Positions 1 to 61,811 of a DNA stretch of 61,811 nucleotides are shown piece by piece. The number at the start of each line of letters is the position of its first letter. Within the stretch, counting starts at the first letter, position 1. The stretch is from an uncultured Candidatus Saccharibacteria bacterium (lineage in GTDB: Bacteria > Patescibacteriota > Minisyncoccia > Phycocordibacterales > UBA12088): assembly GCA_964383505.1 (NCBI GenBank), contig CAYLHB010000002.1:1-61811 (forward strand). The letters run 5' to 3'. A program made the translations under genes and the position numbers. The notes under the pieces are model-generated. The model made no database searches and was not told where the DNA came from. It saw nothing but the letters and a program-made list of their open reading frames with translations.

Positions 1-135
1 TCCCCATATTAGCGTATAACGCTCAGAATGAGTGTCTTACGTTTGGGGTACCTTTTAGCGGCGAGCCTGTTTTTCCTCACCTTTCCGCGCTTCATGCGGC
101 GGAATTCGTGGGCAAAAAGCCCGAAAGTCAAATTT

Positions 136-210
136 TGGTGACCCTACCGGGATTCGAACCCGGATTACCGCCGTGAGAGGGCGATGTCCTAACCATTAGA
201 CGATAGGGCC
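136..210 (-). tRNA. tRNA-Glu (anticodon CUC), CCA encoded
   Basis: Minus strand reads GGCCCTATCGTCTAATGGTTAGGACATCGCCCTCTCACGGCGGTAATCCGGGTTCGAATCCCGGTAGGGTCACCA. It has a 7-bp acceptor stem, anticodon stem TCGCC/GGCGG with loop CTCTCAC, and a canonical T-arm. Confidence 0.9.
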
Positions 211-257
211 GATTTTATGTTATCTACTATACCTCGCTTTTCAAACCACGCCAGTTG

Positions 258-623
258 CACATCGCCCTCTACGAGGGCTTATCCTATCACCTGTCTCGCA
301 AGCTCGACAACGGTGATTTCCTCGCTCTGCTCGGAACCAGATGAAAAGCAACGCAGGTTGCTTTTCATTCCAATATCCATAAACGACTGGGCCGTGGCTA
401 CAGTGCTCTACGATACAACAAAAATCTGCAAAATACGACCCCTAGGACATCGCCCTTTCAGGCTTATCCTATCGCCTCGTACCTTCGGCACATGGGCGAT
501 TCCCTCGCTTGCTCGGGACCGGATGAAAAGCAACGCAGGTTGCTTTTCATTCCAATGCCCATTAGACGACAGGGCCGTGTGGCTACAGTGCTCTACAATA
601 CAACAAAAATCTGCACAATGCAC
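258..623 (-). repeat. Two tandem ~188-bp units of a structured, tRNA-Glu-related element (possible small RNA genes)
   Basis: ATCGCCCT recurs at 261 and 449 (period 188). Each unit (minus strand) starts GGCCC(T/A)GTCGT..TGG like the tRNA-Glu 5' end. Each carries the invariant hairpin ATGAAAAGCAAC-CTGC-GTTGCTTTTCAT and helices with compensatory changes (ATCGCC/GGCGAT vs ATCACC/GGTGAT). Confidence 0.6.
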
Positions 624-671
624 TTTTCGTGCATATGTCCGTGTGAGGATGACATGCTCGTTTCGTCTCTA

Positions 672-711
672 CAATAAAAAAGTACCGTGCGACAGTCTTC
701 CGTCGCACGGC
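672..711 (-). terminator. Intrinsic terminator after the GcrA-like gene
   Basis: Minus strand has CCGTGCGAC-GGAAGACT-GTCGCACGG (9-bp stem) followed by TACTTTTTTATTG, immediately after the TAG stop at 711-713. Confidence 0.75.
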
Positions 712-1139
712 TACTTGCTTGTTATCCTACTTTTCCCTTGCTTTACCGCTTTTTTCACTCCCGGCATCTTTACAAACACTCTAGAGTGGTGTTCTTTACA
801 ATATCTGCTACCAGGGAGTGTCGGAGCTCCGCACACCAAGCTTTCTTTAGATACAGGTGAGGTTGGAGACTCATCAATGAACCAACGACAACGATCAGGG
901 TGTTTTGCAACCTCAGCAAACGTCACGGCTTGCGAACCACGACCGTTTGCATCCGGTACGTTGCTCGCTCCCCAAGTAGACGTATTACTTCCAGTTGCAT
1001 TCCGTTGTAAGCGATACAATTTCCCATGCACGCCATCTAGGGTCGTTCCCAGTTTACGTGCAATCTCCTGCCTTGACACACCACTTCCGTTTAGTTCAAT
1101 CAGACGTTGGGTAATCTCAGGCGTCCACGCGAAACTCAT
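711..1139 (-). CDS. GcrA-like cell-cycle-regulator family protein (142 aa)
   Basis: The ATG at 1139 is preceded by AGAGGTG. The N-terminus WTPEITQRLIELNGSGVSRQEIARKLG...VHGKLYRL and the C-terminus CRW...P...CG...YC..HH match the GcrA pattern. The upstream part of the 243-aa ORF is Arg-rich and not protein-like. Confidence 0.7.
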   Translation of the reverse strand: MSFAWTPEITQRLIELNGSGVSRQEIARKLGTTLDGVHGKLYRLQRNATGSNTSTWGASNVPDANGRGSQAVTFAEVAKHPDRCRWFIDESPTSPVSKESLVCGAPTLPGSRYCKEHHSRVFVKMPGVKKAVKQGKSRITSK

Positions 1140-1200
1140 TTTGCACCTCTTTTTTTGTGGGCGAAAGAATGCTGGCAAGTAAGCCAGCATTCTTAAGTAC

Positions 1201-1461
1201 TTAGGTCGCGAGACGAAGGAGCCCTGCGGGAACCTCCTCGATGCGTCGAGGTCTGACACATACTCTCGCATATCCGGTAGTAATACACACGGACACGAGG
1301 TTGACTTTCTGATTTGTATCGATCCTATGCACATTCTCCCCGACACACTGTTGAAGCGAGCGTGCCGCTTCGATATTGTCGCGGTGTGCCCACTCATTCG
1401 CCGCCGCCGCGGTAGGTAGCCGTAGTGCGTGGATTTCATCAAACGTTAACTGTGAAGGCAT
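1201..1461 (-). CDS. Hypothetical protein (86 aa)
   Basis: ORF with a GGGGA Shine-Dalgarno-like sequence upstream of the ATG. I recognise no family. Confidence 0.35.
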   Translation of the reverse strand: MPSQLTFDEIHALRLPTAAAANEWAHRDNIEAARSLQQCVGENVHRIDTNQKVNLVSVCITTGYARVCVRPRRIEEVPAGLLRLAT

Positions 1462-1553
1462 GACATTTCCCCTATTATGGATAGAACTTGACCACCATCA
1501 CGCTACCCTAACTTCGGCACCCTTGTCAAGTGCCCGTAGGTGATGTACCACCA

Positions 1554-2843
1554 CTATCTCACCTCCCACTCCGTATCTTGGCGCACTAAAAGCTCTTTTT
1601 TACGCTCCGGTTCAGCCATGAGTGCCTCCACGACCCGTTCCATGCGCATACTCTGGCTTCCTTTGACAAGTACAATGTCGCCCTCGGTGAGAATTCCAGC
1701 CACGAGCATGGCCGCTTCCTTCGCGTCACCGCACTCGAAGATGGAACCTGCGGACATACCGTTTGCCCGCGCATGTGCGGCTGCCTCCCTCATGCGCACA
1801 CCGACCGCCACAAACACATGCACGCACTCCGCGGCCTTTGTCCCCACACGGCGGTGCTCTTCCACGGAAAAGTCGCCCAGCTCCATCATGTCACCCAATA
1901 CCGCAATCCTACTACCTTTTGTGATGAGTCCCTTGAGCGTATCGAGTGCCGCCTGTACCGCGATGGGTGAGGCGTTGTACGTGTCATCGATAAGCGTGGT
2001 GCGTGTGCGTCCGGGAATGAGCCGCATGCGGCCGGGACTGCGCTCAAGCGCGCTTAAAGGAGCCACCATGTCCGTGAGCACAAACCCCTCCGAGAGACCT
2101 ACCGCGAGCGCGGCAAGCGCCGGATAGACCTGATGCGTCCCAAGAACACCATGAATGGGGAGCGAGATGCGCTCATTTTGAAAGCGTACCACGATTTCCA
2201 TTCCCACCGGCGCACCATCTTCGTAGCGCACCTCACAGGACTCCGCACGAACATCGGCATGCTCGGAGAGCCCGTACGAAAGCTTGCGCTGTCCCTCTCG
2301 CGTCGGCTCCGCATACACTTCAGCGTCATCCGCGTTTACTATGAGAGTACCGTCCCCCCGAAGCGCCCTCCTAAGCTCACGCTTTTCCTCAAGCACCGCA
2401 TCACGCGACCCGAAAAACTCCACGTGCACGGGCACCTCGGGAAACCTCGTAAGAACCGCGATATCAGGGCGTACCCACCTGCAGAGCGACTGGATATCCT
2501 TGGGGCGATCCGCCCCTATCTCAAGCACGAGCCATTCCGGGTAGGGGGTTTTAAACACAAGGTGGAGCGCGCCGTCGAGTATGTTGACGAGCCACCCACG
2601 CACGCTTAGCCACGCATTTGGCAAACCGAGCACCGTGAGTGGCACTCCCACCTCGCTGTTGAAGCTCTTCTCACTCTTACGTGCAGTGGCTTTACTCGCA
2701 AGCACCGCATGAATCGCGTCTTTGGTGGATGTTTTACCCACCGAGCCGGTCACCCCCACCACCTTCGGGCGGTATTTTCGGAGCGCTATACTTGCCTCGA
2801 AGGTAAGCACAGCGACCACAACTTTTTTGAAAAGATGCTTCAT
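1554..2843 (-). CDS. murF: UDP-N-acetylmuramoyl-tripeptide--D-alanyl-D-alanine ligase (MurF)
   Basis: Mur-ligase P-loop GVTGSVGKTSTKD. It follows the PBP gene in a dcw cluster. The start at MKHLFKK (2843) is preferred; the ORF extends to 2894. Confidence 0.85.
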   Translation of the reverse strand: MKHLFKKVVVAVLTFEASIALRKYRPKVVGVTGSVGKTSTKDAIHAVLASKATARKSEKSFNSEVGVPLTVLGLPNAWLSVRGWLVNILDGALHLVFKTPYPEWLVLEIGADRPKDIQSLCRWVRPDIAVLTRFPEVPVHVEFFGSRDAVLEEKRELRRALRGDGTLIVNADDAEVYAEPTREGQRKLSYGLSEHADVRAESCEVRYEDGAPVGMEIVVRFQNERISLPIHGVLGTHQVYPALAALAVGLSEGFVLTDMVAPLSALERSPGRMRLIPGRTRTTLIDDTYNASPIAVQAALDTLKGLITKGSRIAVLGDMMELGDFSVEEHRRVGTKAAECVHVFVAVGVRMREAAAHARANGMSAGSIFECGDAKEAAMLVAGILTEGDIVLVKGSQSMRMERVVEALMAEPERKKELLVRQDTEWEVR

Positions 2844-2914
2844 GCGCCCTGTATCGTACCTCCACGTTAGGTCTGCCACAAGGAAGCGGAACAATTCTGT
2901 TTCGCCACCTCACG

Positions 2915-4633
2915 CTATCGGTCGGGCGGTATCTGGTAGTGGTTGATGAGGTACTCCACGATGTCCATGAATGGGGTGGTGAGCGTCTCGGACGCATACT
3001 TCGCCCCCTGTGGCTCCACGTGGTAGAGAAACACGATGTACTTCGGCTCGTACGCGGGGAAGTACCCGAAGAACGAGTGAAGGTACCTGTCATCATAGTA
3101 CCCGCGCGCATCGTCCCTCGCTATTTGCGCGGTGCCCGTTTTCGCCGCGATGGTGTAGCGCTCGTTTTTTACCGTTCCTCCTCGAAGGGATTTATCCACC
3201 ACCTCAACGAGCATGCGGGTAATCGCCTCACTCGTAGCTGGAGAAATCGCTTGCTCGGTGTCATCGTAGGTCACCTCCTCAGTGGCACCCGACTCGTACT
3301 CCACCGCGCGCACAAGGTGGGGTGTTACCAACCTGCCCCCGTTTCCAAGTGCCGCGAGAGCCCGCACGGTTTCGATAGGCGTGAGCGCGATACCTTGCCC
3401 GAATGAGGCGGTGACGTACTCAACCATCCTCGGGCTCTCGAGGTTGTCCACGAGCCCGTGCGACTCGTTCGGGAGGTCTATACCCGTCTCTTCGCCGATG
3501 CCAAACTTTTTAAGTCGCTCGCCAAACTCCTGTGCTCCTACAGTGCGCACCACAAACGCCATACCGGTGTTGAGCGACTGCCCGAGCACCTCTTGCATGG
3601 AGACGGTACCGCGCCCGCGCCCGTCGTAGTTTCGTATCGTGTAGCCGTCCACCTCCACCGCACCCGCGTCATGGTAGGTTGTGCTTGGCGCAACGGCACC
3701 CGTATCAAGCCCGATTGCCATACCTATCGGCTTAATGATGGAGCCCATTTCACGCACCTCCTCCACAAGAGGATTGCCGAATACCGCCACATCTTCAACG
3801 TCTTCCGTGTTGCCCGGATCAAAGTTTGGGAGCATCGCCATACCCCTCACCTCACCCGTGCTTGGGTCCATAATGATGCCGCCTACCTGTCGCGCGTCCC
3901 ACTCCTTCTTAACCTTGGCAAGCGTATCTTCTAAAAAAAGCTGGACAGACGGATCAATGGTGGTCACAAGGTTTCCCGCACGCACCCGCTCCTTCTCGAA
4001 GAGTGTTTCCTCGATGTTGCCGAACACCTCGGCAAAAAAATTGACCGAGAGGTTTTTCTCTTCGCGTCGAAGCACATCATCGTAGTAACGCTCCAACCCG
4101 TAGCGTCCCACCACGTCCGTTTCCCCCTCGCGGTACCCCACGAGCCCGAGCGCGTGGGCCGCAAGCGTTCCTCCCGGGTAGATGCGCCACTGTTCGCGGT
4201 ACACCCCTACCCCGGGAAGCTCGAGCGCATCAATCTTCTCTCCCGCCTCTTGCGACACGTGGTGCGCCACCTCTTCGTAGGGGTCCTCCTTTTTTGACAC
4301 GCGTGACATGAAGAACTCACGCGCTATGGGAGTATGGGCCGAGAGGCGCTCATACGTCATCTCTTCATTCACTATTTCACCAGGCTTTATCGCCACCAAA
4401 AACCCGCTCTCAACCGAGGCGCCCGACACCTTAGCACCTTCACTGTCGGTGAAGTAGATTGACCCCCTGTCGAACAGCTGCTGGCTTGGACGCACGTACT
4501 GGTGGTCTGCAAGGAGCGCAAACTCCTCCCCATGGAGCACCTGCACGATGTAGAGGCGTCCCGCAAGAATGAGCGCCACCACCACAAACGCGCCGAGTAC
4601 GAGGTGTATACGACGTGCGTACGCCTCACGCAT
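2915..4633 (-). CDS. ftsI: Penicillin-binding protein 2/FtsI-type transpeptidase
   Basis: 572 aa with an N-terminal TM helix. It has SxxK (SIIKP), SxN (SLNTG) and KTG (KTGTA) motifs and sits in the dcw cluster. Confidence 0.85.
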   Translation of the reverse strand: MREAYARRIHLVLGAFVVVALILAGRLYIVQVLHGEEFALLADHQYVRPSQQLFDRGSIYFTDSEGAKVSGASVESGFLVAIKPGEIVNEEMTYERLSAHTPIAREFFMSRVSKKEDPYEEVAHHVSQEAGEKIDALELPGVGVYREQWRIYPGGTLAAHALGLVGYREGETDVVGRYGLERYYDDVLRREEKNLSVNFFAEVFGNIEETLFEKERVRAGNLVTTIDPSVQLFLEDTLAKVKKEWDARQVGGIIMDPSTGEVRGMAMLPNFDPGNTEDVEDVAVFGNPLVEEVREMGSIIKPIGMAIGLDTGAVAPSTTYHDAGAVEVDGYTIRNYDGRGRGTVSMQEVLGQSLNTGMAFVVRTVGAQEFGERLKKFGIGEETGIDLPNESHGLVDNLESPRMVEYVTASFGQGIALTPIETVRALAALGNGGRLVTPHLVRAVEYESGATEEVTYDDTEQAISPATSEAITRMLVEVVDKSLRGGTVKNERYTIAAKTGTAQIARDDARGYYDDRYLHSFFGYFPAYEPKYIVFLYHVEPQGAKYASETLTTPFMDIVEYLINHYQIPPDR

Positions 4634-4634
4634 A

Positions 4635-4946
4635 CTAGCGCAACGTTACGGTAGCAGGTGCATCAAGCTGCACGTAGTCGGTCTTGGGAACGGGAACAAG
4701 CGCAAGCTCGGTCGCGCGTTCTTCTCGCAAGCTTTCGCGCGCATCGAGGTAGCTCGCTTCAAGCGCACTAATACGCGCGTTTCGCTCCCCCAGCTCGATG
4801 GAAAGCTCCTGGCGGAGCACGATGTGCACCACGGACATACTTATGAAATACATATAGAGCCCCGCCGCCCCCACAAGGAGAAGTGCGATGCCCCAAAATG
4901 CCGCCTTGCGGTAGTCATAGTGTTCAAAGTGTAGTTGGTACTTCAT
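4635..4946 (-). CDS. FtsL-like small bitopic cell-division protein
   Basis: 104 aa from MKYQLH, with one TM helix (AAFWGIALLLVGAAGLYMYFI) and then a helical tail. It lies between rsmH and the PBP gene, where ftsL normally sits. The longer 172-aa ORF overlaps rsmH. Confidence 0.55.
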   Translation of the reverse strand: MKYQLHFEHYDYRKAAFWGIALLLVGAAGLYMYFISMSVVHIVLRQELSIELGERNARISALEASYLDARESLREERATELALVPVPKTDYVQLDAPATVTLR

Positions 4947-5853
4947 GGTGTTTGAAAAGTATTCGTAATCGTGCGCTCCGTGCGCGCGGGTTGCGGGCAA
5001 CCTCCTCGGGCGAAGGGACAATCGGTTTTTTTTGCGTAGTCCCCACTCCTCCCTTCTCATACGCTCGAAATGCATGCTTGACCAAACGATCCTCAAGACT
5101 ATGGAACGAGATGATGGCGACGCGACCTCCGGGTGTAAGTAGCTCGGGCACATCCCCTAACAGCTGTTCGAGTGCGCCCAGCTCGTCGTTCACCGCAATG
5201 CGGAGCGCCTGAAACGTGCGGGTTGCGGGGTGCACCTTGCCTCTCCTGTGCACCGCTCGTTCTATCACATGTGCGAGCTGTGCACTTGTTTCAATGGGCA
5301 CCTCTTCGCGTGCGCGCACAATTGCTCGTGCGATACGCCGCGCCTGCCGTTCTCCCCCGAAACCGTAGATGACATCTGCGAGCGACTCCTCGCTCCACTC
5401 GTTGACCGCTTCTTTTGCGGTCACCTCGCCCATCTTCGTTTCTGCGGAGAGCGTCATGAGGAGCGGCTCATCGCGCTCAAACGAGAACCCCCTCCCGGAG
5501 CGCTCAAGCTGATCGCTCGAAAACCCAAGGTCGAGGAGTACCGCGTCTGCACGCACCCCGAGACCCGCGAGTGCAACTTTGAGCGTACGGTAGTTGCTCT
5601 CTTTAAAGACGATACGCGGAGGTACGTGAGCGAGTCTTTTTTCCGCGCGCGTAAGCGCATCGCGGTCCCTGTCCATGCCTATAAACAGAGACCCTTTCGC
5701 CATCATGCGCGCGAGCGCTTCGGCGTGTCCCGCACCCCCAAGCGTGCCATCAACTACTACCTGTGCATAGGCAACGTCGAGTGAAGCAAGCACTTCTTGT
5801 AAAAGAACCGGCGTGTGTATCGTCTCTGTGAGCGAATGAGTGGTGCGCACCAT
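4924..5853 (-). CDS. rsmH: 16S rRNA (cytosine1402-N4)-methyltransferase RsmH
   Basis: HTPVLLQEVL and VDGTLGGAGHA motifs; directly downstream of mraZ. Confidence 0.9.
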   Translation of the reverse strand: MVRTTHSLTETIHTPVLLQEVLASLDVAYAQVVVDGTLGGAGHAEALARMMAKGSLFIGMDRDRDALTRAEKRLAHVPPRIVFKESNYRTLKVALAGLGVRADAVLLDLGFSSDQLERSGRGFSFERDEPLLMTLSAETKMGEVTAKEAVNEWSEESLADVIYGFGGERQARRIARAIVRAREEVPIETSAQLAHVIERAVHRRGKVHPATRTFQALRIAVNDELGALEQLLGDVPELLTPGGRVAIISFHSLEDRLVKHAFRAYEKGGVGTTQKKPIVPSPEEVARNPRARSARLRILFKHHEVPTTL

Positions 5854-5857
5854 GGTA

Positions 5858-6292
5858 CTAGAGCACTCCTATTTGACCGAGCTTCTCGGCAACCGCATCA
5901 GCGCGGGATGCCACTTCGTTTCTGTATGCGTCCCACGCTTCTTCATTCCAAAGCTCCACACGGTCGTTCACCCCTATGAGGACCGCGCGATTGACCAGGT
6001 GTGCGTGCGCGGCCAAGTACTCGGGAATGAGCACCCGACCAAGCGCGTCCACCTCAAGGTCCGCTGCACCTGAAAACAGGAAGCGACCGAATGCGCGCGA
6101 GTCAGACTGGCCCATGGAGAGTTGTTCGAGTTTTTCCACAACACGTCTCCACTCGTCTCGGGAAAACACAAACAGACACCCATCGAGCCCGTGCGTCATC
6201 ACAAGGTAACGCCCCAGTGCGGCACGAAACTTCGCTGGCAGAGCTATACGCCGTTTGTCATCGAGCACGTGGCGGTATTCGCCAATGAGCAT
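5858..6292 (-). CDS. mraZ: Transcriptional regulator MraZ
   Basis: MLIGEYRHVLDDKRRIALPAKFR plus a second DxxxR-type half. The ATG at 6292 is preferred over the ORF start at 6346. Confidence 0.85.
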   Translation of the reverse strand: MLIGEYRHVLDDKRRIALPAKFRAALGRYLVMTHGLDGCLFVFSRDEWRRVVEKLEQLSMGQSDSRAFGRFLFSGAADLEVDALGRVLIPEYLAAHAHLVNRAVLIGVNDRVELWNEEAWDAYRNEVASRADAVAEKLGQIGVL

Positions 6293-6448
6293 GACGGTGC
6301 GTGGCGCAGATGTACCTCCTTTTTCAGATTTCCCACTTCTTACCACTTGACTACCACTCTATACCACCACACCCCATTTTTCCAGTGAGTTTTCCACACC
6401 TTGCTCCGCAACGCTTGCATTCTCTCGGTACGAGCATAGTATCGAACT

Positions 6449-8002
6449 ATGACGCAAGAATCGGCACAAGCACAAGCCGGCTCCGCGGATGAGCTCATCA
6501 GCTACCTCGACCACCCCACGTCGGCGGACATTGAGCTCGTACGCTCTGCATACGCGTTTGCGCGCGAGGTACACGAGGGCCACACACGGCTCTCCGGCGA
6601 GCCCTACTTCAACCACCTCTACGCGACCGCGCTCGCACTCGCGGAGTTTGGTATGGGACCTCGCACGGTGAGTGCCGGTCTCCTCCATGACTGTATTGAA
6701 GACAGGGGAGTATCCGAGGAGGAACTCAATACACGTTTTGGGCCGGAGGTGCTCTTTCTCGTGAAGGGGGTGACCAAACTGGGTACCTTGAAGTACCGCG
6801 GGGCGCAGAGACACGTGGAGTCGCTCCGCAGACTGTTTGTAGCCACCTCGCAGGACATACGTGTACTCATCATCAAGCTCATGGACCGACTCCACAACAT
6901 GAAAACGCTCGCGCATGTGCCTGCGGAAAAACGCACCCGCATCGCGTCAGAGACCCTGGAAATCTACGCGCCACTCGCTGATAGGCTTGGTATGGGCACT
7001 GTGAAGCGCGACCTTGAGGACCTCGCGTTTCCTCACCTCTTTCCCAAAGAGTATGCGACCACGGTAGAGCTCATGAAGCAGAAGAAGCAGGCGAAGGAGC
7101 CTTACCTTGAGGATGTGGTGGTCAAACTTAAGAAAGAGCTTGTCGCGCAGGGCATACGAAACTTCCGCACCGACTACAGGCGAAAGGGGTACTACTCGCT
7201 CTATAAAAAGCTCGAACGTAAAGAGGGTGACATTGAAAAAATTTTCGACATTATGGCGATTCGCGTTATTGTGCCCGGCATAGAGGACTGCTACCGCGTG
7301 CTCGGCGTGGTGCACAGCACGTGGCGGCCCCTGCCCGGCAAAGTGAAGGACTATATCGCGCTCCCAAAGCCAAACGGGTACCGCTCTATTCACACCACCG
7401 TCTTCACGAACGAAGCGGGGCCAATAGAAATCCAGATCAGGAGCGAAGAGATGCACCGCGAAGCCCAGTTTGGTGTCGCATCGCACCTCTCGTACAAGGA
7501 GGTGCAGCGAGGCGACCGAGGTGTAGATAGGAGAAACAAACTTTGGTACCGCTACCTCATCCCTTCCCTCCTCCACACACGACGCAGTGAGGAGAGTAAA
7601 GGTGCGCAAACGATACCTCGGTGGGTCACCGAACTTGCGGAGGCGCATGGCTCCATCAAGGAGGGCGACGACCAGTCCTTCCTTGAAGAGCTCAAAGATG
7701 ACTTTTTCAGCCATCGCGTGTTTGTGTTTACCCCAAAAGGCGATGTGGTCGACCTCCCGCTCGACTCAAGCCCCATCGACTTCGCCTACGCGATTCACAG
7801 CGACATCGGCGACCACATGAGTGGCGCAAAGGTGAATGGCAAGCTTGCGTCGCTCGATACTGCGCTTAAAAACGGCGACATTGTAGAAATCGAGGTGAAA
7901 CCCTCGAGCAAACCTTCGAAAAAGTGGCTCGAGCATGCGAAAACAAGCATGGCGCGCAAACATATTCAAAACGCGCTCCAACGAAATGAGCGCGTGAAGT
8001 AA
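6449..8002 (+). CDS. rel: Bifunctional (p)ppGpp synthetase/hydrolase (RelA/SpoT homologue), no ACT domain
   Basis: HD hydrolase motifs (HEGHTR, LHDCIED), synthetase motif YRSIHTTV, and TGS domain FTPKGDVVDLP...AYAIHSDIG. Confidence 0.9.
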   Translation: MTQESAQAQAGSADELISYLDHPTSADIELVRSAYAFAREVHEGHTRLSGEPYFNHLYATALALAEFGMGPRTVSAGLLHDCIEDRGVSEEELNTRFGPEVLFLVKGVTKLGTLKYRGAQRHVESLRRLFVATSQDIRVLIIKLMDRLHNMKTLAHVPAEKRTRIASETLEIYAPLADRLGMGTVKRDLEDLAFPHLFPKEYATTVELMKQKKQAKEPYLEDVVVKLKKELVAQGIRNFRTDYRRKGYYSLYKKLERKEGDIEKIFDIMAIRVIVPGIEDCYRVLGVVHSTWRPLPGKVKDYIALPKPNGYRSIHTTVFTNEAGPIEIQIRSEEMHREAQFGVASHLSYKEVQRGDRGVDRRNKLWYRYLIPSLLHTRRSEESKGAQTIPRWVTELAEAHGSIKEGDDQSFLEELKDDFFSHRVFVFTPKGDVVDLPLDSSPIDFAYAIHSDIGDHMSGAKVNGKLASLDTALKNGDIVEIEVKPSSKPSKKWLEHAKTSMARKHIQNALQRNERVK

Positions 8003-8023
8003 CATATCCTCCTTGTGCCTAGC

Positions 8024-9373
8024 CTATATGGTGAAGTTTTTCACCGCGTAAAGATCTTCGTCGTCGCCCCGTTCGTCCTTTGATCGATCATCAAGAAGTG
8101 CCACCTCCTCCCGCAACACATCAGTTGGTGCAGTACTCTCTTCAGGAAGCGGACGAGTGCCCGGGACTACCCCCTCGCTTGTAACTTCTGAAGTAACATG
8201 AGCTAAGGGAACGAGCGTTTCGATACCTTCAAGACTCGCGGAAGTTCTATCCCCCACATCGCTACCTACCACGTCGCGCGCAATATCGCTCGGCACTTGT
8301 TCCGAGAACGGCGACACATCAACCGTATGAGTATCCACCTGCTCTACTGCTTCGGGCGATACGATGATGTCCGACCCCTCGATGTTCGCTTCTCCCGTGT
8401 CAGATTCATCCACCGTCGCGATTTCAAACGGGACGGTATCCGCGAGTATTTCGGCCACAGTATCCCCACGTTCTTCCTCCACTGCATTTTGATCACCCGC
8501 AAAGAGTTCACTCCCCAGCTCCGCCTCCTGCTCCATTTTGAGTGACGCGAGCAGTGCGCCGAGGTCCTCGGGCGAAAAGTAGCTGATAACAACACGACCA
8601 CCCACCGGGCGCGGCTCAATCTGTACCCTCGTCCCGAGGTGTTGGGTGAGCTGGCGCTCAAGCGCGAGAATTTCCGGGTCGATGCGGTACCGCTCGGTCA
8701 CCCTGTCCTGCGCAATCCTGCGCGCAACCGCCTCTGTCTCCCGCACCGTGAGCTTCTTGAGCACAATTTCCTCCGCGAGCGTACGCTGTTCATCTGGCTT
8801 ATTGGTGAGCATGAGGAGCGGCCTCGTGTGCCCCTCGGTGAGCTTGCCCTCTGCGACGTACACCTGCACGTGGTCGGGGAGCTGAAGGAGGCGCACCGTG
8901 TTGCTCACGTACTCACGGCTCCTCCCGAGCTTCTTGCCTATTTCTGTCAGTGTGAAATTGAACTCCTTGTTGAGACGGTCGAACGCTCGAGCGCGGTCTA
9001 TGGGATTCAGGTCCTCACGCTGGAGGTTTTCAATGATTGCGAGCTCAAGCTTGAGGAGGTCCGACTCCTCACCGCTACGAATGATAACGGGTATCTGCGC
9101 GAGCCCCGCGAGCTTACTCGCACGCAAACGGCGCTCACCCGCGATAAGCTCATACTCCACACGCAAACCCCCATCTTCAAGCGGTATCTCCTTCCTCGTC
9201 ACCGTGAGTGGCTGGAGAAGCCCATACATACGAATGCTGTCCGCGAGCTCTTGGAGCCGAAGCTGGTCAAACTCCCTCCTTGGCTGGTAGGGGTTGGGTT
9301 TGATGCGATCAAGCTCAACCCAAAAAATTGAATCGCGGATAACTTCCTGCTGGGACATGCGTGTGGTGACCAT
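8024..9373 (-). CDS. parB: Chromosome-partitioning protein ParB with a long acidic C-terminal extension
   Basis: IKPNPYQPRREF and GERRLRASKLAGL ParB-box motifs. The ATG at 9373 is preceded by GAGG. The rest of the 618-aa ORF overlaps tRNA-Leu and miaA and is rejected. Confidence 0.85.
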   Translation of the reverse strand: MVTTRMSQQEVIRDSIFWVELDRIKPNPYQPRREFDQLRLQELADSIRMYGLLQPLTVTRKEIPLEDGGLRVEYELIAGERRLRASKLAGLAQIPVIIRSGEESDLLKLELAIIENLQREDLNPIDRARAFDRLNKEFNFTLTEIGKKLGRSREYVSNTVRLLQLPDHVQVYVAEGKLTEGHTRPLLMLTNKPDEQRTLAEEIVLKKLTVRETEAVARRIAQDRVTERYRIDPEILALERQLTQHLGTRVQIEPRPVGGRVVISYFSPEDLGALLASLKMEQEAELGSELFAGDQNAVEEERGDTVAEILADTVPFEIATVDESDTGEANIEGSDIIVSPEAVEQVDTHTVDVSPFSEQVPSDIARDVVGSDVGDRTSASLEGIETLVPLAHVTSEVTSEGVVPGTRPLPEESTAPTDVLREEVALLDDRSKDERGDDEDLYAVKNFTI

Positions 9374-9476
9374 AGGGCAAACCTCGCACCGCTGTGCGAG
9401 AAAGACCCCAGATGGTTTGTAGTATACCCCCGATTGCCCTGCAGGCAAAGTGCGGTACACTGTGCATTGCCCCTTT

Positions 9477-9558
9477 GCCGGGGTGGCGGAATTGGTAGAC
9501 GCGCACGACTCAAAATCGTGTAGGGTAACCTGTGGGAGTTCGATTCTCCCTCCCGGCA
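9477..9558 (+). tRNA. tRNA-Leu (anticodon CAA), class II long variable arm, no encoded CCA
   Basis: GCCGGGGTGGCGGAATTGGTAGACGCGCACGACTCAAAATCGTGTAGGGTAACCTGTGGGAGTTCGATTCTCCCTCCCGGCA; anticodon loop CTCAAAA. Confidence 0.9.
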
Positions 9559-9587
9559 CTATTTTAACATAGACCCGTTGCAAGCTT

Positions 9588-10430
9588 ATGGCTGTGCTAC
9601 CGCGCATACTCGTAATTGTAGGCCCAACTGCTAGTGGAAAAACATCGCTCGCCATAGAGTGTGCAAAAAAGTACAACGGGGAAGTAATTTCTGCCGACTC
9701 GCGCCAGGTGTACCGCGGGCTCGACATAGGCACGGAAAAGGTGACACTGCGCGAGATGCGGGGCGTTCCCCACCACTGTCTTGATATCGCCTCGCCGAAG
9801 CGGGCATGCTCGGTCCAACGATGGCGCAGTTGTGCCGAGCGAGCGGTACGAGACATACTACGACGCAACAAGGTGCCCATCGTGGCAGGCGGTTCGTGGT
9901 TTTACGTGGATGCACTGGTTTACGGCACCGAGTACCCCAACGTGCCACCTAACGCCTCACTCCGCCGACAGCTCGCCCGAAAAACACACACTGAGTTGTG
10001 TACACTTCTCGATGAACTCGACCCTGTCCGCGGTGCCTCCATTGAGCGAAGAAACCCACGCCGCCTTATCCGCGCCATAGAAATCGCTACCGCATTGGGA
10101 ACAGTTCCTCCAAAACCCCGTCGTAGCCCTAGGTACGATGTAGAGTGGGTACTGCTCGACCCTCCGGATGAGGTTTTGAGGAAGCGCATAGAAATACGAC
10201 TCGCACGCGCACTTAAACGCGGACTTATTCGTGAGGTGGAACACCTACGTTCCGACGGCATCTCATGGAAACGTCTGCATGAACTTGGGCTCGAATACCG
10301 GGCTGTATCCGCGCACCTCCAGGGAACAACCACGCACCAGGAAATGCGCGAGGAGATGCTCCGAGATCTGCTCCGGTATGCAAAAAAACAATCACGAGAG
10401 TTCAAACTGCTTGTACAAAACTCCGGTTAG
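9588..10430 (+). CDS. miaA: tRNA dimethylallyltransferase MiaA
   Basis: P-loop GPTASGKTS and the ISADSRQVYRGLDIGTEK motif. Confidence 0.9.
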   Translation: MAVLPRILVIVGPTASGKTSLAIECAKKYNGEVISADSRQVYRGLDIGTEKVTLREMRGVPHHCLDIASPKRACSVQRWRSCAERAVRDILRRNKVPIVAGGSWFYVDALVYGTEYPNVPPNASLRRQLARKTHTELCTLLDELDPVRGASIERRNPRRLIRAIEIATALGTVPPKPRRSPRYDVEWVLLDPPDEVLRKRIEIRLARALKRGLIREVEHLRSDGISWKRLHELGLEYRAVSAHLQGTTTHQEMREEMLRDLLRYAKKQSREFKLLVQNSG

Positions 10431-10510
10431 TCATGCAGGTGGGCAACTTGCATTCTTGTTACTTTATAGTACTTTTTCCACAGACGTTTTTCAATTCAGG
10501 GAGGAGCAAA

Positions 10511-11113
10511 GTGCAACTACCACACGCTGAACAGCACCCTTCAGGTTTAGTGCTCATTATTTCAAGCGCATCTTTCGCGGATGTTCGAAAAGGTATGGGC
10601 GGCCTGACCGTGTGCGCACACACAACATTCACACCGATGGTTGATGTTGTGGTCTATGTCGCCGTTATCGCAGAAAGTTCTGCGGTGAGTGTGTTGAGAA
10701 ATGGGGCTAAGTTCACCGAGCTTGTGAGCTGTAAGCCAATGCCAGCAAGTGGCCCAAGCGACTGGTTGACCTATCCCTATGCCACTCTTGGGGCCTCTTT
10801 CAAAACAGGAGTCCTATCGCTACCCATTGGTACTCATACGTTTGAGTCAATCTCGGGGGCATGGAATGTGACAACCAGGCAACAAATGTTTCGGGACCTT
10901 TTCCCAGAACCGTGCCATGCGAGGTTACATCAAATTCGCTTCGATTTCCCAAAAGGAATAAACGACACAGAGCCAGGCGTGACGATAGTGCGCATAGGCG
11001 CACCGAATGATAGGGAACTTTGTTGGGTGGTACTCCACACATACACCGCCGAAGATCCTGGATTTGGGCTCCCTGCGTACGTTCTCACACGTTCCTCACT
11101 CCGTTTTTTGTGA
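10511..11113 (+). CDS. Hypothetical protein
   Basis: The GTG at 10511 is preceded by GGGAGGAG. An ORF is also open from 10433. I recognise no family. Confidence 0.4.
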   Translation: MQLPHAEQHPSGLVLIISSASFADVRKGMGGLTVCAHTTFTPMVDVVVYVAVIAESSAVSVLRNGAKFTELVSCKPMPASGPSDWLTYPYATLGASFKTGVLSLPIGTHTFESISGAWNVTTRQQMFRDLFPEPCHARLHQIRFDFPKGINDTEPGVTIVRIGAPNDRELCWVVLHTYTAEDPGFGLPAYVLTRSSLRFL

Positions 11114-11157
11114 GCAAACATGCACCCAACAGAAGACGGGTGCATGTTTCTTTAGTA

Positions 11158-11373
11158 TTATTCTCCGTCCTTAAGCTCCCGCTCAATCTCCTTAAACTCG
11201 TTCTCCACGTCTTTGAGTCGTTCCTTGAGCGACTTCACGAGCGTTGCGCCCTCTTTAATTTTTTTGAGCCCTTCCTCAACATCAAACTCCTTCTCCTTTT
11301 CAAACCAACGCGCAATATCCTCAAGTCGCTTGAGGTCTCCCTGTATGTTGTGGTCTTTTTTTTCTTCAGTCAT
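11158..11373 (-). CDS. xseB: Exodeoxyribonuclease VII small subunit
   Basis: 71 aa, helical, LKRLEDIARWFEKE...GLKKIKEGATLVKSLKERL. It overlaps the xseA stop by 8 nt. Confidence 0.85.
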   Translation of the reverse strand: MTEEKKDHNIQGDLKRLEDIARWFEKEKEFDVEEGLKKIKEGATLVKSLKERLKDVENEFKEIERELKDGE

Positions 11374-12634
11374 GTGTACGTGAGGTTACTGTGGAAGTGA
11401 TGGTACCATCTGTGACGCGCATACTCAACTCCGCCCCCACGGCTACCTCGCTCACACTGCGTACGAGCGACCTTTCGGAGTAGACAAGAGAGTACCCGCG
11501 CGCGAGTGCACGCGATGGGTCGGAGGCATTCAGTAGCCGCACGAGCGATTCCACCCGCTCCTCCATTCGTTCCAATACCTGAGAGAAGGCGGTGTTTGAC
11601 GCACGATGTGCATCGCGAGCCCTTGTGCCACACTCATCCAGTCGTTCACAAAAACGTCGCAATGCGTCAGTGTACCGTTCGATACCAAAATGTGTGCGAT
11701 GTTGGAGTGAAGCGAGGGCTGATGTGAGTGCACGAGAGCCAAGCGCGACACGATGGGTGTACGCGTCTATGCAACGACTCACCCCCTCGCGCATTGCCCG
11801 CGAGTACTCGGGAAGCGCACGGGTGAGCGGGTCCCACGAGGAGTTGATGACGTGCGCGACCGCTGTGGGTGTAGAAGCACTATAATCGGCCACCAGTGTG
11901 GCAATCGGAGCATCAACATCGTGCCCTATACCTACGAGTGTGGGGACAGGACAGGCAAACAACGCACGACACACCGCCTCGTTGTTGAACCCCTGGAGCG
12001 ACTCAAGCGACCCACCCCCTCGAATGAGCACGAGTACGTCCGGCGGGTTACTCATGCGGTTGAACTGCTCAATCGCAGTGCGAATCTCCTCCGCCGACCC
12101 TGCCCCCTCCACACCCGAGTGGAGAAAGTCTATATGCACGCCTCGTAAAAGAAGGTTTTTGCGTAGGTCTTGGAGCACCACCCCGTCCCTCGATGAGATG
12201 ACGCCGATACGCGTGATAAACGAGGGGATAACCCGCTTTCTCGCAAACAAACCTTCGCTCTTGAGCTTTTCGAGGAGCAACTCGTATGCACGGCGGAGCG
12301 CCCCTTCCCCAATGGGCTCAATGGTTTTCACCCAAAAACCGAAGTTCCCTGTTTTGGGCGAGAGCTTCCCATAACCCGTTACCTTGACCGCCATACCCTC
12401 GTCGAGACTCACCCCTATCCTGCGGTACACCCCCACGTGGAGCCCGCACCGCAAAATACTTTCCGACTCCGCGTCCTTGAGTGAAAAGAACACCCACTCA
12501 CGAAGCACCTTAAGGTCGGTCACCTCCCCTTCGACCGCGACCGAAAGCGGACTTATGAGCTCGTTCACGAGCTCCAGGTACTCCGGAACGGAAAACGTCC
12601 GCTCGGAAATCGCTTCAATTAATGTTTGACTCAT
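11366..12634 (-). CDS. xseA: Exodeoxyribonuclease VII large subunit
   Basis: 422 aa with an N-terminal OB-fold segment (VAVEGEVTDLKV..EWVFFSLKD). Paired with xseB. Confidence 0.85.
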   Translation of the reverse strand: MSQTLIEAISERTFSVPEYLELVNELISPLSVAVEGEVTDLKVLREWVFFSLKDAESESILRCGLHVGVYRRIGVSLDEGMAVKVTGYGKLSPKTGNFGFWVKTIEPIGEGALRRAYELLLEKLKSEGLFARKRVIPSFITRIGVISSRDGVVLQDLRKNLLLRGVHIDFLHSGVEGAGSAEEIRTAIEQFNRMSNPPDVLVLIRGGGSLESLQGFNNEAVCRALFACPVPTLVGIGHDVDAPIATLVADYSASTPTAVAHVINSSWDPLTRALPEYSRAMREGVSRCIDAYTHRVALGSRALTSALASLQHRTHFGIERYTDALRRFCERLDECGTRARDAHRASNTAFSQVLERMEERVESLVRLLNASDPSRALARGYSLVYSERSLVRSVSEVAVGAELSMRVTDGTITSTVTSRTHD

Positions 12635-12857
12635 GGGTTCTGGTGCTTCAGTATAAACTACATATTAGAAAAAGTTATCCCCGCTCGGGAAATAAATGTC
12701 CATGGATACGCTGAAACCCTGATTGTAGTTAGGTTGTTGCCACGACGCAATCTGTGGTTTTTATACGTATAAGCGAGTGAGCGAAATGAGGACATGTGCG
12801 ACCCCACTTATGCCCTGTGCTGGCCGTCTCGGGCTAGAACCGTTTGGGGTACCTTTC

Positions 12858-12985
12858 ATCCTGTCACACCCAAAAAGCTCGCATTTGGCAAAGCCTGTCG
12901 GCCATTACCCGCAAGCATGCTGTACTGCGTACGATGGGCTTCGTCTGTGAGGACGATTATATTTTCACGGTCACAAATACTGGTA
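12858..12985 (-). pseudogene. Fragment of a type I restriction R-subunit gene (DEAH box to motif III)
   Basis: Minus-strand translation [38 protein letters not shown]-stop is almost identical to residues of the intact HsdR encoded at ~25050-25170 ([40 protein letters not shown]). No ORF surrounds it. Confidence 0.85.
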
Positions 12986-12996
12986 GACTAGCCATA

Positions 12997-13030
12997 AACA
13001 ACAAAGCACCCGTCTGGGTGCTTTGTTGTT
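12997..13030 (-). terminator. Hairpin closing the left repeat copy
   Basis: AACAACAAAGCACCC-GTCT-GGGTGCTTTGTTGTT perfect stem. It is the positional equivalent of the hairpin at 38012-38044. Confidence 0.5.
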
Positions 13031-13225
13031 CTGGATACTGCTCTCAGCAGGTATGCAATTACGGAATAGAGTCTGTGAATGACTTTTGGGAAGTTTCGAG
13101 CCCATGACTGGTTCTCAAAACTTCTTGACCGAAACGGCGATTTTAGCCGTCTCAGTAGGTCTCACATGACTGCTGACTGTCACGGTCCAGAACCTGTGCA
13201 GCAAAGCACCGTAAGCATAACATAT
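13028..13225. repeat. Left imperfect direct repeat of the island (putative att region)
   Basis: 13036-13060 TACTGCTCTCAGCAGGTATGCAATT is identical to 38049-38073. Lower-identity similarity continues rightward into a decayed tRNA-Gln T-arm look-alike (GGTCCAGAACCT). Confidence 0.7.
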
Positions 13226-13342
13226 CGCCTCGTCTACCCCTTAAGAGAGCTGTCTCGGTCACAGGGGTCATTTTGTGAAAGATACAAATGAGACACAAAA
13301 CACCCGTCTCGGTCACCGTCTCATTTACAAAGTAGTAGAAAA

Positions 13343-13367
13343 AAGGGGCGACTAGGTCGCCCCTTTC
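13343..13367 (-). terminator. Intrinsic terminator of the nucleotide operon
   Basis: Minus strand has GAAAGGGGCGAC-CTA-GTCGCCCCTTTTTTC overlapping the kinase-like gene stop. Confidence 0.7.
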
Positions 13368-14002
13368 AGGAACTTCGATTGCAGGATTCTCCACCCTGCT
13401 TCGATAGTATCATCGGCATCCATTGCTGAAGTATCGATAATATCGACAGCAGGAAAAAAACGACGAGTAGTCTCAAGCAATTTTCGATCATGTCTCATCA
13501 CGAACTCGGGGTCAGTGAAGGACATAAAGTCGCCAGGTGTGTTTGAACCTGGATGCTTGGCTTCTCGTTCTTGCACCCTCACCTTGCGCACATCGATACT
13601 GGCAGTGAGATAAATCACACTACCGAACCGTGGATGTGCCTCGAAGAGGGCGTCTGCAAGCTCGGGAATTATCGGAGTCTCTCGCATGAGATTGTACGAA
13701 ATCGTCCGGAGCCAGCAACTATCCTGCAAATGAACAACGCCTTCTTCGGGCGGTTTGAACAAGGTGGTGTCGTACAAATGCGAAGCCAGAAACAGCGCAC
13801 CGGTTTCCAGCATGGTGGTATGAGCACCTACTGCATACCGCTTTGCTTTTTTTCCCACAGGGTTTTCACCAAGCAGGTTATTCTTGGCACGCATAACTTT
13901 CCATCCTTGCTCGCGAAGCTTGACAGACAAACCTTCACAGAGAGTTGTTTTGCCTGCCAAATCCAGACCCTCAATGAGGATCATTCGATCTTGGTACTGC
14001 AT
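13352..14002 (-). CDS. P-loop (d)NMP kinase-like protein (thymidylate-kinase-like)
   Basis: MILIEGLDLAGKTTL resembles the Tmk P-loop IEGL(D/E)GAGKTT. 216 aa, with RBS TAGGAGGG upstream. Confidence 0.65.
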   Translation of the reverse strand: MQYQDRMILIEGLDLAGKTTLCEGLSVKLREQGWKVMRAKNNLLGENPVGKKAKRYAVGAHTTMLETGALFLASHLYDTTLFKPPEEGVVHLQDSCWLRTISYNLMRETPIIPELADALFEAHPRFGSVIYLTASIDVRKVRVQEREAKHPGSNTPGDFMSFTDPEFVMRHDRKLLETTRRFFPAVDIIDTSAMDADDTIEAGWRILQSKFLKGAT

Positions 14003-14089
14003 ATACAGTCCCTCCTATGAAGTTGAACTGTTTATGATTATACAACGATATTACCGTGTTTGCAAACAAAGAAAAATTGCTTCCATATC

Positions 14090-15451
14090 GAGTCTGTAAA
14101 ATATTTTGTGTAAATGGATTATCCACCGTACTCTAGGAGTACTATCCATTCACACCCATGAACCACACAACCACGAGCGATCAAAGCATCGCTACCCTTC
14201 TTGGCACCGACGAGTTCAAGGAAAAGGCAAAACAGCTTCGCACCCTCTCGGACGTCACCGCGTTCGCCAAGGAGCTCATAGCTCCAACACTCCAGAAGAT
14301 GCTTGAAGCGGAACTCGACGAGCACTTGGGATACAAGAAGCACGAAGTAGTCGGTCGAGGTACCGGCAACTCACGAAACGGCCACAGTCAAAAGAAGCTC
14401 AAAACCTCGTTCGGTACCGCAGAGCTTGCGGTACCCCGCGACCGCAATAGCACCTTCGAGCCGGTCGTCGTGAAGCGGTACGAGACCGTGGAGAGCGACG
14501 TTGAGGAGCGCATAATCTCGATGTACGCCAAAGGATTGACGACTCGCGACATCGCTACCCACATGCACGACATTTATGGTATCGACGTATCGAGTACCAT
14601 GATTTCAACAATCACCGACAAGGTACTCCCCCTGGTCTCCGAGTGGCAGCATCGACCCCTTGCATCTTGCTACGCACTCGTGTCCCTCGACGGTATCTAC
14701 TTCAAAGTGAGAGATAGTGGCAAGATTGTGAACCGTACCGCGTACATTGTTTTGGGCACCACCCTGGAAGGTGTGCGGGATATCCTGGGTATTTGGGTTG
14801 GGGAGAGCGAGGGTGCAAAGTTTTGGATGCACGTCCTCACCGAGATCAAGAACCGTGGAGTGGATGATATCCTGATTGCATCCATAGACGGACTCACGGG
14901 GTTCACGGACGCGATTCGTGCCGTATTCCCTGAAACTGACGTACAGCAGTGCATTGTCCACCAAGTGCGGAATACCATGAAGTATGTGCCCCACAAACAC
15001 AAGAAAGCGTTCGTGAGCGACCTTCGCTCAATCTACACCGCACCAACCGAGGGAGCTGGGCTCAATGAACTCGAACGGGTGAAGGATGCGTGGCCACAGT
15101 ACGCTGTATACCTTAAGAGCTGGGAGACCAAGTGGGGTGAGCTCTCCGCCTTCTACAAGTATCCGCCCGAAATACGGAAGATCATGTACACCACAAACGG
15201 TATCGAAAGCCTGAACCGCCAGTTCCGGAAGGTCACCAAAACGACGAGTATTTTCCCGCACGAGGAGTCACTTATGAAACTGCTCTGGCTTGCGCAGCGG
15301 GATATTACCCGACACTGGACTATGCAGGTCCGTGACTGGGGCACAATCGTGAGCGCGCTTGCGGTTTTGTATCCAGAGCGGGTGAAGCTTGATTAACGTG
15401 ACGCGCGCGTATGATTATCAACCCCGTTTACACAAAAGTACTTGCACACTC
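14090..15451 (+). mobile_element. IS256-family insertion sequence (1362 bp) with 8-bp target-site duplication
   Basis: Terminal inverted repeats GAGTCTGTAAAATATTTTGTGTAAATGG (left) and GAGTGTGCAAGTACTTTTGTGTAAACGG (right, reverse complement) match at 21/28 positions. It is flanked by TCCATATC at 14082-14089 and 15452-15459. Confidence 0.9.
14158..15396 (+). CDS. IS256-family (mutator-type) transposase
   Basis: 412 aa. LDEHLGYKKHE, GNSRNGHSQKKLKTSFG..L.VPRDRNSTFEP and C-terminal NGIESLNRQFRKVTK are typical of IS256 transposases. Confidence 0.9.
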   Translation: MNHTTTSDQSIATLLGTDEFKEKAKQLRTLSDVTAFAKELIAPTLQKMLEAELDEHLGYKKHEVVGRGTGNSRNGHSQKKLKTSFGTAELAVPRDRNSTFEPVVVKRYETVESDVEERIISMYAKGLTTRDIATHMHDIYGIDVSSTMISTITDKVLPLVSEWQHRPLASCYALVSLDGIYFKVRDSGKIVNRTAYIVLGTTLEGVRDILGIWVGESEGAKFWMHVLTEIKNRGVDDILIASIDGLTGFTDAIRAVFPETDVQQCIVHQVRNTMKYVPHKHKKAFVSDLRSIYTAPTEGAGLNELERVKDAWPQYAVYLKSWETKWGELSAFYKYPPEIRKIMYTTNGIESLNRQFRKVTKTTSIFPHEESLMKLLWLAQRDITRHWTMQVRDWGTIVSALAVLYPERVKLD

Positions 15452-16074
15452 TCCATATCCCCTATCCCATTTAGCCTGAGTTGTTCAGATGAGACGACTA
15501 GGTTGAAAGAAAATTCTTTTAATGCCGCTTCAGGTTTAATTTCGAGATACGAATCGTCTATCCACCATTTCACTTTAGGGAGCCTGAATCGATCAAGAGC
15601 GTCTGCGGCTCTTAAATATTTAGACAATGGCCTCGTATCCTTTAAGATCAGAAGTATCTGGTTCAAAAGCGGATGTTGAGCGAAATGTTCCAAAAGCCAA
15701 GTGATTGCTCTATCCTCGTGACCTTCGTCGCCTTTGTCATCCATACGCTGTGTGTCATGAACAGAACAGGCTATTAATAGAGCTTCCCTATCTCTGTCAT
15801 TAATCAATCCTCTAGTCAGAAGGGTGGCATAAACCATTACTCTCACTGTGTGCGCAATTCCATGAATAGACGACACGATCTTAGGATTAACATACCAGTC
15901 TGGTTTCGGTGATAAATCCTGAATCAAAGAAACCTCTCCGGCAGTTAAATAATAGTTGGTATGAAGCATCCGATATTCAGGTTTATTCTCTTTAATTCTA
16001 TCAAGAGTCTCTTGATCCATATTCTGAATATCAGGTTGTAACCTTTCTTGAGCTAATGACCAGAGACTTGTCAT
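15418..16074 (-). CDS. HD-domain phosphohydrolase-like protein, native C-terminus displaced by the IS
   Basis: HGIAHTVRV ... CSVHDTQRMDD gives an H...HD pattern. The last 10 codons (SVQVLLCKRG) are read from the IS terminal repeat. Confidence 0.6.
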   Translation of the reverse strand: MTSLWSLAQERLQPDIQNMDQETLDRIKENKPEYRMLHTNYYLTAGEVSLIQDLSPKPDWYVNPKIVSSIHGIAHTVRVMVYATLLTRGLINDRDREALLIACSVHDTQRMDDKGDEGHEDRAITWLLEHFAQHPLLNQILLILKDTRPLSKYLRAADALDRFRLPKVKWWIDDSYLEIKPEAALKEFSFNLVVSSEQLRLNGIGDMESVQVLLCKRG

Positions 16075-16652
16075 AATGATTTTAATTCATACAAATCCTT
16101 ACTGTACAAGATAAGTGAACCGACTTGATGAACATATGAACCTGCACTTACCCCGAGTTTAGATCCTACATATTTTTGCAAAGCAATCCCAAAACACACA
16201 TCTACTGGCAGTAGTTTTAGTAATTCATTTGAGCGCATGTGAACCACCGTAAACAGTTTGTCACTATTAATGTAAAAATGAATGCCAACCAAACAAGGAA
16301 CTTCGCCAGAGGCTCCAAAAATATAATTATTATCCCAAAGACTTAGATATGCCTTTTTACTATTCGGGTCATTCTGTAAACACTCAATGATACTTGAAAT
16401 TTCATTCTGCTTAATGATTTGATTGTAGTGCGATGTTTCAATATTAAAAACATCATCCTTTTCAGCATGAGAAAACGCTAACCCATCATATAAAATAGGG
16501 TTTTGAAAAGACTCAGGATGCAATATCTCAAAGTGTGCTGACTCTTGAAATATATGTTTACCTTGAGGATTATTTTCGCCTTTTAAATGCTCTTGGACTT
16601 GCTTAATACATGCAAGGTAAAGCTCATCAACTGATTCTGCTTTTATATTCAT
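16071..16652 (-). CDS. Minimal thymidylate-synthase-fold protein (193 aa)
   Basis: It aligns by eye to the ThyA core: LQNDPNSKKAYLSLW (LKNDPDSRR..SAW), VPCLVGIHFY (APCHAFFQFY, catalytic Cys), and HMRSNELLKLLPVDV (YQRSCDVFLGLPFNI). It lacks the ThyA LLWFL folate helix, and GGDTHLY is replaced by VGSLILY. Confidence 0.65.
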   Translation of the reverse strand: MNIKAESVDELYLACIKQVQEHLKGENNPQGKHIFQESAHFEILHPESFQNPILYDGLAFSHAEKDDVFNIETSHYNQIIKQNEISSIIECLQNDPNSKKAYLSLWDNNYIFGASGEVPCLVGIHFYINSDKLFTVVHMRSNELLKLLPVDVCFGIALQKYVGSKLGVSAGSYVHQVGSLILYSKDLYELKSL

Positions 16653-16658
16653 ATAATC

Positions 16659-17765
16659 CTATTTTACACGCAACACAGACTGAGCATTAGGTATTAAGAG
16701 TGGTACAATTTTTACGTCAACAGTATCGCCCACATCAACAACTCCGTTTATAAACGTCGCCCTATAGACATCTACTTCGTTATTAAACATAATTCCCATC
16801 TCACCCTTTGGGATTGTATCGTACTGGAGTAAAACTACACCTTCTTTATCACTCAACATAGAATCCACACCTATTTGCTCGATACCACTACGTAAATCTG
16901 CAGGGGAGTTTTTCAACATTAATCGACCTAATATTGCGTTTGGTTTATATTTCAAATCACTTAAATAGAATCGAATTCGAGCACACATAAACAAAGTAAA
17001 GTCATCAGAATTAAAAGTAGACATTATCTGACGTTGTTCTCTCAAATTAGATATGTGAATGGTCGTATCAGTAACAAAATGTGTAGTACTGAATGAAGTT
17101 TTTAGCTTTGGGGTAACGTCGAATAAGTAATTTTTAACCGCTTTTGCATACACTTCACCTTTCACCGCATAATCTAGCGATACTTTTGAATCCTGTTTTA
17201 TATAGAGGTATTCGTTTAGGCTCTCAAAATAAACATGCTTCAGTGCTGAAAACTTTGTAAAAAAGGTAACTATCTCGTTTAGGAAAAGGTCTCGCTTAAG
17301 GTCTATGAGGCTATCAATATCAGATAATGCTTGTCTATATAAATTCAAAACTTCTGGGGTACTTTCCGTGTCAGTATAGTATTCGCTCTCAAAGATATAA
17401 TTTATCTTTCCTTGGATTAATGAATTTCTGTACTGCATTTCTGACATTTCAAAAACCAAACACTCAACCTTGTTGGTGTTTGATGATTGAGGTATTTCCA
17501 CGTCAAAAATATATTGCCCTAGGTTATGTACACGGCCATCTGAATGCACAGGAGTAACGTATACGACACCGAACAAACCGCCTCCACTGACGTTTATTCT
17601 TCCAGATTCCAAAATGGATTTTATATTCGGAGAGAAGTGTACAAATCTAAATGTATTATCAGAATTTTTCCAACTTAATTCACTATCATTAAAACCCTTA
17701 CTTTTAAGCTCATCCAATAAGTATTTATTCCAACCTTCGCGAGATGTAAGTTTGTCATAATTCAT
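16659..17765 (-). CDS. Hypothetical protein (368 aa); weak H-Y-E ADP-ribosyltransferase-like N-terminal motif pattern
   Basis: FVHFSPNIKSILESGRI ... GGGLFGVVYVTP ... YIFDVEIP resembles the H-x-(S/T) / aromatic-Y / E arrangement of DarT/Tpt1-type folds. This is motif-level only. Confidence 0.5.
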   Translation of the reverse strand: MNYDKLTSREGWNKYLLDELKSKGFNDSELSWKNSDNTFRFVHFSPNIKSILESGRINVSGGGLFGVVYVTPVHSDGRVHNLGQYIFDVEIPQSSNTNKVECLVFEMSEMQYRNSLIQGKINYIFESEYYTDTESTPEVLNLYRQALSDIDSLIDLKRDLFLNEIVTFFTKFSALKHVYFESLNEYLYIKQDSKVSLDYAVKGEVYAKAVKNYLFDVTPKLKTSFSTTHFVTDTTIHISNLREQRQIMSTFNSDDFTLFMCARIRFYLSDLKYKPNAILGRLMLKNSPADLRSGIEQIGVDSMLSDKEGVVLLQYDTIPKGEMGIMFNNEVDVYRATFINGVVDVGDTVDVKIVPLLIPNAQSVLRVK

Positions 17766-17768
17766 AAA

Positions 17769-19208
17769 CTATATTTCCTCTGTCACAATTCTCTTCCCGA
17801 ACCAGCTATTTTTTGCAGCCAATGATCTGTATATTCCTGAGAAAACAACAGCTGTACGATGATGATCCAAGAAATTTGAACGCTGGTTCTCTGGTTCAAT
17901 ATCCTTATCAATATAATCAAAAAATTCTTTAATACAGATACGTCGAGCCTCCTCCTGATGTCCACGAGAGTACCCCTCAAGTTCAAAGCTCATTAAGTCC
18001 CGCACGTTGATTATTTCTACTGGTTTCCATTCAGGAAAAAGTTTATTATTTCTAAAAATAATAATTTCTAAGTGACGCTCTCCCCCTATTTCAAAGTGAT
18101 CGCTATTTTCTTCTAAAATCTCCTTTGACTGATAAGAATTAACAAAAATTGACTGGAATGGACCCTGCTCAATTACATGCTGTTCTTGTCGTACACGACC
18201 GTTTCCTTTGTACAAATCTCTCCCTTCAGCAGTCGCCCAATCTCTTTGACCGTATCCAGTATGGGCCAAGTTAAGGGTACCAAGAGTAATAACCTGCCCA
18301 TCTCGCTTGAATGTAATGTTTCCAGCTACATCAATTTCGCCAAAAGAGCGCATCAAACTCTTATACTCATTTCCATACTTAAAGTACTTGTCAGAATCTT
18401 TAAAAAGACGTTTATGATCGTCAATACTAAGTTGAGCGATAAAATCGGCGGGTCTACTGCTCTGACCATATATTTCTACACTATCAACTGCTTTATCTCC
18501 TTTATGTGTGAGATTGGTAAATTCACACAAAACATCAACCGAGTGATACCCTGAATGAGAAAGTTTTCCATAACCAGAATTATACGGATGATAGTCCTGT
18601 TCGATGATTTCATCTGGAAATCTCCACTGACCATCACAGTGGAGTGAAGACATTAGCGTAACAGGACAGTTCGTTTTGGAAAAAATCTCTTTTATTGCAT
18701 TCCTCGCAACATCATACGCAGTATGAAATCGTCTTTGAGCTAATATTGTGAAAACTACATTTTTGCGCTTCAAGACTTGCTGATATTTATCTTCGATAAG
18801 TCTGTACTCCTCAAGATTTCGCTTCGCTATCTTGAGTGAATTAGCAATTTTTGCAGCAGTTGAAATTGGCTTATCGAGTAGGATATGCAACTCCTTATCC
18901 AATGCCCACATTGAATACTCAAAGTGAGAAAGTGGCTCGGTGGCAATTAAAACAACACCTACTCCGTGTCTCTGCACAATTTCATCAAGCAATTTTCTCC
19001 AAACCTTACTGTCTTTCTTTTGCTCATTAGATAAAAAATATAACTCTGGAGAGACATTATGATCGCCAACATATTTGGTGATCAGTTCCCTTTCCTGCTC
19101 CACGTCAACAACCGCTACCAACTGAGCTGTGTTGGACAGCTCTTTTAAGATTGGTACGTGGATTCTACGAGCATGATAGCCCAATCCAATAAGTAAAACT
19201 TTATGCAT
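17769..19208 (-). CDS. Gfo/Idh/MocA-like NAD(P)-dependent oxidoreductase with a long divergent C-terminal domain
   Basis: N-terminal Rossmann fold KVLLIGLGYHARRIHVPIL ... VVLIATEPLSHFEYSMWALDKELHILLDKPIS (an EKP-like motif read as DKP). Confidence 0.6.
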   Translation of the reverse strand: MHKVLLIGLGYHARRIHVPILKELSNTAQLVAVVDVEQERELITKYVGDHNVSPELYFLSNEQKKDSKVWRKLLDEIVQRHGVGVVLIATEPLSHFEYSMWALDKELHILLDKPISTAAKIANSLKIAKRNLEEYRLIEDKYQQVLKRKNVVFTILAQRRFHTAYDVARNAIKEIFSKTNCPVTLMSSLHCDGQWRFPDEIIEQDYHPYNSGYGKLSHSGYHSVDVLCEFTNLTHKGDKAVDSVEIYGQSSRPADFIAQLSIDDHKRLFKDSDKYFKYGNEYKSLMRSFGEIDVAGNITFKRDGQVITLGTLNLAHTGYGQRDWATAEGRDLYKGNGRVRQEQHVIEQGPFQSIFVNSYQSKEILEENSDHFEIGGERHLEIIIFRNNKLFPEWKPVEIINVRDLMSFELEGYSRGHQEEARRICIKEFFDYIDKDIEPENQRSNFLDHHRTAVVFSGIYRSLAAKNSWFGKRIVTEEI

Positions 19209-19626
19209 TTAAGTGTTTTATAATCTTACTGGCCGCTTTAACATTATCCTCCTTTTCAAGTGTCTTAAACAACATATCTTTGTCGCACCATCGCAAATCA
19301 TCATGCTCGTCCGGTGCTAGTGTTACTTCAACACCAGTTTTAACTTCAACTGCATATACAAACTCTCGAATCTTTGTCTCACCTTTCATCCATTCAAAAT
19401 CATAAAACGGGCCTTCAATTTTAATGATATTTTCTGAATCAATACTGCACTCCTCTTTAATTTCGCGAGTTATTGTGCCAATCAAACTCTCGTTATCATG
19501 AACAGTACCAGTAACTGTCTGCCAAAAACCGCCATCGTCAGGAACTCTCTTGATACAAAGAAACTCAACACCTGCATCCGTCAATTGATATACAAAGGCA
19601 TTTACTCGAATAGGTAACTTGGTCAT
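19201..19626 (-). CDS. Nudix hydrolase, NudB-like
   Basis: Nudix box GTVHDNESLIGTITREIKEECSI. GFWQTVTG matches NudB DFWQSVTG. The stop overlaps the downstream start by 8 nt. Confidence 0.8.
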   Translation of the reverse strand: MTKLPIRVNAFVYQLTDAGVEFLCIKRVPDDGGFWQTVTGTVHDNESLIGTITREIKEECSIDSENIIKIEGPFYDFEWMKGETKIREFVYAVEVKTGVEVTLAPDEHDDLRWCDKDMLFKTLEKEDNVKAASKIIKHLNA

Positions 19627-19730
19627 GACTAGAGAATTAAACGTATAAGTATGGCTACTTTAGCATATTTTACAGTTAAATAAAGCTGTGGTTTATTGTT
19701 TTCTGATATTTCTCGTGCATAATTGCATTA

Positions 19731-20177
19731 ATGCAATACCTTACGTGGGAAGATTTAAACAGCAGTCAGAAGTCACTTCTTGAGACTGCCAAAGCCAATG
19801 CTGAAAAATCAGTAAGCCAAAATGGTCACAAGGTGGGCTGTTCGATCTGTGGCGAGAACGAGACATACAACGGATCAACAATATCTCATCCTAGAATTAT
19901 TGGTTCAACATGTGCTGAACGCATGGCTATCGATCACCTTCTTATCGATAATGATAAGCCAAAACTGTGCGCAGTCGTAGGTAAGCTTAATCGTGAGAAC
20001 TGGACAAAAGATAATCTTTGTACACCATGTGGACTTTGTCTTGAGATGTTTTGGGAATTACAAATGAAAACTGGCATTGATGATATAGACTTTCTTTGTG
20101 CAAATTGGGATTTAGATAGAATCCTGAGTATTAAACTTTCTAAACTATTCCCTCGCTTTGAAGCTGTGAAGCGTTAG
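19731..20177 (+). CDS. Cytidine/deoxycytidine deaminase-like protein (CDA fold)
   Basis: Zinc motifs CAERMAI and TPCGLCLEMF (C-A-E ... P-C-x-x-C). 148 aa, as in homotetrameric CDAs. Confidence 0.7.
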   Translation: MQYLTWEDLNSSQKSLLETAKANAEKSVSQNGHKVGCSICGENETYNGSTISHPRIIGSTCAERMAIDHLLIDNDKPKLCAVVGKLNRENWTKDNLCTPCGLCLEMFWELQMKTGIDDIDFLCANWDLDRILSIKLSKLFPRFEAVKR

Positions 20178-20203
20178 AAACTATTTCGTAACTGTATTTG
20201 CGT

Positions 20204-21535
20204 CTACATACGATTCTTCTTACGTTCCCGAGTAGCCTTCACCTTCTCTCGATGTAAACGTCGAGCCTCGTCCTTCTCCTTTCGCTCCGCTTCACGCTGT
20301 GCCATTTCTTCGGGCGGTATCACTCGAAGATAATCCATGATCTTGTATCCCTTGAGGATTTCGTGCGGATCGCCGAAGTGATACCACGGGTGCATCTGGT
20401 TCCACTCCTTACCGTCTTTCATCTCCTTAACCATATGCGACTCAAGAAGTTTCTTTGGAGGCAGAAAGTCCTTGTTGTCCTTGATTAGAAACAACTGGGC
20501 ATGCACACCCTCGCCATAGTGCGAGACTGTTCGTGCCTTTAGGATACCTTCCTTCACCCACTTATTGAGTGTCTGACCTTTCACATTGAAGTAGTGCTCA
20601 AAGTCATACTTTCGATACCAACTATCTTTGTTCTTGGCGAGTGATGCGGAAATCTCACCTTTATCAATCGCTTTCTGACAAACCAGACACTTCACGCCCC
20701 ATTTGTCGTACCAGTTATCACCCTCTGGCGTACTGCCGTGACAGATGGCACACGTATACCCAGCGCCCTCACGATGGAATCCTTTTGGTTCTTTTTCGAG
20801 TCGTTCAACAAGTAGCTTTTCCTTTTCCTTCCATTCATCCATAAACCTACCTGCTTGCTCCATACCCCATTTCATCTCTGAAAACTTGCGACCCTCCTCT
20901 TCGGAGAGACAGTATCGACCACGATCTTCGGCAAAGTGTTCGTCGTATTCATCCTCGTGCTTTGGCCAAACCATCTCATCTCTTTCTATATACTTACACT
21001 TCGCACAGGTGTATGTAGTAACAAGTTTTGTACCATCGTCATCGGCAGTATGTTTGGTTGGTGAGTCACATTGTTTACAGACGTGCTGTTTGATCCGCCA
21101 CTCTTCACCCGTATTGAAAAATGCCCGACGAGGCAGGCATTTGTTTGGACAGTCATACATGAAGAGAACACGTTCTGGTTTGTCTCCGTCGTGCCAGAGT
21201 TGCTTGAAAGTTGGAGTGTGGCGATTGCGACAGGTAAGGCATCGGATGTCTTCGGGAGCTTGAGCATTTTCGTAGAGATCATCAAGCGTCTGGTCGCTCG
21301 CCATCCATTCCTGGATTGTTTTATCCCGATTCAGATAGCGTTCACCCCTTTCGAAGGTAAGTATGAGATTATGCGCCCACTCTCTGATGGCTCGGTCTTG
21401 CTCCTTGCTCATCTTCTTATTACGAGATGGTGAATCATCTTTGACATACCGTTTTTCCATACCACGACAACGCTCAACTGTATATTTGTCGTACAGGTCG
21501 ATATAGTATTGACGGTCTTTAAGATGTTTGCTCAC
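20204..21535 (-). CDS. Multi-zinc-ribbon protein with a possible C-terminal HTH (443 aa)
   Basis: Repeated CxxC pairs (CLTCRN, CKQCDS, CAKCKY, CAICHG, CLVCQK). The segment KGQTLNKWVKEGILKA resembles an excisionase/MerR-type HTH. It has a Lys/Arg/Glu-rich tail. Confidence 0.55.
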   Translation of the reverse strand: MSKHLKDRQYYIDLYDKYTVERCRGMEKRYVKDDSPSRNKKMSKEQDRAIREWAHNLILTFERGERYLNRDKTIQEWMASDQTLDDLYENAQAPEDIRCLTCRNRHTPTFKQLWHDGDKPERVLFMYDCPNKCLPRRAFFNTGEEWRIKQHVCKQCDSPTKHTADDDGTKLVTTYTCAKCKYIERDEMVWPKHEDEYDEHFAEDRGRYCLSEEEGRKFSEMKWGMEQAGRFMDEWKEKEKLLVERLEKEPKGFHREGAGYTCAICHGSTPEGDNWYDKWGVKCLVCQKAIDKGEISASLAKNKDSWYRKYDFEHYFNVKGQTLNKWVKEGILKARTVSHYGEGVHAQLFLIKDNKDFLPPKKLLESHMVKEMKDGKEWNQMHPWYHFGDPHEILKGYKIMDYLRVIPPEEMAQREAERKEKDEARRLHREKVKATRERKKNRM

Positions 21536-21584
21536 CCCTATATTCTATTCCTATTTTAAGTGATTTTTAAATAGCATTTTGTGT

Positions 21585-22472
21585 TTAATCTTTGATCCAA
21601 ATGGGTACGACAGCATTACCCAGCACAATACCGTGAATGAGTGCATCTCTGTTATCAAAGGAATTAGTACCGACGTAACTCAACAAGAAAGCCTTCATGA
21701 GTGCTTCAACACGATGATAAAAAGTGAATTCTTCGGTACGGGTACTGAACACCTTGCATTCCCAAACCTTCCCATGCATCACCCAGTTACGAACATCCTT
21801 TATGTCTGTGAGAAAAGAATCTATTGGCTTAGTGTTAGTGTATTGTGCTTCAAAACCGAACTTTTGAACCGCGTACTTTAAGTAGTCGATATAGTGCAGA
21901 TTCCCCGGAACATTCTTGGGGTTCTTTATGTTGCTATCTAAACAATAAAGACTTCGGCAAAACAGCTCTATTGGCTGAAGATACCAAACATCTTTCAAAT
22001 CGCTATATGGTGTAAAAAGCTCCGCTTCGAACAATAGACCGAGACTTTTAAAAAAGATGCGACGTTCGTTATTAGAAAAACTATCCAGTTTTTTAATCGT
22101 GCTGTCTAAATATGCCTCAACTTCCTTTACGCGTAGAAGAGGCCAATCATATGTCTTTCCGCCGATCCGAGCAAACACCTCACTACCTCCTTCCTTATCG
22201 TCGTATGGAAAGATGTGTCGAGACTGAAAAAGTGCAAGCAAGGCACAGTAATCCCATATCTTCGGCTGCGATGGATAAAAATGTGACTTAGTGAGATCAA
22301 GTCCCGGTTTTTCACATACTATTGTTGAACGAAAATTTACGTTTCTTGAAAATCTGTTTTCCTTTTCATATTCCTTGTATCCATTTTCAAAGTCCACAAC
22401 GGGTTCAAATCGATAATGTGTTGTATCGATAACATTTGGGAGGTGGACGTTGTAGAGATAGAGTTGTCTCAT
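21585..22472 (-). CDS. HEPN-motif protein (Abi-like), 295 aa
   Basis: ATG at 22472 (MRQLYLY). The C-terminal DIKDVRNWVMHG carries an R-N-x3-H (Rx4H) HEPN signature. The upstream part of the 358-aa ORF overlaps the preceding gene. Confidence 0.55.
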   Translation of the reverse strand: MRQLYLYNVHLPNVIDTTHYRFEPVVDFENGYKEYEKENRFSRNVNFRSTIVCEKPGLDLTKSHFYPSQPKIWDYCALLALFQSRHIFPYDDKEGGSEVFARIGGKTYDWPLLRVKEVEAYLDSTIKKLDSFSNNERRIFFKSLGLLFEAELFTPYSDLKDVWYLQPIELFCRSLYCLDSNIKNPKNVPGNLHYIDYLKYAVQKFGFEAQYTNTKPIDSFLTDIKDVRNWVMHGKVWECKVFSTRTEEFTFYHRVEALMKAFLLSYVGTNSFDNRDALIHGIVLGNAVVPIWIKD

Positions 22473-22494
22473 AATCTTCAATATACAAACAGCC

Positions 22495-23322
22495 TTAAGA
22501 AGTGCTATTGGTCGATTCAGATTCGAGTCTAAATAGATGGTTGAGTAACAAAAACTCAGATAGGTACTCCTGTGAATCACTTTGACGCTCTTTATGTGCA
22601 CGCGGATTTCGATACGCGGAATATGCATTGATAATAATGTTTGCCCTTGCCTTCTGCTCACCTTCGCTAATTCCGTTCCAGCTTAACCTTGAGTTTTGTT
22701 TGAGAAATGCTTCGGTGAATAATTTCGCTCCAATCTCGTAGCTACCAGTCCTTAGTCGGACAGCATCTTCAAATCTCCTATATCCATCCATAAGGTTGGT
22801 GTCAGGGTGCTGCCAAAATGAAACAGCAAGATCAATAATCCGTGGATCGATAATCGCATACGGAATAACTGGCCGAAATTCCTTCCACAAATCTCCTACT
22901 CGAGCCGCATCAAAATGTTGCGTTTCAATGTATTCGTATATGCGAAGCGGCCTTACTGGATTAAGCGCCTTTATCTCTTGAACATCAGCAGTTGTTAATG
23001 CCGAATGATCAAGTCGCTCTAGCATAGAATTATTTATTTCAAACTCGTCAATGTTGATACCGTGCTCCATTAGCAAGGCAAGCGCGTACGAAAATTTGCG
23101 TGGACCCTCGCCGGTGTAGCCGCTCGCAAAACCTGATTTAACTGCAATAAGTTCTATCGGTTCTACGGTGATAAGTAGCCCGTGCCTTCCTCTAGATGTA
23201 AGGATATGTACTTTGGATAGCTGATCGTTGTACTGCAATAGACGTACTACAGCATCAAGACATGTTTGTGTTATGCCTGCCTCACCCCAATATTGAATTC
23301 TTGCTAGTTTGGCATCACGCAT
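22495..23322 (-). CDS. TIGR02391 (Ymh-type HEPN) family protein with an unknown N-terminal domain
   Basis: The C-terminus GAKLFTEAF...EGEQKARANIIINAYSAYRNPRAHKE...EYLSEFLLLNHLFRL matches my recollection of the TIGR02391 pattern, with an RNPRAH Rx4H motif. Confidence 0.65.
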   Translation of the reverse strand: MRDAKLARIQYWGEAGITQTCLDAVVRLLQYNDQLSKVHILTSRGRHGLLITVEPIELIAVKSGFASGYTGEGPRKFSYALALLMEHGINIDEFEINNSMLERLDHSALTTADVQEIKALNPVRPLRIYEYIETQHFDAARVGDLWKEFRPVIPYAIIDPRIIDLAVSFWQHPDTNLMDGYRRFEDAVRLRTGSYEIGAKLFTEAFLKQNSRLSWNGISEGEQKARANIIINAYSAYRNPRAHKERQSDSQEYLSEFLLLNHLFRLESESTNSTS

Positions 23323-23329
23323 AGTTTGT

Positions 23330-26300
23330 TTACACAGGCAAGTACTCCCAGTACACCCGCACCGTCTCTTGGTATATCGAGTCTATCAGCCGTTCAGTTT
23401 GTACAAGCTCAGTGAAACCCTTCTGAAGCAAGAGCAGACGTACGTTCTGACGAATCCGCGCTTTGATCGTCTCGTTGTTTGTCCAATCAATCGCTAAGTC
23501 ACGACGAATACGCCTCGTCAGTTCTTTAACAAAATCCTTAATATCGATACCTGCTTTTTTGAGATCCGGGTCAGTCACTAGGGTGTCATAAAAGACCACC
23601 TCCTCTTCAGAAAGCCCTAGCTCCCTACTCTCCTCGTCGAGCTTCTGTATATCATCGGCAATAGCAAGCAGGTGCTTGATGATCTCTGCGGAACTGATAA
23701 CGTTGTTCTCGTACTTCTCGATAAGGTCGGTTAGGAGGGTGAGCATGGTTTCGTATCGAGCTTTGTTGGTACGAGAGCGAACCTTAATCTCTTTGTCGAG
23801 CATCTTCCGCACCGTATCAATAGCAAGATTTTGATACTTCGATTTATTGATCTCCTCAGCAAACCGCGCGTCAAATATCGAGATGATCTTTTTCTCCTCG
23901 CCTTCTTTGGTAAAGAGGTCAATCACGCCCTCGGCCTGCACCGCATCTTGCACTAAGCTTCGGATAGCACTCTCGGTCGCTTCAGGAAAGATGATATGGG
24001 GAATCACCGTCTGCTTGTGTAAGGCATCGCGAATAGACTGGAAAAACTGCACATCCGTCGCAATCTCCATCGCTTCAGAGCCTGGCATCACAAGCGCGTG
24101 AAGGTTGGAAAGCTTTGACACCGCACCCATGTACGCCATTTTACGATCATCCGACAGATGGCCTTGCTCCGAGACAACCTCATTCATTGCGGATTGGAAC
24201 AACTCTACCAGCTCGATCCCCTTTTTCTGCCTCCACCCGGAAAAGTCGATAGCGGCAAAATACTGCAACACGTCCCCGTGAAGTTTCTTCATTGCGCGTA
24301 TCACCTCATCAAGCGGTATCATCGCCTCTTTCTGCACATCCGCATCATAGATTGCAAGTGCCTTCTTGAGATTTTCCGCAACACCTATGTAGTCCACAAT
24401 CAAACCGCCCGGCTTATCTTTGTAGATACGATTGACCCGTGCGATCGCTTGCATGAGTCCATGATTCTTGAGTGGCTTATCGAGGTACATGGTATGCAAA
24501 CACGGCACATCAAACCCGGTGAGCCACATATCGCACACGATGGCGATGCGCAAAGGGTCGCTCGCTTTCTTGAAGCGCTTTTCAAGCTTCTTCACGTCAT
24601 GTTCTGGCTGCAACTGCCCCGCAAAATCATCCATGCCGGATATGATCACCGCGCATTCGGGTGCCCCAGGTATCTTCTGTATCGCTTGGTATACCGCGAC
24701 GGCAATAGCGCGGCTCATGGTCACCACCATCGCCTTTCCTTCTATGGGTCGATTGGTAAAGTGGGAGACTATATCTTTTGATATTGTTTCGATACGATCC
24801 GGTGTACCCACCATCTGTTCGAGTACCGCCCATTCTTTTTGTACCTTTATTCGCTCATCGATAACGATCTCACCCAATATCTCATCGAGCTTGCTATCAA
24901 CAAACTGGTCTGCAAGGTGAAGTGGAATAAGTCGCCCCTCGTAGTAGATAGGCACGGTTGCATTATCCTTGACCGCTTGGCCTATCTTGTATGAACTCAC
25001 CACATCGCCAAACACGCGCATGGTATCACGACTATGCTGTGATATTGGTGTTCCGGTCACCCCCAAAAAGCTCGCATTCGGCAAGGCCTGACGTACGTTA
25101 CCCGCAAGCATGCTGTATTGGGTACGATGTGCTTCGTCCGTAAGGACAATGATGTTTTCCCGATCGGTAAGGGCCGCGTTCGCATCTGGATCGTCTTGGA
25201 ATTTCTGAATGGTGGTGAAGATAAGTTCGGATCCCAGGTGTGAGAGTCGGTCTTTCAAGTCTCTAATGCTTGAAGCGCGCTTCGCGAGCGTGCCGTATCC
25301 CGTACGACTAAATGTTTTGAATAGTTGATCGTCGAGATCTTCGCGGTCAGTGAGGAACACATACGCCGGACTTTTAAGTTCATGGATCCGCTTCGTCTTG
25401 TTCACGTAGAACACCATCGATAATGATTTGCCCGACCCCTGCGTATGCCAAAAAACGCCAATCTTCCGCTCTTGTTCACCTAGGACCGATCGTACGGTAC
25501 TGTCGATGGTCTTATTCACCCCATAGTACTGGTGGTACAACGCCATTTTCTTGGTGTAGGTCACCGCATCACCGTCGCCGTCTGCCTCAAACACGGTGAA
25601 GTTTTGTATCACATCAAGCAAACGGGCTTTATTGAAAAGACCATTTGCGAGCACTTCGAGCTCTGTCGCGCTCTTTGGCGCATCACTCTCCGACTCGATC
25701 CCCTTCCAGGTACCATACCGCTCCCACGAGGAGGATATGGTGCCATGACGGGCATCGGTAAGGTCACTGAGGCAAACAACCTGGTTGTACAGAAAAAGCT
25801 TTGGAATTTCCTTTTTGTAGTACTCCATGTCACGGTACGCCTGCCCGATGGTCGCCTGCTCACGCACGGGGTTTTTGAGTTCAAATACCGCAAGCGGAAT
25901 ACCATTCACAAATACCACACCATCAAGACGGCAAACATTCTCGATACCTTGGACTGTAAATTGATTGACGATCAAGAACTCATTCGCATCTACATTTGTG
26001 AAATCAATCAACTTCACAACTTCGGTCTTTTCCTCACCATTCTCTCGCCACGTCTTCTTCACTCCCTCGGTAAGGAAAGTAAATATTTCCTTATTGCCGA
26101 GGACAATATCGGCATTGTGGTAGCTCGCGATATCAGCAACCACTTGTTCTGCCTGTTCAGCAGGAAGCTGAGGATTAAATCGATGAACGGAAGTGAGGAG
26201 GCGATTCTTTAAGACCACCTCATTAAAAAGCGCCCGCTCCGCACTGGGTTGTTTTGGGGCAATGTCTGGTCCGTAGGCATACTCATAGCCCTCGCCTTGA

Positions 26301-26353
26301 AGCCATTCTATGAGCGACTGCTCAGTTAAATTGTTTTCGTTGAGAGGATTCAT
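23330..26353 (-). CDS. hsdR: Type I restriction enzyme R subunit
   Basis: 1007 aa with helicase motifs (HTQGSGKS, TDEAHRTQY, GVTGTP). The start overlaps the hsdM-S stop by 4 nt. Confidence 0.9.
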   Translation of the reverse strand: MNPLNENNLTEQSLIEWLQGEGYEYAYGPDIAPKQPSAERALFNEVVLKNRLLTSVHRFNPQLPAEQAEQVVADIASYHNADIVLGNKEIFTFLTEGVKKTWRENGEEKTEVVKLIDFTNVDANEFLIVNQFTVQGIENVCRLDGVVFVNGIPLAVFELKNPVREQATIGQAYRDMEYYKKEIPKLFLYNQVVCLSDLTDARHGTISSSWERYGTWKGIESESDAPKSATELEVLANGLFNKARLLDVIQNFTVFEADGDGDAVTYTKKMALYHQYYGVNKTIDSTVRSVLGEQERKIGVFWHTQGSGKSLSMVFYVNKTKRIHELKSPAYVFLTDREDLDDQLFKTFSRTGYGTLAKRASSIRDLKDRLSHLGSELIFTTIQKFQDDPDANAALTDRENIIVLTDEAHRTQYSMLAGNVRQALPNASFLGVTGTPISQHSRDTMRVFGDVVSSYKIGQAVKDNATVPIYYEGRLIPLHLADQFVDSKLDEILGEIVIDERIKVQKEWAVLEQMVGTPDRIETISKDIVSHFTNRPIEGKAMVVTMSRAIAVAVYQAIQKIPGAPECAVIISGMDDFAGQLQPEHDVKKLEKRFKKASDPLRIAIVCDMWLTGFDVPCLHTMYLDKPLKNHGLMQAIARVNRIYKDKPGGLIVDYIGVAENLKKALAIYDADVQKEAMIPLDEVIRAMKKLHGDVLQYFAAIDFSGWRQKKGIELVELFQSAMNEVVSEQGHLSDDRKMAYMGAVSKLSNLHALVMPGSEAMEIATDVQFFQSIRDALHKQTVIPHIIFPEATESAIRSLVQDAVQAEGVIDLFTKEGEEKKIISIFDARFAEEINKSKYQNLAIDTVRKMLDKEIKVRSRTNKARYETMLTLLTDLIEKYENNVISSAEIIKHLLAIADDIQKLDEESRELGLSEEEVVFYDTLVTDPDLKKAGIDIKDFVKELTRRIRRDLAIDWTNNETIKARIRQNVRLLLLQKGFTELVQTERLIDSIYQETVRVYWEYLPV

Positions 26354-28854
26354 GTGATTTTTTCCGAGGATTTGCGAGCCTCCAAAAGATTCCCGTATTC
26401 CTGTTGAGTAGCGAGAATAAACTCAAAGATTGGTTGAACCAATTCGTCAAACTCCTCGATTAGTGAGGCGGGAGGATTAACAACCTGAATATTCTTAAGT
26501 GTCGCCGTTGTAATGGCGTCAAAAACTCCACCTACAGCAATCTTCTGCAGACTCTCTATTAATCTTTGGACAAGAAGGTACACATAGAAGCTGGAAATCC
26601 CGTCTTTTCCCTTGAGAGCGTAGCATGATTGGTTCATTGCCATGGGTACACCCGCAAGTGCAAGTTTTCCTACTGTGCCACGTGCAGTGAGAAAAACAGT
26701 ATTCTTCGGATATAGTGAGCTGTTGCAGTTCTCTAAGCCTTCCTGTGTTATATATTTCTCAGTTTTTAAAGAATAGAATGAACCGTTTGCATCGCCGGGT
26801 GTAAAAAATGGAATAGCGCCATTCCAATATTCGTTAACGTCTGTTTTTGGGGTACCCCCACCGAGAACATCCACATTATCGGTCAGAGCACCCTTAGACC
26901 AACCTTCTGGAATTTGACCCATTCCACTGTCGACAAGTTTGATATTCGAATTAGATGGATAATTGAATTTTACAAACCACTCAGCAAAAATTCGCTTGCA
27001 CAAATCTTCTAATATTTCGCGTGAAGAGAAGTCCAGGTCACTCCAATCGTGATGAGGATAGAATTTACTTAGTTTTGAAGAAATTTCTCTGTTAAGAGCT
27101 TGGTTGGTCTTCGTTTGCTTTTTTAGAAAACGAGAAGTTATTGCGAGATTTTCATCAAACGACACCTTTTCATTCTCAGACTCCACGAGGCCCACATACA
27201 GTCCGGGGTTGAGATAATATTTGTTACTCCTAATTTGCTCAAGATTTACAGACTTACAAAAACCAGGAATGTCGTTATATTTTTCAGCATCTGACTCGCC
27301 ACGCCAAGCACGAACAACGTTTGCTATTTGCTTAATATGATCCGGGTTTAAGACAACCTGTTTTCGAGAAATCTGCTCAAATATGTTCCTTGCGTCGACG
27401 AAGAGTGTCTCACCTGGGCGTTTCCGAAAACGATCTCCAGATTTATTTTTTGCCAGAAACCAAAGGGAGACTGGCAAAGGTACATTGTAAAAAAGTTTAG
27501 GGGGACAAGAAATAATAACGTCCACCAAATCCGCTTCAACTAATTTTTGGCGAAGTTCACCCTCCTTGCCTGCAACAGCTGTTGCACCATTGGGCATAAC
27601 GAACCCAGCATACCCATTTGGTGCGAGATGGTGAGTAAAATGCTGTACCCACATAAAGTTTGCGTTACTACTTTGTGGCACGCCAAGAGTGATACGAGGA
27701 TCGCTATCTGACAGTTTGGATGGATCCCACTCTGCATTGAAAGGAGGATTAGCGATAACGAAATCAGCTTGCAGATGAGGGAACTTATCTTCGTAGTAGG
27801 TATTGCCAAGCTCAATCTTTCCAGAGAGTCCGCGAATCGCAAGGTTCATCTTTGCGAGTCGAAGAGTGGTCTGATTACTCTCCTGACCATTTATAGCCAG
27901 TTTGGAAGAATCTTGCCCATGATTGCGAAGATACTCACCCATGGATACAAACATTCCTCCACTTCCACAGGCAGGGTCTAATACGCGGGCGTTTTCGTAA
28001 GGTTCAAGAATTTCAACAAGAAGCTTGACGATTGACCGAGGGGTAAAAAATTCACCTCCACGCTTTCCTTCGGAAGAAGCAAACTGGCCGAGGAAGTATT
28101 CATAAATACGACCAAGAATGTCTTTCTCCCGGTCGAAATCATGGTCGAACGAAATACGGGAGAAAATGTTTACAAGCTCACCAATCACCGCATGGTCAAG
28201 AGTCGTGCGTGTATATATCTTTGGCAGAACGCCCTCCAGCTCTGCGTGGTTGTCGTCCTCGATATACTCCATAGCTTTGTCGAGCACTTGTCCAATGTCC
28301 GACTGCATCGTCTTGGTCTGTAAGTACTCCCAACGTGACTTTGCAGGGACATAGAACACGCCTACGCTTTTATAGAAATCCTTAGTCTCAAGTATCTGTG
28401 CACGTGCTTTGTCGTCAGCTACGTAAAAATCCTCATTATTTGGATTACGCGTGAACGTTTCGAGCTCTTCACGCCGCTTAACGAACGCATCAGAAATGTA
28501 CTTCAAAAATAGAAGCCCAAGCACTATATTTTTATACTCCGACACGTCAATATTGCCCCTAAGCTTGTCGGCTGCCGCCCATAGCTCCTTTTCAAAACTT
28601 AGGTCGTGGTGCACGCCTTTCCCTACCACGCTTTCTCGTATTTTGCCTTTCTCTTTCTCAATGCGCCCTTGCAACTCCGCGGATAAGGAGGACTTTGGTA
28701 TAAGGTAGGTGGGTTTTGAGGGATCGCCGACATTTTCAGCCTCAATCTCACCTTTTTTGATCTTCTGGTGTACTGCGACACGAGATATCCCCAGCATCTT
28801 GGCAAGCTGGGTGGGCGTTATGAATTCTGTTTTGTTTATTGGCATGATTGCCAT
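26350..28854 (-). CDS. hsdM: Fusion: N-terminal HTH + type I N6-adenine methyltransferase (HsdM) + single-TRD half HsdS
   Basis: HTH ITPTQLAKMLGISRVAVHQKIKKGEI. HsdM N-domain LWAAADKLRGN. Motif I LDPACGSGGMF and motif IV NPPFN. The C-terminal ~250 aa look like one HsdS target-recognition domain plus a conserved helix (LGGGTPKT...FFTPGD...ARGTVGK...NQSCYAL). Confidence 0.8.
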   Translation of the reverse strand: MAIMPINKTEFITPTQLAKMLGISRVAVHQKIKKGEIEAENVGDPSKPTYLIPKSSLSAELQGRIEKEKGKIRESVVGKGVHHDLSFEKELWAAADKLRGNIDVSEYKNIVLGLLFLKYISDAFVKRREELETFTRNPNNEDFYVADDKARAQILETKDFYKSVGVFYVPAKSRWEYLQTKTMQSDIGQVLDKAMEYIEDDNHAELEGVLPKIYTRTTLDHAVIGELVNIFSRISFDHDFDREKDILGRIYEYFLGQFASSEGKRGGEFFTPRSIVKLLVEILEPYENARVLDPACGSGGMFVSMGEYLRNHGQDSSKLAINGQESNQTTLRLAKMNLAIRGLSGKIELGNTYYEDKFPHLQADFVIANPPFNAEWDPSKLSDSDPRITLGVPQSSNANFMWVQHFTHHLAPNGYAGFVMPNGATAVAGKEGELRQKLVEADLVDVIISCPPKLFYNVPLPVSLWFLAKNKSGDRFRKRPGETLFVDARNIFEQISRKQVVLNPDHIKQIANVVRAWRGESDAEKYNDIPGFCKSVNLEQIRSNKYYLNPGLYVGLVESENEKVSFDENLAITSRFLKKQTKTNQALNREISSKLSKFYPHHDWSDLDFSSREILEDLCKRIFAEWFVKFNYPSNSNIKLVDSGMGQIPEGWSKGALTDNVDVLGGGTPKTDVNEYWNGAIPFFTPGDANGSFYSLKTEKYITQEGLENCNSSLYPKNTVFLTARGTVGKLALAGVPMAMNQSCYALKGKDGISSFYVYLLVQRLIESLQKIAVGGVFDAITTATLKNIQVVNPPASLIEEFDELVQPIFEFILATQQEYGNLLEARKSSEKIT

Positions 28855-29105
28855 CCTAGCACAATGTGTTGCTAAATGCAACTTAACATGTGTAAAGTTG
28901 CGTGGCACCCTGTGTCCTGTATACTACAAGAGGTTCCAACGCAAAACGACGACCCTCTCGCAAAAAAGGAAGTCGTCGCTATGCGGTAGCCTCTGCAGTC
29001 GGGGTGAACGTTGGTGCGTTCTGACTGCCGAGTACAAAGGGTCTGTACCCCTGTTCCTACAGCCTACACACCCCACTGCACATTACAAGCACCAGCATCT
29101 AATAA

Positions 29106-29381
29106 GTGCCTATGGTACTCATGCTGACCTACGACCTAAACAAGGTCAAAGACTACAGGAAACTGTACGCGGCTATCGAGCAGCTGGGCGAGACCAAGCG
29201 CGACCCCAACCTAGACTCTGTCTGGTTCATCGCGACGTCGCTCAGCCCAAACCAAGCGTGCGACCACATCCGTTCGGCAACAGATCGAGATGATCACCAC
29301 TTCATCTGTCGACTCAGCTCTGGTAACCACCAGGGGTGGATGAGCAAGGAAGTGTGGGACTGGATCAATAGCCATCTATGA
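29106..29381 (+). CDS. Hypothetical small protein (91 aa)
   Basis: ORF MPMVLMLTYDLNKVKDYRKLYAAIEQLG..., followed by a strong hairpin. It has only a vague Cas2/VapD-like beta-alpha start. An alternative ATG lies at 29112. Confidence 0.4.
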   Translation: MPMVLMLTYDLNKVKDYRKLYAAIEQLGETKRDPNLDSVWFIATSLSPNQACDHIRSATDRDDHHFICRLSSGNHQGWMSKEVWDWINSHL

Positions 29382-29388
29382 TGATGGT

Positions 29389-29418
29389 AGACAAGCCGAC
29401 CGCAAGGTCGGCTTGTCT
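29389..29418. terminator. Bidirectional hairpin terminator between convergent genes
   Basis: AGACAAGCCGACC-GCAA-GGTCGGCTTGTCT, a perfect 13-bp stem. Confidence 0.7.
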
Positions 29419-29502
29419 GTACGGTGCTATGAGTTGAGTGCCTGTCGTATCCTGCCACGAACCTCAGGGACCGTTGAGAGGATGCAGTGGAGGCCAGTGA
29501 GA

Positions 29503-30609
29503 TTACTGCTCCAACGTATGCCTGACCCAGGTACAGATGTCGAAGAACTTTTGCTGTGCGTCAGGATTCGCGAGTGCGGCAAGTGGTAGCCTGAGTGCGC
29601 TGTAGCCGTCGACGTTTGACGTGTCGACTTCGGCACCCTCGATCGTTCGTAACTGCTCAAGGATCTCTACGCGCTTTTCTGGTAGGTCAAACGGTGCTGG
29701 ACTCAAGTTACCCTGATGCGGTGCATTCCACCCCAGCTTACCGTCGCCCGATACGACAAACGGAACAAACTTCTTTCCTTCCCTGTTGTAGAAGCGTGGG
29801 AAGAAACCACCGCGTTGGCTTGTGGCCCAAGAAACCTCCATATTGTTGTTTTGTGTCCACTCAAGCATGGCTTGTGCCGCTTTGACCTCTGCATCCCCAT
29901 AGCTCTGTAAATGCGCTTTGAACAGCTCCCAATTCCACACCTTACCCTGTGCGCTCTTTACGGTGCCAATCTCTTTCTTCACTTCTGCACCGAAGATCTT
30001 GGGGATGATGATTTCGTACGTGTCGTGAGTGTAGTATTCGAGTTCAACGGCATAGATATCAAACTGACTGTTTTGGTTCACGTAGAGAATGAGATCTTTG
30101 AGTCGGTCATCAAGCTTGTCCATGAGAACCACGAAGTGAAACACCCCGTCGTCGAGGTTTGAACGCATACGATCGAGTATCACGCTGACCTCATCGTCAG
30201 TGAGGTTGAAAAAGTCTTGCGCTTTTGCAGCTGCACGCATACCAAACACCTTTTGCGTATGCTGGTCGAGGATTGAGAGAAACTCATTGAAATCACCCGA
30301 ATGCTTCCAGAGTGCAGCACCGTAGTCGAGTGCTTGCGCAATAACGGTACGCTTGTCGGTGTTCTTGTAGAGTTTTGTTTCAACAATATAGATACTGCCA
30401 TACTGGTCGATACCGAGTGCATCGATAGGGCCGCTGTTGGTAGAAAACTCACGAGCGAGGATAAGTAGTCGTATATCCTCCTTGATATCGTAGAGTGGGA
30501 TGCTCTCCGGATTCTGATATATGTACTCTTGGAGATAGTTCTCCTTTTCGATGGTAGACTTCTCTACCCGAACGGCTTTGTTGCCGTCCTTGGAAATGAT
30601 TATAGACAT
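29503..30609 (-). CDS. PD-(D/E)xK nuclease-like protein (NucS/DUF91-like N-terminal domain)
   Basis: ENYLQEYIYQNPESIPL...IDALGIDQYGSIYIVETKLYKN gives a D...E-x-K motif. The 200-aa C-terminal region is unknown. Confidence 0.55.
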   Translation of the reverse strand: MSIIISKDGNKAVRVEKSTIEKENYLQEYIYQNPESIPLYDIKEDIRLLILAREFSTNSGPIDALGIDQYGSIYIVETKLYKNTDKRTVIAQALDYGAALWKHSGDFNEFLSILDQHTQKVFGMRAAAKAQDFFNLTDDEVSVILDRMRSNLDDGVFHFVVLMDKLDDRLKDLILYVNQNSQFDIYAVELEYYTHDTYEIIIPKIFGAEVKKEIGTVKSAQGKVWNWELFKAHLQSYGDAEVKAAQAMLEWTQNNNMEVSWATSQRGGFFPRFYNREGKKFVPFVVSGDGKLGWNAPHQGNLSPAPFDLPEKRVEILEQLRTIEGAEVDTSNVDGYSALRLPLAALANPDAQQKFFDICTWVRHTLEQ

Positions 30610-31186
30610 GGTGTTGCTTGCGGTTTAGCCGATGGCCGGATGCACAAAGCCCGCCACCAGGAGAGTCCGAAGACTCCTACCAGAGTTTCCCCTGATAACG
30701 CAAGCAACGCCCTGAATGACGGGTTCTCTACGTTGCTTGCGATTCTTAGACCATGCCGCCAGCATGTGCTGATGGTTTAGGTCCTGCCCCTTTCGGGATT
30801 ACTATTCAGTTGTACACTAAGAGAATAGCGCACAATTGAGCTCCCGTCGACTCTAGGGGTACCCTAACTTAGCTTCGGACGGTTGCGAAGCTTGCATCTC
30901 AAACCATGTGTGCTGTAAACTAAATGCAGTCCAGTGAATTCGTTCACCTTTCGCGCCAAAACAAAATGAGGCGGCGAGATGCAATGCATCTTTTGAGTCG
31001 AGGCAGTTGCCGGGTGATGGTCGTCTAACGGCTATCTACCAAGGGGCCATTGACGGAGGTAACAAACGTAACCAATCATGGTTAGTGTTTGTTGCATCCG
31101 TCGAGTGTCTCTACAGACGTATGCAAAAACACCAACCACAGCGTTGGTGTTTTTGCTGGACTGATTACCAACTAATCAGTCACAGT
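30610..31186. other. 577-bp structured non-coding spacer (candidate ncRNA, regulatory region or pac/ori-like region)
   Basis: No credible ORF. GTTGCTTGCG occurs at ~30612 and ~30733, with its complement CGCAAGCAAC at ~30699. There is an internal hairpin GGAGAGTC-CGAA-GACTCC. The spacer ends in a plus-strand terminator. Confidence 0.45.
31123..31156 (+). terminator. Intrinsic terminator just upstream of the ParB-MTase gene
   Basis: GCAAAAACACCAAC-CACAGC-GTTGGTGTTTTTGC with a U-rich 3' side. Confidence 0.7.
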
Positions 31187-32467
31187 ATGGCGAAGCAAAA
31201 GTTAGCATGGCGCACCGAACGCCGCAAAGTAAAGGACCTTATTCGCTATGTAAAGAACCCTCGCAAATTATCAGAAGCACAGCTTGATGGACTGAAGCGC
31301 AGCCTCAAGAAGTTCAACCTTGCCGAGTTGCCTGCCATCAATACGGACGGCACCCTGGTTGCGGGAAATCAGCGAGTACTTGCACTCTCGCTGATTGGGC
31401 GTGAAGAGGAAGAAATCGAAGTACGGGTACCGAATCGGCCGCTGTCCGAAGCGGAGTTTCGCGACTATCTGCTCACGTCTAACAGGTCTGGAGGATCATG
31501 GGACTTCGAGAAGTTAGCGGCCGAGTTCGACATTGATGAACTCCTCACGGCTGGATTCGATTCGCTCGACCTCTCAAACATTTTTGACGACAACCTGGAG
31601 ATTGTTGACGATGCGTTTGATGAGGAAAAGGAGGTACAGAAAGCGCTTGATACCGATATCAAACCCGGGGACTATTTTGCCCTCGGTCGGCATCGGCTGC
31701 TTTGCGCTGACGCTACCGACCCAGAGAACGTGAAGCGTTTGATGGCTGGGGAAACTGCCGACATGGTCAACGATGATTTACCCTTCAATATCGACCTGTC
31801 GTATGACAAAGGGGTCGGAAACAAGGCTCGCTATGGCGGAACCACCAATGACAATAAGACTGATGCGGAGTACGAGCGATTTGTGGGAAGTGTGATGCAG
31901 AATGCCCTCACGGTAAGTAAAGCAAATGCACACATCATGTTCTGGTGTGACGAACGGTATGTCTGGCTTTTCCAGGAGCTCTACAAGGAACTCGGGATTG
32001 ATTCGAAGCGTCTTTGTGTCTGGATTAAAGACAATCAGTCACCTACCCCGAAGAATGCCTTCAATAAGGTGACGGAGTTTTGTGTGTACGGCACCATTGG
32101 TCGGCCATGGCTGAATGACAAGATTAAGAACCTGAACGAAATTCAGAACAAGGAAGTGACGTCAGGCAATCGACTCACTGACGACATTCTCGACCTCCTA
32201 AACATCTGGCTCGTTAAGCGCCTACCCAGTTCCGAGTATCAGCATCCGACACAAAAGAGCCCTACGCTCCATGAAAAAGCGCTTCGTCGTTGTACTCGAC
32301 CCGGTGATATCGTGCTCGACCTTACTGCTGGCTCGGGAAGTATCCTCTCGGCATGCGAGCAATTAAAGAGAACTGCATACATGTGCGAGATGGAGCCAGT
32401 GTTCTGCCAAGTCATTATTAACCGCTTTAAGCAACTCTCACATGTCGAAGTCATCAAACTCAATTAA
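31187..32467 (+). CDS. ParB-like nuclease N-domain fused to a beta-class N4/N6 DNA methyltransferase
   Basis: The ATG at 31187 lies after the terminator. The N-terminus IRYVKNPRK...AGNQRVLAL is ParB-like. It has a DLPFN (degenerate DPPY) motif, then HPTQKSP and LDLTAGSGS (motif I). Confidence 0.8.
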   Translation: MAKQKLAWRTERRKVKDLIRYVKNPRKLSEAQLDGLKRSLKKFNLAELPAINTDGTLVAGNQRVLALSLIGREEEEIEVRVPNRPLSEAEFRDYLLTSNRSGGSWDFEKLAAEFDIDELLTAGFDSLDLSNIFDDNLEIVDDAFDEEKEVQKALDTDIKPGDYFALGRHRLLCADATDPENVKRLMAGETADMVNDDLPFNIDLSYDKGVGNKARYGGTTNDNKTDAEYERFVGSVMQNALTVSKANAHIMFWCDERYVWLFQELYKELGIDSKRLCVWIKDNQSPTPKNAFNKVTEFCVYGTIGRPWLNDKIKNLNEIQNKEVTSGNRLTDDILDLLNIWLVKRLPSSEYQHPTQKSPTLHEKALRRCTRPGDIVLDLTAGSGSILSACEQLKRTAYMCEMEPVFCQVIINRFKQLSHVEVIKLN

Positions 32468-33203
32468 GCCCGGGGACATCTTTTGCCTCAGTAGCCATCT
32501 TCTTCTGTGTGGGGATGCACGTAGCAAGGATATGGTCGCCAAGCTCGTTGGAAAGAATAAAATCAATGCCGTCATTTCGGACCCCCCGTACGGTGTTGCT
32601 GTGACTGAAAGCAAGGAGGGGTTCCAGACGCTCGCTAAGAGCAAAGTAATTGCGAACGACCACCTCCAAAGCGACGAGGAGTACCGCAAGTTCAGTAGTG
32701 ATTGGATCGGAGTGATTACACCTTTCCTTGCCCGCAAGAATTCCATCTACATCTTCAACTCCGACAAGATGGTTTTTGCCCTGCGCGAGGGGTTGGTCCA
32801 GGGAGGCGTCAAGTTCGCCCAGCTCCTCATATGGGTCAAGACGCATGCCGTTATAGGACGGATGGACTACGCACCACAGCACGAACTCATCGCTTATGGC
32901 TGGTACGGCACACACGAGTTTCTTAAATCCAAAGACAAGAGTGTCCTCGTATACCCAAAACCGAACAAAAGCGCGATGCACCCTACAACAAAGCCGATCG
33001 CACTCATACGTCATCTTATTCTCAACTGCACCCGAGTCGGTGACGTGGTGTTCGATGGCTTCCTTGGATCAGGTACCACCCTGCTCGCTTGTGAGCAGAC
33101 CAAGCGTATCTGTATCGGTGTTGAACTCGACCCAGAGTATTGCCAAACCATCATCGCGCGGTACGAAAAGTTAACCGGTCGTAAGGCAGAGCGGTATGAG
33201 TAG
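32442..33203 (+). CDS. Beta-class N4/N6 DNA methyltransferase
   Basis: SDPPYGV (motif IV), HPTTKP, FDGFLGSGTT (motif I). It overlaps the upstream MTase gene by 26 nt. Confidence 0.85.
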   Translation: MSKSSNSIKPGDIFCLSSHLLLCGDARSKDMVAKLVGKNKINAVISDPPYGVAVTESKEGFQTLAKSKVIANDHLQSDEEYRKFSSDWIGVITPFLARKNSIYIFNSDKMVFALREGLVQGGVKFAQLLIWVKTHAVIGRMDYAPQHELIAYGWYGTHEFLKSKDKSVLVYPKPNKSAMHPTTKPIALIRHLILNCTRVGDVVFDGFLGSGTTLLACEQTKRICIGVELDPEYCQTIIARYEKLTGRKAERYE

Positions 33204-33621
33204 ACGTGACACCATCACCGCTCGGCAAAACAAACTCAAGGAGGCGTTCCTCGAGCAACTTAAACGCACTCCCACAATCGAGACAGCATGCCAGAAAGTC
33301 GGCGTTGCGCGGGCGACCGTATACCGCTGGATAAAAGCAGACAAGCGGTTTGAAAAACAGGTGGATGGAGCACTTACCGAAGGCCGCATGTTTATGAGCG
33401 ATATTGCAGAGAACCAGCTTTTTTCGCTCATTGGAGATAAGAAGATTGAAGCGATTAGACTGTACCTCTCGACGCATAACCCCCGGTATAGCAACAAACT
33501 GGAGGTGTCTAATTCCCTTCTAGACAACAACGAGCCGCTCACAAAAGAGCAGAAGAAACTAATTCGCGAAGCGCTCAAGCTCTCCTCCTTACGCAACTAT
33601 GGCAAGAAAAAAGAAAAGTAA
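33196..33621 (+). CDS. HTH protein, terminase small-subunit-like
   Basis: 141 aa. ETACQKVGVARATVYRWIKAD is an HTH. It lies immediately upstream of and overlapping the large terminase gene. Confidence 0.55.
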   Translation: MSRRDTITARQNKLKEAFLEQLKRTPTIETACQKVGVARATVYRWIKADKRFEKQVDGALTEGRMFMSDIAENQLFSLIGDKKIEAIRLYLSTHNPRYSNKLEVSNSLLDNNEPLTKEQKKLIREALKLSSLRNYGKKKEK

Positions 33622-35077
33622 ATCAGAGCAACTTTTTGACACGGTGCTCTCTGATAAGGTAATGCGCAAAGCTCTCGTGCGGCAGCGTCTTGAGTATTTC
33701 TTCCCGATCTACTTTCATCGATACCTGCAATACGAGACGGCGGACTTCCACAACGAGCTATTCGATATCCTCGAGGACGAGACGAACAAGCTTGCGGTCA
33801 TTTGCGCCTTCCGTGGGTCCGCCAAGTCGACTATTGTCACGACCGCCTACGTACTGTGGTCAATATTGGGGGTGCAACAGCGTAAATTTATTGTCATCTG
33901 CGGACAGACCGAGCAGAAGTCGCGGCAGTACCTCCTCAATATCAAGAACGAACTGATGCACAACGACCTGCTGAAGAAAGACCTCGGGCCATTTACGGAG
34001 GAAAGAAACGATCTGGGCAATGCTACGGCGATCATCATTAAGCGACTCAACGTAAAGATTATGATTAGCTCCGTCGAGCAGAGCATCCGTGGTATGCGCC
34101 ACGGCGAGTATCGTCCAGATCTCATCATTCTCGACGACATCGAGGACACCAACTCGGTTAAAACCAGAGAGGGTCGCGACAAAGCATTCAACTGGCTCAC
34201 GAGCGAGGTGATTCCTGCGGGAGATAAGCGAACACGTGTGATTGCGGTGGGCAACCTCCTCCACGAAGACTCTGTACTGAAACGCCTCCAGAGAAAGATC
34301 GAGAGCGGCGAGATGACGCACCTCAACGGCGTATATCGGGAGTATCCCATTGTGGATATTCAAGGCAATCCCCTCTGGCCGGGCAAGTATCCAACAACCG
34401 ACGACATTGAAGCAGAACGACAGAAGACTATGAGCGAAACAGCTTGGTATCGAGAGTACCTCCTTAAGATCATCTCGACCGAAGAGCAAGTAGTGCACCC
34501 TGAATGGATTCAGTGCTACAGCACCGAGCCACGGCACAATTTGCGGAACATATCAATCGGAATTGATTTGGCAGTGAGTGAGAAAGAATCAGCCGACTGC
34601 ACCGCCATGGTGGTCGGATACACGCACGGCTACGGCAAGGACATGTGTATATACATACAGCCAAATCCCATAAATGCGCGTATGACGTTTCCAGAACAAG
34701 TTGCATGCATCAAGTCACTCGTTGCAGTGCATAAGCAGACACATTATCGCGTCAAGTTGTATATCGAGGATGTTGGGTACCAAAAAGCTCTGGTGCAGGT
34801 ATTTGATAGTCAAAAATATGACGTCGAGGGAGTACCGACCGGAAGGAGCGACAAAACAGCACGTCTGCGGTTGACCACGTCATTCATTAAGGAAGGTAGG
34901 GTGCTCTTCCCCGAGACCGGGTGCGAAGAGCTCATTGAGCAACTGACGGGATTTGGTAAGGAGAAGCATGACGACCTTGCAGACGCCTTCGCGATTCTGG
35001 TCTTAAAGATCATTGAGAACAATCCTAAGGGAGGATCATGTGGCATCTTCACGGGCCCGCGCCCAGACGCCTTGTAA
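33599..35077 (+). CDS. Phage terminase large subunit
   Basis: Walker A-like FRGSAKST, Walker B LIILDDIED, and C-terminal RNase-H-like nuclease acidic residues (GIDLAV..., HDDLADAF). Confidence 0.8.
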   Translation: MARKKKSKSEQLFDTVLSDKVMRKALVRQRLEYFFPIYFHRYLQYETADFHNELFDILEDETNKLAVICAFRGSAKSTIVTTAYVLWSILGVQQRKFIVICGQTEQKSRQYLLNIKNELMHNDLLKKDLGPFTEERNDLGNATAIIIKRLNVKIMISSVEQSIRGMRHGEYRPDLIILDDIEDTNSVKTREGRDKAFNWLTSEVIPAGDKRTRVIAVGNLLHEDSVLKRLQRKIESGEMTHLNGVYREYPIVDIQGNPLWPGKYPTTDDIEAERQKTMSETAWYREYLLKIISTEEQVVHPEWIQCYSTEPRHNLRNISIGIDLAVSEKESADCTAMVVGYTHGYGKDMCIYIQPNPINARMTFPEQVACIKSLVAVHKQTHYRVKLYIEDVGYQKALVQVFDSQKYDVEGVPTGRSDKTARLRLTTSFIKEGRVLFPETGCEELIEQLTGFGKEKHDDLADAFAILVLKIIENNPKGGSCGIFTGPRPDAL

Positions 35078-35146
35078 CGGTTACCAACTTAAGGAGGTTC
35101 GGGCACACTAGACTGTTGGGGCGTGTTGCGTCATTCATTGTGGTGT

Positions 35147-36541
35147 ATGGAAACAACACAAAAGCCAGCGGCGGGTCTGGCACAAGGAATAGACCCCACA
35201 GCGATAAAATACTGCCTCTATGCCCGGAAATCGACCGAACAAGAGGATAAACAGGCCCTATCGATAGATTCGCAGGTGCGCGAAATGGTTGCCCTTGCAG
35301 AACGAGACGGGCTGGAAATAGTGGAGATTAAGCGAGAATCACATTCCTCGAAAGAAGTAGGTCAACGACCCGTATACAACGAACTGATTAGTGAAATCAG
35401 ACAAGGTAAGTTCAACGGGATACTCACTTGGGCACCAGACCGACTCTCTCGCAACGCTGGCGACCTTGGAAGCGTCGTTGACTTGATGGATCAAAAACTC
35501 CTTCACGAGATTCGCACATATGGACAGAAGTTTACGAACAACCCGAACGAGAAATTCTTGCTAATGATCCTTGGGTCGCAAGCTAAGCTCGAAAATGACA
35601 ATAAGATGGTGAACGTGAAGCGAGGACTCAGGGCACGGTGCGAAATGGGTCTGTGGCCTTCTGTGCCGCCAACTGGATACTTGAGTCACTCGGACAGAAA
35701 CAGGAAGTGCGAGGTTATGATCGACGAACTACGTGCACCCGTCATCAAACAGATGTTTGAGAAAGTAGCATATGACGGGTGGTCGGGACGAAAGATCTTT
35801 AAGTGGCTATCGCATGAAATGCGGTTCACAACAAAGCATGGGAAGGCGCTGACCCTGAGTAATATTTACTTAATTTTTAAGAGTACCTTCTACTACGGCG
35901 AGTTTGAATATCCAAAAGGAAGCGGTCAATGGTACACAGGAAAACACGACCCAATCATCACCATGGACCTCTTCAACCTCGTCCAAAAGCAGGTCACCAC
36001 TGATCATCTGGTACGGGCGCAGGACAAGGAATTTGCGTTCACTCGTATGATAACGTGCGGGCTTTGCGGGTCAGGTGTGACCGCTGACGAGAAGTTCAAG
36101 AAACTAAAAGATGGTACCCTCGCCCGCTACGTGTACTACGGATGTACGAAGTTCAAAGATAAGAATTGCCCGTGCGGATACCTACGTGAAGATGACCTGA
36201 TTGAACAGCTCGCCAACATTCTCGACACGGTGGCGCTCGACGAGATTGGTATGAAAGACAAAATCAAAGCTGAGATCGAATCACACAATGAATTTCAGGA
36301 GTCGGTGCTTGGGCAGAAATCAGCAAAGGTGAAGGTGCGGGAGGTAGACATTAGGAACTACGCGAAGCACATTCTACATAAGCGGCCGATTTATGAGAAG
36401 CGAGGGCTGCTCAGTTGCTTAAAAAGCAGGCTGGTTCTTGCAAACAAAAGTATCTTTCTACTTAACAACACTTCTTGTAACAGCGCAGTCCCAAATAAGT
36501 CGAGAACCGTCACTCACTTCGCCAAAGGCGATTGCGCTTAG
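35147..36541 (+). CDS. Large serine recombinase (integrase)
   Basis: Resolvase catalytic segment CLYARKSTEQED...SIDSQ and WAPDRLSRN. It has a recombinase domain and a zinc ribbon CGLCGS...YYGCTKFKDKNCPCG. The ORF is open from the GTG at 35123. Confidence 0.85.
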   Translation: METTQKPAAGLAQGIDPTAIKYCLYARKSTEQEDKQALSIDSQVREMVALAERDGLEIVEIKRESHSSKEVGQRPVYNELISEIRQGKFNGILTWAPDRLSRNAGDLGSVVDLMDQKLLHEIRTYGQKFTNNPNEKFLLMILGSQAKLENDNKMVNVKRGLRARCEMGLWPSVPPTGYLSHSDRNRKCEVMIDELRAPVIKQMFEKVAYDGWSGRKIFKWLSHEMRFTTKHGKALTLSNIYLIFKSTFYYGEFEYPKGSGQWYTGKHDPIITMDLFNLVQKQVTTDHLVRAQDKEFAFTRMITCGLCGSGVTADEKFKKLKDGTLARYVYYGCTKFKDKNCPCGYLREDDLIEQLANILDTVALDEIGMKDKIKAEIESHNEFQESVLGQKSAKVKVREVDIRNYAKHILHKRPIYEKRGLLSCLKSRLVLANKSIFLLNNTSCNSAVPNKSRTVTHFAKGDCA

Positions 36542-37144
36542 GTCAACTCCCACCAGATCATCTTTTGACCTACCTTTTAGATACCGTGGGGACACTTGCA
36601 ACGTGCCCCTGAAAGGGGTCGGTATATCTATCTCCCTGTGTATCACAAGCACCTTTTCTCCATTGTTCATTTGAATAGCACCGACTTCGTGTGCGTTCTT
36701 AATAGTATGTATGGTTGTTTGTGCACCGACTATCAGAATCATTATGTCTGTTGCTTTGTTCTCTGACGCTCTAGGTATTTTGATGATCGTCCTTCCATCC
36801 TCGACGAATGCCGTTTTCACGGCACTGCTCGGAGTGATGATATGAAAGGCTAGAGTTATGCCTGGTTTTAGTTCTTTCGGTCTCGTCCATTTCTGTATAT
36901 ATCGGTCGGTTCCAATAGGACTGATCTCTTTGATATCACGATTGAAGACGTGCTCTGGATAAGCAACATGCCATTGCCCTGTCGGATGCATGCTTGCATG
37001 AATAGCTCCGCGTAACTCGCGACAGAGAAGGTAAAGCTCGGGCAGACCAGATTTGGCACTAATCTGGTATCGCAAGTGCCACGTAGCGGCACGTTGATTG
37101 CCATCGACTACACCAAATCGTAGCGCGATGTTCATGGCCAACAT
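36458..37144 (-). CDS. Hypothetical protein (228 aa)
   Basis: ORF that ends a three-gene minus-strand unit. I recognise no family. Confidence 0.45.
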   Translation of the reverse strand: MLAMNIALRFGVVDGNQRAATWHLRYQISAKSGLPELYLLCRELRGAIHASMHPTGQWHVAYPEHVFNRDIKEISPIGTDRYIQKWTRPKELKPGITLAFHIITPSSAVKTAFVEDGRTIIKIPRASENKATDIMILIVGAQTTIHTIKNAHEVGAIQMNNGEKVLVIHREIDIPTPFRGTLQVSPRYLKGRSKDDLVGVDLSAIAFGEVSDGSRLIWDCAVTRSVVK

Positions 37145-37150
37145 AGATTC

Positions 37151-37570
37151 CTATATGATATCAGGTAGTAGTCCATATCCCTGAAGAACGTAAATTGCCG
37201 CAACACCAAGTGTAGTTGCAAAAATTACCAAAACCCCGTACCTACTCATTAGCCACGTAAGAATTCTTTCTTTTCTCGGACCCCAACCACCATTCCATTT
37301 GTACCCAACAATCGCAACAAAGTAGACTGCCGCCGTCAGCATAATAGCCCAGTTGAGCACGCTATGCGTAAGAAAGAATGGCAGGTTCTCATAGGTAGGT
37401 TCTGGTAGCAAGAAATAGTTGAGTAAATCATCGACAGTATTATTTATAGCAAAAATGCACCACACTATAGTTAGCCAAAGGTAGTCGCGGTGTTTGTACT
37501 TCTTCCACCAAATGTAAGACCAGATGGTCACGACTATGCCGACGATCGAGAAAAAGAATTCTACCAACAT
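37151..37570 (-). CDS. Small integral membrane protein (about 4 TM helices)
   Basis: Hydrophobic segments FFFSIVGIVVTIWSYIW, LWLTIVWCIFAI, WAIMLTAAVYFVAIVGY and VLVIFATTLGVAAIYVL. Confidence 0.55.
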   Translation of the reverse strand: MLVEFFFSIVGIVVTIWSYIWWKKYKHRDYLWLTIVWCIFAINNTVDDLLNYFLLPEPTYENLPFFLTHSVLNWAIMLTAAVYFVAIVGYKWNGGWGPRKERILTWLMSRYGVLVIFATTLGVAAIYVLQGYGLLPDII

Positions 37571-37573
37571 AAG

Positions 37574-37996
37574 TTACCGGAAGACATCACTAGTGTTCCG
37601 CTTTCCTGTGATAATATCGATAACGGCTTCACGATGAGCGTCGAGCACAGGGTGTACCCAAACGCCTTCTCCAATCTTTCCTCCACCCATGCCTCCAGCC
37701 ACAATGTCACCAACGTCATGTGGTTCGTATACAATTCTTCTCGTATCATCCTCGTTGTGTGGCCAAACTATGGCATCCAATGAGTGCAACAATCTCTGCA
37801 ACTCATTTTCAGAGCACATGATCAGTCGTACTGGTGCAGTTGCATAAATCGTCCCACCGTCATCTCCTTCGAGTACTGCATACCCATTAGGAATTTCGCG
37901 AGCTGACCCTAGGTTGTCTACTGCGATATACTCTTTACCATTACTTAGCGCCATAAGATATCGAAGTGGACTTCCGTGTAATAACCGTTCTTTCAT
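37574..37996 (-). CDS. Hypothetical protein (141 aa)
   Basis: ATG at 37996 (MKERLL) preceded by ACGGAG. It is 3 nt upstream of the membrane-protein gene. Confidence 0.45.
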   Translation of the reverse strand: MKERLLHGSPLRYLMALSNGKEYIAVDNLGSAREIPNGYAVLEGDDGGTIYATAPVRLIMCSENELQRLLHSLDAIVWPHNEDDTRRIVYEPHDVGDIVAGGMGGGKIGEGVWVHPVLDAHREAVIDIITGKRNTSDVFR

Positions 37997-38011
37997 AGTG
38001 ACTCCGTTATA

Positions 38012-38044
38012 ACACAAATCCACCCTATTGGGTGGATTTGTGTT
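38012..38044 (-). terminator. Hairpin terminator closing the tRNA-Gln trailer (right repeat copy)
   Basis: Minus strand has CACAAATCCACCC-AATA-GGGTGGATTTGTG. Confidence 0.55.
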
Positions 38045-38181
38045 CTGGCTACTGCTCTCAGCAGGTATGCAATTTCAGAATAGGATCGCGTGATTCCTGA
38101 AAGTTCGTGCCCATGACTGATGCCTAAAACTTTCTGGCCGAAACGACGTTTTTAGCCGTCTCGGTAGGTCTCACTACGCTG
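38041..38181. repeat. Right imperfect direct repeat of the island / conserved tRNA-Gln trailer
   Basis: 33/34 identity with 13028-13061, then patchy identity (CCCATGACTG, CCGAAACG, TTTAGCCGTCTC.GTAGGTCTCAC) up to the tRNA-Gln 3' end. Confidence 0.7.
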
Positions 38182-38252
38182 CTGCCGGACTAGGACTCGA
38201 ACCTAGATAAACGGAGCCAGAATCCGTTGTCCTACCATTAGACGATCCGGCA
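38182..38252 (-). tRNA. tRNA-Gln (anticodon CUG), no encoded CCA
   Basis: Minus strand reads TGCCGGATCGTCTAATGGTAGGACAACGGATTCTGGCTCCGTTTATCTAGGTTCGAGTCCTAGTCCGGCAG. It has the U1:A72 pair typical of bacterial tRNA-Gln and anticodon loop TTCTGGC. Confidence 0.85.
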
Positions 38253-38326
38253 AAAAGTGGCGGCGTGCTCGCGCACGCCGATAGTACCACTATTTGTGAT
38301 GTATGTCAGTCTTTGTAAGAACGAAT

Positions 38327-38845
38327 TTATACTACATTGCTCTCGGGATAATCCGTCGTATTGGGAAAGATGAGGTAACCCATGTGCTCTGAACGAGGAC
38401 TGTCCTCCCTCCTCGTAGGAAATTGGAGCACTACCCCTCCGACCACATCTGCTGACCTCCCTGTTATCGCACACTTCGGCTCAGTGAAGGTCGTACGTAT
38501 TCTGCGCACGCGCCGCATAATCCTACCGGTTCGTCGCAAATGCGCGGGTGAGCATGCAGCAAGTTGTTCGATGTTTGCACCTTCTGGTGGGATTCCGAAG
38601 GAAGCACAGAGGGTCGTAAACGAAAACGGACATTCGGTGAGTAGCTTGATTGTGCTCCAATCTTGCCCTACTTCTGTACGCCACTTCATCGACCACACAT
38701 CCGGGAAGCCGAAGTGCGAGAACATAATGAGGAGTGTCGCATGCGCAAGATCTTTGACGGGCTTCGCAATTGATTCATTAACTGAAAACGCAAGTGTGAA
38801 CGTACTCCCTCCAATGAGGAGGTTGGCAGGCATTTCTGGCATCAT
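38327..38845 (-). CDS. Hypothetical protein
   Basis: ATGATG at 38845/38842 preceded by AAGGAGG. A competing plus-strand ORF (38382..38861) has no comparable RBS. Confidence 0.35.
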   Translation of the reverse strand: MMPEMPANLLIGGSTFTLAFSVNESIAKPVKDLAHATLLIMFSHFGFPDVWSMKWRTEVGQDWSTIKLLTECPFSFTTLCASFGIPPEGANIEQLAACSPAHLRRTGRIMRRVRRIRTTFTEPKCAITGRSADVVGGVVLQFPTRREDSPRSEHMGYLIFPNTTDYPESNVV

Positions 38846-38955
38846 GGACCTCCTTGTCTGAACGGAGCATACCCTACCCACAAAGAGATGCAATAGTGTA
38901 AGAATCGTGGTCACCGCACGTCTCGGCGGTAGGTGAAACAGTGAGGAGTTGAGCA

Positions 38956-39360
38956 TTGCGAAGCGCAATTCGCACCCGTACCTTGGGCATTTTGGGATTG
39001 GCCGCCGGACTTCTTTTTTCGGCACTCGTGGCTGTTCCTAAGCAGGCTCAAGCAGGTTTTCTTCCGCCCCACACAGTTAAGCGTCTCGTACAGGAGACAT
39101 TCCCTGACGCACCCATCATGGTGCGTGTGGCGAAGTGTGAGAGCAATCTCATGCATCGAAAACCCGATGGCACGCTCGTCCGAAGCGCAAGGAACGCAAT
39201 CGGCATTATGCAGATTCACGTTCCCGCACACATGGACGATGCCCGAGCACGGGGAATAGACATCACCACACCTGAAGGTAATCTTGCGTGGGCGCGCATC
39301 CTTTTCAAACGCGAAGGACTGCGCCCATGGAAGTCTTCACGTTCTTGCTGGAGCAGATAA
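38956..39360 (+). CDS. Secreted lytic-transglycosylase-like protein
   Basis: The TTG start is preceded by GAGGAG. Signal peptide LGILGLAAGLLFSALVAVPKQAQA. VAKCESN...IGIMQI resembles a goose-type/SLT catalytic region. Confidence 0.55.
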   Translation: MRSAIRTRTLGILGLAAGLLFSALVAVPKQAQAGFLPPHTVKRLVQETFPDAPIMVRVAKCESNLMHRKPDGTLVRSARNAIGIMQIHVPAHMDDARARGIDITTPEGNLAWARILFKREGLRPWKSSRSCWSR

Positions 39361-39442
39361 ATGTTCTTTTTTGGGAGGTGCAATGAGGAAACGCGCGCGG
39401 GGCCGAGACAACGGCCCCGCTTTTCATACGAGTGGAAGGGTT

Positions 39443-41104
39443 TCAGTTGCCGTACTCTGCCGCAGCCTTCACGAAGCCTGTAAACAACGGGTTGGGGCGG
39501 AGCGGTCGGGCCGTGAACTCGGGATGGAACTGGGTGCCAAGGAAGAAGGGGTGGACGTTTTGCGGGAGCTCGGCGATTTCCATGAGCACCCCATCGGGGC
39601 TTTTCCCTGAAAATACAAGCCCTGCGTGCGTGAGCTTTTCAATGTAAAGTGGATTCACCTCATAGCGATGACGGTGACGCTCCTCGATTTTCTCGGCACC
39701 GTAGAGTTTTCGTGCGATAGTCCCCTTGCCAAGCTCCGCTGGATACGCACCGAGCCGCATGGTGCCTCCGTAGTTTTTCTTTTTCATGAGCTCTTTCTGC
39801 TCGGGGAGGATGTCGATCACCGGGTGCGCGGTGGCAGGGTCTATCTCTGTTGTGTGTGCTCCGGTAAGACCAAGCACGTGGCGGGCATACTCCACCACCA
39901 TAAGCTGCATGCCGTAGCAGAGGCCGAAGTAAGGCACCTTATGGGTACGTGCATACTCAATCACATTAATCTTCCCCTCGATACCTGTCTCTCCGAACCC
40001 GCCCGGCACGAGAATACCGTCGTAACCCTCGAGTGAGCCCTTCGGCACCCCCTGTGTGTAGTCTTTCGCATTGAGCCAATGAATGAAAGGCTTTTTCCCC
40101 TGCGAGTAGCTTGAGTACTTCAAGGACTCAAGGACTGAGAGGTACGCATCAGAGAGGACGAAGTCGCCGGTGTCGAAGTACTTACCTACGACCGCGATCG
40201 ATACCTCGTCTTTGGCCTGCTTGGTCTTGCGCACGTAGCTTCTCCACGCCGAGAGCTCAGTGCTGTTTCGAGGCTTCACTCCAAGACGCTTCATAAGGAG
40301 GTCGGAAAAACTGTCCTTCTCGAAGTTGAGTGGCACATCGTAGATACTTTCCACATCGGGTGCACTGATGATGTGCTCCTCGGGCACGTTGCAGAAGAGG
40401 GCGAGCTTCTCCTTGCGCTTCTTGTCGAGCGGTCGGTCGGCCCGCGCAATGAGGAAGTCGGGATGCACGCCCGCGCCGTCTATGGTGCGCACCGCGTGCT
40501 GGGTGGGCTTCGTCTTCATCTCCCCTATTTTCGATGGAACGGGCAGGTAGCTCACCATGACCGTGAGCACGTCTGCTGGCCATTCGAGCTTGAGCATGCG
40601 CACCGCTTCGAGAAAGAGGATGTTCTCGTACTCACCCACCGTGCCACCAATCTCAACCACCACCACCTCCGCTTTTGCACGCGTCGCGGCCCGTTTGATG
40701 CGTGCGATAACCTCAAGCGGAATGTGTGGCACCACCTGTACACACCTGCCTCCGTAGCCAAGATTGCGCTCGCGGGCAATGACGCTCTCATACACGCGAC
40801 CCGTCGTCATGTAGTTGTCACGGGTGAGGTCGACCCCGAGGAAGCGCTCGTAGCTCCCCATGTCTTGATCGGTCTCATCGCCGTCATGGAGCACAAACAC
40901 CTCGCCGTGCTCGGTAGGATTCATCGTGCCGGCGTCCACGTTGATGTAGGGGTCTATTTTAAGCGTGGTCACCGCGAGCCCACGGGCCTTGAGGAGCATA
41001 CTTATTGATGAGGTGGCGACACCCTTCCCCACGCCACTCATCACACCGCCGACGACGAAAATGTACTTGGTGCTTCGGCGTCGGGATCTAACGGAGGTGC
41101 TCAT
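39443..41104 (-). CDS. pyrG: CTP synthase
   Basis: 553 aa. KYIFVVGGVMSGVGKG N-terminus and glutaminase triad region GLCYGMQL...HRHRYE. Confidence 0.95.
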   Translation of the reverse strand: MSTSVRSRRRSTKYIFVVGGVMSGVGKGVATSSISMLLKARGLAVTTLKIDPYINVDAGTMNPTEHGEVFVLHDGDETDQDMGSYERFLGVDLTRDNYMTTGRVYESVIARERNLGYGGRCVQVVPHIPLEVIARIKRAATRAKAEVVVVEIGGTVGEYENILFLEAVRMLKLEWPADVLTVMVSYLPVPSKIGEMKTKPTQHAVRTIDGAGVHPDFLIARADRPLDKKRKEKLALFCNVPEEHIISAPDVESIYDVPLNFEKDSFSDLLMKRLGVKPRNSTELSAWRSYVRKTKQAKDEVSIAVVGKYFDTGDFVLSDAYLSVLESLKYSSYSQGKKPFIHWLNAKDYTQGVPKGSLEGYDGILVPGGFGETGIEGKINVIEYARTHKVPYFGLCYGMQLMVVEYARHVLGLTGAHTTEIDPATAHPVIDILPEQKELMKKKNYGGTMRLGAYPAELGKGTIARKLYGAEKIEERHRHRYEVNPLYIEKLTHAGLVFSGKSPDGVLMEIAELPQNVHPFFLGTQFHPEFTARPLRPNPLFTGFVKAAAEYGN

Positions 41105-41110
41105 GGCGGC

Positions 41111-42034
41111 TTAGACGTGGAGGTACTTTTTTACTGCAAGGAAACTCGAGATAGCTCCGAGGAGCATGCCCGTGCCGATAATGGCGAGAAAAATGGGGCC
41201 AAAATGCGATGTGTAATACACAAAGAGGTTGAAGTCGCCGAAAAATGCCATTGTCTTAGGACCGAGCCAGAAGGTGATCGGATAAAACAGGACGAGCGTC
41301 ACGATACCCGCCACAAACCCATACATGATTCCCTCAAACACAAACGGTCCGCGGATGTAGAGGTCTGAGGCGCCCACGAGTCGCATGACCGCGATTTCTT
41401 CCCGCGCGATGTAAATCGCCATGCGTATCGTGTTGAAAATGATGATGATTGAGGCAGCACAGAGAAATCCTGTCACCACAAGACCAAACCGCTCAATGCC
41501 GTCTATGATGCGCGTTAAGCTCTCAATGGCGGCGCGATTGTCGTTATAGTTTACCTTTGCGATGAGTTTTTCCTCGTTCTCTCCAAGTACACTCTCATCA
41601 GTAGAGAAGAAGGTGTTAAGTGCCTCATAGTAGCTGGGGTCTTTCGCCTTCACTGCAAGCGATGCTCGCAGAGGGTTGTCGGGAAGCTCACGAATCGCCT
41701 GGAGCTCTGTTTCATCGTTTTTATGACGCTCAAGAAAGCGTATGAGCGCTTCATCGCGTGAAATGTACTCAACACGCTCCACCTCGGGTTTGTTTTCAAG
41801 AATACTCTTGAGCGCAAGAACTTTTTCCTCGGGTGCCGTGGTGACGAAGTAGACGTTCACATCCACCTTGTCCTTCAACAGCTCAAGCGACGTGGTGAGA
41901 ACCGCGTTAATAAAAATAAGTGAACCCATCACAAAAAGCGTGATGGTCATCACCACGATGGAGGAAAAGGACACAAACCCGTTCCGCCAGAAGCTCACGA
42001 ACCCCGCCTTGATAATGCGTTTGAGTGCCAGCAT
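41111..42034 (-). CDS. ftsX: Cell-division permease-like protein FtsX
   Basis: ATG at 42034 (MLALKRIIKAGFVSFWRNG), four TM segments, directly downstream of ftsE. The longer ORF overlaps ftsE. Confidence 0.85.
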   Translation of the reverse strand: MLALKRIIKAGFVSFWRNGFVSFSSIVVMTITLFVMGSLIFINAVLTTSLELLKDKVDVNVYFVTTAPEEKVLALKSILENKPEVERVEYISRDEALIRFLERHKNDETELQAIRELPDNPLRASLAVKAKDPSYYEALNTFFSTDESVLGENEEKLIAKVNYNDNRAAIESLTRIIDGIERFGLVVTGFLCAASIIIIFNTIRMAIYIAREEIAVMRLVGASDLYIRGPFVFEGIMYGFVAGIVTLVLFYPITFWLGPKTMAFFGDFNLFVYYTSHFGPIFLAIIGTGMLLGAISSFLAVKKYLHV

Positions 42035-42038
42035 GGTG

Positions 42039-42719
42039 CTACAACACGTACCGCCCCGTCGCATCGTCACGCACCACTCTGCCCGAGTCCATGGTGATGA
42101 CACGTCGCCCCAGTGAATCAATGACCCCCTTATTGTGCGTCGTGAGGAGGATAGTGGTGCCAAGGTCGTTGATTTTTTTAAGAATTTGCACCACCTCGTA
42201 GGTATTGATGGGGTCGAGGTTACCGGTCGGCTCATCAGCGATGATAACGTCGGGCTGATTCACGATTGCGCGCGCTATCGCAACACGCTGTTTCTCTCCG
42301 CCCGAGAGCTCGTGCGGGAAGCTCCACATTTTATTGCCAAGATCCACCAGGTCGAGCACATGTGGCACATCTTGCGCTATCTCTTCCTCAAGGCGCCCCG
42401 CCGCCTCCATTGCAAACGCGATGTTCTCGTAGGTGGTCTTGTGCGGGAGGAGTCGAAAGTCTTGGAATACGGTGCCTATCTTTTGGCGGTAGCGGTGGAG
42501 GTACCCGCGACCTATTTTATGGATATTGGTCGATTGAAAGTACACCGCCCCATCGCTCGGATGCTCTTCGGCGAGGAGGAGCTTTAGGAGCGTGGTCTTT
42601 CCCGCTCCTGAGTGCCCCACAATAGAGACGAACTCGCCCGGGGCGACCGAGAGCGTGACGTCGTGGAGCGCCCTCGATTCATTCGTGTAGTACTTTGAAA
42701 CCCTGTCGAAGTAGATCAT
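42039..42719 (-). CDS. ftsE: Cell-division ATP-binding protein FtsE
   Basis: Walker A GHSGAGKTT, signature LSGGEKQR, Walker B VIIADEPTGNLD. ATG at 42719 (the ORF's earlier start is TTG). Confidence 0.9.
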   Translation of the reverse strand: MIYFDRVSKYYTNESRALHDVTLSVAPGEFVSIVGHSGAGKTTLLKLLLAEEHPSDGAVYFQSTNIHKIGRGYLHRYRQKIGTVFQDFRLLPHKTTYENIAFAMEAAGRLEEEIAQDVPHVLDLVDLGNKMWSFPHELSGGEKQRVAIARAIVNQPDVIIADEPTGNLDPINTYEVVQILKKINDLGTTILLTTHNKGVIDSLGRRVITMDSGRVVRDDATGRYVL

Positions 42720-42857
42720 TGTGCAAATGTACAAGGAATATGGCGGTATCGTTGTAGTGGTGAGATGGCCTATGCACCGCGTTCCCCACCACTTTCATAC
42801 TCCCTGCCTCCCACAGAGGTAGAGTATACCATATCTTTCTCTGCACACGCACAAATA

Positions 42858-43742
42858 CTATTCATTCGTGAGCGACCGTCCTGCCTCAAGAAAAGCGTCA
42901 AGTTCACCCCGCTCAAGCACCGCTTCGGTGTTGCTCGTCTCTACGTTGGTACGATGGTCCTTCACCATTTTGTACGGGTGGAGCACGTAGGAACGAATTT
43001 GACTTCCCCACTCTATTTTTCCCGGGTCGGTCGAGAGTTCCGCGAGGGTCTCCTTGCGTTCTTCCTCCATGCGACGAATGAGCTTCGCCTCGATGATCGC
43101 GCGGGCTTTCTCTCGATTTGCCTGCTGGGAGCGCTCGCCGTGCACGTGTACCGAGAGACCGGTGGGGGTGTGGGTGAGGCGCACCGCCGTCTCGCGTTTG
43201 TTCACGTTCTGCCCGCCCGGTCCCGATGAACGGGCAAACTGCACCTCAAAATCCGCCTCAGGTATTTCGAGGGTTGTCTTTTCAAGCACGGGGAGCACCT
43301 CTACGAGCACGAAGGAGGTGTGGCGCTTTGCTGAGGCGTTGAAGGGGGAGATGCGCACGAGTCGGTGCACGCCATACTCGCCCTTGAGGGCACCGTACGC
43401 GGCTTTCGCCTCAACTTCGAGCGAGAGGTTACGGTAGCCACCGTGGTCGTTCTCATGCTCGTGGAGAATGTGGAACCCCCATCCCTTCCTCTCGCAAAGC
43501 TTTGCGTACATACGAAAGAGCATGCCGGCAAAATCCTCTGCATCGTCGCCACCAGCTCCCGAGTAGATTGCGAGCACCGCACGACATCTGTCGAGTGGAT
43601 CGCCGCCGTCCGCCCGCTCTTTGAGCTCCTGCAGCTCACGAATGAGCGCCTGTGCGTGTTGCGAGTCTTTCCAAAAATCCGGCTCACACATAGCCTGTTC
43701 GAGTTCGGCGATGCGGTTTTCTCGTTCATTAGTATTTGTCAT
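42858..43742 (-). CDS. prfB: Peptide chain release factor 2, short form without a programmed frameshift
   Basis: SPF tripeptide (ISPFNA) and GGQ (SGPGGQNVN). 294 aa in a single ORF. Confidence 0.85.
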   Translation of the reverse strand: MTNTNERENRIAELEQAMCEPDFWKDSQHAQALIRELQELKERADGGDPLDRCRAVLAIYSGAGGDDAEDFAGMLFRMYAKLCERKGWGFHILHEHENDHGGYRNLSLEVEAKAAYGALKGEYGVHRLVRISPFNASAKRHTSFVLVEVLPVLEKTTLEIPEADFEVQFARSSGPGGQNVNKRETAVRLTHTPTGLSVHVHGERSQQANREKARAIIEAKLIRRMEEERKETLAELSTDPGKIEWGSQIRSYVLHPYKMVKDHRTNVETSNTEAVLERGELDAFLEAGRSLTNE

Positions 43743-43917
43743 GGGGCTTCCCTTACTACTGCTAGCACCTTCTTTTTAATTTTTCACGTCAAGTCTCTTC
43801 AAAAGAAATCTCCTTATACTTCACATTACGTCCGTGATTGTACCAGAACCGCAGCACCCTGTCTCTTCAAAACATTATTGAGTCCCTACATAGGACGAAC
43901 AAGGCAGTAAGGTGGTC

Positions 43918-44535
43918 CTACTCCGAGGGAGTACGTCGTACATCCTTGCGCAGTACCACCCCATCCGCATCAAGCTCGTAGCAAAGCACTTCTCCTGTTG
44001 CAATCTCAACATCGGCAATTGCCAACTCATCGATATCTTCAAGGTGCTTCACAAGTGCACGTATAGTGTTACCGTGCGCCACAATGAGCACGTTCTCGCC
44101 CCGCACGACGCGCGGGAGCACCTCGCGCTCGTAGTGGGGAACGACCCGCGCGTGCACATCCTTGAGTGTCTCGCCTTGGGGAATCGGTTCATTCCACGCA
44201 CGACGCAAGCGCTGGAACGCCTCGTCGCCGATTTCCTCTTTCACCTGCCACTTATTCTTGCCGGTGTGAATACCGTAGTGTCGCTCGTTAAGTGCGGCGT
44301 GGGGGACATGCTCCACTTCGGTACCGTGCGCCGCAAGCAGCACCTGTGCGGTCTCGTGGGTCCTTCGAAGGAGTGAGACCTGTACGTGGTGTATTGGAAC
44401 ATCTCTCAGTATTTCTCCTGCACGCTGCGCCTCTTCATGCCCCTCAGGAGCGAGCGAGACATCGGTATGCCCTGTCCATAAGCCGAGTTTATTCCACGCC
44501 GAATGCCCGTGACGAACTAGAATGAGGTACGCCAT
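43918..44535 (-). CDS. gpmA: Histidine-phosphatase family phosphoglycerate mutase (dPGM-like)
   Basis: LILVRHGHSAWN catalytic motif and a C-terminal H in IVAHGNTIRAL. Confidence 0.75.
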   Translation of the reverse strand: MAYLILVRHGHSAWNKLGLWTGHTDVSLAPEGHEEAQRAGEILRDVPIHHVQVSLLRRTHETAQVLLAAHGTEVEHVPHAALNERHYGIHTGKNKWQVKEEIGDEAFQRLRRAWNEPIPQGETLKDVHARVVPHYEREVLPRVVRGENVLIVAHGNTIRALVKHLEDIDELAIADVEIATGEVLCYELDADGVVLRKDVRRTPSE

Positions 44536-44676
44536 GCACAGCTATGCTACCGGAAGTAGCACACAAGTTCAAACAAAAACAAGTGGAGCATGAAGCGCGC
44601 GGTTTGCCCATTCCCCCTTACGCCGCGCTTCGCGCGGCGCGCATTTCTGACGCTGGGGATTCTCTGACTTTGAAAC

Positions 44677-44752
44677 TGGAGCCGAGACGGAGGATCGAAC
44701 TCCGGACCTCATCCTTACCATGGATGTGCTCTACCAACTGAGCTATCTCGGC
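44677..44752 (-). tRNA. tRNA-Thr (anticodon GGU), CCA encoded
   Basis: Minus strand reads GCCGAGATAGCTCAGTTGGTAGAGCACATCCATGGTAAGGATGAGGTCCGGAGTTCGATCCTCCGTCTCGGCTCCA. Confidence 0.9.
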
Positions 44753-44778
44753 ATGTTCAAAGAATACAGCGTATTCTT

Positions 44779-44854
44779 TGGAGCCGCCTCCGAGGATCGA
44801 ACTCGGGACCTTTGCGTTACGAATGCAATGCTCTACCAACTGAGCTAAGGCGGC
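44779..44854 (-). tRNA. tRNA-Thr (anticodon CGU), CCA encoded
   Basis: Minus strand reads GCCGCCTTAGCTCAGTTGGTAGAGCATTGCATTCGTAATGCAAAGGTCCCGAGTTCGATCCTCGGAGGCGGCTCCA. Confidence 0.9.
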
Positions 44855-44917
44855 ACGTCCATACTCACCAAAAGCATGAACGACTGGGTGCTATCCTAAT
44901 ACATTTACGACCGTTAC

Positions 44918-46023
44918 TCAATTTTCTATACGAGATGAGTACATCGGTAACACTTTGGCGGTTTCTTGATAATACGTCCACGGGGCCTCATAGTCGAGGC
45001 TCTGGTGTGGTCGGACGAAGTTGTACTCGATGAGCCACTCGGTCAGATTGTGGTTGAACCGGGTCACGTCATCGGTCATATTGCCGTCGGCAATAAACTC
45101 TCCATGGATGGTGCGGTTGAATCGTTCGTTAACTGGGTTGTCTTTGGGAGTGACCTCACGAGACCAGTAGTCACCGAGGCCCAGAGCCACAATGGCTTCT
45201 TGATACTCTTTCTCAAACTCACTGCCGTTGTCGTGGCAGGTGTTCCGAGATCATAGTCCAAGAGGTACACCATCCGTTCGATGAAGTCCTTGGCGTTCCG
45301 AGAGTGCTTGGTGGTGTACATACGAGCGAACGCTATTTTTGACACAGTATCGATGGCGGTGAGTACGTACCGCTGTTTGCCGTTCCAGTAGAGGACGATG
45401 GTGTCGAGTGCTATGAGGAACTCCGGGAACGGTTGTTTCTTAAGGTCTTTGGTACGTTTCTTTGTTTTCCGTCGTGTACGTTTTGCCTGTATCTTCTTGT
45501 TTCGTGCCGGATTCGGGTACAGGTTGTACTTCTTGATGGTGTACTGAACCTTCCATGAGGACACGGTCGTGTCGTACACGGTCTCGTATACCTTTGCGAG
45601 CTTCACCTTGCCCCAGCGCATGTGTGCACGACGGAGAGCAACGGTACACTCTTCTTCTTGTAATGTTATCTCCCTTTCTCGTACGTGCTTGGGTGCTCGG
45701 CTCGTTTCCTCCAGGGTAGTGAGGTGTGTCTCGTCGAACCGTCCTAGCCAGTGATAGAGGGTCTTGCGCACGATGCCGAAGTGGCGAGCAGTGAGAGATG
45801 TATTGCGCTCTCCCCCGGTCTCGTACCAGATGATCCACTCAAGGCGGTTCCGAGCTCCTTTTGAAAGCTTCTGTGCTACCGCCTGCTTGCGCAGGCGCGC
45901 ATGACGTGAGAGGAGCGTCACTGTGGGTACGAGGTAGTAGCCCACCCTTCTGACGTGTGGTGAAAGGGACATGGTTGTGGTAACGGGGTTGGTAATCATT
46001 ACCGCCAAACTACAGGAAAACAC
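44918..46023 (-). pseudogene. Frameshifted DDE (rve) transposase
   Basis: The N-terminal HTH and first catalytic D lie in ORF 45076..46023. The remainder (DNPVNERFNRTIHGEF...RPHQSL) is in another frame (44918..45190). The reading frame breaks near 45240 inside the catalytic domain. Confidence 0.75.
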
Positions 46024-46065
46024 CCTAAAACTCAGGTTTTAGGGTGTTACCGATGTATCTCATCT
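44932..46065 (-). mobile_element. Decayed IS (rve/DDE integrase type, IS481/IS3-like) with terminal inverted repeats
   Basis: GAGATGAGTACATCGGTAACAC (44932-44953) matches the reverse complement of 46044-46065 (AGATGAGATACATCGGTAACAC). Confidence 0.7.
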
Positions 46066-46152
46066 TCTGCAGGTTATTTCTCAGTGTAACCACTCACTGA
46101 AAATTGTGCCGAATGTTCACGTATCTTTCAAAATGTAGTATGCTCGAGCAGT

Positions 46153-47454
46153 ATGCGCAGAAACATTGTTCATCCAGGCGCTGATGAACTCAGCTACGAA
46201 ATTCGAGAAATAGTCGCGGTGGGTGAGCAACTCAATCGCATGGGGGTTACCCTCTACTGGGAGAATATCGGCGACCCGGTTGCGAAGGGTCGCAAGGTAC
46301 CCCAGTGGATAAAAGACATTGTTTCCGACCTCATAGCTCATGATGACAGCTCGTGGGGTTACTCTCCAACTAAGGGTGTTAAGTCCACGCGGGAGTATTT
46401 GGCCCTGCAAAGAAATAATGAAGGCGGGGCACAGATTACCGCTGAAGATATCCTATTTTTTAATGGTTTAGGAGACGCAATACAAACTTCTTTCTTTTAC
46501 CTCCACCCTTCCGCCCGCGTGCTTGGGCCTAATCCCGCCTACCCTACCCATTCAAGCGCTGAAGCCGCCCACGCTAAAAGCGACCACCTGACCTATGATC
46601 TGGTGCCTGAGCGGGGCTGGCTTCCCGACCTTGACGATATGCGCAACAAAGTGAAGTATAACCCGAACATCGCGGGTATTCTCATCATCAATCCTGATAA
46701 TCCAACTGGCACGGTGTATCCACGCGACGTACTTGAGGGTATTGTTGCTATTGCACGGGAGTTTGGTCTTTTTGTAATGAGTGATGAGATATATGCAAAT
46801 ATCACTTTCGATGAAAACCCAATGGTTCCCCTCTCGCAAGTACTTAATGGTGTGCCAGGTTTTTCAATGAAGGGGCTTTCCAAGGAAGTGCCTTGGCCTG
46901 GAAGTCGGTGTGGCTGGATAGAGTTCTACAATAAAGAGGCCGACCAAAATTTTGCTCGATATGTTAAAGCCTTGAACGATGCAAAACAGCTTGAAGTATG
47001 TTCCACCACTCTTCCCCAGAAAGCGCTTCCCCTAATTTTTTCCGACCACAGATACCCAGCCCATCTAGCTGCCGTGTCCGCTGAGTATGGAGCGAAGGCA
47101 AATATCTTTTATGAAGTTTTTTCAAAAGTTGATGGGATGCAGGTAATCAAACCTAAAGGGGCATTCTACGCCTCACCACTTTTCAGTTCTGGTGTACTTA
47201 GAAACGATCAAACGCTTACTATCGCAGACCCACATGTAAAATCGTACATTGAACAGATGGTGCAGGGTGTACCAAATGACAAACGCTTTGTGTACTACCT
47301 CATGGCTTCCACCGGAATCTGTGTCGTTCCGCTCTCAGGGATGAACAGCAACCTTGAGGGTTTTAGGATGACACTACTCGAACAAAGTGAGCAAGTATTT
47401 CGCGATATGTGCACCATGCTTGCAAAAGCAGTAGCCGATTATATCGCAAGTTGA
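46153..47454 (+). CDS. Class I/II PLP-dependent aminotransferase (AlaA-like)
   Basis: 433 aa. INPDNPTGTVY, and SKEVPWPGSRCGW containing the Lys/Arg of the PLP site. Confidence 0.8.
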   Translation: MRRNIVHPGADELSYEIREIVAVGEQLNRMGVTLYWENIGDPVAKGRKVPQWIKDIVSDLIAHDDSSWGYSPTKGVKSTREYLALQRNNEGGAQITAEDILFFNGLGDAIQTSFFYLHPSARVLGPNPAYPTHSSAEAAHAKSDHLTYDLVPERGWLPDLDDMRNKVKYNPNIAGILIINPDNPTGTVYPRDVLEGIVAIAREFGLFVMSDEIYANITFDENPMVPLSQVLNGVPGFSMKGLSKEVPWPGSRCGWIEFYNKEADQNFARYVKALNDAKQLEVCSTTLPQKALPLIFSDHRYPAHLAAVSAEYGAKANIFYEVFSKVDGMQVIKPKGAFYASPLFSSGVLRNDQTLTIADPHVKSYIEQMVQGVPNDKRFVYYLMASTGICVVPLSGMNSNLEGFRMTLLEQSEQVFRDMCTMLAKAVADYIAS

Positions 47455-47580
47455 TAAGCTAAGTAATGCGCACGCGACGACCTAAAAAGGGGAGCCAGTA
47501 TAGTTGGAAAAACCCGAGAAATCCTTTTGTGCTCATTAACTCCACATGTAGCATCTTGCTATAATTAGGGGGACATCCTT

Positions 47581-47835
47581 TCAGGTACATACTCTTATTT
47601 TTAAGTGCCAATAGCCACGGTATATATCACTGAGTGCTGTTCTGGCCACTTCTTCATTTTCAGCTTTCATGTTCCGACCGAGAATTTTGCCCTCGGTCAA
47701 CGTTTTTTGTTTACTTCTACGCAACCCTTCTCGCAAACGGTCCTTCGCAGTCTCGACAGCTGAATCATAAATACCTTGTTGATTTTCAAACACTGACCAT
47801 TTAATAGCCTCGGAGGCTTTACCACTTTTTTCCAC
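47581..47835 (-). CDS. Hypothetical small protein
   Basis: 84-aa ORF in an AT-rich spacer. I recognise no family and no clear RBS. Confidence 0.25.
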   Translation of the reverse strand: MEKSGKASEAIKWSVFENQQGIYDSAVETAKDRLREGLRRSKQKTLTEGKILGRNMKAENEEVARTALSDIYRGYWHLKIRVCT

Positions 47836-47940
47836 ACTTTTCCATATTTAAGTGGGATACTGAAGGTTCTGCTCCTTCCCCTATTTCGGTCCAAGGCAAC
47901 ATTTAGATACTCGATAAGTGTGCGCAATGGACCCCGCCTT

Positions 47941-48546
47941 CTACTCGACAGTAACTGTCCGACTACCTCCTCCATACCCAGGATATTCAAGCACAAATGT
48001 GTAGGCACCCTTCGGGAGCGGGTAGTCGGTGGCACGGTGGCGTACCTCAAACATGCGAGTTTGATTCCCATTAAGGAAGTATGTTACTCGTTCGTCTGTG
48101 GTGCATTTTTCCTTGGTTCCGCTGTCGTACACGACTGCTCCGTCAGCGGCAAGAATGCGGTACACCACTTGGCACCCGCGCACCGCTTCAAGCTCGATGG
48201 TTGAGGTGCTCGTGTTTTCAACGAGAAGGAGGAGCCCCTCGATGTCTTTTCCCTCCTCGTAGTTGCCGTTTGCGTGTTCTATAAGCTGGGAAACCGTTAC
48301 CGCTGTTTTATCTGCATTGAGTGCGGGCGTTTGCGTCGGGATCGCGTCCTTCGCATCCTCAATGCGCTCAATCATACGCACTAGACTTCGCGCTTTTTCA
48401 TGGAGCGGAGAGGGAATAATACCCCTACTCATAAGCTCCTCCGCAAACCCGCTTAGTGTGTAGAGGCGGAACGTTTGGGCATACACCACACCCGATGTTG
48501 CAATGAGCACACCCACCGTGAGTGCAACAAATGGTACTTTTTTCAT
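47941..48546 (-). CDS. Secreted hypothetical protein
   Basis: ATG at 48546 (MKKVPFVALTVGVLIATSGVVYAQ signal peptide). The upstream part of the 289-aa ORF is Arg/Cys-rich and implausible. Confidence 0.6.
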   Translation of the reverse strand: MKKVPFVALTVGVLIATSGVVYAQTFRLYTLSGFAEELMSRGIIPSPLHEKARSLVRMIERIEDAKDAIPTQTPALNADKTAVTVSQLIEHANGNYEEGKDIEGLLLLVENTSTSTIELEAVRGCQVVYRILAADGAVVYDSGTKEKCTTDERVTYFLNGNQTRMFEVRHRATDYPLPKGAYTFVLEYPGYGGGSRTVTVE

Positions 48547-48654
48547 GACCCCAGTATCGCGCAAGAACTCCGGTCTCGCAACCCCGACCCTATGCGAGTA
48601 TAGTATGCTCGTGGCACAAGCTATTTTGACAAAGCGATAGCACAGGGTAGTATA

Positions 48655-48845
48655 GCGCTTACGGAGATTGCGTCGTCTACCACACGACGGCTCGCGCAAG
48701 CGGGCGCCGAAACGCCTAATCCGTACACACAACTTGTAAGTGTCGAAGCACGAGCCTGCTTCGAAAGCCCGGTGGAACCGCGGTCCGTATGATCGTCCGA
48801 GCAAGCACACGAGGAATCGTGTAGTTGCTCGGGCGTTTAATTTAT
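48655..48845 (+). promoter_or_regulatory. T-box leader (Thr specifier) controlling thrS
   Basis: Conserved T-box sequence CCCGGTGGAACCGCGG at ~48768-48783. Stem I carries an exposed ACC-A (CGTCGTCTACCACACGACGG). Terminator hairpin CCGAGCAA...TTGCTCGGGCGTTTAATTT lies just before the thrS ATG. A TTGACA -35 sits at 48626. Confidence 0.7.
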
Positions 48846-48863
48846 CAGTATCCTCACTCTCCT

Positions 48864-50633
48864 ATGTCACTTGAAGAACGAAGGCACACACTTGCGCACC
48901 TGCTCGCTGCGGCGGTGCTCACCCACTACCCCCACGCGAAGCCTACACTCGGTCCCGCAATAGAAAACGGCTTTTACTACGATTTCGACTTTTCAGGGGG
49001 CGAAAAGCCGAGCGACGCGGACCTCCCAAAGCTCGAGAGCACCATGCGCTCACTCCTCTCATCATGGGAGGTCATCGCGGGCGAGACAGTGACAGAAGCG
49101 GTCGCGCGTGAGTGCTTCAAGGGTAATGCATACAAACTCGAGCTTATTGACGAAATAGTCGCGAGGAATGAGCCGCTCACCCTCTACTCATCATGCACGA
49201 CACTGCCCCGCTCCGCATCCTCCGCGAGCTTCACCGACCTCTGTCGCGGTGGCCACTGTGAGCACCCCAAGCATGACATCCCTGCCGATTCGTTTGCGCT
49301 CGACCGCATCGCGGGTGCGTACTGGCGCGGTGACGAGAAGAACACCATGCTCACGCGCATCTATGGCCTCGCGTTTGAAACACGGGACGCGCTTACGGCC
49401 TACCGCACCCAACTTGAAGAGGCGAAGAAGCGCGACCACCGCAAACTTGGGCGCGAGCTCGACCTCTTCACGTTTTCGGAGCTTGTAGGTGCCGGTCTTC
49501 CACTCTGGACCCCGAAGGGAACTATCGTGCGCCACGAGCTCGACCGCTTCGTGTGGGACCTGCGCGCAAAGTACGGGTACTCACGGGTCACCATTCCCCA
49601 CATCACCAAGAAGGACCTCTACGAGACATCGGGTCACTGGGAGAAGTTTGCCGACGAGCTCTTTCGCATCACGACGCGCGAGGGGAAAGAGTACGCGCTC
49701 AAGCCCATGAACTGCCCCCACCACACGCAGATTTTTGCGCGCATGCCACACAGCTACCGCGACATGCCCCAGCGCTACGCAGAGACCACGATGGTGTACC
49801 GCGACGAGCAATCGGGCGAGCTCGGCGGCCTCACGCGGGTGCTCTCCATCACACAGGATGATTCGCACGTCTTCGCGCGTCACAGTCAAATAAAGCAGGA
49901 GTTTTTTGCCATTTGGGACATCGTGGACACCCTCTACACCACGTTCAATTTCACCCTCAAGGTACGCCTCTCCTTCCATGACCCGAATGAAATGGAGAAG
50001 TACCTCGGCACGAAAGAGGTCTGGGAGAGCGCGGAAAACGCCCTGCGTGAGATCGCAAAGGAACGAAACGCCGACTACGTGGAAGCCCAAGGAGAAGCCG
50101 CGATGTACGGCCCCAAGCTCGACTTCATGGCGACCGACTCGCTCGGCAGGTCGCACCAGGTGGCGACCATTCAGTTGGACATGAACCTGCCGGAACGATT
50201 TGATCTCTCGTGTATAAACGAAAATGGCAAGAAAGAGCGCATCGTAATGATTCACTCGGCAATCATGGGCTCAATTGAGCGGTTCTCGGCGGTCCTGTTG
50301 GAGCACCTCGGCGGCGCATTCCCCCTTTGGCTCTCGCCCGTGCAGGTGCGTGTACTCCCCATCGGCGAGGCACACCGCGCGTTTGGGAGCGAGGTCTACG
50401 AGGCACTCCGCGCGGTGGGAGTGCGCGCAGAGCTCGACACGGCGGATGAATCCTTGGGAAAACGTATCCGCGCCGCAAAGCTCGAGAAGCTCCCGTACGT
50501 GATCGTCATTGGGGACAAAGAGGTCGCGGCTCGCGCTATCACCCTTGAAAAGCGTGATGGTACACAAAAAGATGTGCTTTCTGTGGACATGCTTACTGAG
50601 CGAATATTGAGCGAGATATTTACGAAGTCGTAG
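48864..50633 (+). CDS. thrS: Threonine--tRNA ligase lacking the N-terminal TGS domain
   Basis: The ATG at 48864 lies after the T-box terminator. HTLAHLLAAAV editing-domain motif, class II core (MNCPHH, TRVLSITQDDSHVF), and a C-terminal anticodon-binding domain. Confidence 0.9.
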   Translation: MSLEERRHTLAHLLAAAVLTHYPHAKPTLGPAIENGFYYDFDFSGGEKPSDADLPKLESTMRSLLSSWEVIAGETVTEAVARECFKGNAYKLELIDEIVARNEPLTLYSSCTTLPRSASSASFTDLCRGGHCEHPKHDIPADSFALDRIAGAYWRGDEKNTMLTRIYGLAFETRDALTAYRTQLEEAKKRDHRKLGRELDLFTFSELVGAGLPLWTPKGTIVRHELDRFVWDLRAKYGYSRVTIPHITKKDLYETSGHWEKFADELFRITTREGKEYALKPMNCPHHTQIFARMPHSYRDMPQRYAETTMVYRDEQSGELGGLTRVLSITQDDSHVFARHSQIKQEFFAIWDIVDTLYTTFNFTLKVRLSFHDPNEMEKYLGTKEVWESAENALREIAKERNADYVEAQGEAAMYGPKLDFMATDSLGRSHQVATIQLDMNLPERFDLSCINENGKKERIVMIHSAIMGSIERFSAVLLEHLGGAFPLWLSPVQVRVLPIGEAHRAFGSEVYEALRAVGVRAELDTADESLGKRIRAAKLEKLPYVIVIGDKEVAARAITLEKRDGTQKDVLSVDMLTERILSEIFTKS

Positions 50634-50673
50634 TCGCAACTACAGTACCGTTATCAGTAATCATTTAACGTTG

Positions 50674-50744
50674 CGGGCCCACCAGGACTCGAACCTGGGA
50701 CGTCGGTTTTGGAGACCGAAATTTTACCACTAAACTATAGGCCC
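50674..50744 (-). tRNA. tRNA-Trp (anticodon CCA)
   Basis: Minus strand reads GGGCCTATAGTTTAGTGGTAAAATTTCGGTCTCCAAAACCGACGTCCCAGGTTCGAGTCCTGGTGGGCCCG; anticodon loop CTCCAAA. Confidence 0.85.
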
Positions 50745-50790
50745 CTGTGCCGTGAGTATAGCACGTCTCACAGGCAGAAGTCCCTGCACA

Positions 50791-50946
50791 TTATTTCTTT
50801 ACCTCCTTGTACTTCACCACTTTACGAACCGTAGGGTCGTACTTGTTGAGCTCCAGTTTCTTTTCAACACGTTTTTTGTTTCGCACATCAAACCGGACGT
50901 GCTTCGATTCTGTGCTCCTAAGTTTTACAATATGATCTTGTGACAT
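50791..50946 (-). CDS. rpmG: 50S ribosomal protein L33
   Basis: MSQDHIVKLRSTESKHVRFDVRNKKRVEKKLELNKYDPTVRKVVKYKEVKK fits the L33 pattern. ATG at 50946. Confidence 0.85.
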   Translation of the reverse strand: MSQDHIVKLRSTESKHVRFDVRNKKRVEKKLELNKYDPTVRKVVKYKEVKK

Positions 50947-50978
50947 ACCAACACTATAACACATTGTAAAAGATAATG

Positions 50979-52088
50979 CTAGAACTTGGGAATTGAGTAG
51001 TAAGAAATGTGTGGACCAGTTACACATTTCCCATTATTAGAGCCATTACAACTCGGCAGGTAGCAAAGTGTTGCGGTGGGTATACTACCGGTACAACTCC
51101 CGGGTGGTGCAACTGTAAGACCCACAATTTCATACTGCTCCTTTAATTCATTGTACTCCATTATGTTGTTAGTCTCATACACCGCTTGGCCACCTGCCGC
51201 ACGCGCCGCAATAGAAACCATATACTTATCTTGTCCGTTCCAAGTCATATCGATACAGGTGCCGCTAGCATGACAGGAGTCCCCATGCACTCTCGATGGT
51301 GGGTATCCTTCAGTTACAACTATCGAACCACTATTACCCTCAGACAGATCATATAAATATTGCGATGTTGTCATAAGTTGAGAATCTACTCCACTTGGAA
51401 CAATTTGATTAGAATTCTTCAGTGTGATTGGAGTTGCTCCTGTGCCTGTAGGTTGCCCCTGCACACCAACAACTGTGCCGGTCGTACTGTCCAGCACAAC
51501 AGTTGCCCCGAGTTGATTTTGGATGGTAACAAGTTGCAGTGGTGGCGCAGTCGGAAGTGGGTCTCGTTTTTTTACACACACGACACCGGAACTATTGCCT
51601 GCAGAGCAAAGCAGTTCATTCCAAGGTCCCCACTGACTATCGTTGTACACCGCTTTCATGACTGTATCTATAAGCAACCATGAAGCAAGAGTAATAATAA
51701 GCCCAATCAGAGTGTTAAAAAAGATTCTATGCGCTTTCGAAACTGCTGCAGGTGCTCCACCTGCCGTCACATACAGCACCCCTGCGTTTACAAGCAGGAG
51801 TGCCGCAATAGCCATGCCAACCGTGAAGACAAAGTCGATAACTCGTTTTGCTGTTGCAACCATGTCGCAAACCGTACATCCTCCGACTGTACAAACTTCA
51901 TCAGGATCATGTCCACCCCCAACTGATGGGTCTGTACCAGGAACGGTGCGTACATCATTACCACACGTCACTATCGGTCCGATGAAACTAAAACCGCTCG
52001 CTTGTACATACGGTACCACGCAGGTATAGAGTACCAGTGAACACACACACAGTTTAACGAAAACGTTTACCTTCACCATTTTTATCAT
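50979..52088 (-). CDS. TrbC/VirB2-like pilin-domain protein fused to a LAS/M15-like peptidase domain
   Basis: Signal peptide, Cys-rich segment, two TM helices (VGMAIAALLLVNAGVLYVTAGG...LIGLIITLASWLLIDTVMKAV). The C-terminal SCHASGTCIDM resembles the VanY/M15 SxHxxGxAxD motif. Confidence 0.6.
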   Translation of the reverse strand: MIKMVKVNVFVKLCVCSLVLYTCVVPYVQASGFSFIGPIVTCGNDVRTVPGTDPSVGGGHDPDEVCTVGGCTVCDMVATAKRVIDFVFTVGMAIAALLLVNAGVLYVTAGGAPAAVSKAHRIFFNTLIGLIITLASWLLIDTVMKAVYNDSQWGPWNELLCSAGNSSGVVCVKKRDPLPTAPPLQLVTIQNQLGATVVLDSTTGTVVGVQGQPTGTGATPITLKNSNQIVPSGVDSQLMTTSQYLYDLSEGNSGSIVVTEGYPPSRVHGDSCHASGTCIDMTWNGQDKYMVSIAARAAGGQAVYETNNIMEYNELKEQYEIVGLTVAPPGSCTGSIPTATLCYLPSCNGSNNGKCVTGPHISYYSIPKF

Positions 52089-52159
52089 ACTAGTTTATGT
52101 GTTTATGTCGCATGACAGTACAATTGAGCAACACCGCACGTCTACGAAATTAGAGAACA

Positions 52160-53299
52160 CTAATTAGTTTGCGCAATGATTGATGCGTGTGTCGATTCGA
52201 GATTGCTGATGTACCCACGTGTTTCTGAAAGCCCGCCAAGGTTTTTGTCGCAATCTATTTTGACCATACCGGGACAATCTTTACTTGGTCCCAAACCACC
52301 ATCTATACCAGCGTTGTAGTATGTCGCGACATACCTACGTTCAAGCACAGGATCACCTTTTGAGAGGGACTGTACTATGGGGTTGTTTAGTGCATCCTTA
52401 AGATACATAACCCCAAGCGTTATATTGTTTGCAGGATTCTTCAAATAAGCTTCCAAATCCGCCTGTGACATACCACTGCACGGCTGGCCACACAAAGAGC
52501 GTGCAGTAGTAGGCATTATCTGCATCACACCTATTGCACCCACAGGCGACACGGCAGACGCTTTTCCACGCGATTCTATAGCCGCAATCGCAAGTGCAGT
52601 TACGGGGTCAACGCCCAGACGAATGGCTTCAAGCTGAATATATTCATAGCACGTCTGTCCTGTAGGAAGTGTGCAGTTTTTTGACAAACCACTAGTACTT
52701 ACACTAATACCATTGCTTTTAAGAATATAACCTTCTGAAGTGATGTTATACTCCGTTGGTGAATAGCCTACACCTAGCGCGTGGGGGATATATGCAGGCG
52801 GTGCAAGATCAAGCGGTTTACGTGGAACTACACACTGCTTGCCAACTAAGTCGGTGGGACAGAGGATTTCGTTCCAGGGTCCGAACGTGCCATTGTACAC
52901 AGCCTTCATGATGGTATCGATAAGGAGCCACGCCGCGAGCATGATAATGAAACCGATTACTCCGGACTTCACCATGTTTTTTGCGCGCGAAACTTGGCCG
53001 GAATTGCTTCCCGATGTTACAAGCAAGAAGCCGGCATTCACCAAGAGGAACACAAACACCACGATTGCCGCAAACACTAAAAAGTTGATGATGTTTTGTC
53101 CAAGCTGTACGAGGTGACAGGGAGTGCACACATCTACATTACAAATTACTCCCGTGCTCGAGTCTATTTCAGTGCGCGTGGTATTACCACATGGCACAAT
53201 CTCCTTAGGTAAGAAATCCGCAAAGCCCGCATGAACGAGGAATGGCACGTGCAGAATACACACCAGAAGAGCTAACAAGGCACCGTATCTTCTCAACAT
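52160..53299 (-). CDS. TrbC/VirB2-like pilin-domain protein fused to an SLT lytic transglycosylase domain
   Basis: Its N-terminal domain is paralogous to that of 50979..52088 (LLVNAGFLLVTSG...MLAAWLLIDTIMKAVYNGTFGPWNEILC). The C-terminus AIAAIESRG...GAIGVMQIMP is an SLT catalytic region. Confidence 0.7.
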   Translation of the reverse strand: MLRRYGALLALLVCILHVPFLVHAGFADFLPKEIVPCGNTTRTEIDSSTGVICNVDVCTPCHLVQLGQNIINFLVFAAIVVFVFLLVNAGFLLVTSGSNSGQVSRAKNMVKSGVIGFIIMLAAWLLIDTIMKAVYNGTFGPWNEILCPTDLVGKQCVVPRKPLDLAPPAYIPHALGVGYSPTEYNITSEGYILKSNGISVSTSGLSKNCTLPTGQTCYEYIQLEAIRLGVDPVTALAIAAIESRGKASAVSPVGAIGVMQIMPTTARSLCGQPCSGMSQADLEAYLKNPANNITLGVMYLKDALNNPIVQSLSKGDPVLERRYVATYYNAGIDGGLGPSKDCPGMVKIDCDKNLGGLSETRGYISNLESTHASIIAQTN

Positions 53300-53363
53300 G
53301 TACGATTAGTATACGACAGAGCCGTTTACAGTCATACATGTGGGTGTTAGTATCTTGTACTAC

Positions 53364-53449
53364 GCGTCGGTGGCAGAGTGGTCAATTGCACTTGGCTGTA
53401 AACCAAGCGCCTTCGGGCTACGGGGGTTCGAATCCCTCCCGGCGCACCA
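53364..53449 (+). tRNA. tRNA-Tyr (anticodon GUA), long variable arm, CCA encoded
   Basis: GCGTCGGTGGCAGAGTGGTCAATTGCACTTGGCTGTAAACCAAGCGCCTTCGGGCTACGGGGGTTCGAATCCCTCCCGGCGCACCA. Confidence 0.9.
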
Positions 53450-53497
53450 AAACAAAAAAGCTGGCACGAAGTGCTTGGTGACTTTTGTTTTCAGTCT

Positions 53498-53629
53498 GGG
53501 AGGGGGATTCGAAAGCCGGAAGCCGCGAAGCCTCGTGAAGCACGAGGCCGAGGCAGGGTCGAGAGTGCTTGGTAGTTGAGGAGTAGAGCGACGAACACTA
53601 CCTAGCAACTCGTGACCGAATCCCTCCCC
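53498..53629. other. Structured intergenic element (possible ncRNA or compound terminator)
   Basis: Distal complementarity GGGGGATTCG (53502-53511) / CGAATCCC (53617-53624) encloses the hairpins CCTCGTG-AAG-CACGAGG and GGTAGT...ACTACC. It lies between the convergent tRNA-Tyr and the membrane-protein gene. Confidence 0.3.
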
Positions 53630-53698
53630 TCCGCAATTGATCTGTATCCAAAAAGTGGACACAGGAACATCGGTCAATGACTTTCGGACTTATGTAAT

Positions 53699-54058
53699 CT
53701 ACTTTCGCGGTTCGTCAGCGTGGAGCTTGCGGTGCATGTCGGTCAGCACTCCAGTCGCCTCAAGAAGAACGGTAATCAAGTTCCGTACAAAGAGCACCCC
53801 GACCCCGACCGCACACCATCCGACTCCCGTGACTACAAGCCACGGGAGCGTAGGCACGAGAGGTGCAATGGGATTATGTACGAGCACACCTATGAGCGAA
53901 AACCACAGTGCGGTGCAAAAACCACAGGAGAGTGCACTCCCCAGAACTGGGATGCGACGAATAAAGGTAAGCAATCCGGGGTGGTCGAGCAACAACGCTC
54001 TCCAGACAAGCGCAGGGGCTGTAATGCACGCTATGGTTAGCAGATAGGAAACAAGCAT
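53699..54058 (-). CDS. Small integral membrane protein
   Basis: ATG at 54058 (MLVSYLLTIACITAPALVW), three or four hydrophobic helices. The upstream part of the ORF is Arg-rich and rejected. Confidence 0.5.
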   Translation of the reverse strand: MLVSYLLTIACITAPALVWRALLLDHPGLLTFIRRIPVLGSALSCGFCTALWFSLIGVLVHNPIAPLVPTLPWLVVTGVGWCAVGVGVLFVRNLITVLLEATGVLTDMHRKLHADEPRK

Positions 54059-54150
54059 AGAATGGGAGTGTAGTTCTGATAATTGAATGGCTGAAAACTG
54101 CACGGCATCCCACAAGGAGATGCCGTGGTCGCGTATATACGTGGCCGATG

Positions 54151-54411
54151 TTAGAGGTGTGCCGCAAGTTCGTTGTTGGTTGTAGCGAGAAATGCGGCAC
54201 CGACATCCGTCACCCGATGGAACGCGCCAGCGCGCATTTGGCCCAAACTGCCTCCATAGCGTACGACGTCGCCGGCGTCTGGGCGCACACACCCGTAGAC
54301 AGCCTGTTCAACCACAACCGTTGGGACGGTGCGCCCCGACACGGTTACCGATTGTGGGGAAAACACACACTGATCGCAACATGGTGGACATCCTCCACAG
54401 GGTGCAGGCAT
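54151..54411 (-). CDS. Cys-rich small protein (86 aa), possible metal-binding
   Basis: The ATG at 54411 is preceded by AAGGAGAA. The N-terminus is MPAPCGGCPPCCDQC. It lies downstream of the fur-family gene behind a palindromic operator-like site. Confidence 0.5.
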   Translation of the reverse strand: MPAPCGGCPPCCDQCVFSPQSVTVSGRTVPTVVVEQAVYGCVRPDAGDVVRYGGSLGQMRAGAFHRVTDVGAAFLATTNNELAAHL

Positions 54412-54467
54412 AGAAGTTCTCCTTGTAAGCCACGATGCGGTTTGCATCTACATCACAACTTGCCATA

Positions 54468-54488
54468 GTTGCAAATATTTTGCAACTA
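54468..54488. promoter_or_regulatory. Perfect palindrome, candidate Fur/Zur-family operator
   Basis: AGTTGCAAA-TAT-TTTGCAACT (9-bp arms) about 57 bp upstream of the Cys-rich gene, overlapping the fur-family stop codon. Confidence 0.5.
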
Positions 54489-54968
54489 TGCTGCACCCGC
54501 ACACGCGCGACATTCTCCGAAAAACTCCACGACGTGCCGGTCAACACGTGTAAACGCGGCCACCTCCTGCGCTTTCGCCATGAGCGCCCGCTCCACTTTT
54601 CCAAGCACCACCTCGGCCATTTTCCCGCATCGTGTGCATCGCACGTGGTGGTGGTGGGAGCGTTGAAACTCAATGAGACGAGTGCCGTTCGGGCCCATCA
54701 CCGCCTCAATGAGGCCCTTATCGAGGAGGAGTGAAACGGTGCGGTACACCGTCACCATATTCACCTTCCCCGCAAGCGCACGAGTGAGCGACTCGATGGT
54801 GGTCGGACGCGGGGCGCGCATGAGGGTTTCGAGGACCTGCACGCGCGGGTGCGTGGCACGCACGCCCGCACGTACGAGGAGCTCGTGGGGAGCAAGATCG
54901 GCACGGGTCGTACCATCGTCTCCGCTCATACACTTGTTCCGACTCTGTCCCCTTGCCTCTTTCTTCAT
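54486..54968 (-). CDS. Fur-family metalloregulator (probable Zur)
   Basis: Winged-helix N-domain (THPRVQVLETL...VTVYRTV) and C-terminal HHHHVRCTRCG...ECRAC metal sites. Next to a ZIP transporter. ATG at 54968 (the ORF's TTG is at 54980). Confidence 0.8.
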   Translation of the reverse strand: MKKEARGQSRNKCMSGDDGTTRADLAPHELLVRAGVRATHPRVQVLETLMRAPRPTTIESLTRALAGKVNMVTVYRTVSLLLDKGLIEAVMGPNGTRLIEFQRSHHHHVRCTRCGKMAEVVLGKVERALMAKAQEVAAFTRVDRHVVEFFGECRACAGAA

Positions 54969-54982
54969 ACTGTAATACAATC

Positions 54983-55006
54983 ATATTTGCAAATTATTTG
55001 CAATAT
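54983..55006. promoter_or_regulatory. TTTGCAAA-containing operator-like site in the fur/ZIP divergent promoter region
   Basis: ATATTTGCAAATTATTTGCAATAT shares the TTGCAAAT/ATTTGCAA core with the palindrome at 54468-54488. Confidence 0.45.
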
Positions 55007-55031
55007 CATTTTTTCAAGCTTCCTACAAAAC

Positions 55032-55862
55032 ATGTACCCCACCATCCTTATCGCATCACTCGCCATCATGCTCGCGTCGCTCTCGGGCAAACTCGTCACA
55101 TGGGGGCTCATCGGAAGGTGGCTCACACCACGCATGCGCTACCTCGTCGCACTCGCAGGAGGTGTCTTTGCTGTTATTGTCTACGGGCTTATTGAGGAGG
55201 CGCTCCATGAGGGCGGGCTTGTGCCTATGACGATCGGTGCATTTCTCCTTGGTGGGGTGCTCCTTGAGGGTGTGACACGACTCCTCCCCAAGGGCACCCA
55301 CCACCACCACGGCCCGCACCCCGAGCACACCCACGGCAGGCTCGATGCACGTCGCATGCTCCTCGGGGACGCGGTGCATAATGTACACGACGGCCTCGCG
55401 CTCGTACCCGCATTCCTCGTCTCACCCGCGGTGGGTATCGGCACCGCGGTCGGTATCTTTCTCCACGAGGTCGTGCAGGAGATTGCGGAATTCTTTGTAC
55501 TCCGCGAGGCGGGCTACACCGTTCGCTCCGCTCTCGTATGGAACTTTGCCGTATCTGCCACACTCCTCATCGGCGTTGCCGTGAGCGCAACGCTCGCGTC
55601 GGTTGAGTTTCTCCATGCGCCACTCATCGCATTTTCCGCGGGCGGGTTTACCTACGTACTCCTCCGCGACCTCCTGCCGAGCGCCATTATGCGCGCGCAA
55701 CAAGACCGGCAGTACGGCTCCTACGTCGGCATGTTCCTTGTCGGCGTACTCATCATGCTCACCGTCACAGTCCTCTTCCCCCATGAGGAACACGAGGAGG
55801 AAGAACTCCCCCTTCCGGAAGGGTTCGGGCTCGTGCACGAAGGCCCCACTACAGTCGCCTAG
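55032..55862 (+). CDS. ZIP-family divalent metal (zinc) transporter
   Basis: ATG at 55032 (MYPTILIASLAIMLASLSG), multiple TM helices, His-rich loop GTHHHHGPHPEHTHG, and a HNVHDGLA / HEVVQEIAEF ZIP signature. Confidence 0.8.
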   Translation: MYPTILIASLAIMLASLSGKLVTWGLIGRWLTPRMRYLVALAGGVFAVIVYGLIEEALHEGGLVPMTIGAFLLGGVLLEGVTRLLPKGTHHHHGPHPEHTHGRLDARRMLLGDAVHNVHDGLALVPAFLVSPAVGIGTAVGIFLHEVVQEIAEFFVLREAGYTVRSALVWNFAVSATLLIGVAVSATLASVEFLHAPLIAFSAGGFTYVLLRDLLPSAIMRAQQDRQYGSYVGMFLVGVLIMLTVTVLFPHEEHEEEELPLPEGFGLVHEGPTTVA

Positions 55863-56713
55863 GAAACCTGTATCGCGTGGCCGTGGAGCGCGGCGTAGAG
55901 CACTTGGCTTCGGAGGTACTCCTCCGGGTTGCCGCAGTCGAGGTAGGTGGCATCCGGCAGAATTTGTGCGAGCATTGTCATTTGGTGAGAGAGCGTGGTG
56001 AGCACGTCGGCGAGCACGTACTCGCCGTTTTCTCTCGGCTTGGTGTCGTCGAGCGCATCAAACACACGCGAGGGAAGAATGTACGCACCGTGCGTCGCGT
56101 ACTCCGAGGGCTCTTCGCCTGCTCGCGGCTTCTCCACGATACGCACAATTTCCTGCACGTGAGGGTTGTCCTTGTACGCGCGGAGCTCCGCCATGCCGTA
56201 GTGCATGCGCCGCTCCGGCTCGGGTATCGCCACACTTGAGATGACCGGCAACCCTTCAGTATCGAAAAGCTCAAGACAGCGCGTGAGCCGCGACGAGCCG
56301 GTGGTGAGCATCACCTCGTCCGACCAGAGGAGCGCGAATGGCTCACCGTTCAAGAGGTGGCGCGCGGCGCGCAGTGCCCCTGCGTTACCATAGGGTGGGA
56401 GGGTGTGCACAAACGTGAAGCGCGCGAGCCGTGTGAGCTCGCGGAGCCGCTCGACGTCCTCACCCTTCCCCGCACCTATGAGGTACTCCTCGAGAAGCTC
56501 ATTGGGAGAAAAGTGGTTTTGTACCGAAGTCTTACGATGCGAGACCACGAAAATGATGTGTTCGATTCCCGCACCCACCACCTCCTCAACCACATGCTGA
56601 ATGACGGGTTTGTGCCCGAGCGGAAACATCTCTTTGGGGATGCTCTTGGTACAGGGCAGGAATCGTGTCCCAAAACCTCCCGCAGGTATCACAGCGGTGC
56701 GGACGCTACTCAT
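55859..56713 (-). CDS. galU: UTP--glucose-1-phosphate uridylyltransferase
   Basis: AVIPAGGFGTRFLPCTKSIPKEMFPL N-terminal motif. Confidence 0.85.
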   Translation of the reverse strand: MSSVRTAVIPAGGFGTRFLPCTKSIPKEMFPLGHKPVIQHVVEEVVGAGIEHIIFVVSHRKTSVQNHFSPNELLEEYLIGAGKGEDVERLRELTRLARFTFVHTLPPYGNAGALRAARHLLNGEPFALLWSDEVMLTTGSSRLTRCLELFDTEGLPVISSVAIPEPERRMHYGMAELRAYKDNPHVQEIVRIVEKPRAGEEPSEYATHGAYILPSRVFDALDDTKPRENGEYVLADVLTTLSHQMTMLAQILPDATYLDCGNPEEYLRSQVLYAALHGHAIQVS

Positions 56714-56913
56714 ACCGCGTGGCGTATCACGAGCTTTTTGAGCTCGTGCACGATTTTTTTGTGCCGCTTCTCGTCCGCTTCGATGATACCCAGAATTTTT
56801 TTTGCCTCCTCGTTCTTCACGAGCTTCTTGAGCTCGCGCGCCTCACGCTCCATCTCCTCCTCTACCGCGTAGAGCTGGTCAAAGTAGCTTTTGTAGTCTT
56901 TGTCGGTAAACAT
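56710..56913 (-). CDS. Hypothetical small helical protein (67 aa)
   Basis: ORF overlapping the galU start by 4 nt. It is charged and helical (EEEMEREARELKKLVKNEEAKK). Confidence 0.45.
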   Translation of the reverse strand: MFTDKDYKSYFDQLYAVEEEMEREARELKKLVKNEEAKKILGIIEADEKRHKKIVHELKKLVIRHAV

Positions 56914-56916
56914 ATT

Positions 56917-57201
56917 TCAAGCCTTCTTTGCACCTCGTCCCACTCGCTTTTTTTCCGAGGACGCATCGGCGCGCACGAGTGCCACCACGCGATTGAGTAT
57001 TTTCACATGCCCGCGCGACTCGGTGGTGAGCACCTTGAGCCCCGCAACCACCTGTGCCTGCACCTCGGTGGGCAAGCCCGACCAAAACAGCGCGGCACTG
57101 ATGTGCGAGTCGTAGAGCGGTATCGCGAGCTCCTCTTTGACCGCCGCAGAGCGAATCTCGGCGATAAGCTCCTCATTCGTGATGTGCACACCCCGTGGCA
57201 T
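56917..57201 (-). CDS. Hypothetical protein (94 aa)
   Basis: ATG at 57201 (MPRGVHITNEEL). The longer ORF overlaps the GT2 gene in another frame. Confidence 0.4.
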   Translation of the reverse strand: MPRGVHITNEELIAEIRSAAVKEELAIPLYDSHISAALFWSGLPTEVQAQVVAGLKVLTTESRGHVKILNRVVALVRADASSEKKRVGRGAKKA

Positions 57202-57223
57202 AGCCCTATAGTACCCCGAGCGG

Positions 57224-58750
57224 CTACCCACGGGCAATGCGGGTGTCTTCATTGAGCCGATAGAGCTGAACCAAGATGACGAGGTGATACACGCACCACA
57301 GCATGTTGACCCCGATAGGGTACGGGTCGCTCGTAAGCGACATGGAGCCCACCACGAGGGCGGCACCATTGAGTGCGACGAGGAGGTGCCATGGCCAGAG
57401 CTTCCAAAACGGCAGTCGCGCACTCCCCCCCTTCGGGGTAACCGCAAAACGCACGCGCGTACCGCGCAGCCCCGCCAAGGAGGCGCGTATGAGGACCGGA
57501 AACGAGAGGGAGCCGAGTATGATGCCGTAGATGAGGTTGCCAAAGGTGTACTTCCTGCGCCCGAGTGTGGCGAGGAACATGATGACATTGAGGGCGAGGT
57601 ACGGCAGGAAGGTACCGAGGTACACGAGCGGGTGGCTGAAGTAGGTGGGGAAACCGGTGAGCAGGAACACCACCGGCCCCATCACGAGAATGAGGAACGC
57701 CCAGCCGATGAAGTAGTAGGTGGACGAAAGGAAGTACTCCCACCACACCACAGGTCGAAGTGCGTGCGGATTGGTGAGGAAGGCGCGAACGAGGGGACGG
57801 AGCACGCCTATGGTGCCCGTTGCCCACCTTGTCTGCTGGGTGAGGTAGGCGGAGAGGGAGACGGGCGCCATCCCGAAGGCGAGCACGTGGTTGTAGTACA
57901 CACTTTTGTACCCCGCAATGTGGAGCGAGAGCGACGTTGCAAAGTCCTCGGTGACGCTCTTTTCGTCAAACCCACCCACGAAGCGAAGCGCCGCGACGCG
58001 GAGGAGCACGTTGGTGCCGCAGCAAAAGGCCGCGCCGGTCGCTTGCTTCGCCTCGCACACGATCTCGTAGAAAATGGAGTGCTGCATTGCGGCACCCTTT
58101 GCGAGCGTACTCTCGGAAAAGTTTGCATAGAGCTGGGGGGTTTGCACGTAGGCGATACGCTCGTCGGCGAGGATGAGTGGCACCACCTCGGTGAGGAAGT
58201 GCGGCATAGGCCTCTGGTCGGCATCGAAAATCGCCACGAAGGGCTCGTCCATGGTGCGAATAAACTCGTTGACCGCCCCCGCCTTTGAGGCGTGGTCTTT
58301 TCTCGGGAGCACATGCACCACACCGAACTTGTCACAGAGGAGGTGTACCCGCTCGATGAGCGCCACATCACTCGACCCGTCCACGAGGTACATGCGCTTG
58401 TTCGGGTAGTCGAGCGCGGCGAGCGAGATGAGTGTTTGCTCCAGCACCTCCAAGGGCTCATTGCGCGTGGGCACCAGGAGCGCCACCTCCGGCCACGCAT
58501 CCGGCGCAACCCGCGCACGACGGTACCGTATTGGGTGCCGTTCGAGCCGGTACACACCGAGCACGTACCCGAACGCATGGAAGAGGGAGTACCCCTCAGC
58601 GAGGAGAATGAAAAACGCAAAGGTGGCGTCGGGAAAACCCGCTCCTGTGGTGAAGAAAAAGTACAGGCGCGCGCACAGGTACAGTATGAGAAAGGTGACG
58701 CTCCCGAGTGCGAGGAGTATGTAGGGATTGTGCTGTTTACGCGTGAGCAT
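57224..58750 (-). CDS. Processive family-2 glycosyltransferase (cellulose/beta-glucan synthase-like), membrane-embedded
   Basis: LVPTRNEP, FDADQRP, QTPQ and QQTRWATG (QxxRW) motifs, flanked by TM helices. Confidence 0.85.
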   Translation of the reverse strand: MLTRKQHNPYILLALGSVTFLILYLCARLYFFFTTGAGFPDATFAFFILLAEGYSLFHAFGYVLGVYRLERHPIRYRRARVAPDAWPEVALLVPTRNEPLEVLEQTLISLAALDYPNKRMYLVDGSSDVALIERVHLLCDKFGVVHVLPRKDHASKAGAVNEFIRTMDEPFVAIFDADQRPMPHFLTEVVPLILADERIAYVQTPQLYANFSESTLAKGAAMQHSIFYEIVCEAKQATGAAFCCGTNVLLRVAALRFVGGFDEKSVTEDFATSLSLHIAGYKSVYYNHVLAFGMAPVSLSAYLTQQTRWATGTIGVLRPLVRAFLTNPHALRPVVWWEYFLSSTYYFIGWAFLILVMGPVVFLLTGFPTYFSHPLVYLGTFLPYLALNVIMFLATLGRRKYTFGNLIYGIILGSLSFPVLIRASLAGLRGTRVRFAVTPKGGSARLPFWKLWPWHLLVALNGAALVVGSMSLTSDPYPIGVNMLWCVYHLVILVQLYRLNEDTRIARG

Positions 58751-59141
58751 GGCCGGAGTCGGCCGCCTGCAAGCGTGCGCGTACGAGCTCCACCACCCGC
58801 GCGAGTGTTACATCGGCTTTCACAAGGTAGTCGGTCACCCCGTCGTCCATGGTCTTACTCACCGTGAGCATACGTTCGTCGTTCGTGAGCACAATAACGT
58901 ACGGCTGTGGCTCCCCCGCGCCTCGCAATTTGTGGAGCACCTCGTCGCCCGAGAGCGCGGGCAGGCGCAGGTCGAGGATGATGAGGCGCGGACGCTCCGC
59001 AAGCGCGGTCGCAAGCCCCGTTACCCCGTTTTCCGCAATGCGCACCACAAACCCCTGTGAGGTGAGGTGTTCACCGAGCGCTTTCCTGAGCGCGGCGTCG
59101 TCTTCCACAATAAGTATCGCGTCAGTCGATGCTTGGGTCAT
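58737..59141 (-). CDS. Stand-alone response-regulator receiver protein
   Basis: ATG at 59141. ILIVEDDAALRKAL...LIILDLRLPALSGDEV. No output domain. It overlaps the GT2 start by 14 nt. Confidence 0.8.
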   Translation of the reverse strand: MTQASTDAILIVEDDAALRKALGEHLTSQGFVVRIAENGVTGLATALAERPRLIILDLRLPALSGDEVLHKLRGAGEPQPYVIVLTNDERMLTVSKTMDDGVTDYLVKADVTLARVVELVRARLQAADSGHAHA

Positions 59142-59155
59142 AGCGCAAGTATACC

Positions 59156-60283
59156 CTACACGGGCTTCTGCCCATAGGGGAGCGCGAGGTAAAACTCGGT
59201 ACCCTCCCCTTCCTTGGAACTGAACCAAATATCCCCGCTCATTTTGCCGACAATTCGTAGCACGAGGTAGAGTCCGAGACCGGTACCCTGCGGGTCGAGC
59301 GATTGTGCATTGGTACCTCGGAAAAACTGCTGGAAGACTTTCGCCTGCTCCGCGGGAGGAATGCCGATACCCTTGTCTTTTACGACCACCACCGCACGTT
59401 CATCAGCGAAATGTCGCCCGTAGACCTCTTCACCTGCTCGCTTCCGAAACGCACGTACCTCAATCTTCTCGTTTGCACGGTTATATTTAACCGCATTGCC
59501 CACCAAGTTACGAATGATTTCCCGCAAAAGGTCGCAGTCGACGGCAAGCGGAGAAACTCCCTCTTCCACGTACGTCTCAAAGCTGTGCGGAGGAGAGGGA
59601 GGGGTTGAAAACTCCTTCACCACCTCATGTACGAGATTTCCGAGGTCACACTGACCCACCTCGTAGTGTATGGTGCCGAGGTCCATTTTTGAAATGGAGA
59701 GGAGCGAGCCGACAAGATCGCTCATGCGACTCCCCGCGCCGTGAATCTCTTTGGTGTACTCGAGCGCCTTCTCGGGCAAATTGCCCGCATCACCGGCAAG
59801 GAGCATCTCCGCGTACCACTTTACGGCAGAGATCGGCCCCTTGAGGTTGTGCGACGCGAGTGAAATGAACTCGGTTTTCGCGCGATCGAAGTCCTTGAGT
59901 GCGGTCACGTCACGCTCGACCCCCACATAGAAAAGTACCTCGCCGTCTTTGTCCAAAATGGGCGAGACACGAATCTCGGCATCGTACGGCACCCCGCCCT
60001 TGCGCATGTTTTTAAGCTCTCCCACAAAGGCACGCTTCTCGACTGCAATGGTGTGCCACATGGTGTCATAGAACGACCTCTCCATCTGCCTGCCCCAGAG
60101 CGCGGGAGTCTTGCCCAACATTTCTGCCCTGCTGTACCCGGTGGTTACTTCCGCCGCGTGGTTGGCATACACAATGACGCCTTTGGGGTCGGTCATAATG
60201 ATGTGGTCGTTCGCGTGTTCGACCGCCAAGTAGAAGCGCTCGAGCACGCTCCCCATTTCCGTTTGCGATGCAAGTTCGTTCAT
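59156..60283 (-). CDS. PAS-domain sensor histidine kinase (cytoplasmic)
   Basis: PAS (IIMTDPKGVIVYANHAAEVTTGYSRAEMLGK), H-box FISLASHNLKGP, G-boxes DKGIGI and GTGLGLYLV. Confidence 0.85.
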   Translation of the reverse strand: MNELASQTEMGSVLERFYLAVEHANDHIIMTDPKGVIVYANHAAEVTTGYSRAEMLGKTPALWGRQMERSFYDTMWHTIAVEKRAFVGELKNMRKGGVPYDAEIRVSPILDKDGEVLFYVGVERDVTALKDFDRAKTEFISLASHNLKGPISAVKWYAEMLLAGDAGNLPEKALEYTKEIHGAGSRMSDLVGSLLSISKMDLGTIHYEVGQCDLGNLVHEVVKEFSTPPSPPHSFETYVEEGVSPLAVDCDLLREIIRNLVGNAVKYNRANEKIEVRAFRKRAGEEVYGRHFADERAVVVVKDKGIGIPPAEQAKVFQQFFRGTNAQSLDPQGTGLGLYLVLRIVGKMSGDIWFSSKEGEGTEFYLALPYGQKPV

Positions 60284-60292
60284 ACGTATATC

Positions 60293-60673
60293 CTACAAAA
60301 TCCGCTCCAAAGTGGCCACCACCTCGCCTATGTCAGTGGAGCTTTTGTCGAAGTAGAGCGCATTGAGCTTCTCGGCATCTTTCCGGAGTGTTGTTTTTCC
60401 AATGAGGTTGGTGAGTATCACCACAGGCGCTTCCACACCCACCTCGGGCCCGCGGAGCGTCTCGAGAATACTCATGCCGTCTTTATTCGGGAGCATGAGG
60501 TCGAGCACGATGCCATCCGGTTTTTCCTGCGCCACAGTAAACGCAACCTCCGCCCCGTCGGCACAGGTAACCGTCCGGTATCCCGCGTGTGAGAATTTCT
60601 CAACGAGGGCCGCTCGGAGTGCCGGGTCGTCCTCGACGATGAGTATTTTTTTGAACCTGTTGAGTAGCTTCAT
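60293..60673 (-). CDS. Stand-alone response-regulator receiver protein
   Basis: ATG at 60673 (MKLLNRFKKILIVEDDPALR...VLDLMLPNKDG). No output domain. Confidence 0.8.
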   Translation of the reverse strand: MKLLNRFKKILIVEDDPALRAALVEKFSHAGYRTVTCADGAEVAFTVAQEKPDGIVLDLMLPNKDGMSILETLRGPEVGVEAPVVILTNLIGKTTLRKDAEKLNALYFDKSSTDIGEVVATLERIL

Positions 60674-60675
60674 GG

Positions 60676-61536
60676 TTAGTAGTCGCACGCGAACACCTCT
60701 TCCGAGAGCATTTCTGAAAGGTAACTCTCTACCTCACCCCATGAGCCGATGCGGTCGATGAGCTTGCTCTCAAGCGCCTGACGGCCGAGCATGGAGGAAC
60801 CGTCTGCGAGCGCACGCACCGCTTCAAGCGGTATGTCGCGATGTTTCGACACCGCCCGCACAAACCCCTCGAAAATGACTGCAATGTCCCGCTCGATGAG
60901 TGTGCGTTCTTCTTCAGTGAGAGGTCGGTCGGGATGGCCCGTGTCCTTGAATTTGCCGCTCGAGAGCTCGTTGTAGGTGTAGCCCTCCTCCTCGTTGTAG
61001 CGTGCGGCATCCACGTAGCTTGCGGTAACCCCGATCGAGCCAACGTCGGAGAACTCACTCGCGACGATGGTATCCGCACCGAGCGATGCCCAGTAGGCAG
61101 CGCTCGTGCCTGCTTGGTGTATGAGTGCAACCGTCGGCTTTTCAACCTTAGCGAGGGCATTCGCCACCTCCTCCCCCGCGACCGGCAGGCCGCCGTAGGA
61201 ATCCACATCGAGCACGATCGCCTTGATACTCTCATCCGCGTCGGCTTCCTTGAGGGACGAGACGATGTAGTCGGAAGAAGCCCCGAAGAGCGGCTCGTCA
61301 AAGAGCGGGTTCACCACCTCACTCGTCGTCATGAGGTCGCCATGGAGGGGCACAATCGCGACATTGCACCCATCGCTCCCGCCGGCAAGAAAAATGATGA
61401 GAAGCACCACCGCAAACGGAAACGCAAAGAGCCCCGCTCCGAACGCCGCCACCCCGAGCATGAACGCATGCGTGCGTGTGCGCGTGCACGATGAAGCGAC
61501 GGGGGTCGAGGGTGTGTGCGATTCAAGCGCATCCAT
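60676..61536 (-). CDS. sppA: Signal peptide peptidase SppA (36K type, S49)
   Basis: N-terminal TM helix. IKAIVLDVDSYGGLPVAGEEV and TSAAYWASLGAD motifs. Start at 61536 or 61566. Confidence 0.75.
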   Translation of the reverse strand: MDALESHTPSTPVASSCTRTRTHAFMLGVAAFGAGLFAFPFAVVLLIIFLAGGSDGCNVAIVPLHGDLMTTSEVVNPLFDEPLFGASSDYIVSSLKEADADESIKAIVLDVDSYGGLPVAGEEVANALAKVEKPTVALIHQAGTSAAYWASLGADTIVASEFSDVGSIGVTASYVDAARYNEEEGYTYNELSSGKFKDTGHPDRPLTEEERTLIERDIAVIFEGFVRAVSKHRDIPLEAVRALADGSSMLGRQALESKLIDRIGSWGEVESYLSEMLSEEVFACDY

Positions 61537-61587
61537 GCGGTAAGTGTAGCACAGGTACGGCACCACATCCCTTACCTACTCACAGCG

Positions 61588-61811
61588 ATGGAGCGGCATG
61601 GTATACTTCGGAGTATGGTGAAGAAAACCGTCCGACATACAGCAAAAAAAGAGGTCGTCAAACCTGCCCGTATCGAGGATGAATATTCCTCGATGGCGCG
61701 AGAGATTATAGCGCATGTCGATAAGAAGTTTGAGGAATATGCACAGACAGCTGAGCGGCACTTGGGGATACTGCGTGAGGATTTCGACCACAAGCTACAG
61801 CTCGTGGCTGA
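61588..61811 (+). CDS. Partial hypothetical CDS running off the window
   Basis: Open frame MERHGILRSMVKKTVRHTAKKEVVKPARIEDEYSSMAREIIAHVDKKFEEY... with no stop before 61811. An alternative ATG lies at 61615. Confidence 0.3.
   Translation, partial: MERHGILRSMVKKTVRHTAKKEVVKPARIEDEYSSMAREIIAHVDKKFEEYAQTAERHLGILREDFDHKLQLVA

Follow-up and report, generated by a model that had tools for sequence, protein, structure and literature searches.

The type I restriction-modification (R-M) genes and the two genes, A and B, that follow them in the window, by which we mean the whole 61,811-nucleotide stretch of DNA that was analyzed, probably represent one filling of a defence hot spot, which is carried in Parcubacteria/Paceibacterota (CPR bacteria) by an integrative element of phage descent. 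A and B are probably independent of each other, and the next gene, C, marks the end of the slot. A sequence-only reading of this DNA had instead proposed a trio of accessory genes downstream of hsdR, in which A and B encode HEPN proteins and C a multi-zinc-ribbon protein, as a candidate for R-M-coupled abortive infection of the PrrC type. PrrC, the anticodon nuclease encoded within the type Ic locus EcoprrI, is regulated through its ABC-ATPase domain.

Results

Layout of the array

An ORF check of the window returned the five co-oriented minus-strand genes that had been described, with hsdMS and hsdR overlapping by 4 nt and with gaps of 7 nt between hsdR and A, 22 nt between A and B, and 49 nt between B and C. 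The genes, and the evidence by which each was assigned, are as follows.

26350-28908, minus strand: hsdM-hsdS fusion, hsdMS (Pfam, PADLOC)
23330-26353, minus strand: hsdR (TIGR00348, PADLOC REase_I, Pfam)
22495-23322, minus strand: A, 275 aa, Ymh-type HEPN (PF09509, alignment of 30 homologues, structure model)
21585-22472, minus strand: B, 295 aa, rare family, plausibly a distantly Apea-like HEPN (homologue alignments, model, fold matches)
20204-21535, minus strand: C, 443 aa, GTG start, Cys-rich (homologues, invariant cysteines, gene maps)

Judged by their homologues, of which searches found more than 571 for A, 15 for B (in 11 representative clusters among 1.84 billion proteins), and more than 315 for C, all three are real genes. 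Homologue alignments favor the 295-aa ATG form of B over a 358-aa GTG ORF, and likewise the GTG start of C; the true start of hsdMS probably lies a few codons inside its ORF. Promoter and terminator scans gave counts equal to the shuffled expectation and not above chance, with a single weak promoter-like site in the B-C gap. The gaps of 7 and 22 nt are very short and free of a predicted terminator, which suggests co-transcription of hsdR, A, and B in the window, and functional cross-talk among them is therefore possible. The composition of the array is a mosaic, in which GC3 rises from 0.37 in A through 0.40 in B, 0.43 in hsdMS, and 0.50 in C to 0.57 in hsdR, next to 0.63-0.72 for core genes.

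The first two genes supply HsdR, HsdM, and HsdS functions together, as expected of a type I R-M system, with HsdM and HsdS fused in one ORF. In hsdMS, Pfam identifies an N-terminal HTH_17 domain followed by HsdM_N, N6_Mtase (E = 1.5e-96), and one Methylase_S, the last being one stretch with a single target-recognition domain, and PADLOC matches MTase_I and Specificity_I. For hsdR, TIGR00348 gives 595 bits against a cut-off of 285 and PADLOC REase_I an E value of 1.5e-246, the Pfam domains being HSDR_N, SWI2_SNF2, and T1RH-like_C.

A conserved frame around the array

The array is part of a larger unit, whose remaining features in the window are listed here.

31007..36541, plus strand: ParB-methylase, second methylase, TerS, TerL, large serine integrase (Pfam, PHROGs)
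30662..30783, minus strand: LOOT RNA (Rfam RF03000, 75 bits, gathering score 46)
29503..30609, minus strand: NucS-like / PDC-S11-like nuclease (PADLOC PDC-S11, E = 4.5e-17)
13352..20177, no strand assigned: second variable slot, from C to X (Pfam, GC3)
13165..13330, minus strand: X, conserved non-coding sequence of ~165 nt (alignment, nhmmer)

The ParB-methylase/TerS/TerL/integrase module is divergent from the array and contains no capsid or portal genes. It is phage-derived by sequence: TerL falls in phrog_38 (E = 9e-82), the methylase in phrog_498, and the integrase in phrog_95, and TerS is likewise recognized by PHROGs. Its genes are 34-73% identical to their syntenic counterparts in locus L015, and the content of integrase, TerS, and TerL suggests that the element is mobile, although no att sites or excised forms came to light. 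The LOOT RNA heads the array on the strand shared by cargo and C, and occurs in 7 of 9 related loci, adjoining the integrase/terminase module. The first gene of the co-oriented array encodes the NucS-like nuclease, a homologue of which takes the same position in L001 and L098.

At the other end, X normally follows C, or cargo located after C. With nhmmer it is matched in 21 loci on the same strand as C, a number raised to 42 by an iterated model. It starts 0-1.8 kb from C's stop in other loci and is followed by genes that differ between loci. Rfam returned chance-level matches only and no family for X. RNAalifold finds a single conserved hairpin, in which covariation is scarce, so that X could be a site in DNA and not an RNA. 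Located in the slot between C and X are Tmk-like and dCMP-deaminase-like genes, a Mutator transposase, and a low-GC cluster (HD, ThyA-like, 368 aa, GFO/IDH/MocA, and NUDIX; GC3 0.27-0.37).

Exchange of defence cargo before C

Among 37 distinct C loci, each with at least 8 kb of upstream sequence, the methylase/TerL/integrase module lies near C in 30; the other seven include those with the longest arrays, mostly ones that extend beyond the retrieved DNA. In gene maps of at least 80 loci, drawn for the related loci with a simple longest-ORF caller, the co-oriented array before C comprises 0-10 unrelated genes. The 139 cargo proteins include SMODS (5), SAVED (3), Patatin (2), GajA (4), Mrr_cat (4), and DUF2779 (3), as well as Old/AriA-like proteins and type I/II R-M genes, so that CBASS, Gabija, Mrr-like nucleases, and R-M are all represented. 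Across related elements, conserved flanks thus enclose variable, defence-enriched cargo, which is the hallmark of a hot spot. Close relatives of the window keep the frame and swap the cargo: L001 has a NucS-like gene, hsdM-hsdS-hsdR (only 31-41% identical to the hsd genes of the window), an 821-aa gene, a 181-aa gene, B, and C, and in L006 a DUF2779 gene is followed by B and C.

C as a core gene of the element

C contains five CxxC pairs and one Cx3C pair, all invariant, which would be enough for three Cys4 sites; the alignment shows 14 invariant cysteines. The proposed zinc ribbons are consistent with this pattern, their description being amended by the additional Cx3C pair; an HTH-like segment, also proposed for C, has no profile support. 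The C-terminal tail is basic. The homologues, at 54-85% identity, belong to Parcubacteria/Paceibacterota, and the taxa, where named, are Nomurabacteria, Paceibacterota, or Parcubacteria. There were no matches to C in IMG/VR viral contigs or isolated phage genomes, neither A nor C has a PHROG family, and PDB sequence searches with profiles of A, B, and C returned nothing meaningful.

On its 3' side, the variable defence slot is bounded by C. From its sequence and gene neighborhoods, C is a conserved core gene of the phage-derived element and not an hsd accessory gene, and its function is probably DNA-binding or regulatory, rather than that of a defence effector of the array. A host core gene located beside the integration site is the less likely alternative, because C follows TerL co-linearly in L178, and because C and X move jointly into differing downstream neighborhoods.

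We also considered whether B and C work as a pair, in which C might be, for instance, the regulator of B or its antitoxin. In each of the three lineages with a B at least 68% identical (the window, L001-3, and L006-7), B directly precedes C, and this adjacency is kept although the cargo upstream of B differs. The three lineages are closely related, however, with C 82% identical, so that the adjacency can be inherited. Furthermore, B is missing from around 60 further distinct C loci, the B homologues of 45-52% identity (L004, L008, and L010) reside in loci without C, and the families differ greatly in size, with hundreds of homologues for C and 15 for B. Taken together, these observations make a B-C pair highly improbable.

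A as a widespread Ymh-type HEPN protein

The proposal that A is a Ymh-type HEPN protein bearing a YRNPRAH motif is borne out by a PF09509 match above the cut-off (42.1 bits against 25, E = 9.5e-11, residues 181-265, Pfam) and by the R-N-x3-H residues R238, N239, and H243, which are invariant in 30 aligned homologues. Most A homologues have a precomputed PF09509 match; TIGR02391 gives 33.9 bits, which is under the stricter NCBIfam cut-off of 39.45. In the structure model (pLDDT 88), the C-terminal HEPN domain with RNPRAH is preceded by an α/β domain, placed at approximately residues 1-120 or, on a wider estimate, ~120-170 residues long, with an invariant KSGFxxGYxGEG motif. This N-terminal domain has no Pfam or PDB match, and the fold search gave no significant match, its only candidates being weak ones among small ribosomal proteins and the N-domain of FtsH. 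The N-terminal region of B has no recognizable family either, which agrees with the novelty that had been supposed for both.

The 80 GTDB loci compiled for A come from more than 10 phyla, archaea included, and A is a promiscuous solo gene: no neighbor family accounts for more than 3 of its 112 immediate neighbors. There was no match to A in isolated phage genomes, and one weak match to a plasmid. Elements of the type described here carry A as cargo also in L132, L015, L176, and L178/L179; it directly follows the methylase in L176, and in L178/L179, close relatives that constitute one lineage, the order is methylase-TerS-TerL-C-like-HEPN_Cthe2314-A-X.

These distributions bear directly on the suggestion that the type I complex keeps A, and possibly B, in check as a latent RNase until a phage anti-restriction factor frees it by disabling the complex. 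A starts 7 nt after hsdR in the window, its homologues lie 23 nt past hsdR in L049 and L069 and 45 nt past hsdM in L077, L177 has the order hsdR, YgjP-like, A, and in L041 the A homologue is two genes upstream of hsdM. Chance alone would put A immediately downstream of hsdR or hsdM far less often than is observed across the unrelated lineages L049, L069, L077, and L177. Moreover, a survey of HEPN proteins describes Ymh proteins as solo or embedded 'in operon with R-M' and proposes the analogy to PrrC (Anantharaman et al. 2013, PMC3710099). As a family trait, however, the linkage belongs to a minority: of 75 species-representative loci, only 3 (and one close relative besides) have A directly behind hsdR or hsdM, and 6-7 have type I genes no more than 10 kb away, so that more than 90% of A-family loci are without one and the obligate hsd embedding of PrrC/RloC does not apply. 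The recurrence looked for next to hsd genes is seen for some A-like genes; C follows many unrelated defence systems. The closest relatives of A are also found outside R-M loci, in L176 and in L178/L179 (there with a C-like gene and a HEPN_Cthe2314 gene ahead of A), and B never adjoins hsdR directly, but only via A or other genes.

The comparison of domains points the same way. Pfam, NCBIfam, and PADLOC detect no PrrC/RloC ATPase in A or B, whose models show small α/β N-terminal domains, and A lies after hsdR, whereas prrC lies between hsd genes. What A shares with PrrC is that a gene of a HEPN RNase family is co-oriented with, and adjoins, type I hsd genes, which by analogy makes a second-line abortive-infection logic plausible. 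Given the absence of the ABC-ATPase domain and the minority hsd link, we regard coupling of this kind as unlikely.

B as a rare relative of Apea-like HEPN proteins

B carries VRNWVMH, in which R228 and H233 never vary, and N229 hardly does, across an extended family of 22 members with identities down to 20%. In the upstream E169-x3-R173, E169 is invariant and R173 is present in most of the 22 members, position 173 being K in one and other residues in distant ones. HEPN_Apea (PF18739, Pfam) gives 14.5 bits against a cut-off of 24.4 (E = 0.047) for B itself, and matches 9 of the 22 family members, with a best E value of 2.3e-5. PADLOC models, that of ApeA included, do not match B at E <= 0.1. 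In the structure model (pLDDT 83), the C-terminal domain is all-helical and the N-terminal domain small and α/β, and the top matches of a PDB fold search are HEPN toxins, at weak E values of 0.4-3. The helical core, Rx4-6H, and upstream Ex3[KR] are those of the HEPN superfamily. B is therefore plausibly a HEPN protein, related in sequence to Apea-like HEPN proteins but not a member by threshold. This partly sustains the earlier assignment: the invariant Rx4H, E169-x3-R173, and the transitive Apea matches speak in its favor, but the case is weaker than for A, with a sub-threshold profile score and weak fold E values.

B has no match in IMG/VR viral contigs, nor does it have a conserved partner, since its 821-aa (L001) and 810-aa (L004) neighbors are non-homologous and the others share no family. 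A profile-profile comparison of A and B shows no similarity, so that they are not paralogues, but represent two unrelated HEPN lineages.

A and B, or A with any second HEPN protein, could in principle act as a heteromeric RNase or a toxin-regulator pair. Indeed, the HEPN_Cthe2314 gene precedes the closest relatives of A in L178/L179 with gaps of 12-21 nt, and in L008 the B homologue is three genes from an AbiU2-like HEPN gene. The second HEPN protein differs in family and side each time, though, L178 and L179 count as one lineage, no HEPN family recurs among the 112 neighbors of A, other B loci have no A homologue, and the profiles of A and B are dissimilar. A two-HEPN system is accordingly very doubtful. 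A and B occur together in no other locus examined, and synteny of A, B, and C is not conserved, the outcome set beforehand as counting against the trio. We therefore abandon the trio as one system in favor of independent A and B in exchangeable cargo.

Discussion

In the explanation that we favor, the frame of the element would consist of a serine integrase, the LOOT RNA, TerL and TerS, one or two ParB-type methylases, C, and the terminal 165-nt X, with defence genes being swapped between genomes at two slots, methylase-to-C and C-to-X. The first slot would here contain four independent modules, namely the NucS-like nuclease, hsdMS with hsdR, A, and B. The Rx4H motifs and family memberships suggest that A and B are each a self-contained, metal-independent RNase. 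Their own N-terminal domains may silence the HEPN site as long as no sign of infection is received; once activated, A and B would cleave RNA and stop growth, i.e., cause abortive infection, presumably as a back-up layer to DNA restriction.

This arrangement resembles the hot spots for defence genes that P2-like prophages and P4-like satellites carry between conserved element genes (PMC13586616), in that the methylase/TerS/TerL/integrase module and C bracket a slot of rapidly exchanged defence systems. It differs in the CPR host, the flanking genes, the LOOT RNA and X, and in lacking capsid and portal genes despite the presence of TerS and TerL, and its mobility is predicted. More tentatively, C, LOOT, the ParB-methylase/TerS/TerL module, the integrase, and X could make up an undescribed family of compact, satellite-like CPR elements with two cargo slots and no capsid genes, in which C would bind DNA as a regulator or serve in maintenance, with X, which can begin right at C's stop codon, as a possible target.

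For the two HEPN proteins, the closest known relatives are other than PrrC. A shares with the Ymh/TIGR02391 proteins the C-terminal Ymh HEPN domain with R-N-x3-H and an occurrence as solo gene, sometimes in type I operons, but its N-terminal domain is none of the partners paraMORC, AbiJ-NTD1, and AbiTii of the survey (PMC3710099). For B, they are the ApeA/BMEI1217 HEPN family and ApeA itself, a HEPN defence encoded by one gene (Gao et al. 2020, as cited in PMC10952713). B resembles ApeA as a single polypeptide in a defence island, in which a non-HEPN domain at the N terminus is joined to an Apea-like HEPN domain with Rx4H at the C terminus. B differs from ApeA in staying under the Pfam HEPN_Apea cut-off, in having no PADLOC match, in its tiny family, and in an N-terminal domain of ~110 aa and mixed α/β structure, as opposed to the ~300-aa, β-rich ApeA-NTD1. 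Two single-gene HEPN candidates thus remain, one with an architecture that is widespread in bacteria and archaea (A), and the other extremely rare (B).

A and B next to R-M genes are new members of a theme described in 2013, and the element with C, LOOT, and X is the more novel lead. The defences of CPR bacteria are poorly known, and these organisms are difficult to culture. A recognizable CPR frame that concentrates defence systems can be mined for new ones, and the LOOT RNA and the terminal sequence X gain a genomic context. If the proposed element family is real, the LOOT RNA would acquire its first biological context, and position within the frame would provide a 'guilt-by-position' handle for new CPR defence genes, including A, B, and many unannotated cargo proteins.

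The five-gene array

The five genes described in the sequence-only reading, with their short gaps, are confirmed in the window by ORF coordinates, and the motifs that it had named are present (YRNPRAH in A, VRNWVMH in B):

26350-28908, minus strand, hsdM-hsdS fusion
23330-26353, minus strand, hsdR, overlapping the fusion by 4 nt
22495-23322, minus strand, protein A, 275 aa, 7-nt gap after hsdR
21585-22472, minus strand, protein B, 295 aa, 22-nt gap after A
20204-21535, minus strand, cysteine-rich protein C, 443 aa, GTG start, 49-nt gap after B

Judged by sequence similarity, the type I assignment of the hsd genes is solid: HsdR matches TIGR00348 with 595 bits, and the hsdM-hsdS ORF contains N6_Mtase (E 1.5e-96), HsdM_N, one Methylase_S and an N-terminal HTH_17 domain. 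Fusion of HsdM to a half HsdS with a single TRD points to a symmetric target sequence. In L002, a related locus, a stand-alone 67-aa gene encodes HTH_17 upstream of hsdM. The array opens with a 368-aa NucS-like protein, also similar to PADLOC PDC-S11 (29503-30609, minus strand), which has homologues at the same position in relatives (L001 2-862; L098 119-1342) and recurs in 5 of 37 loci carrying C. In a scan of the window, promoter-like and terminator-like sites did not exceed their frequency in shuffled sequence.

Protein A

The proposal that A is a HEPN protein is strongly supported. Residues 181-265 match Pfam PF09509 (Hypoth_Ymh) with a score of 42 bits (cut-off 25), while the 34 bits obtained with TIGR02391 fall under the stricter cut-off of that model. 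More than 571 full-length homologues (about 275-290 aa) are found in bacteria and archaea, and R238, N239 and H243 are invariant across the 30 that were aligned, as is an N-terminal K62-x-G-F-x2-G-Y-x-G-E-G motif. The predicted structure (pLDDT 88) has an alpha/beta N-terminal domain, for which neither a fold search of the PDB (no significant match) nor a sequence search (zero matches) identified relatives, followed by the helical HEPN domain.

Among 80 loci from GTDB species representatives of more than 10 phyla, the neighbours of A are heterogeneous: no Pfam family was seen more than three times among 112 immediate neighbours, some of which are housekeeping enzymes. Of 75 loci, 6-7 have a type I gene no more than 10 kb away; A is directly 3' of hsdR in L049 and L069, directly 3' of hsdM in L077 and two genes upstream of hsdM in L041. 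Around the closest homologues (59-63% identity), the order is hsdM, SduA_C, hsdS, hsdR, a YgjP-like gene and A in L177; A is the first gene divergent from a ParB-methylase in L176; and L178 and L179 read methylase, TerS, TerL, a C-like gene (361 aa), HEPN_Cthe2314, A and X, a conserved non-coding element. From these contexts we conclude that A is a self-contained module found at many different sites, among them type I operons and, more than once, the phage-derived element described below. The HEPN_Cthe2314 protein (259 aa; L178 5459-6238, L179 2164-2943) is encoded 12-21 nt upstream of these closest A homologues, making this a second side-by-side pair of different HEPN genes in the element family.

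Protein B

For B, alignment of homologues favors the 295-aa ATG start over a 358-aa GTG start. The family is small, with only 15 homologues in a search of 5.8 billion clusters and, using a family profile, only 11 representative clusters among 1.84 billion proteins, each about 300 aa. The HEPN assignment proposed for B receives moderate support. Even in members with as little as 20% identity, R228, H233 and E169 do not vary and N229 hardly does; E169 and R173, the latter retained by most members, make up the Ex3[KR] motif characteristic of HEPN domains (PMC3710099). HEPN_Apea, the only recurrent family among the matches, is hit by 9 of 22 extended family members (best E 2.3e-5), although B of the window itself reaches only E 0.047. 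Likewise, the predicted structure (pLDDT 83, pTM 0.86), a small alpha/beta N-terminal domain followed by a helical C-terminal domain, has HEPN toxins as its best PDB fold matches (8xdj, 7bxo, 8xeh, 5yep, 2q00, Csm6), but with E-values of only 0.4-3. With moderate confidence, B is taken to be a divergent HEPN protein.

B directly precedes C in the window, L001-3 and L006-7, with differing cargo upstream. More distant homologues (L004, L008, L010) occur without C, A or an adjacent hsdR. Compared between loci, the neighbours of B show no homology to one another.

Protein C and the element frame

The GTG start of C is favored by the conservation of residues 5-20 among homologues, of which there are more than 315 (54-85% identity), the named ones belonging to Nomurabacteria, Paceibacterota or Parcubacteria. 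Fourteen cysteines of C are invariant, among them five CxxC pairs and one Cx3C pair, and the protein matches nothing in Pfam, NCBIfam, PADLOC, PHROG or PDB. A shorter C-like subfamily (about 361-368 aa; L178 4374-5459, and L174, L175 and L170 at about 365 aa) aligns with the N-terminal half of C only (about residues 4-247, 38-45% identity); in L178 its gene follows TerL co-linearly.

A common frame emerged when genes were mapped around C in 80 metagenomic loci and in additional individual loci. Oriented on C, it has the integrase, LOOT RNA, a small gene, TerL, TerS and one or two methylases on the opposite strand, then 0-10 variable co-oriented genes, then C. The methylase/TerL/integrase module is present in 30 of 37 distinct C loci with at least 8 kb upstream; the longest arrays are among the other seven, and most of these long arrays extend past the end of the retrieved sequence. 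The corresponding features of the window are:

31007-36541, plus strand, ParB-methylase, methylase, TerS, TerL and large serine integrase
38181-38252, minus strand, tRNA-Gln, about 1.6 kb from the module

The module genes share 34-73% identity with their syntenic counterparts in L015, and their matches (TerL to phrog_38, E 9e-82; TerS families; methylase phrog_498; integrase phrog_95) mark the module as clearly phage-derived. Since these genes stand together and no capsid or portal gene was found among them, it looks like a satellite-type or remnant element and not a full prophage.

The slot between methylase and C is a defense hot spot. Its cargo, surveyed in 139 proteins, includes CBASS parts (five SMODS, three SAVED, two Patatin), Gabija GajA (four) and Old/AriA-like proteins, Mrr_cat with a zinc ribbon (four), DUF2779 (three), AAA_13 and nSTAND3, and R-M genes. 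Peptidase_S24 (LexA/CI-like) is the commonest single Pfam family (7 of 139); these proteins may be element repressors rather than defense genes. In the window, this slot is occupied by the array of NucS-like protein, hsdMS, hsdR, A and B. The close relative L001 keeps the NucS-like protein, B and C, but its type I system differs (31-41% identity), as do its accessory genes, and composition within the window array is mosaic, both of which fit independent acquisition of cargo.

Element X and a second slot

X lies well beyond C in the window:

13352-20177, C-to-X interval: Tmk-like gene, Mutator transposase, low-GC nucleotide-metabolism cluster, deaminase (dCMP-deaminase-like)
13165-13330, minus strand, X, about 165 nt

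An iterated model finds X in 42 loci. It aligns with DNA starting at the stop codon of C in L011 (9318-9485), L098 and L100, begins one or two genes past C in others, and directly follows A in L178 (7170-7330) and L179. Its sequence includes an inverted repeat (TGAGACA...TGTCTCA) and repeated GACCGAGAC. X matches no Rfam family, and its single conserved hairpin shows little covariation; X might function as an RNA or as a site on the DNA (att, pac or operator). As about 6.9 kb of genes separate C from X in the window, this interval constitutes a second variable slot. The products of its low-GC block (GC3 0.27-0.37) are HD, a truncated ThyA-like protein (193 aa), an uncharacterized 368-aa protein, a GFO/IDH/MocA-like oxidoreductase and NUDIX; the block could be a nucleotide-modification or nucleotide-depletion module.

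Discussion

These genes are best explained as modular cargo occupying a hot spot within a phage-derived CPR element, C being one of the core genes of that element. The three-gene abortive-infection system of the sequence-only reading is not supported as formulated, given that C frames varied cargo and distant B homologues lack C and A; nor is its PrrC-like coupling to R-M, given the rarity of type I genes near A. A and B would act as RNases, possibly regulated by their own N-terminal domains, the element would be mobile, and C, LOOT and X may each have a role.

Parts of this picture have precedents. The 2013 HEPN survey lists Ymh (PF09509) as 'solos and fusions... in operon with R-M', as well as ApeA-type HEPN domains embedded in R-M operons, and proposes multi-pronged defense by analogy with PrrC (PMC3710099). 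ApeA is counted among HEPN-containing defense systems in a later article, with Gao et al. 2020 as source (PMC10952713). For P2 and P4, defense hot spots lying between conserved genes of the mobile element are well documented (PMC13586616); our literature search found no description of this CPR element.

LOOT RNA (Rfam RF03000, 70-90 bits) occurs in the window (30662-30783, minus strand) and in seven of nine related loci scanned (L109, L111, L114, L117, L119, L121, L125). Its place is always beside the integrase/terminase module. In the window it stands at the head of the defense array, elsewhere at the head of a short co-oriented gene, and this position may offer a first genomic context for the orphan RNA motif.
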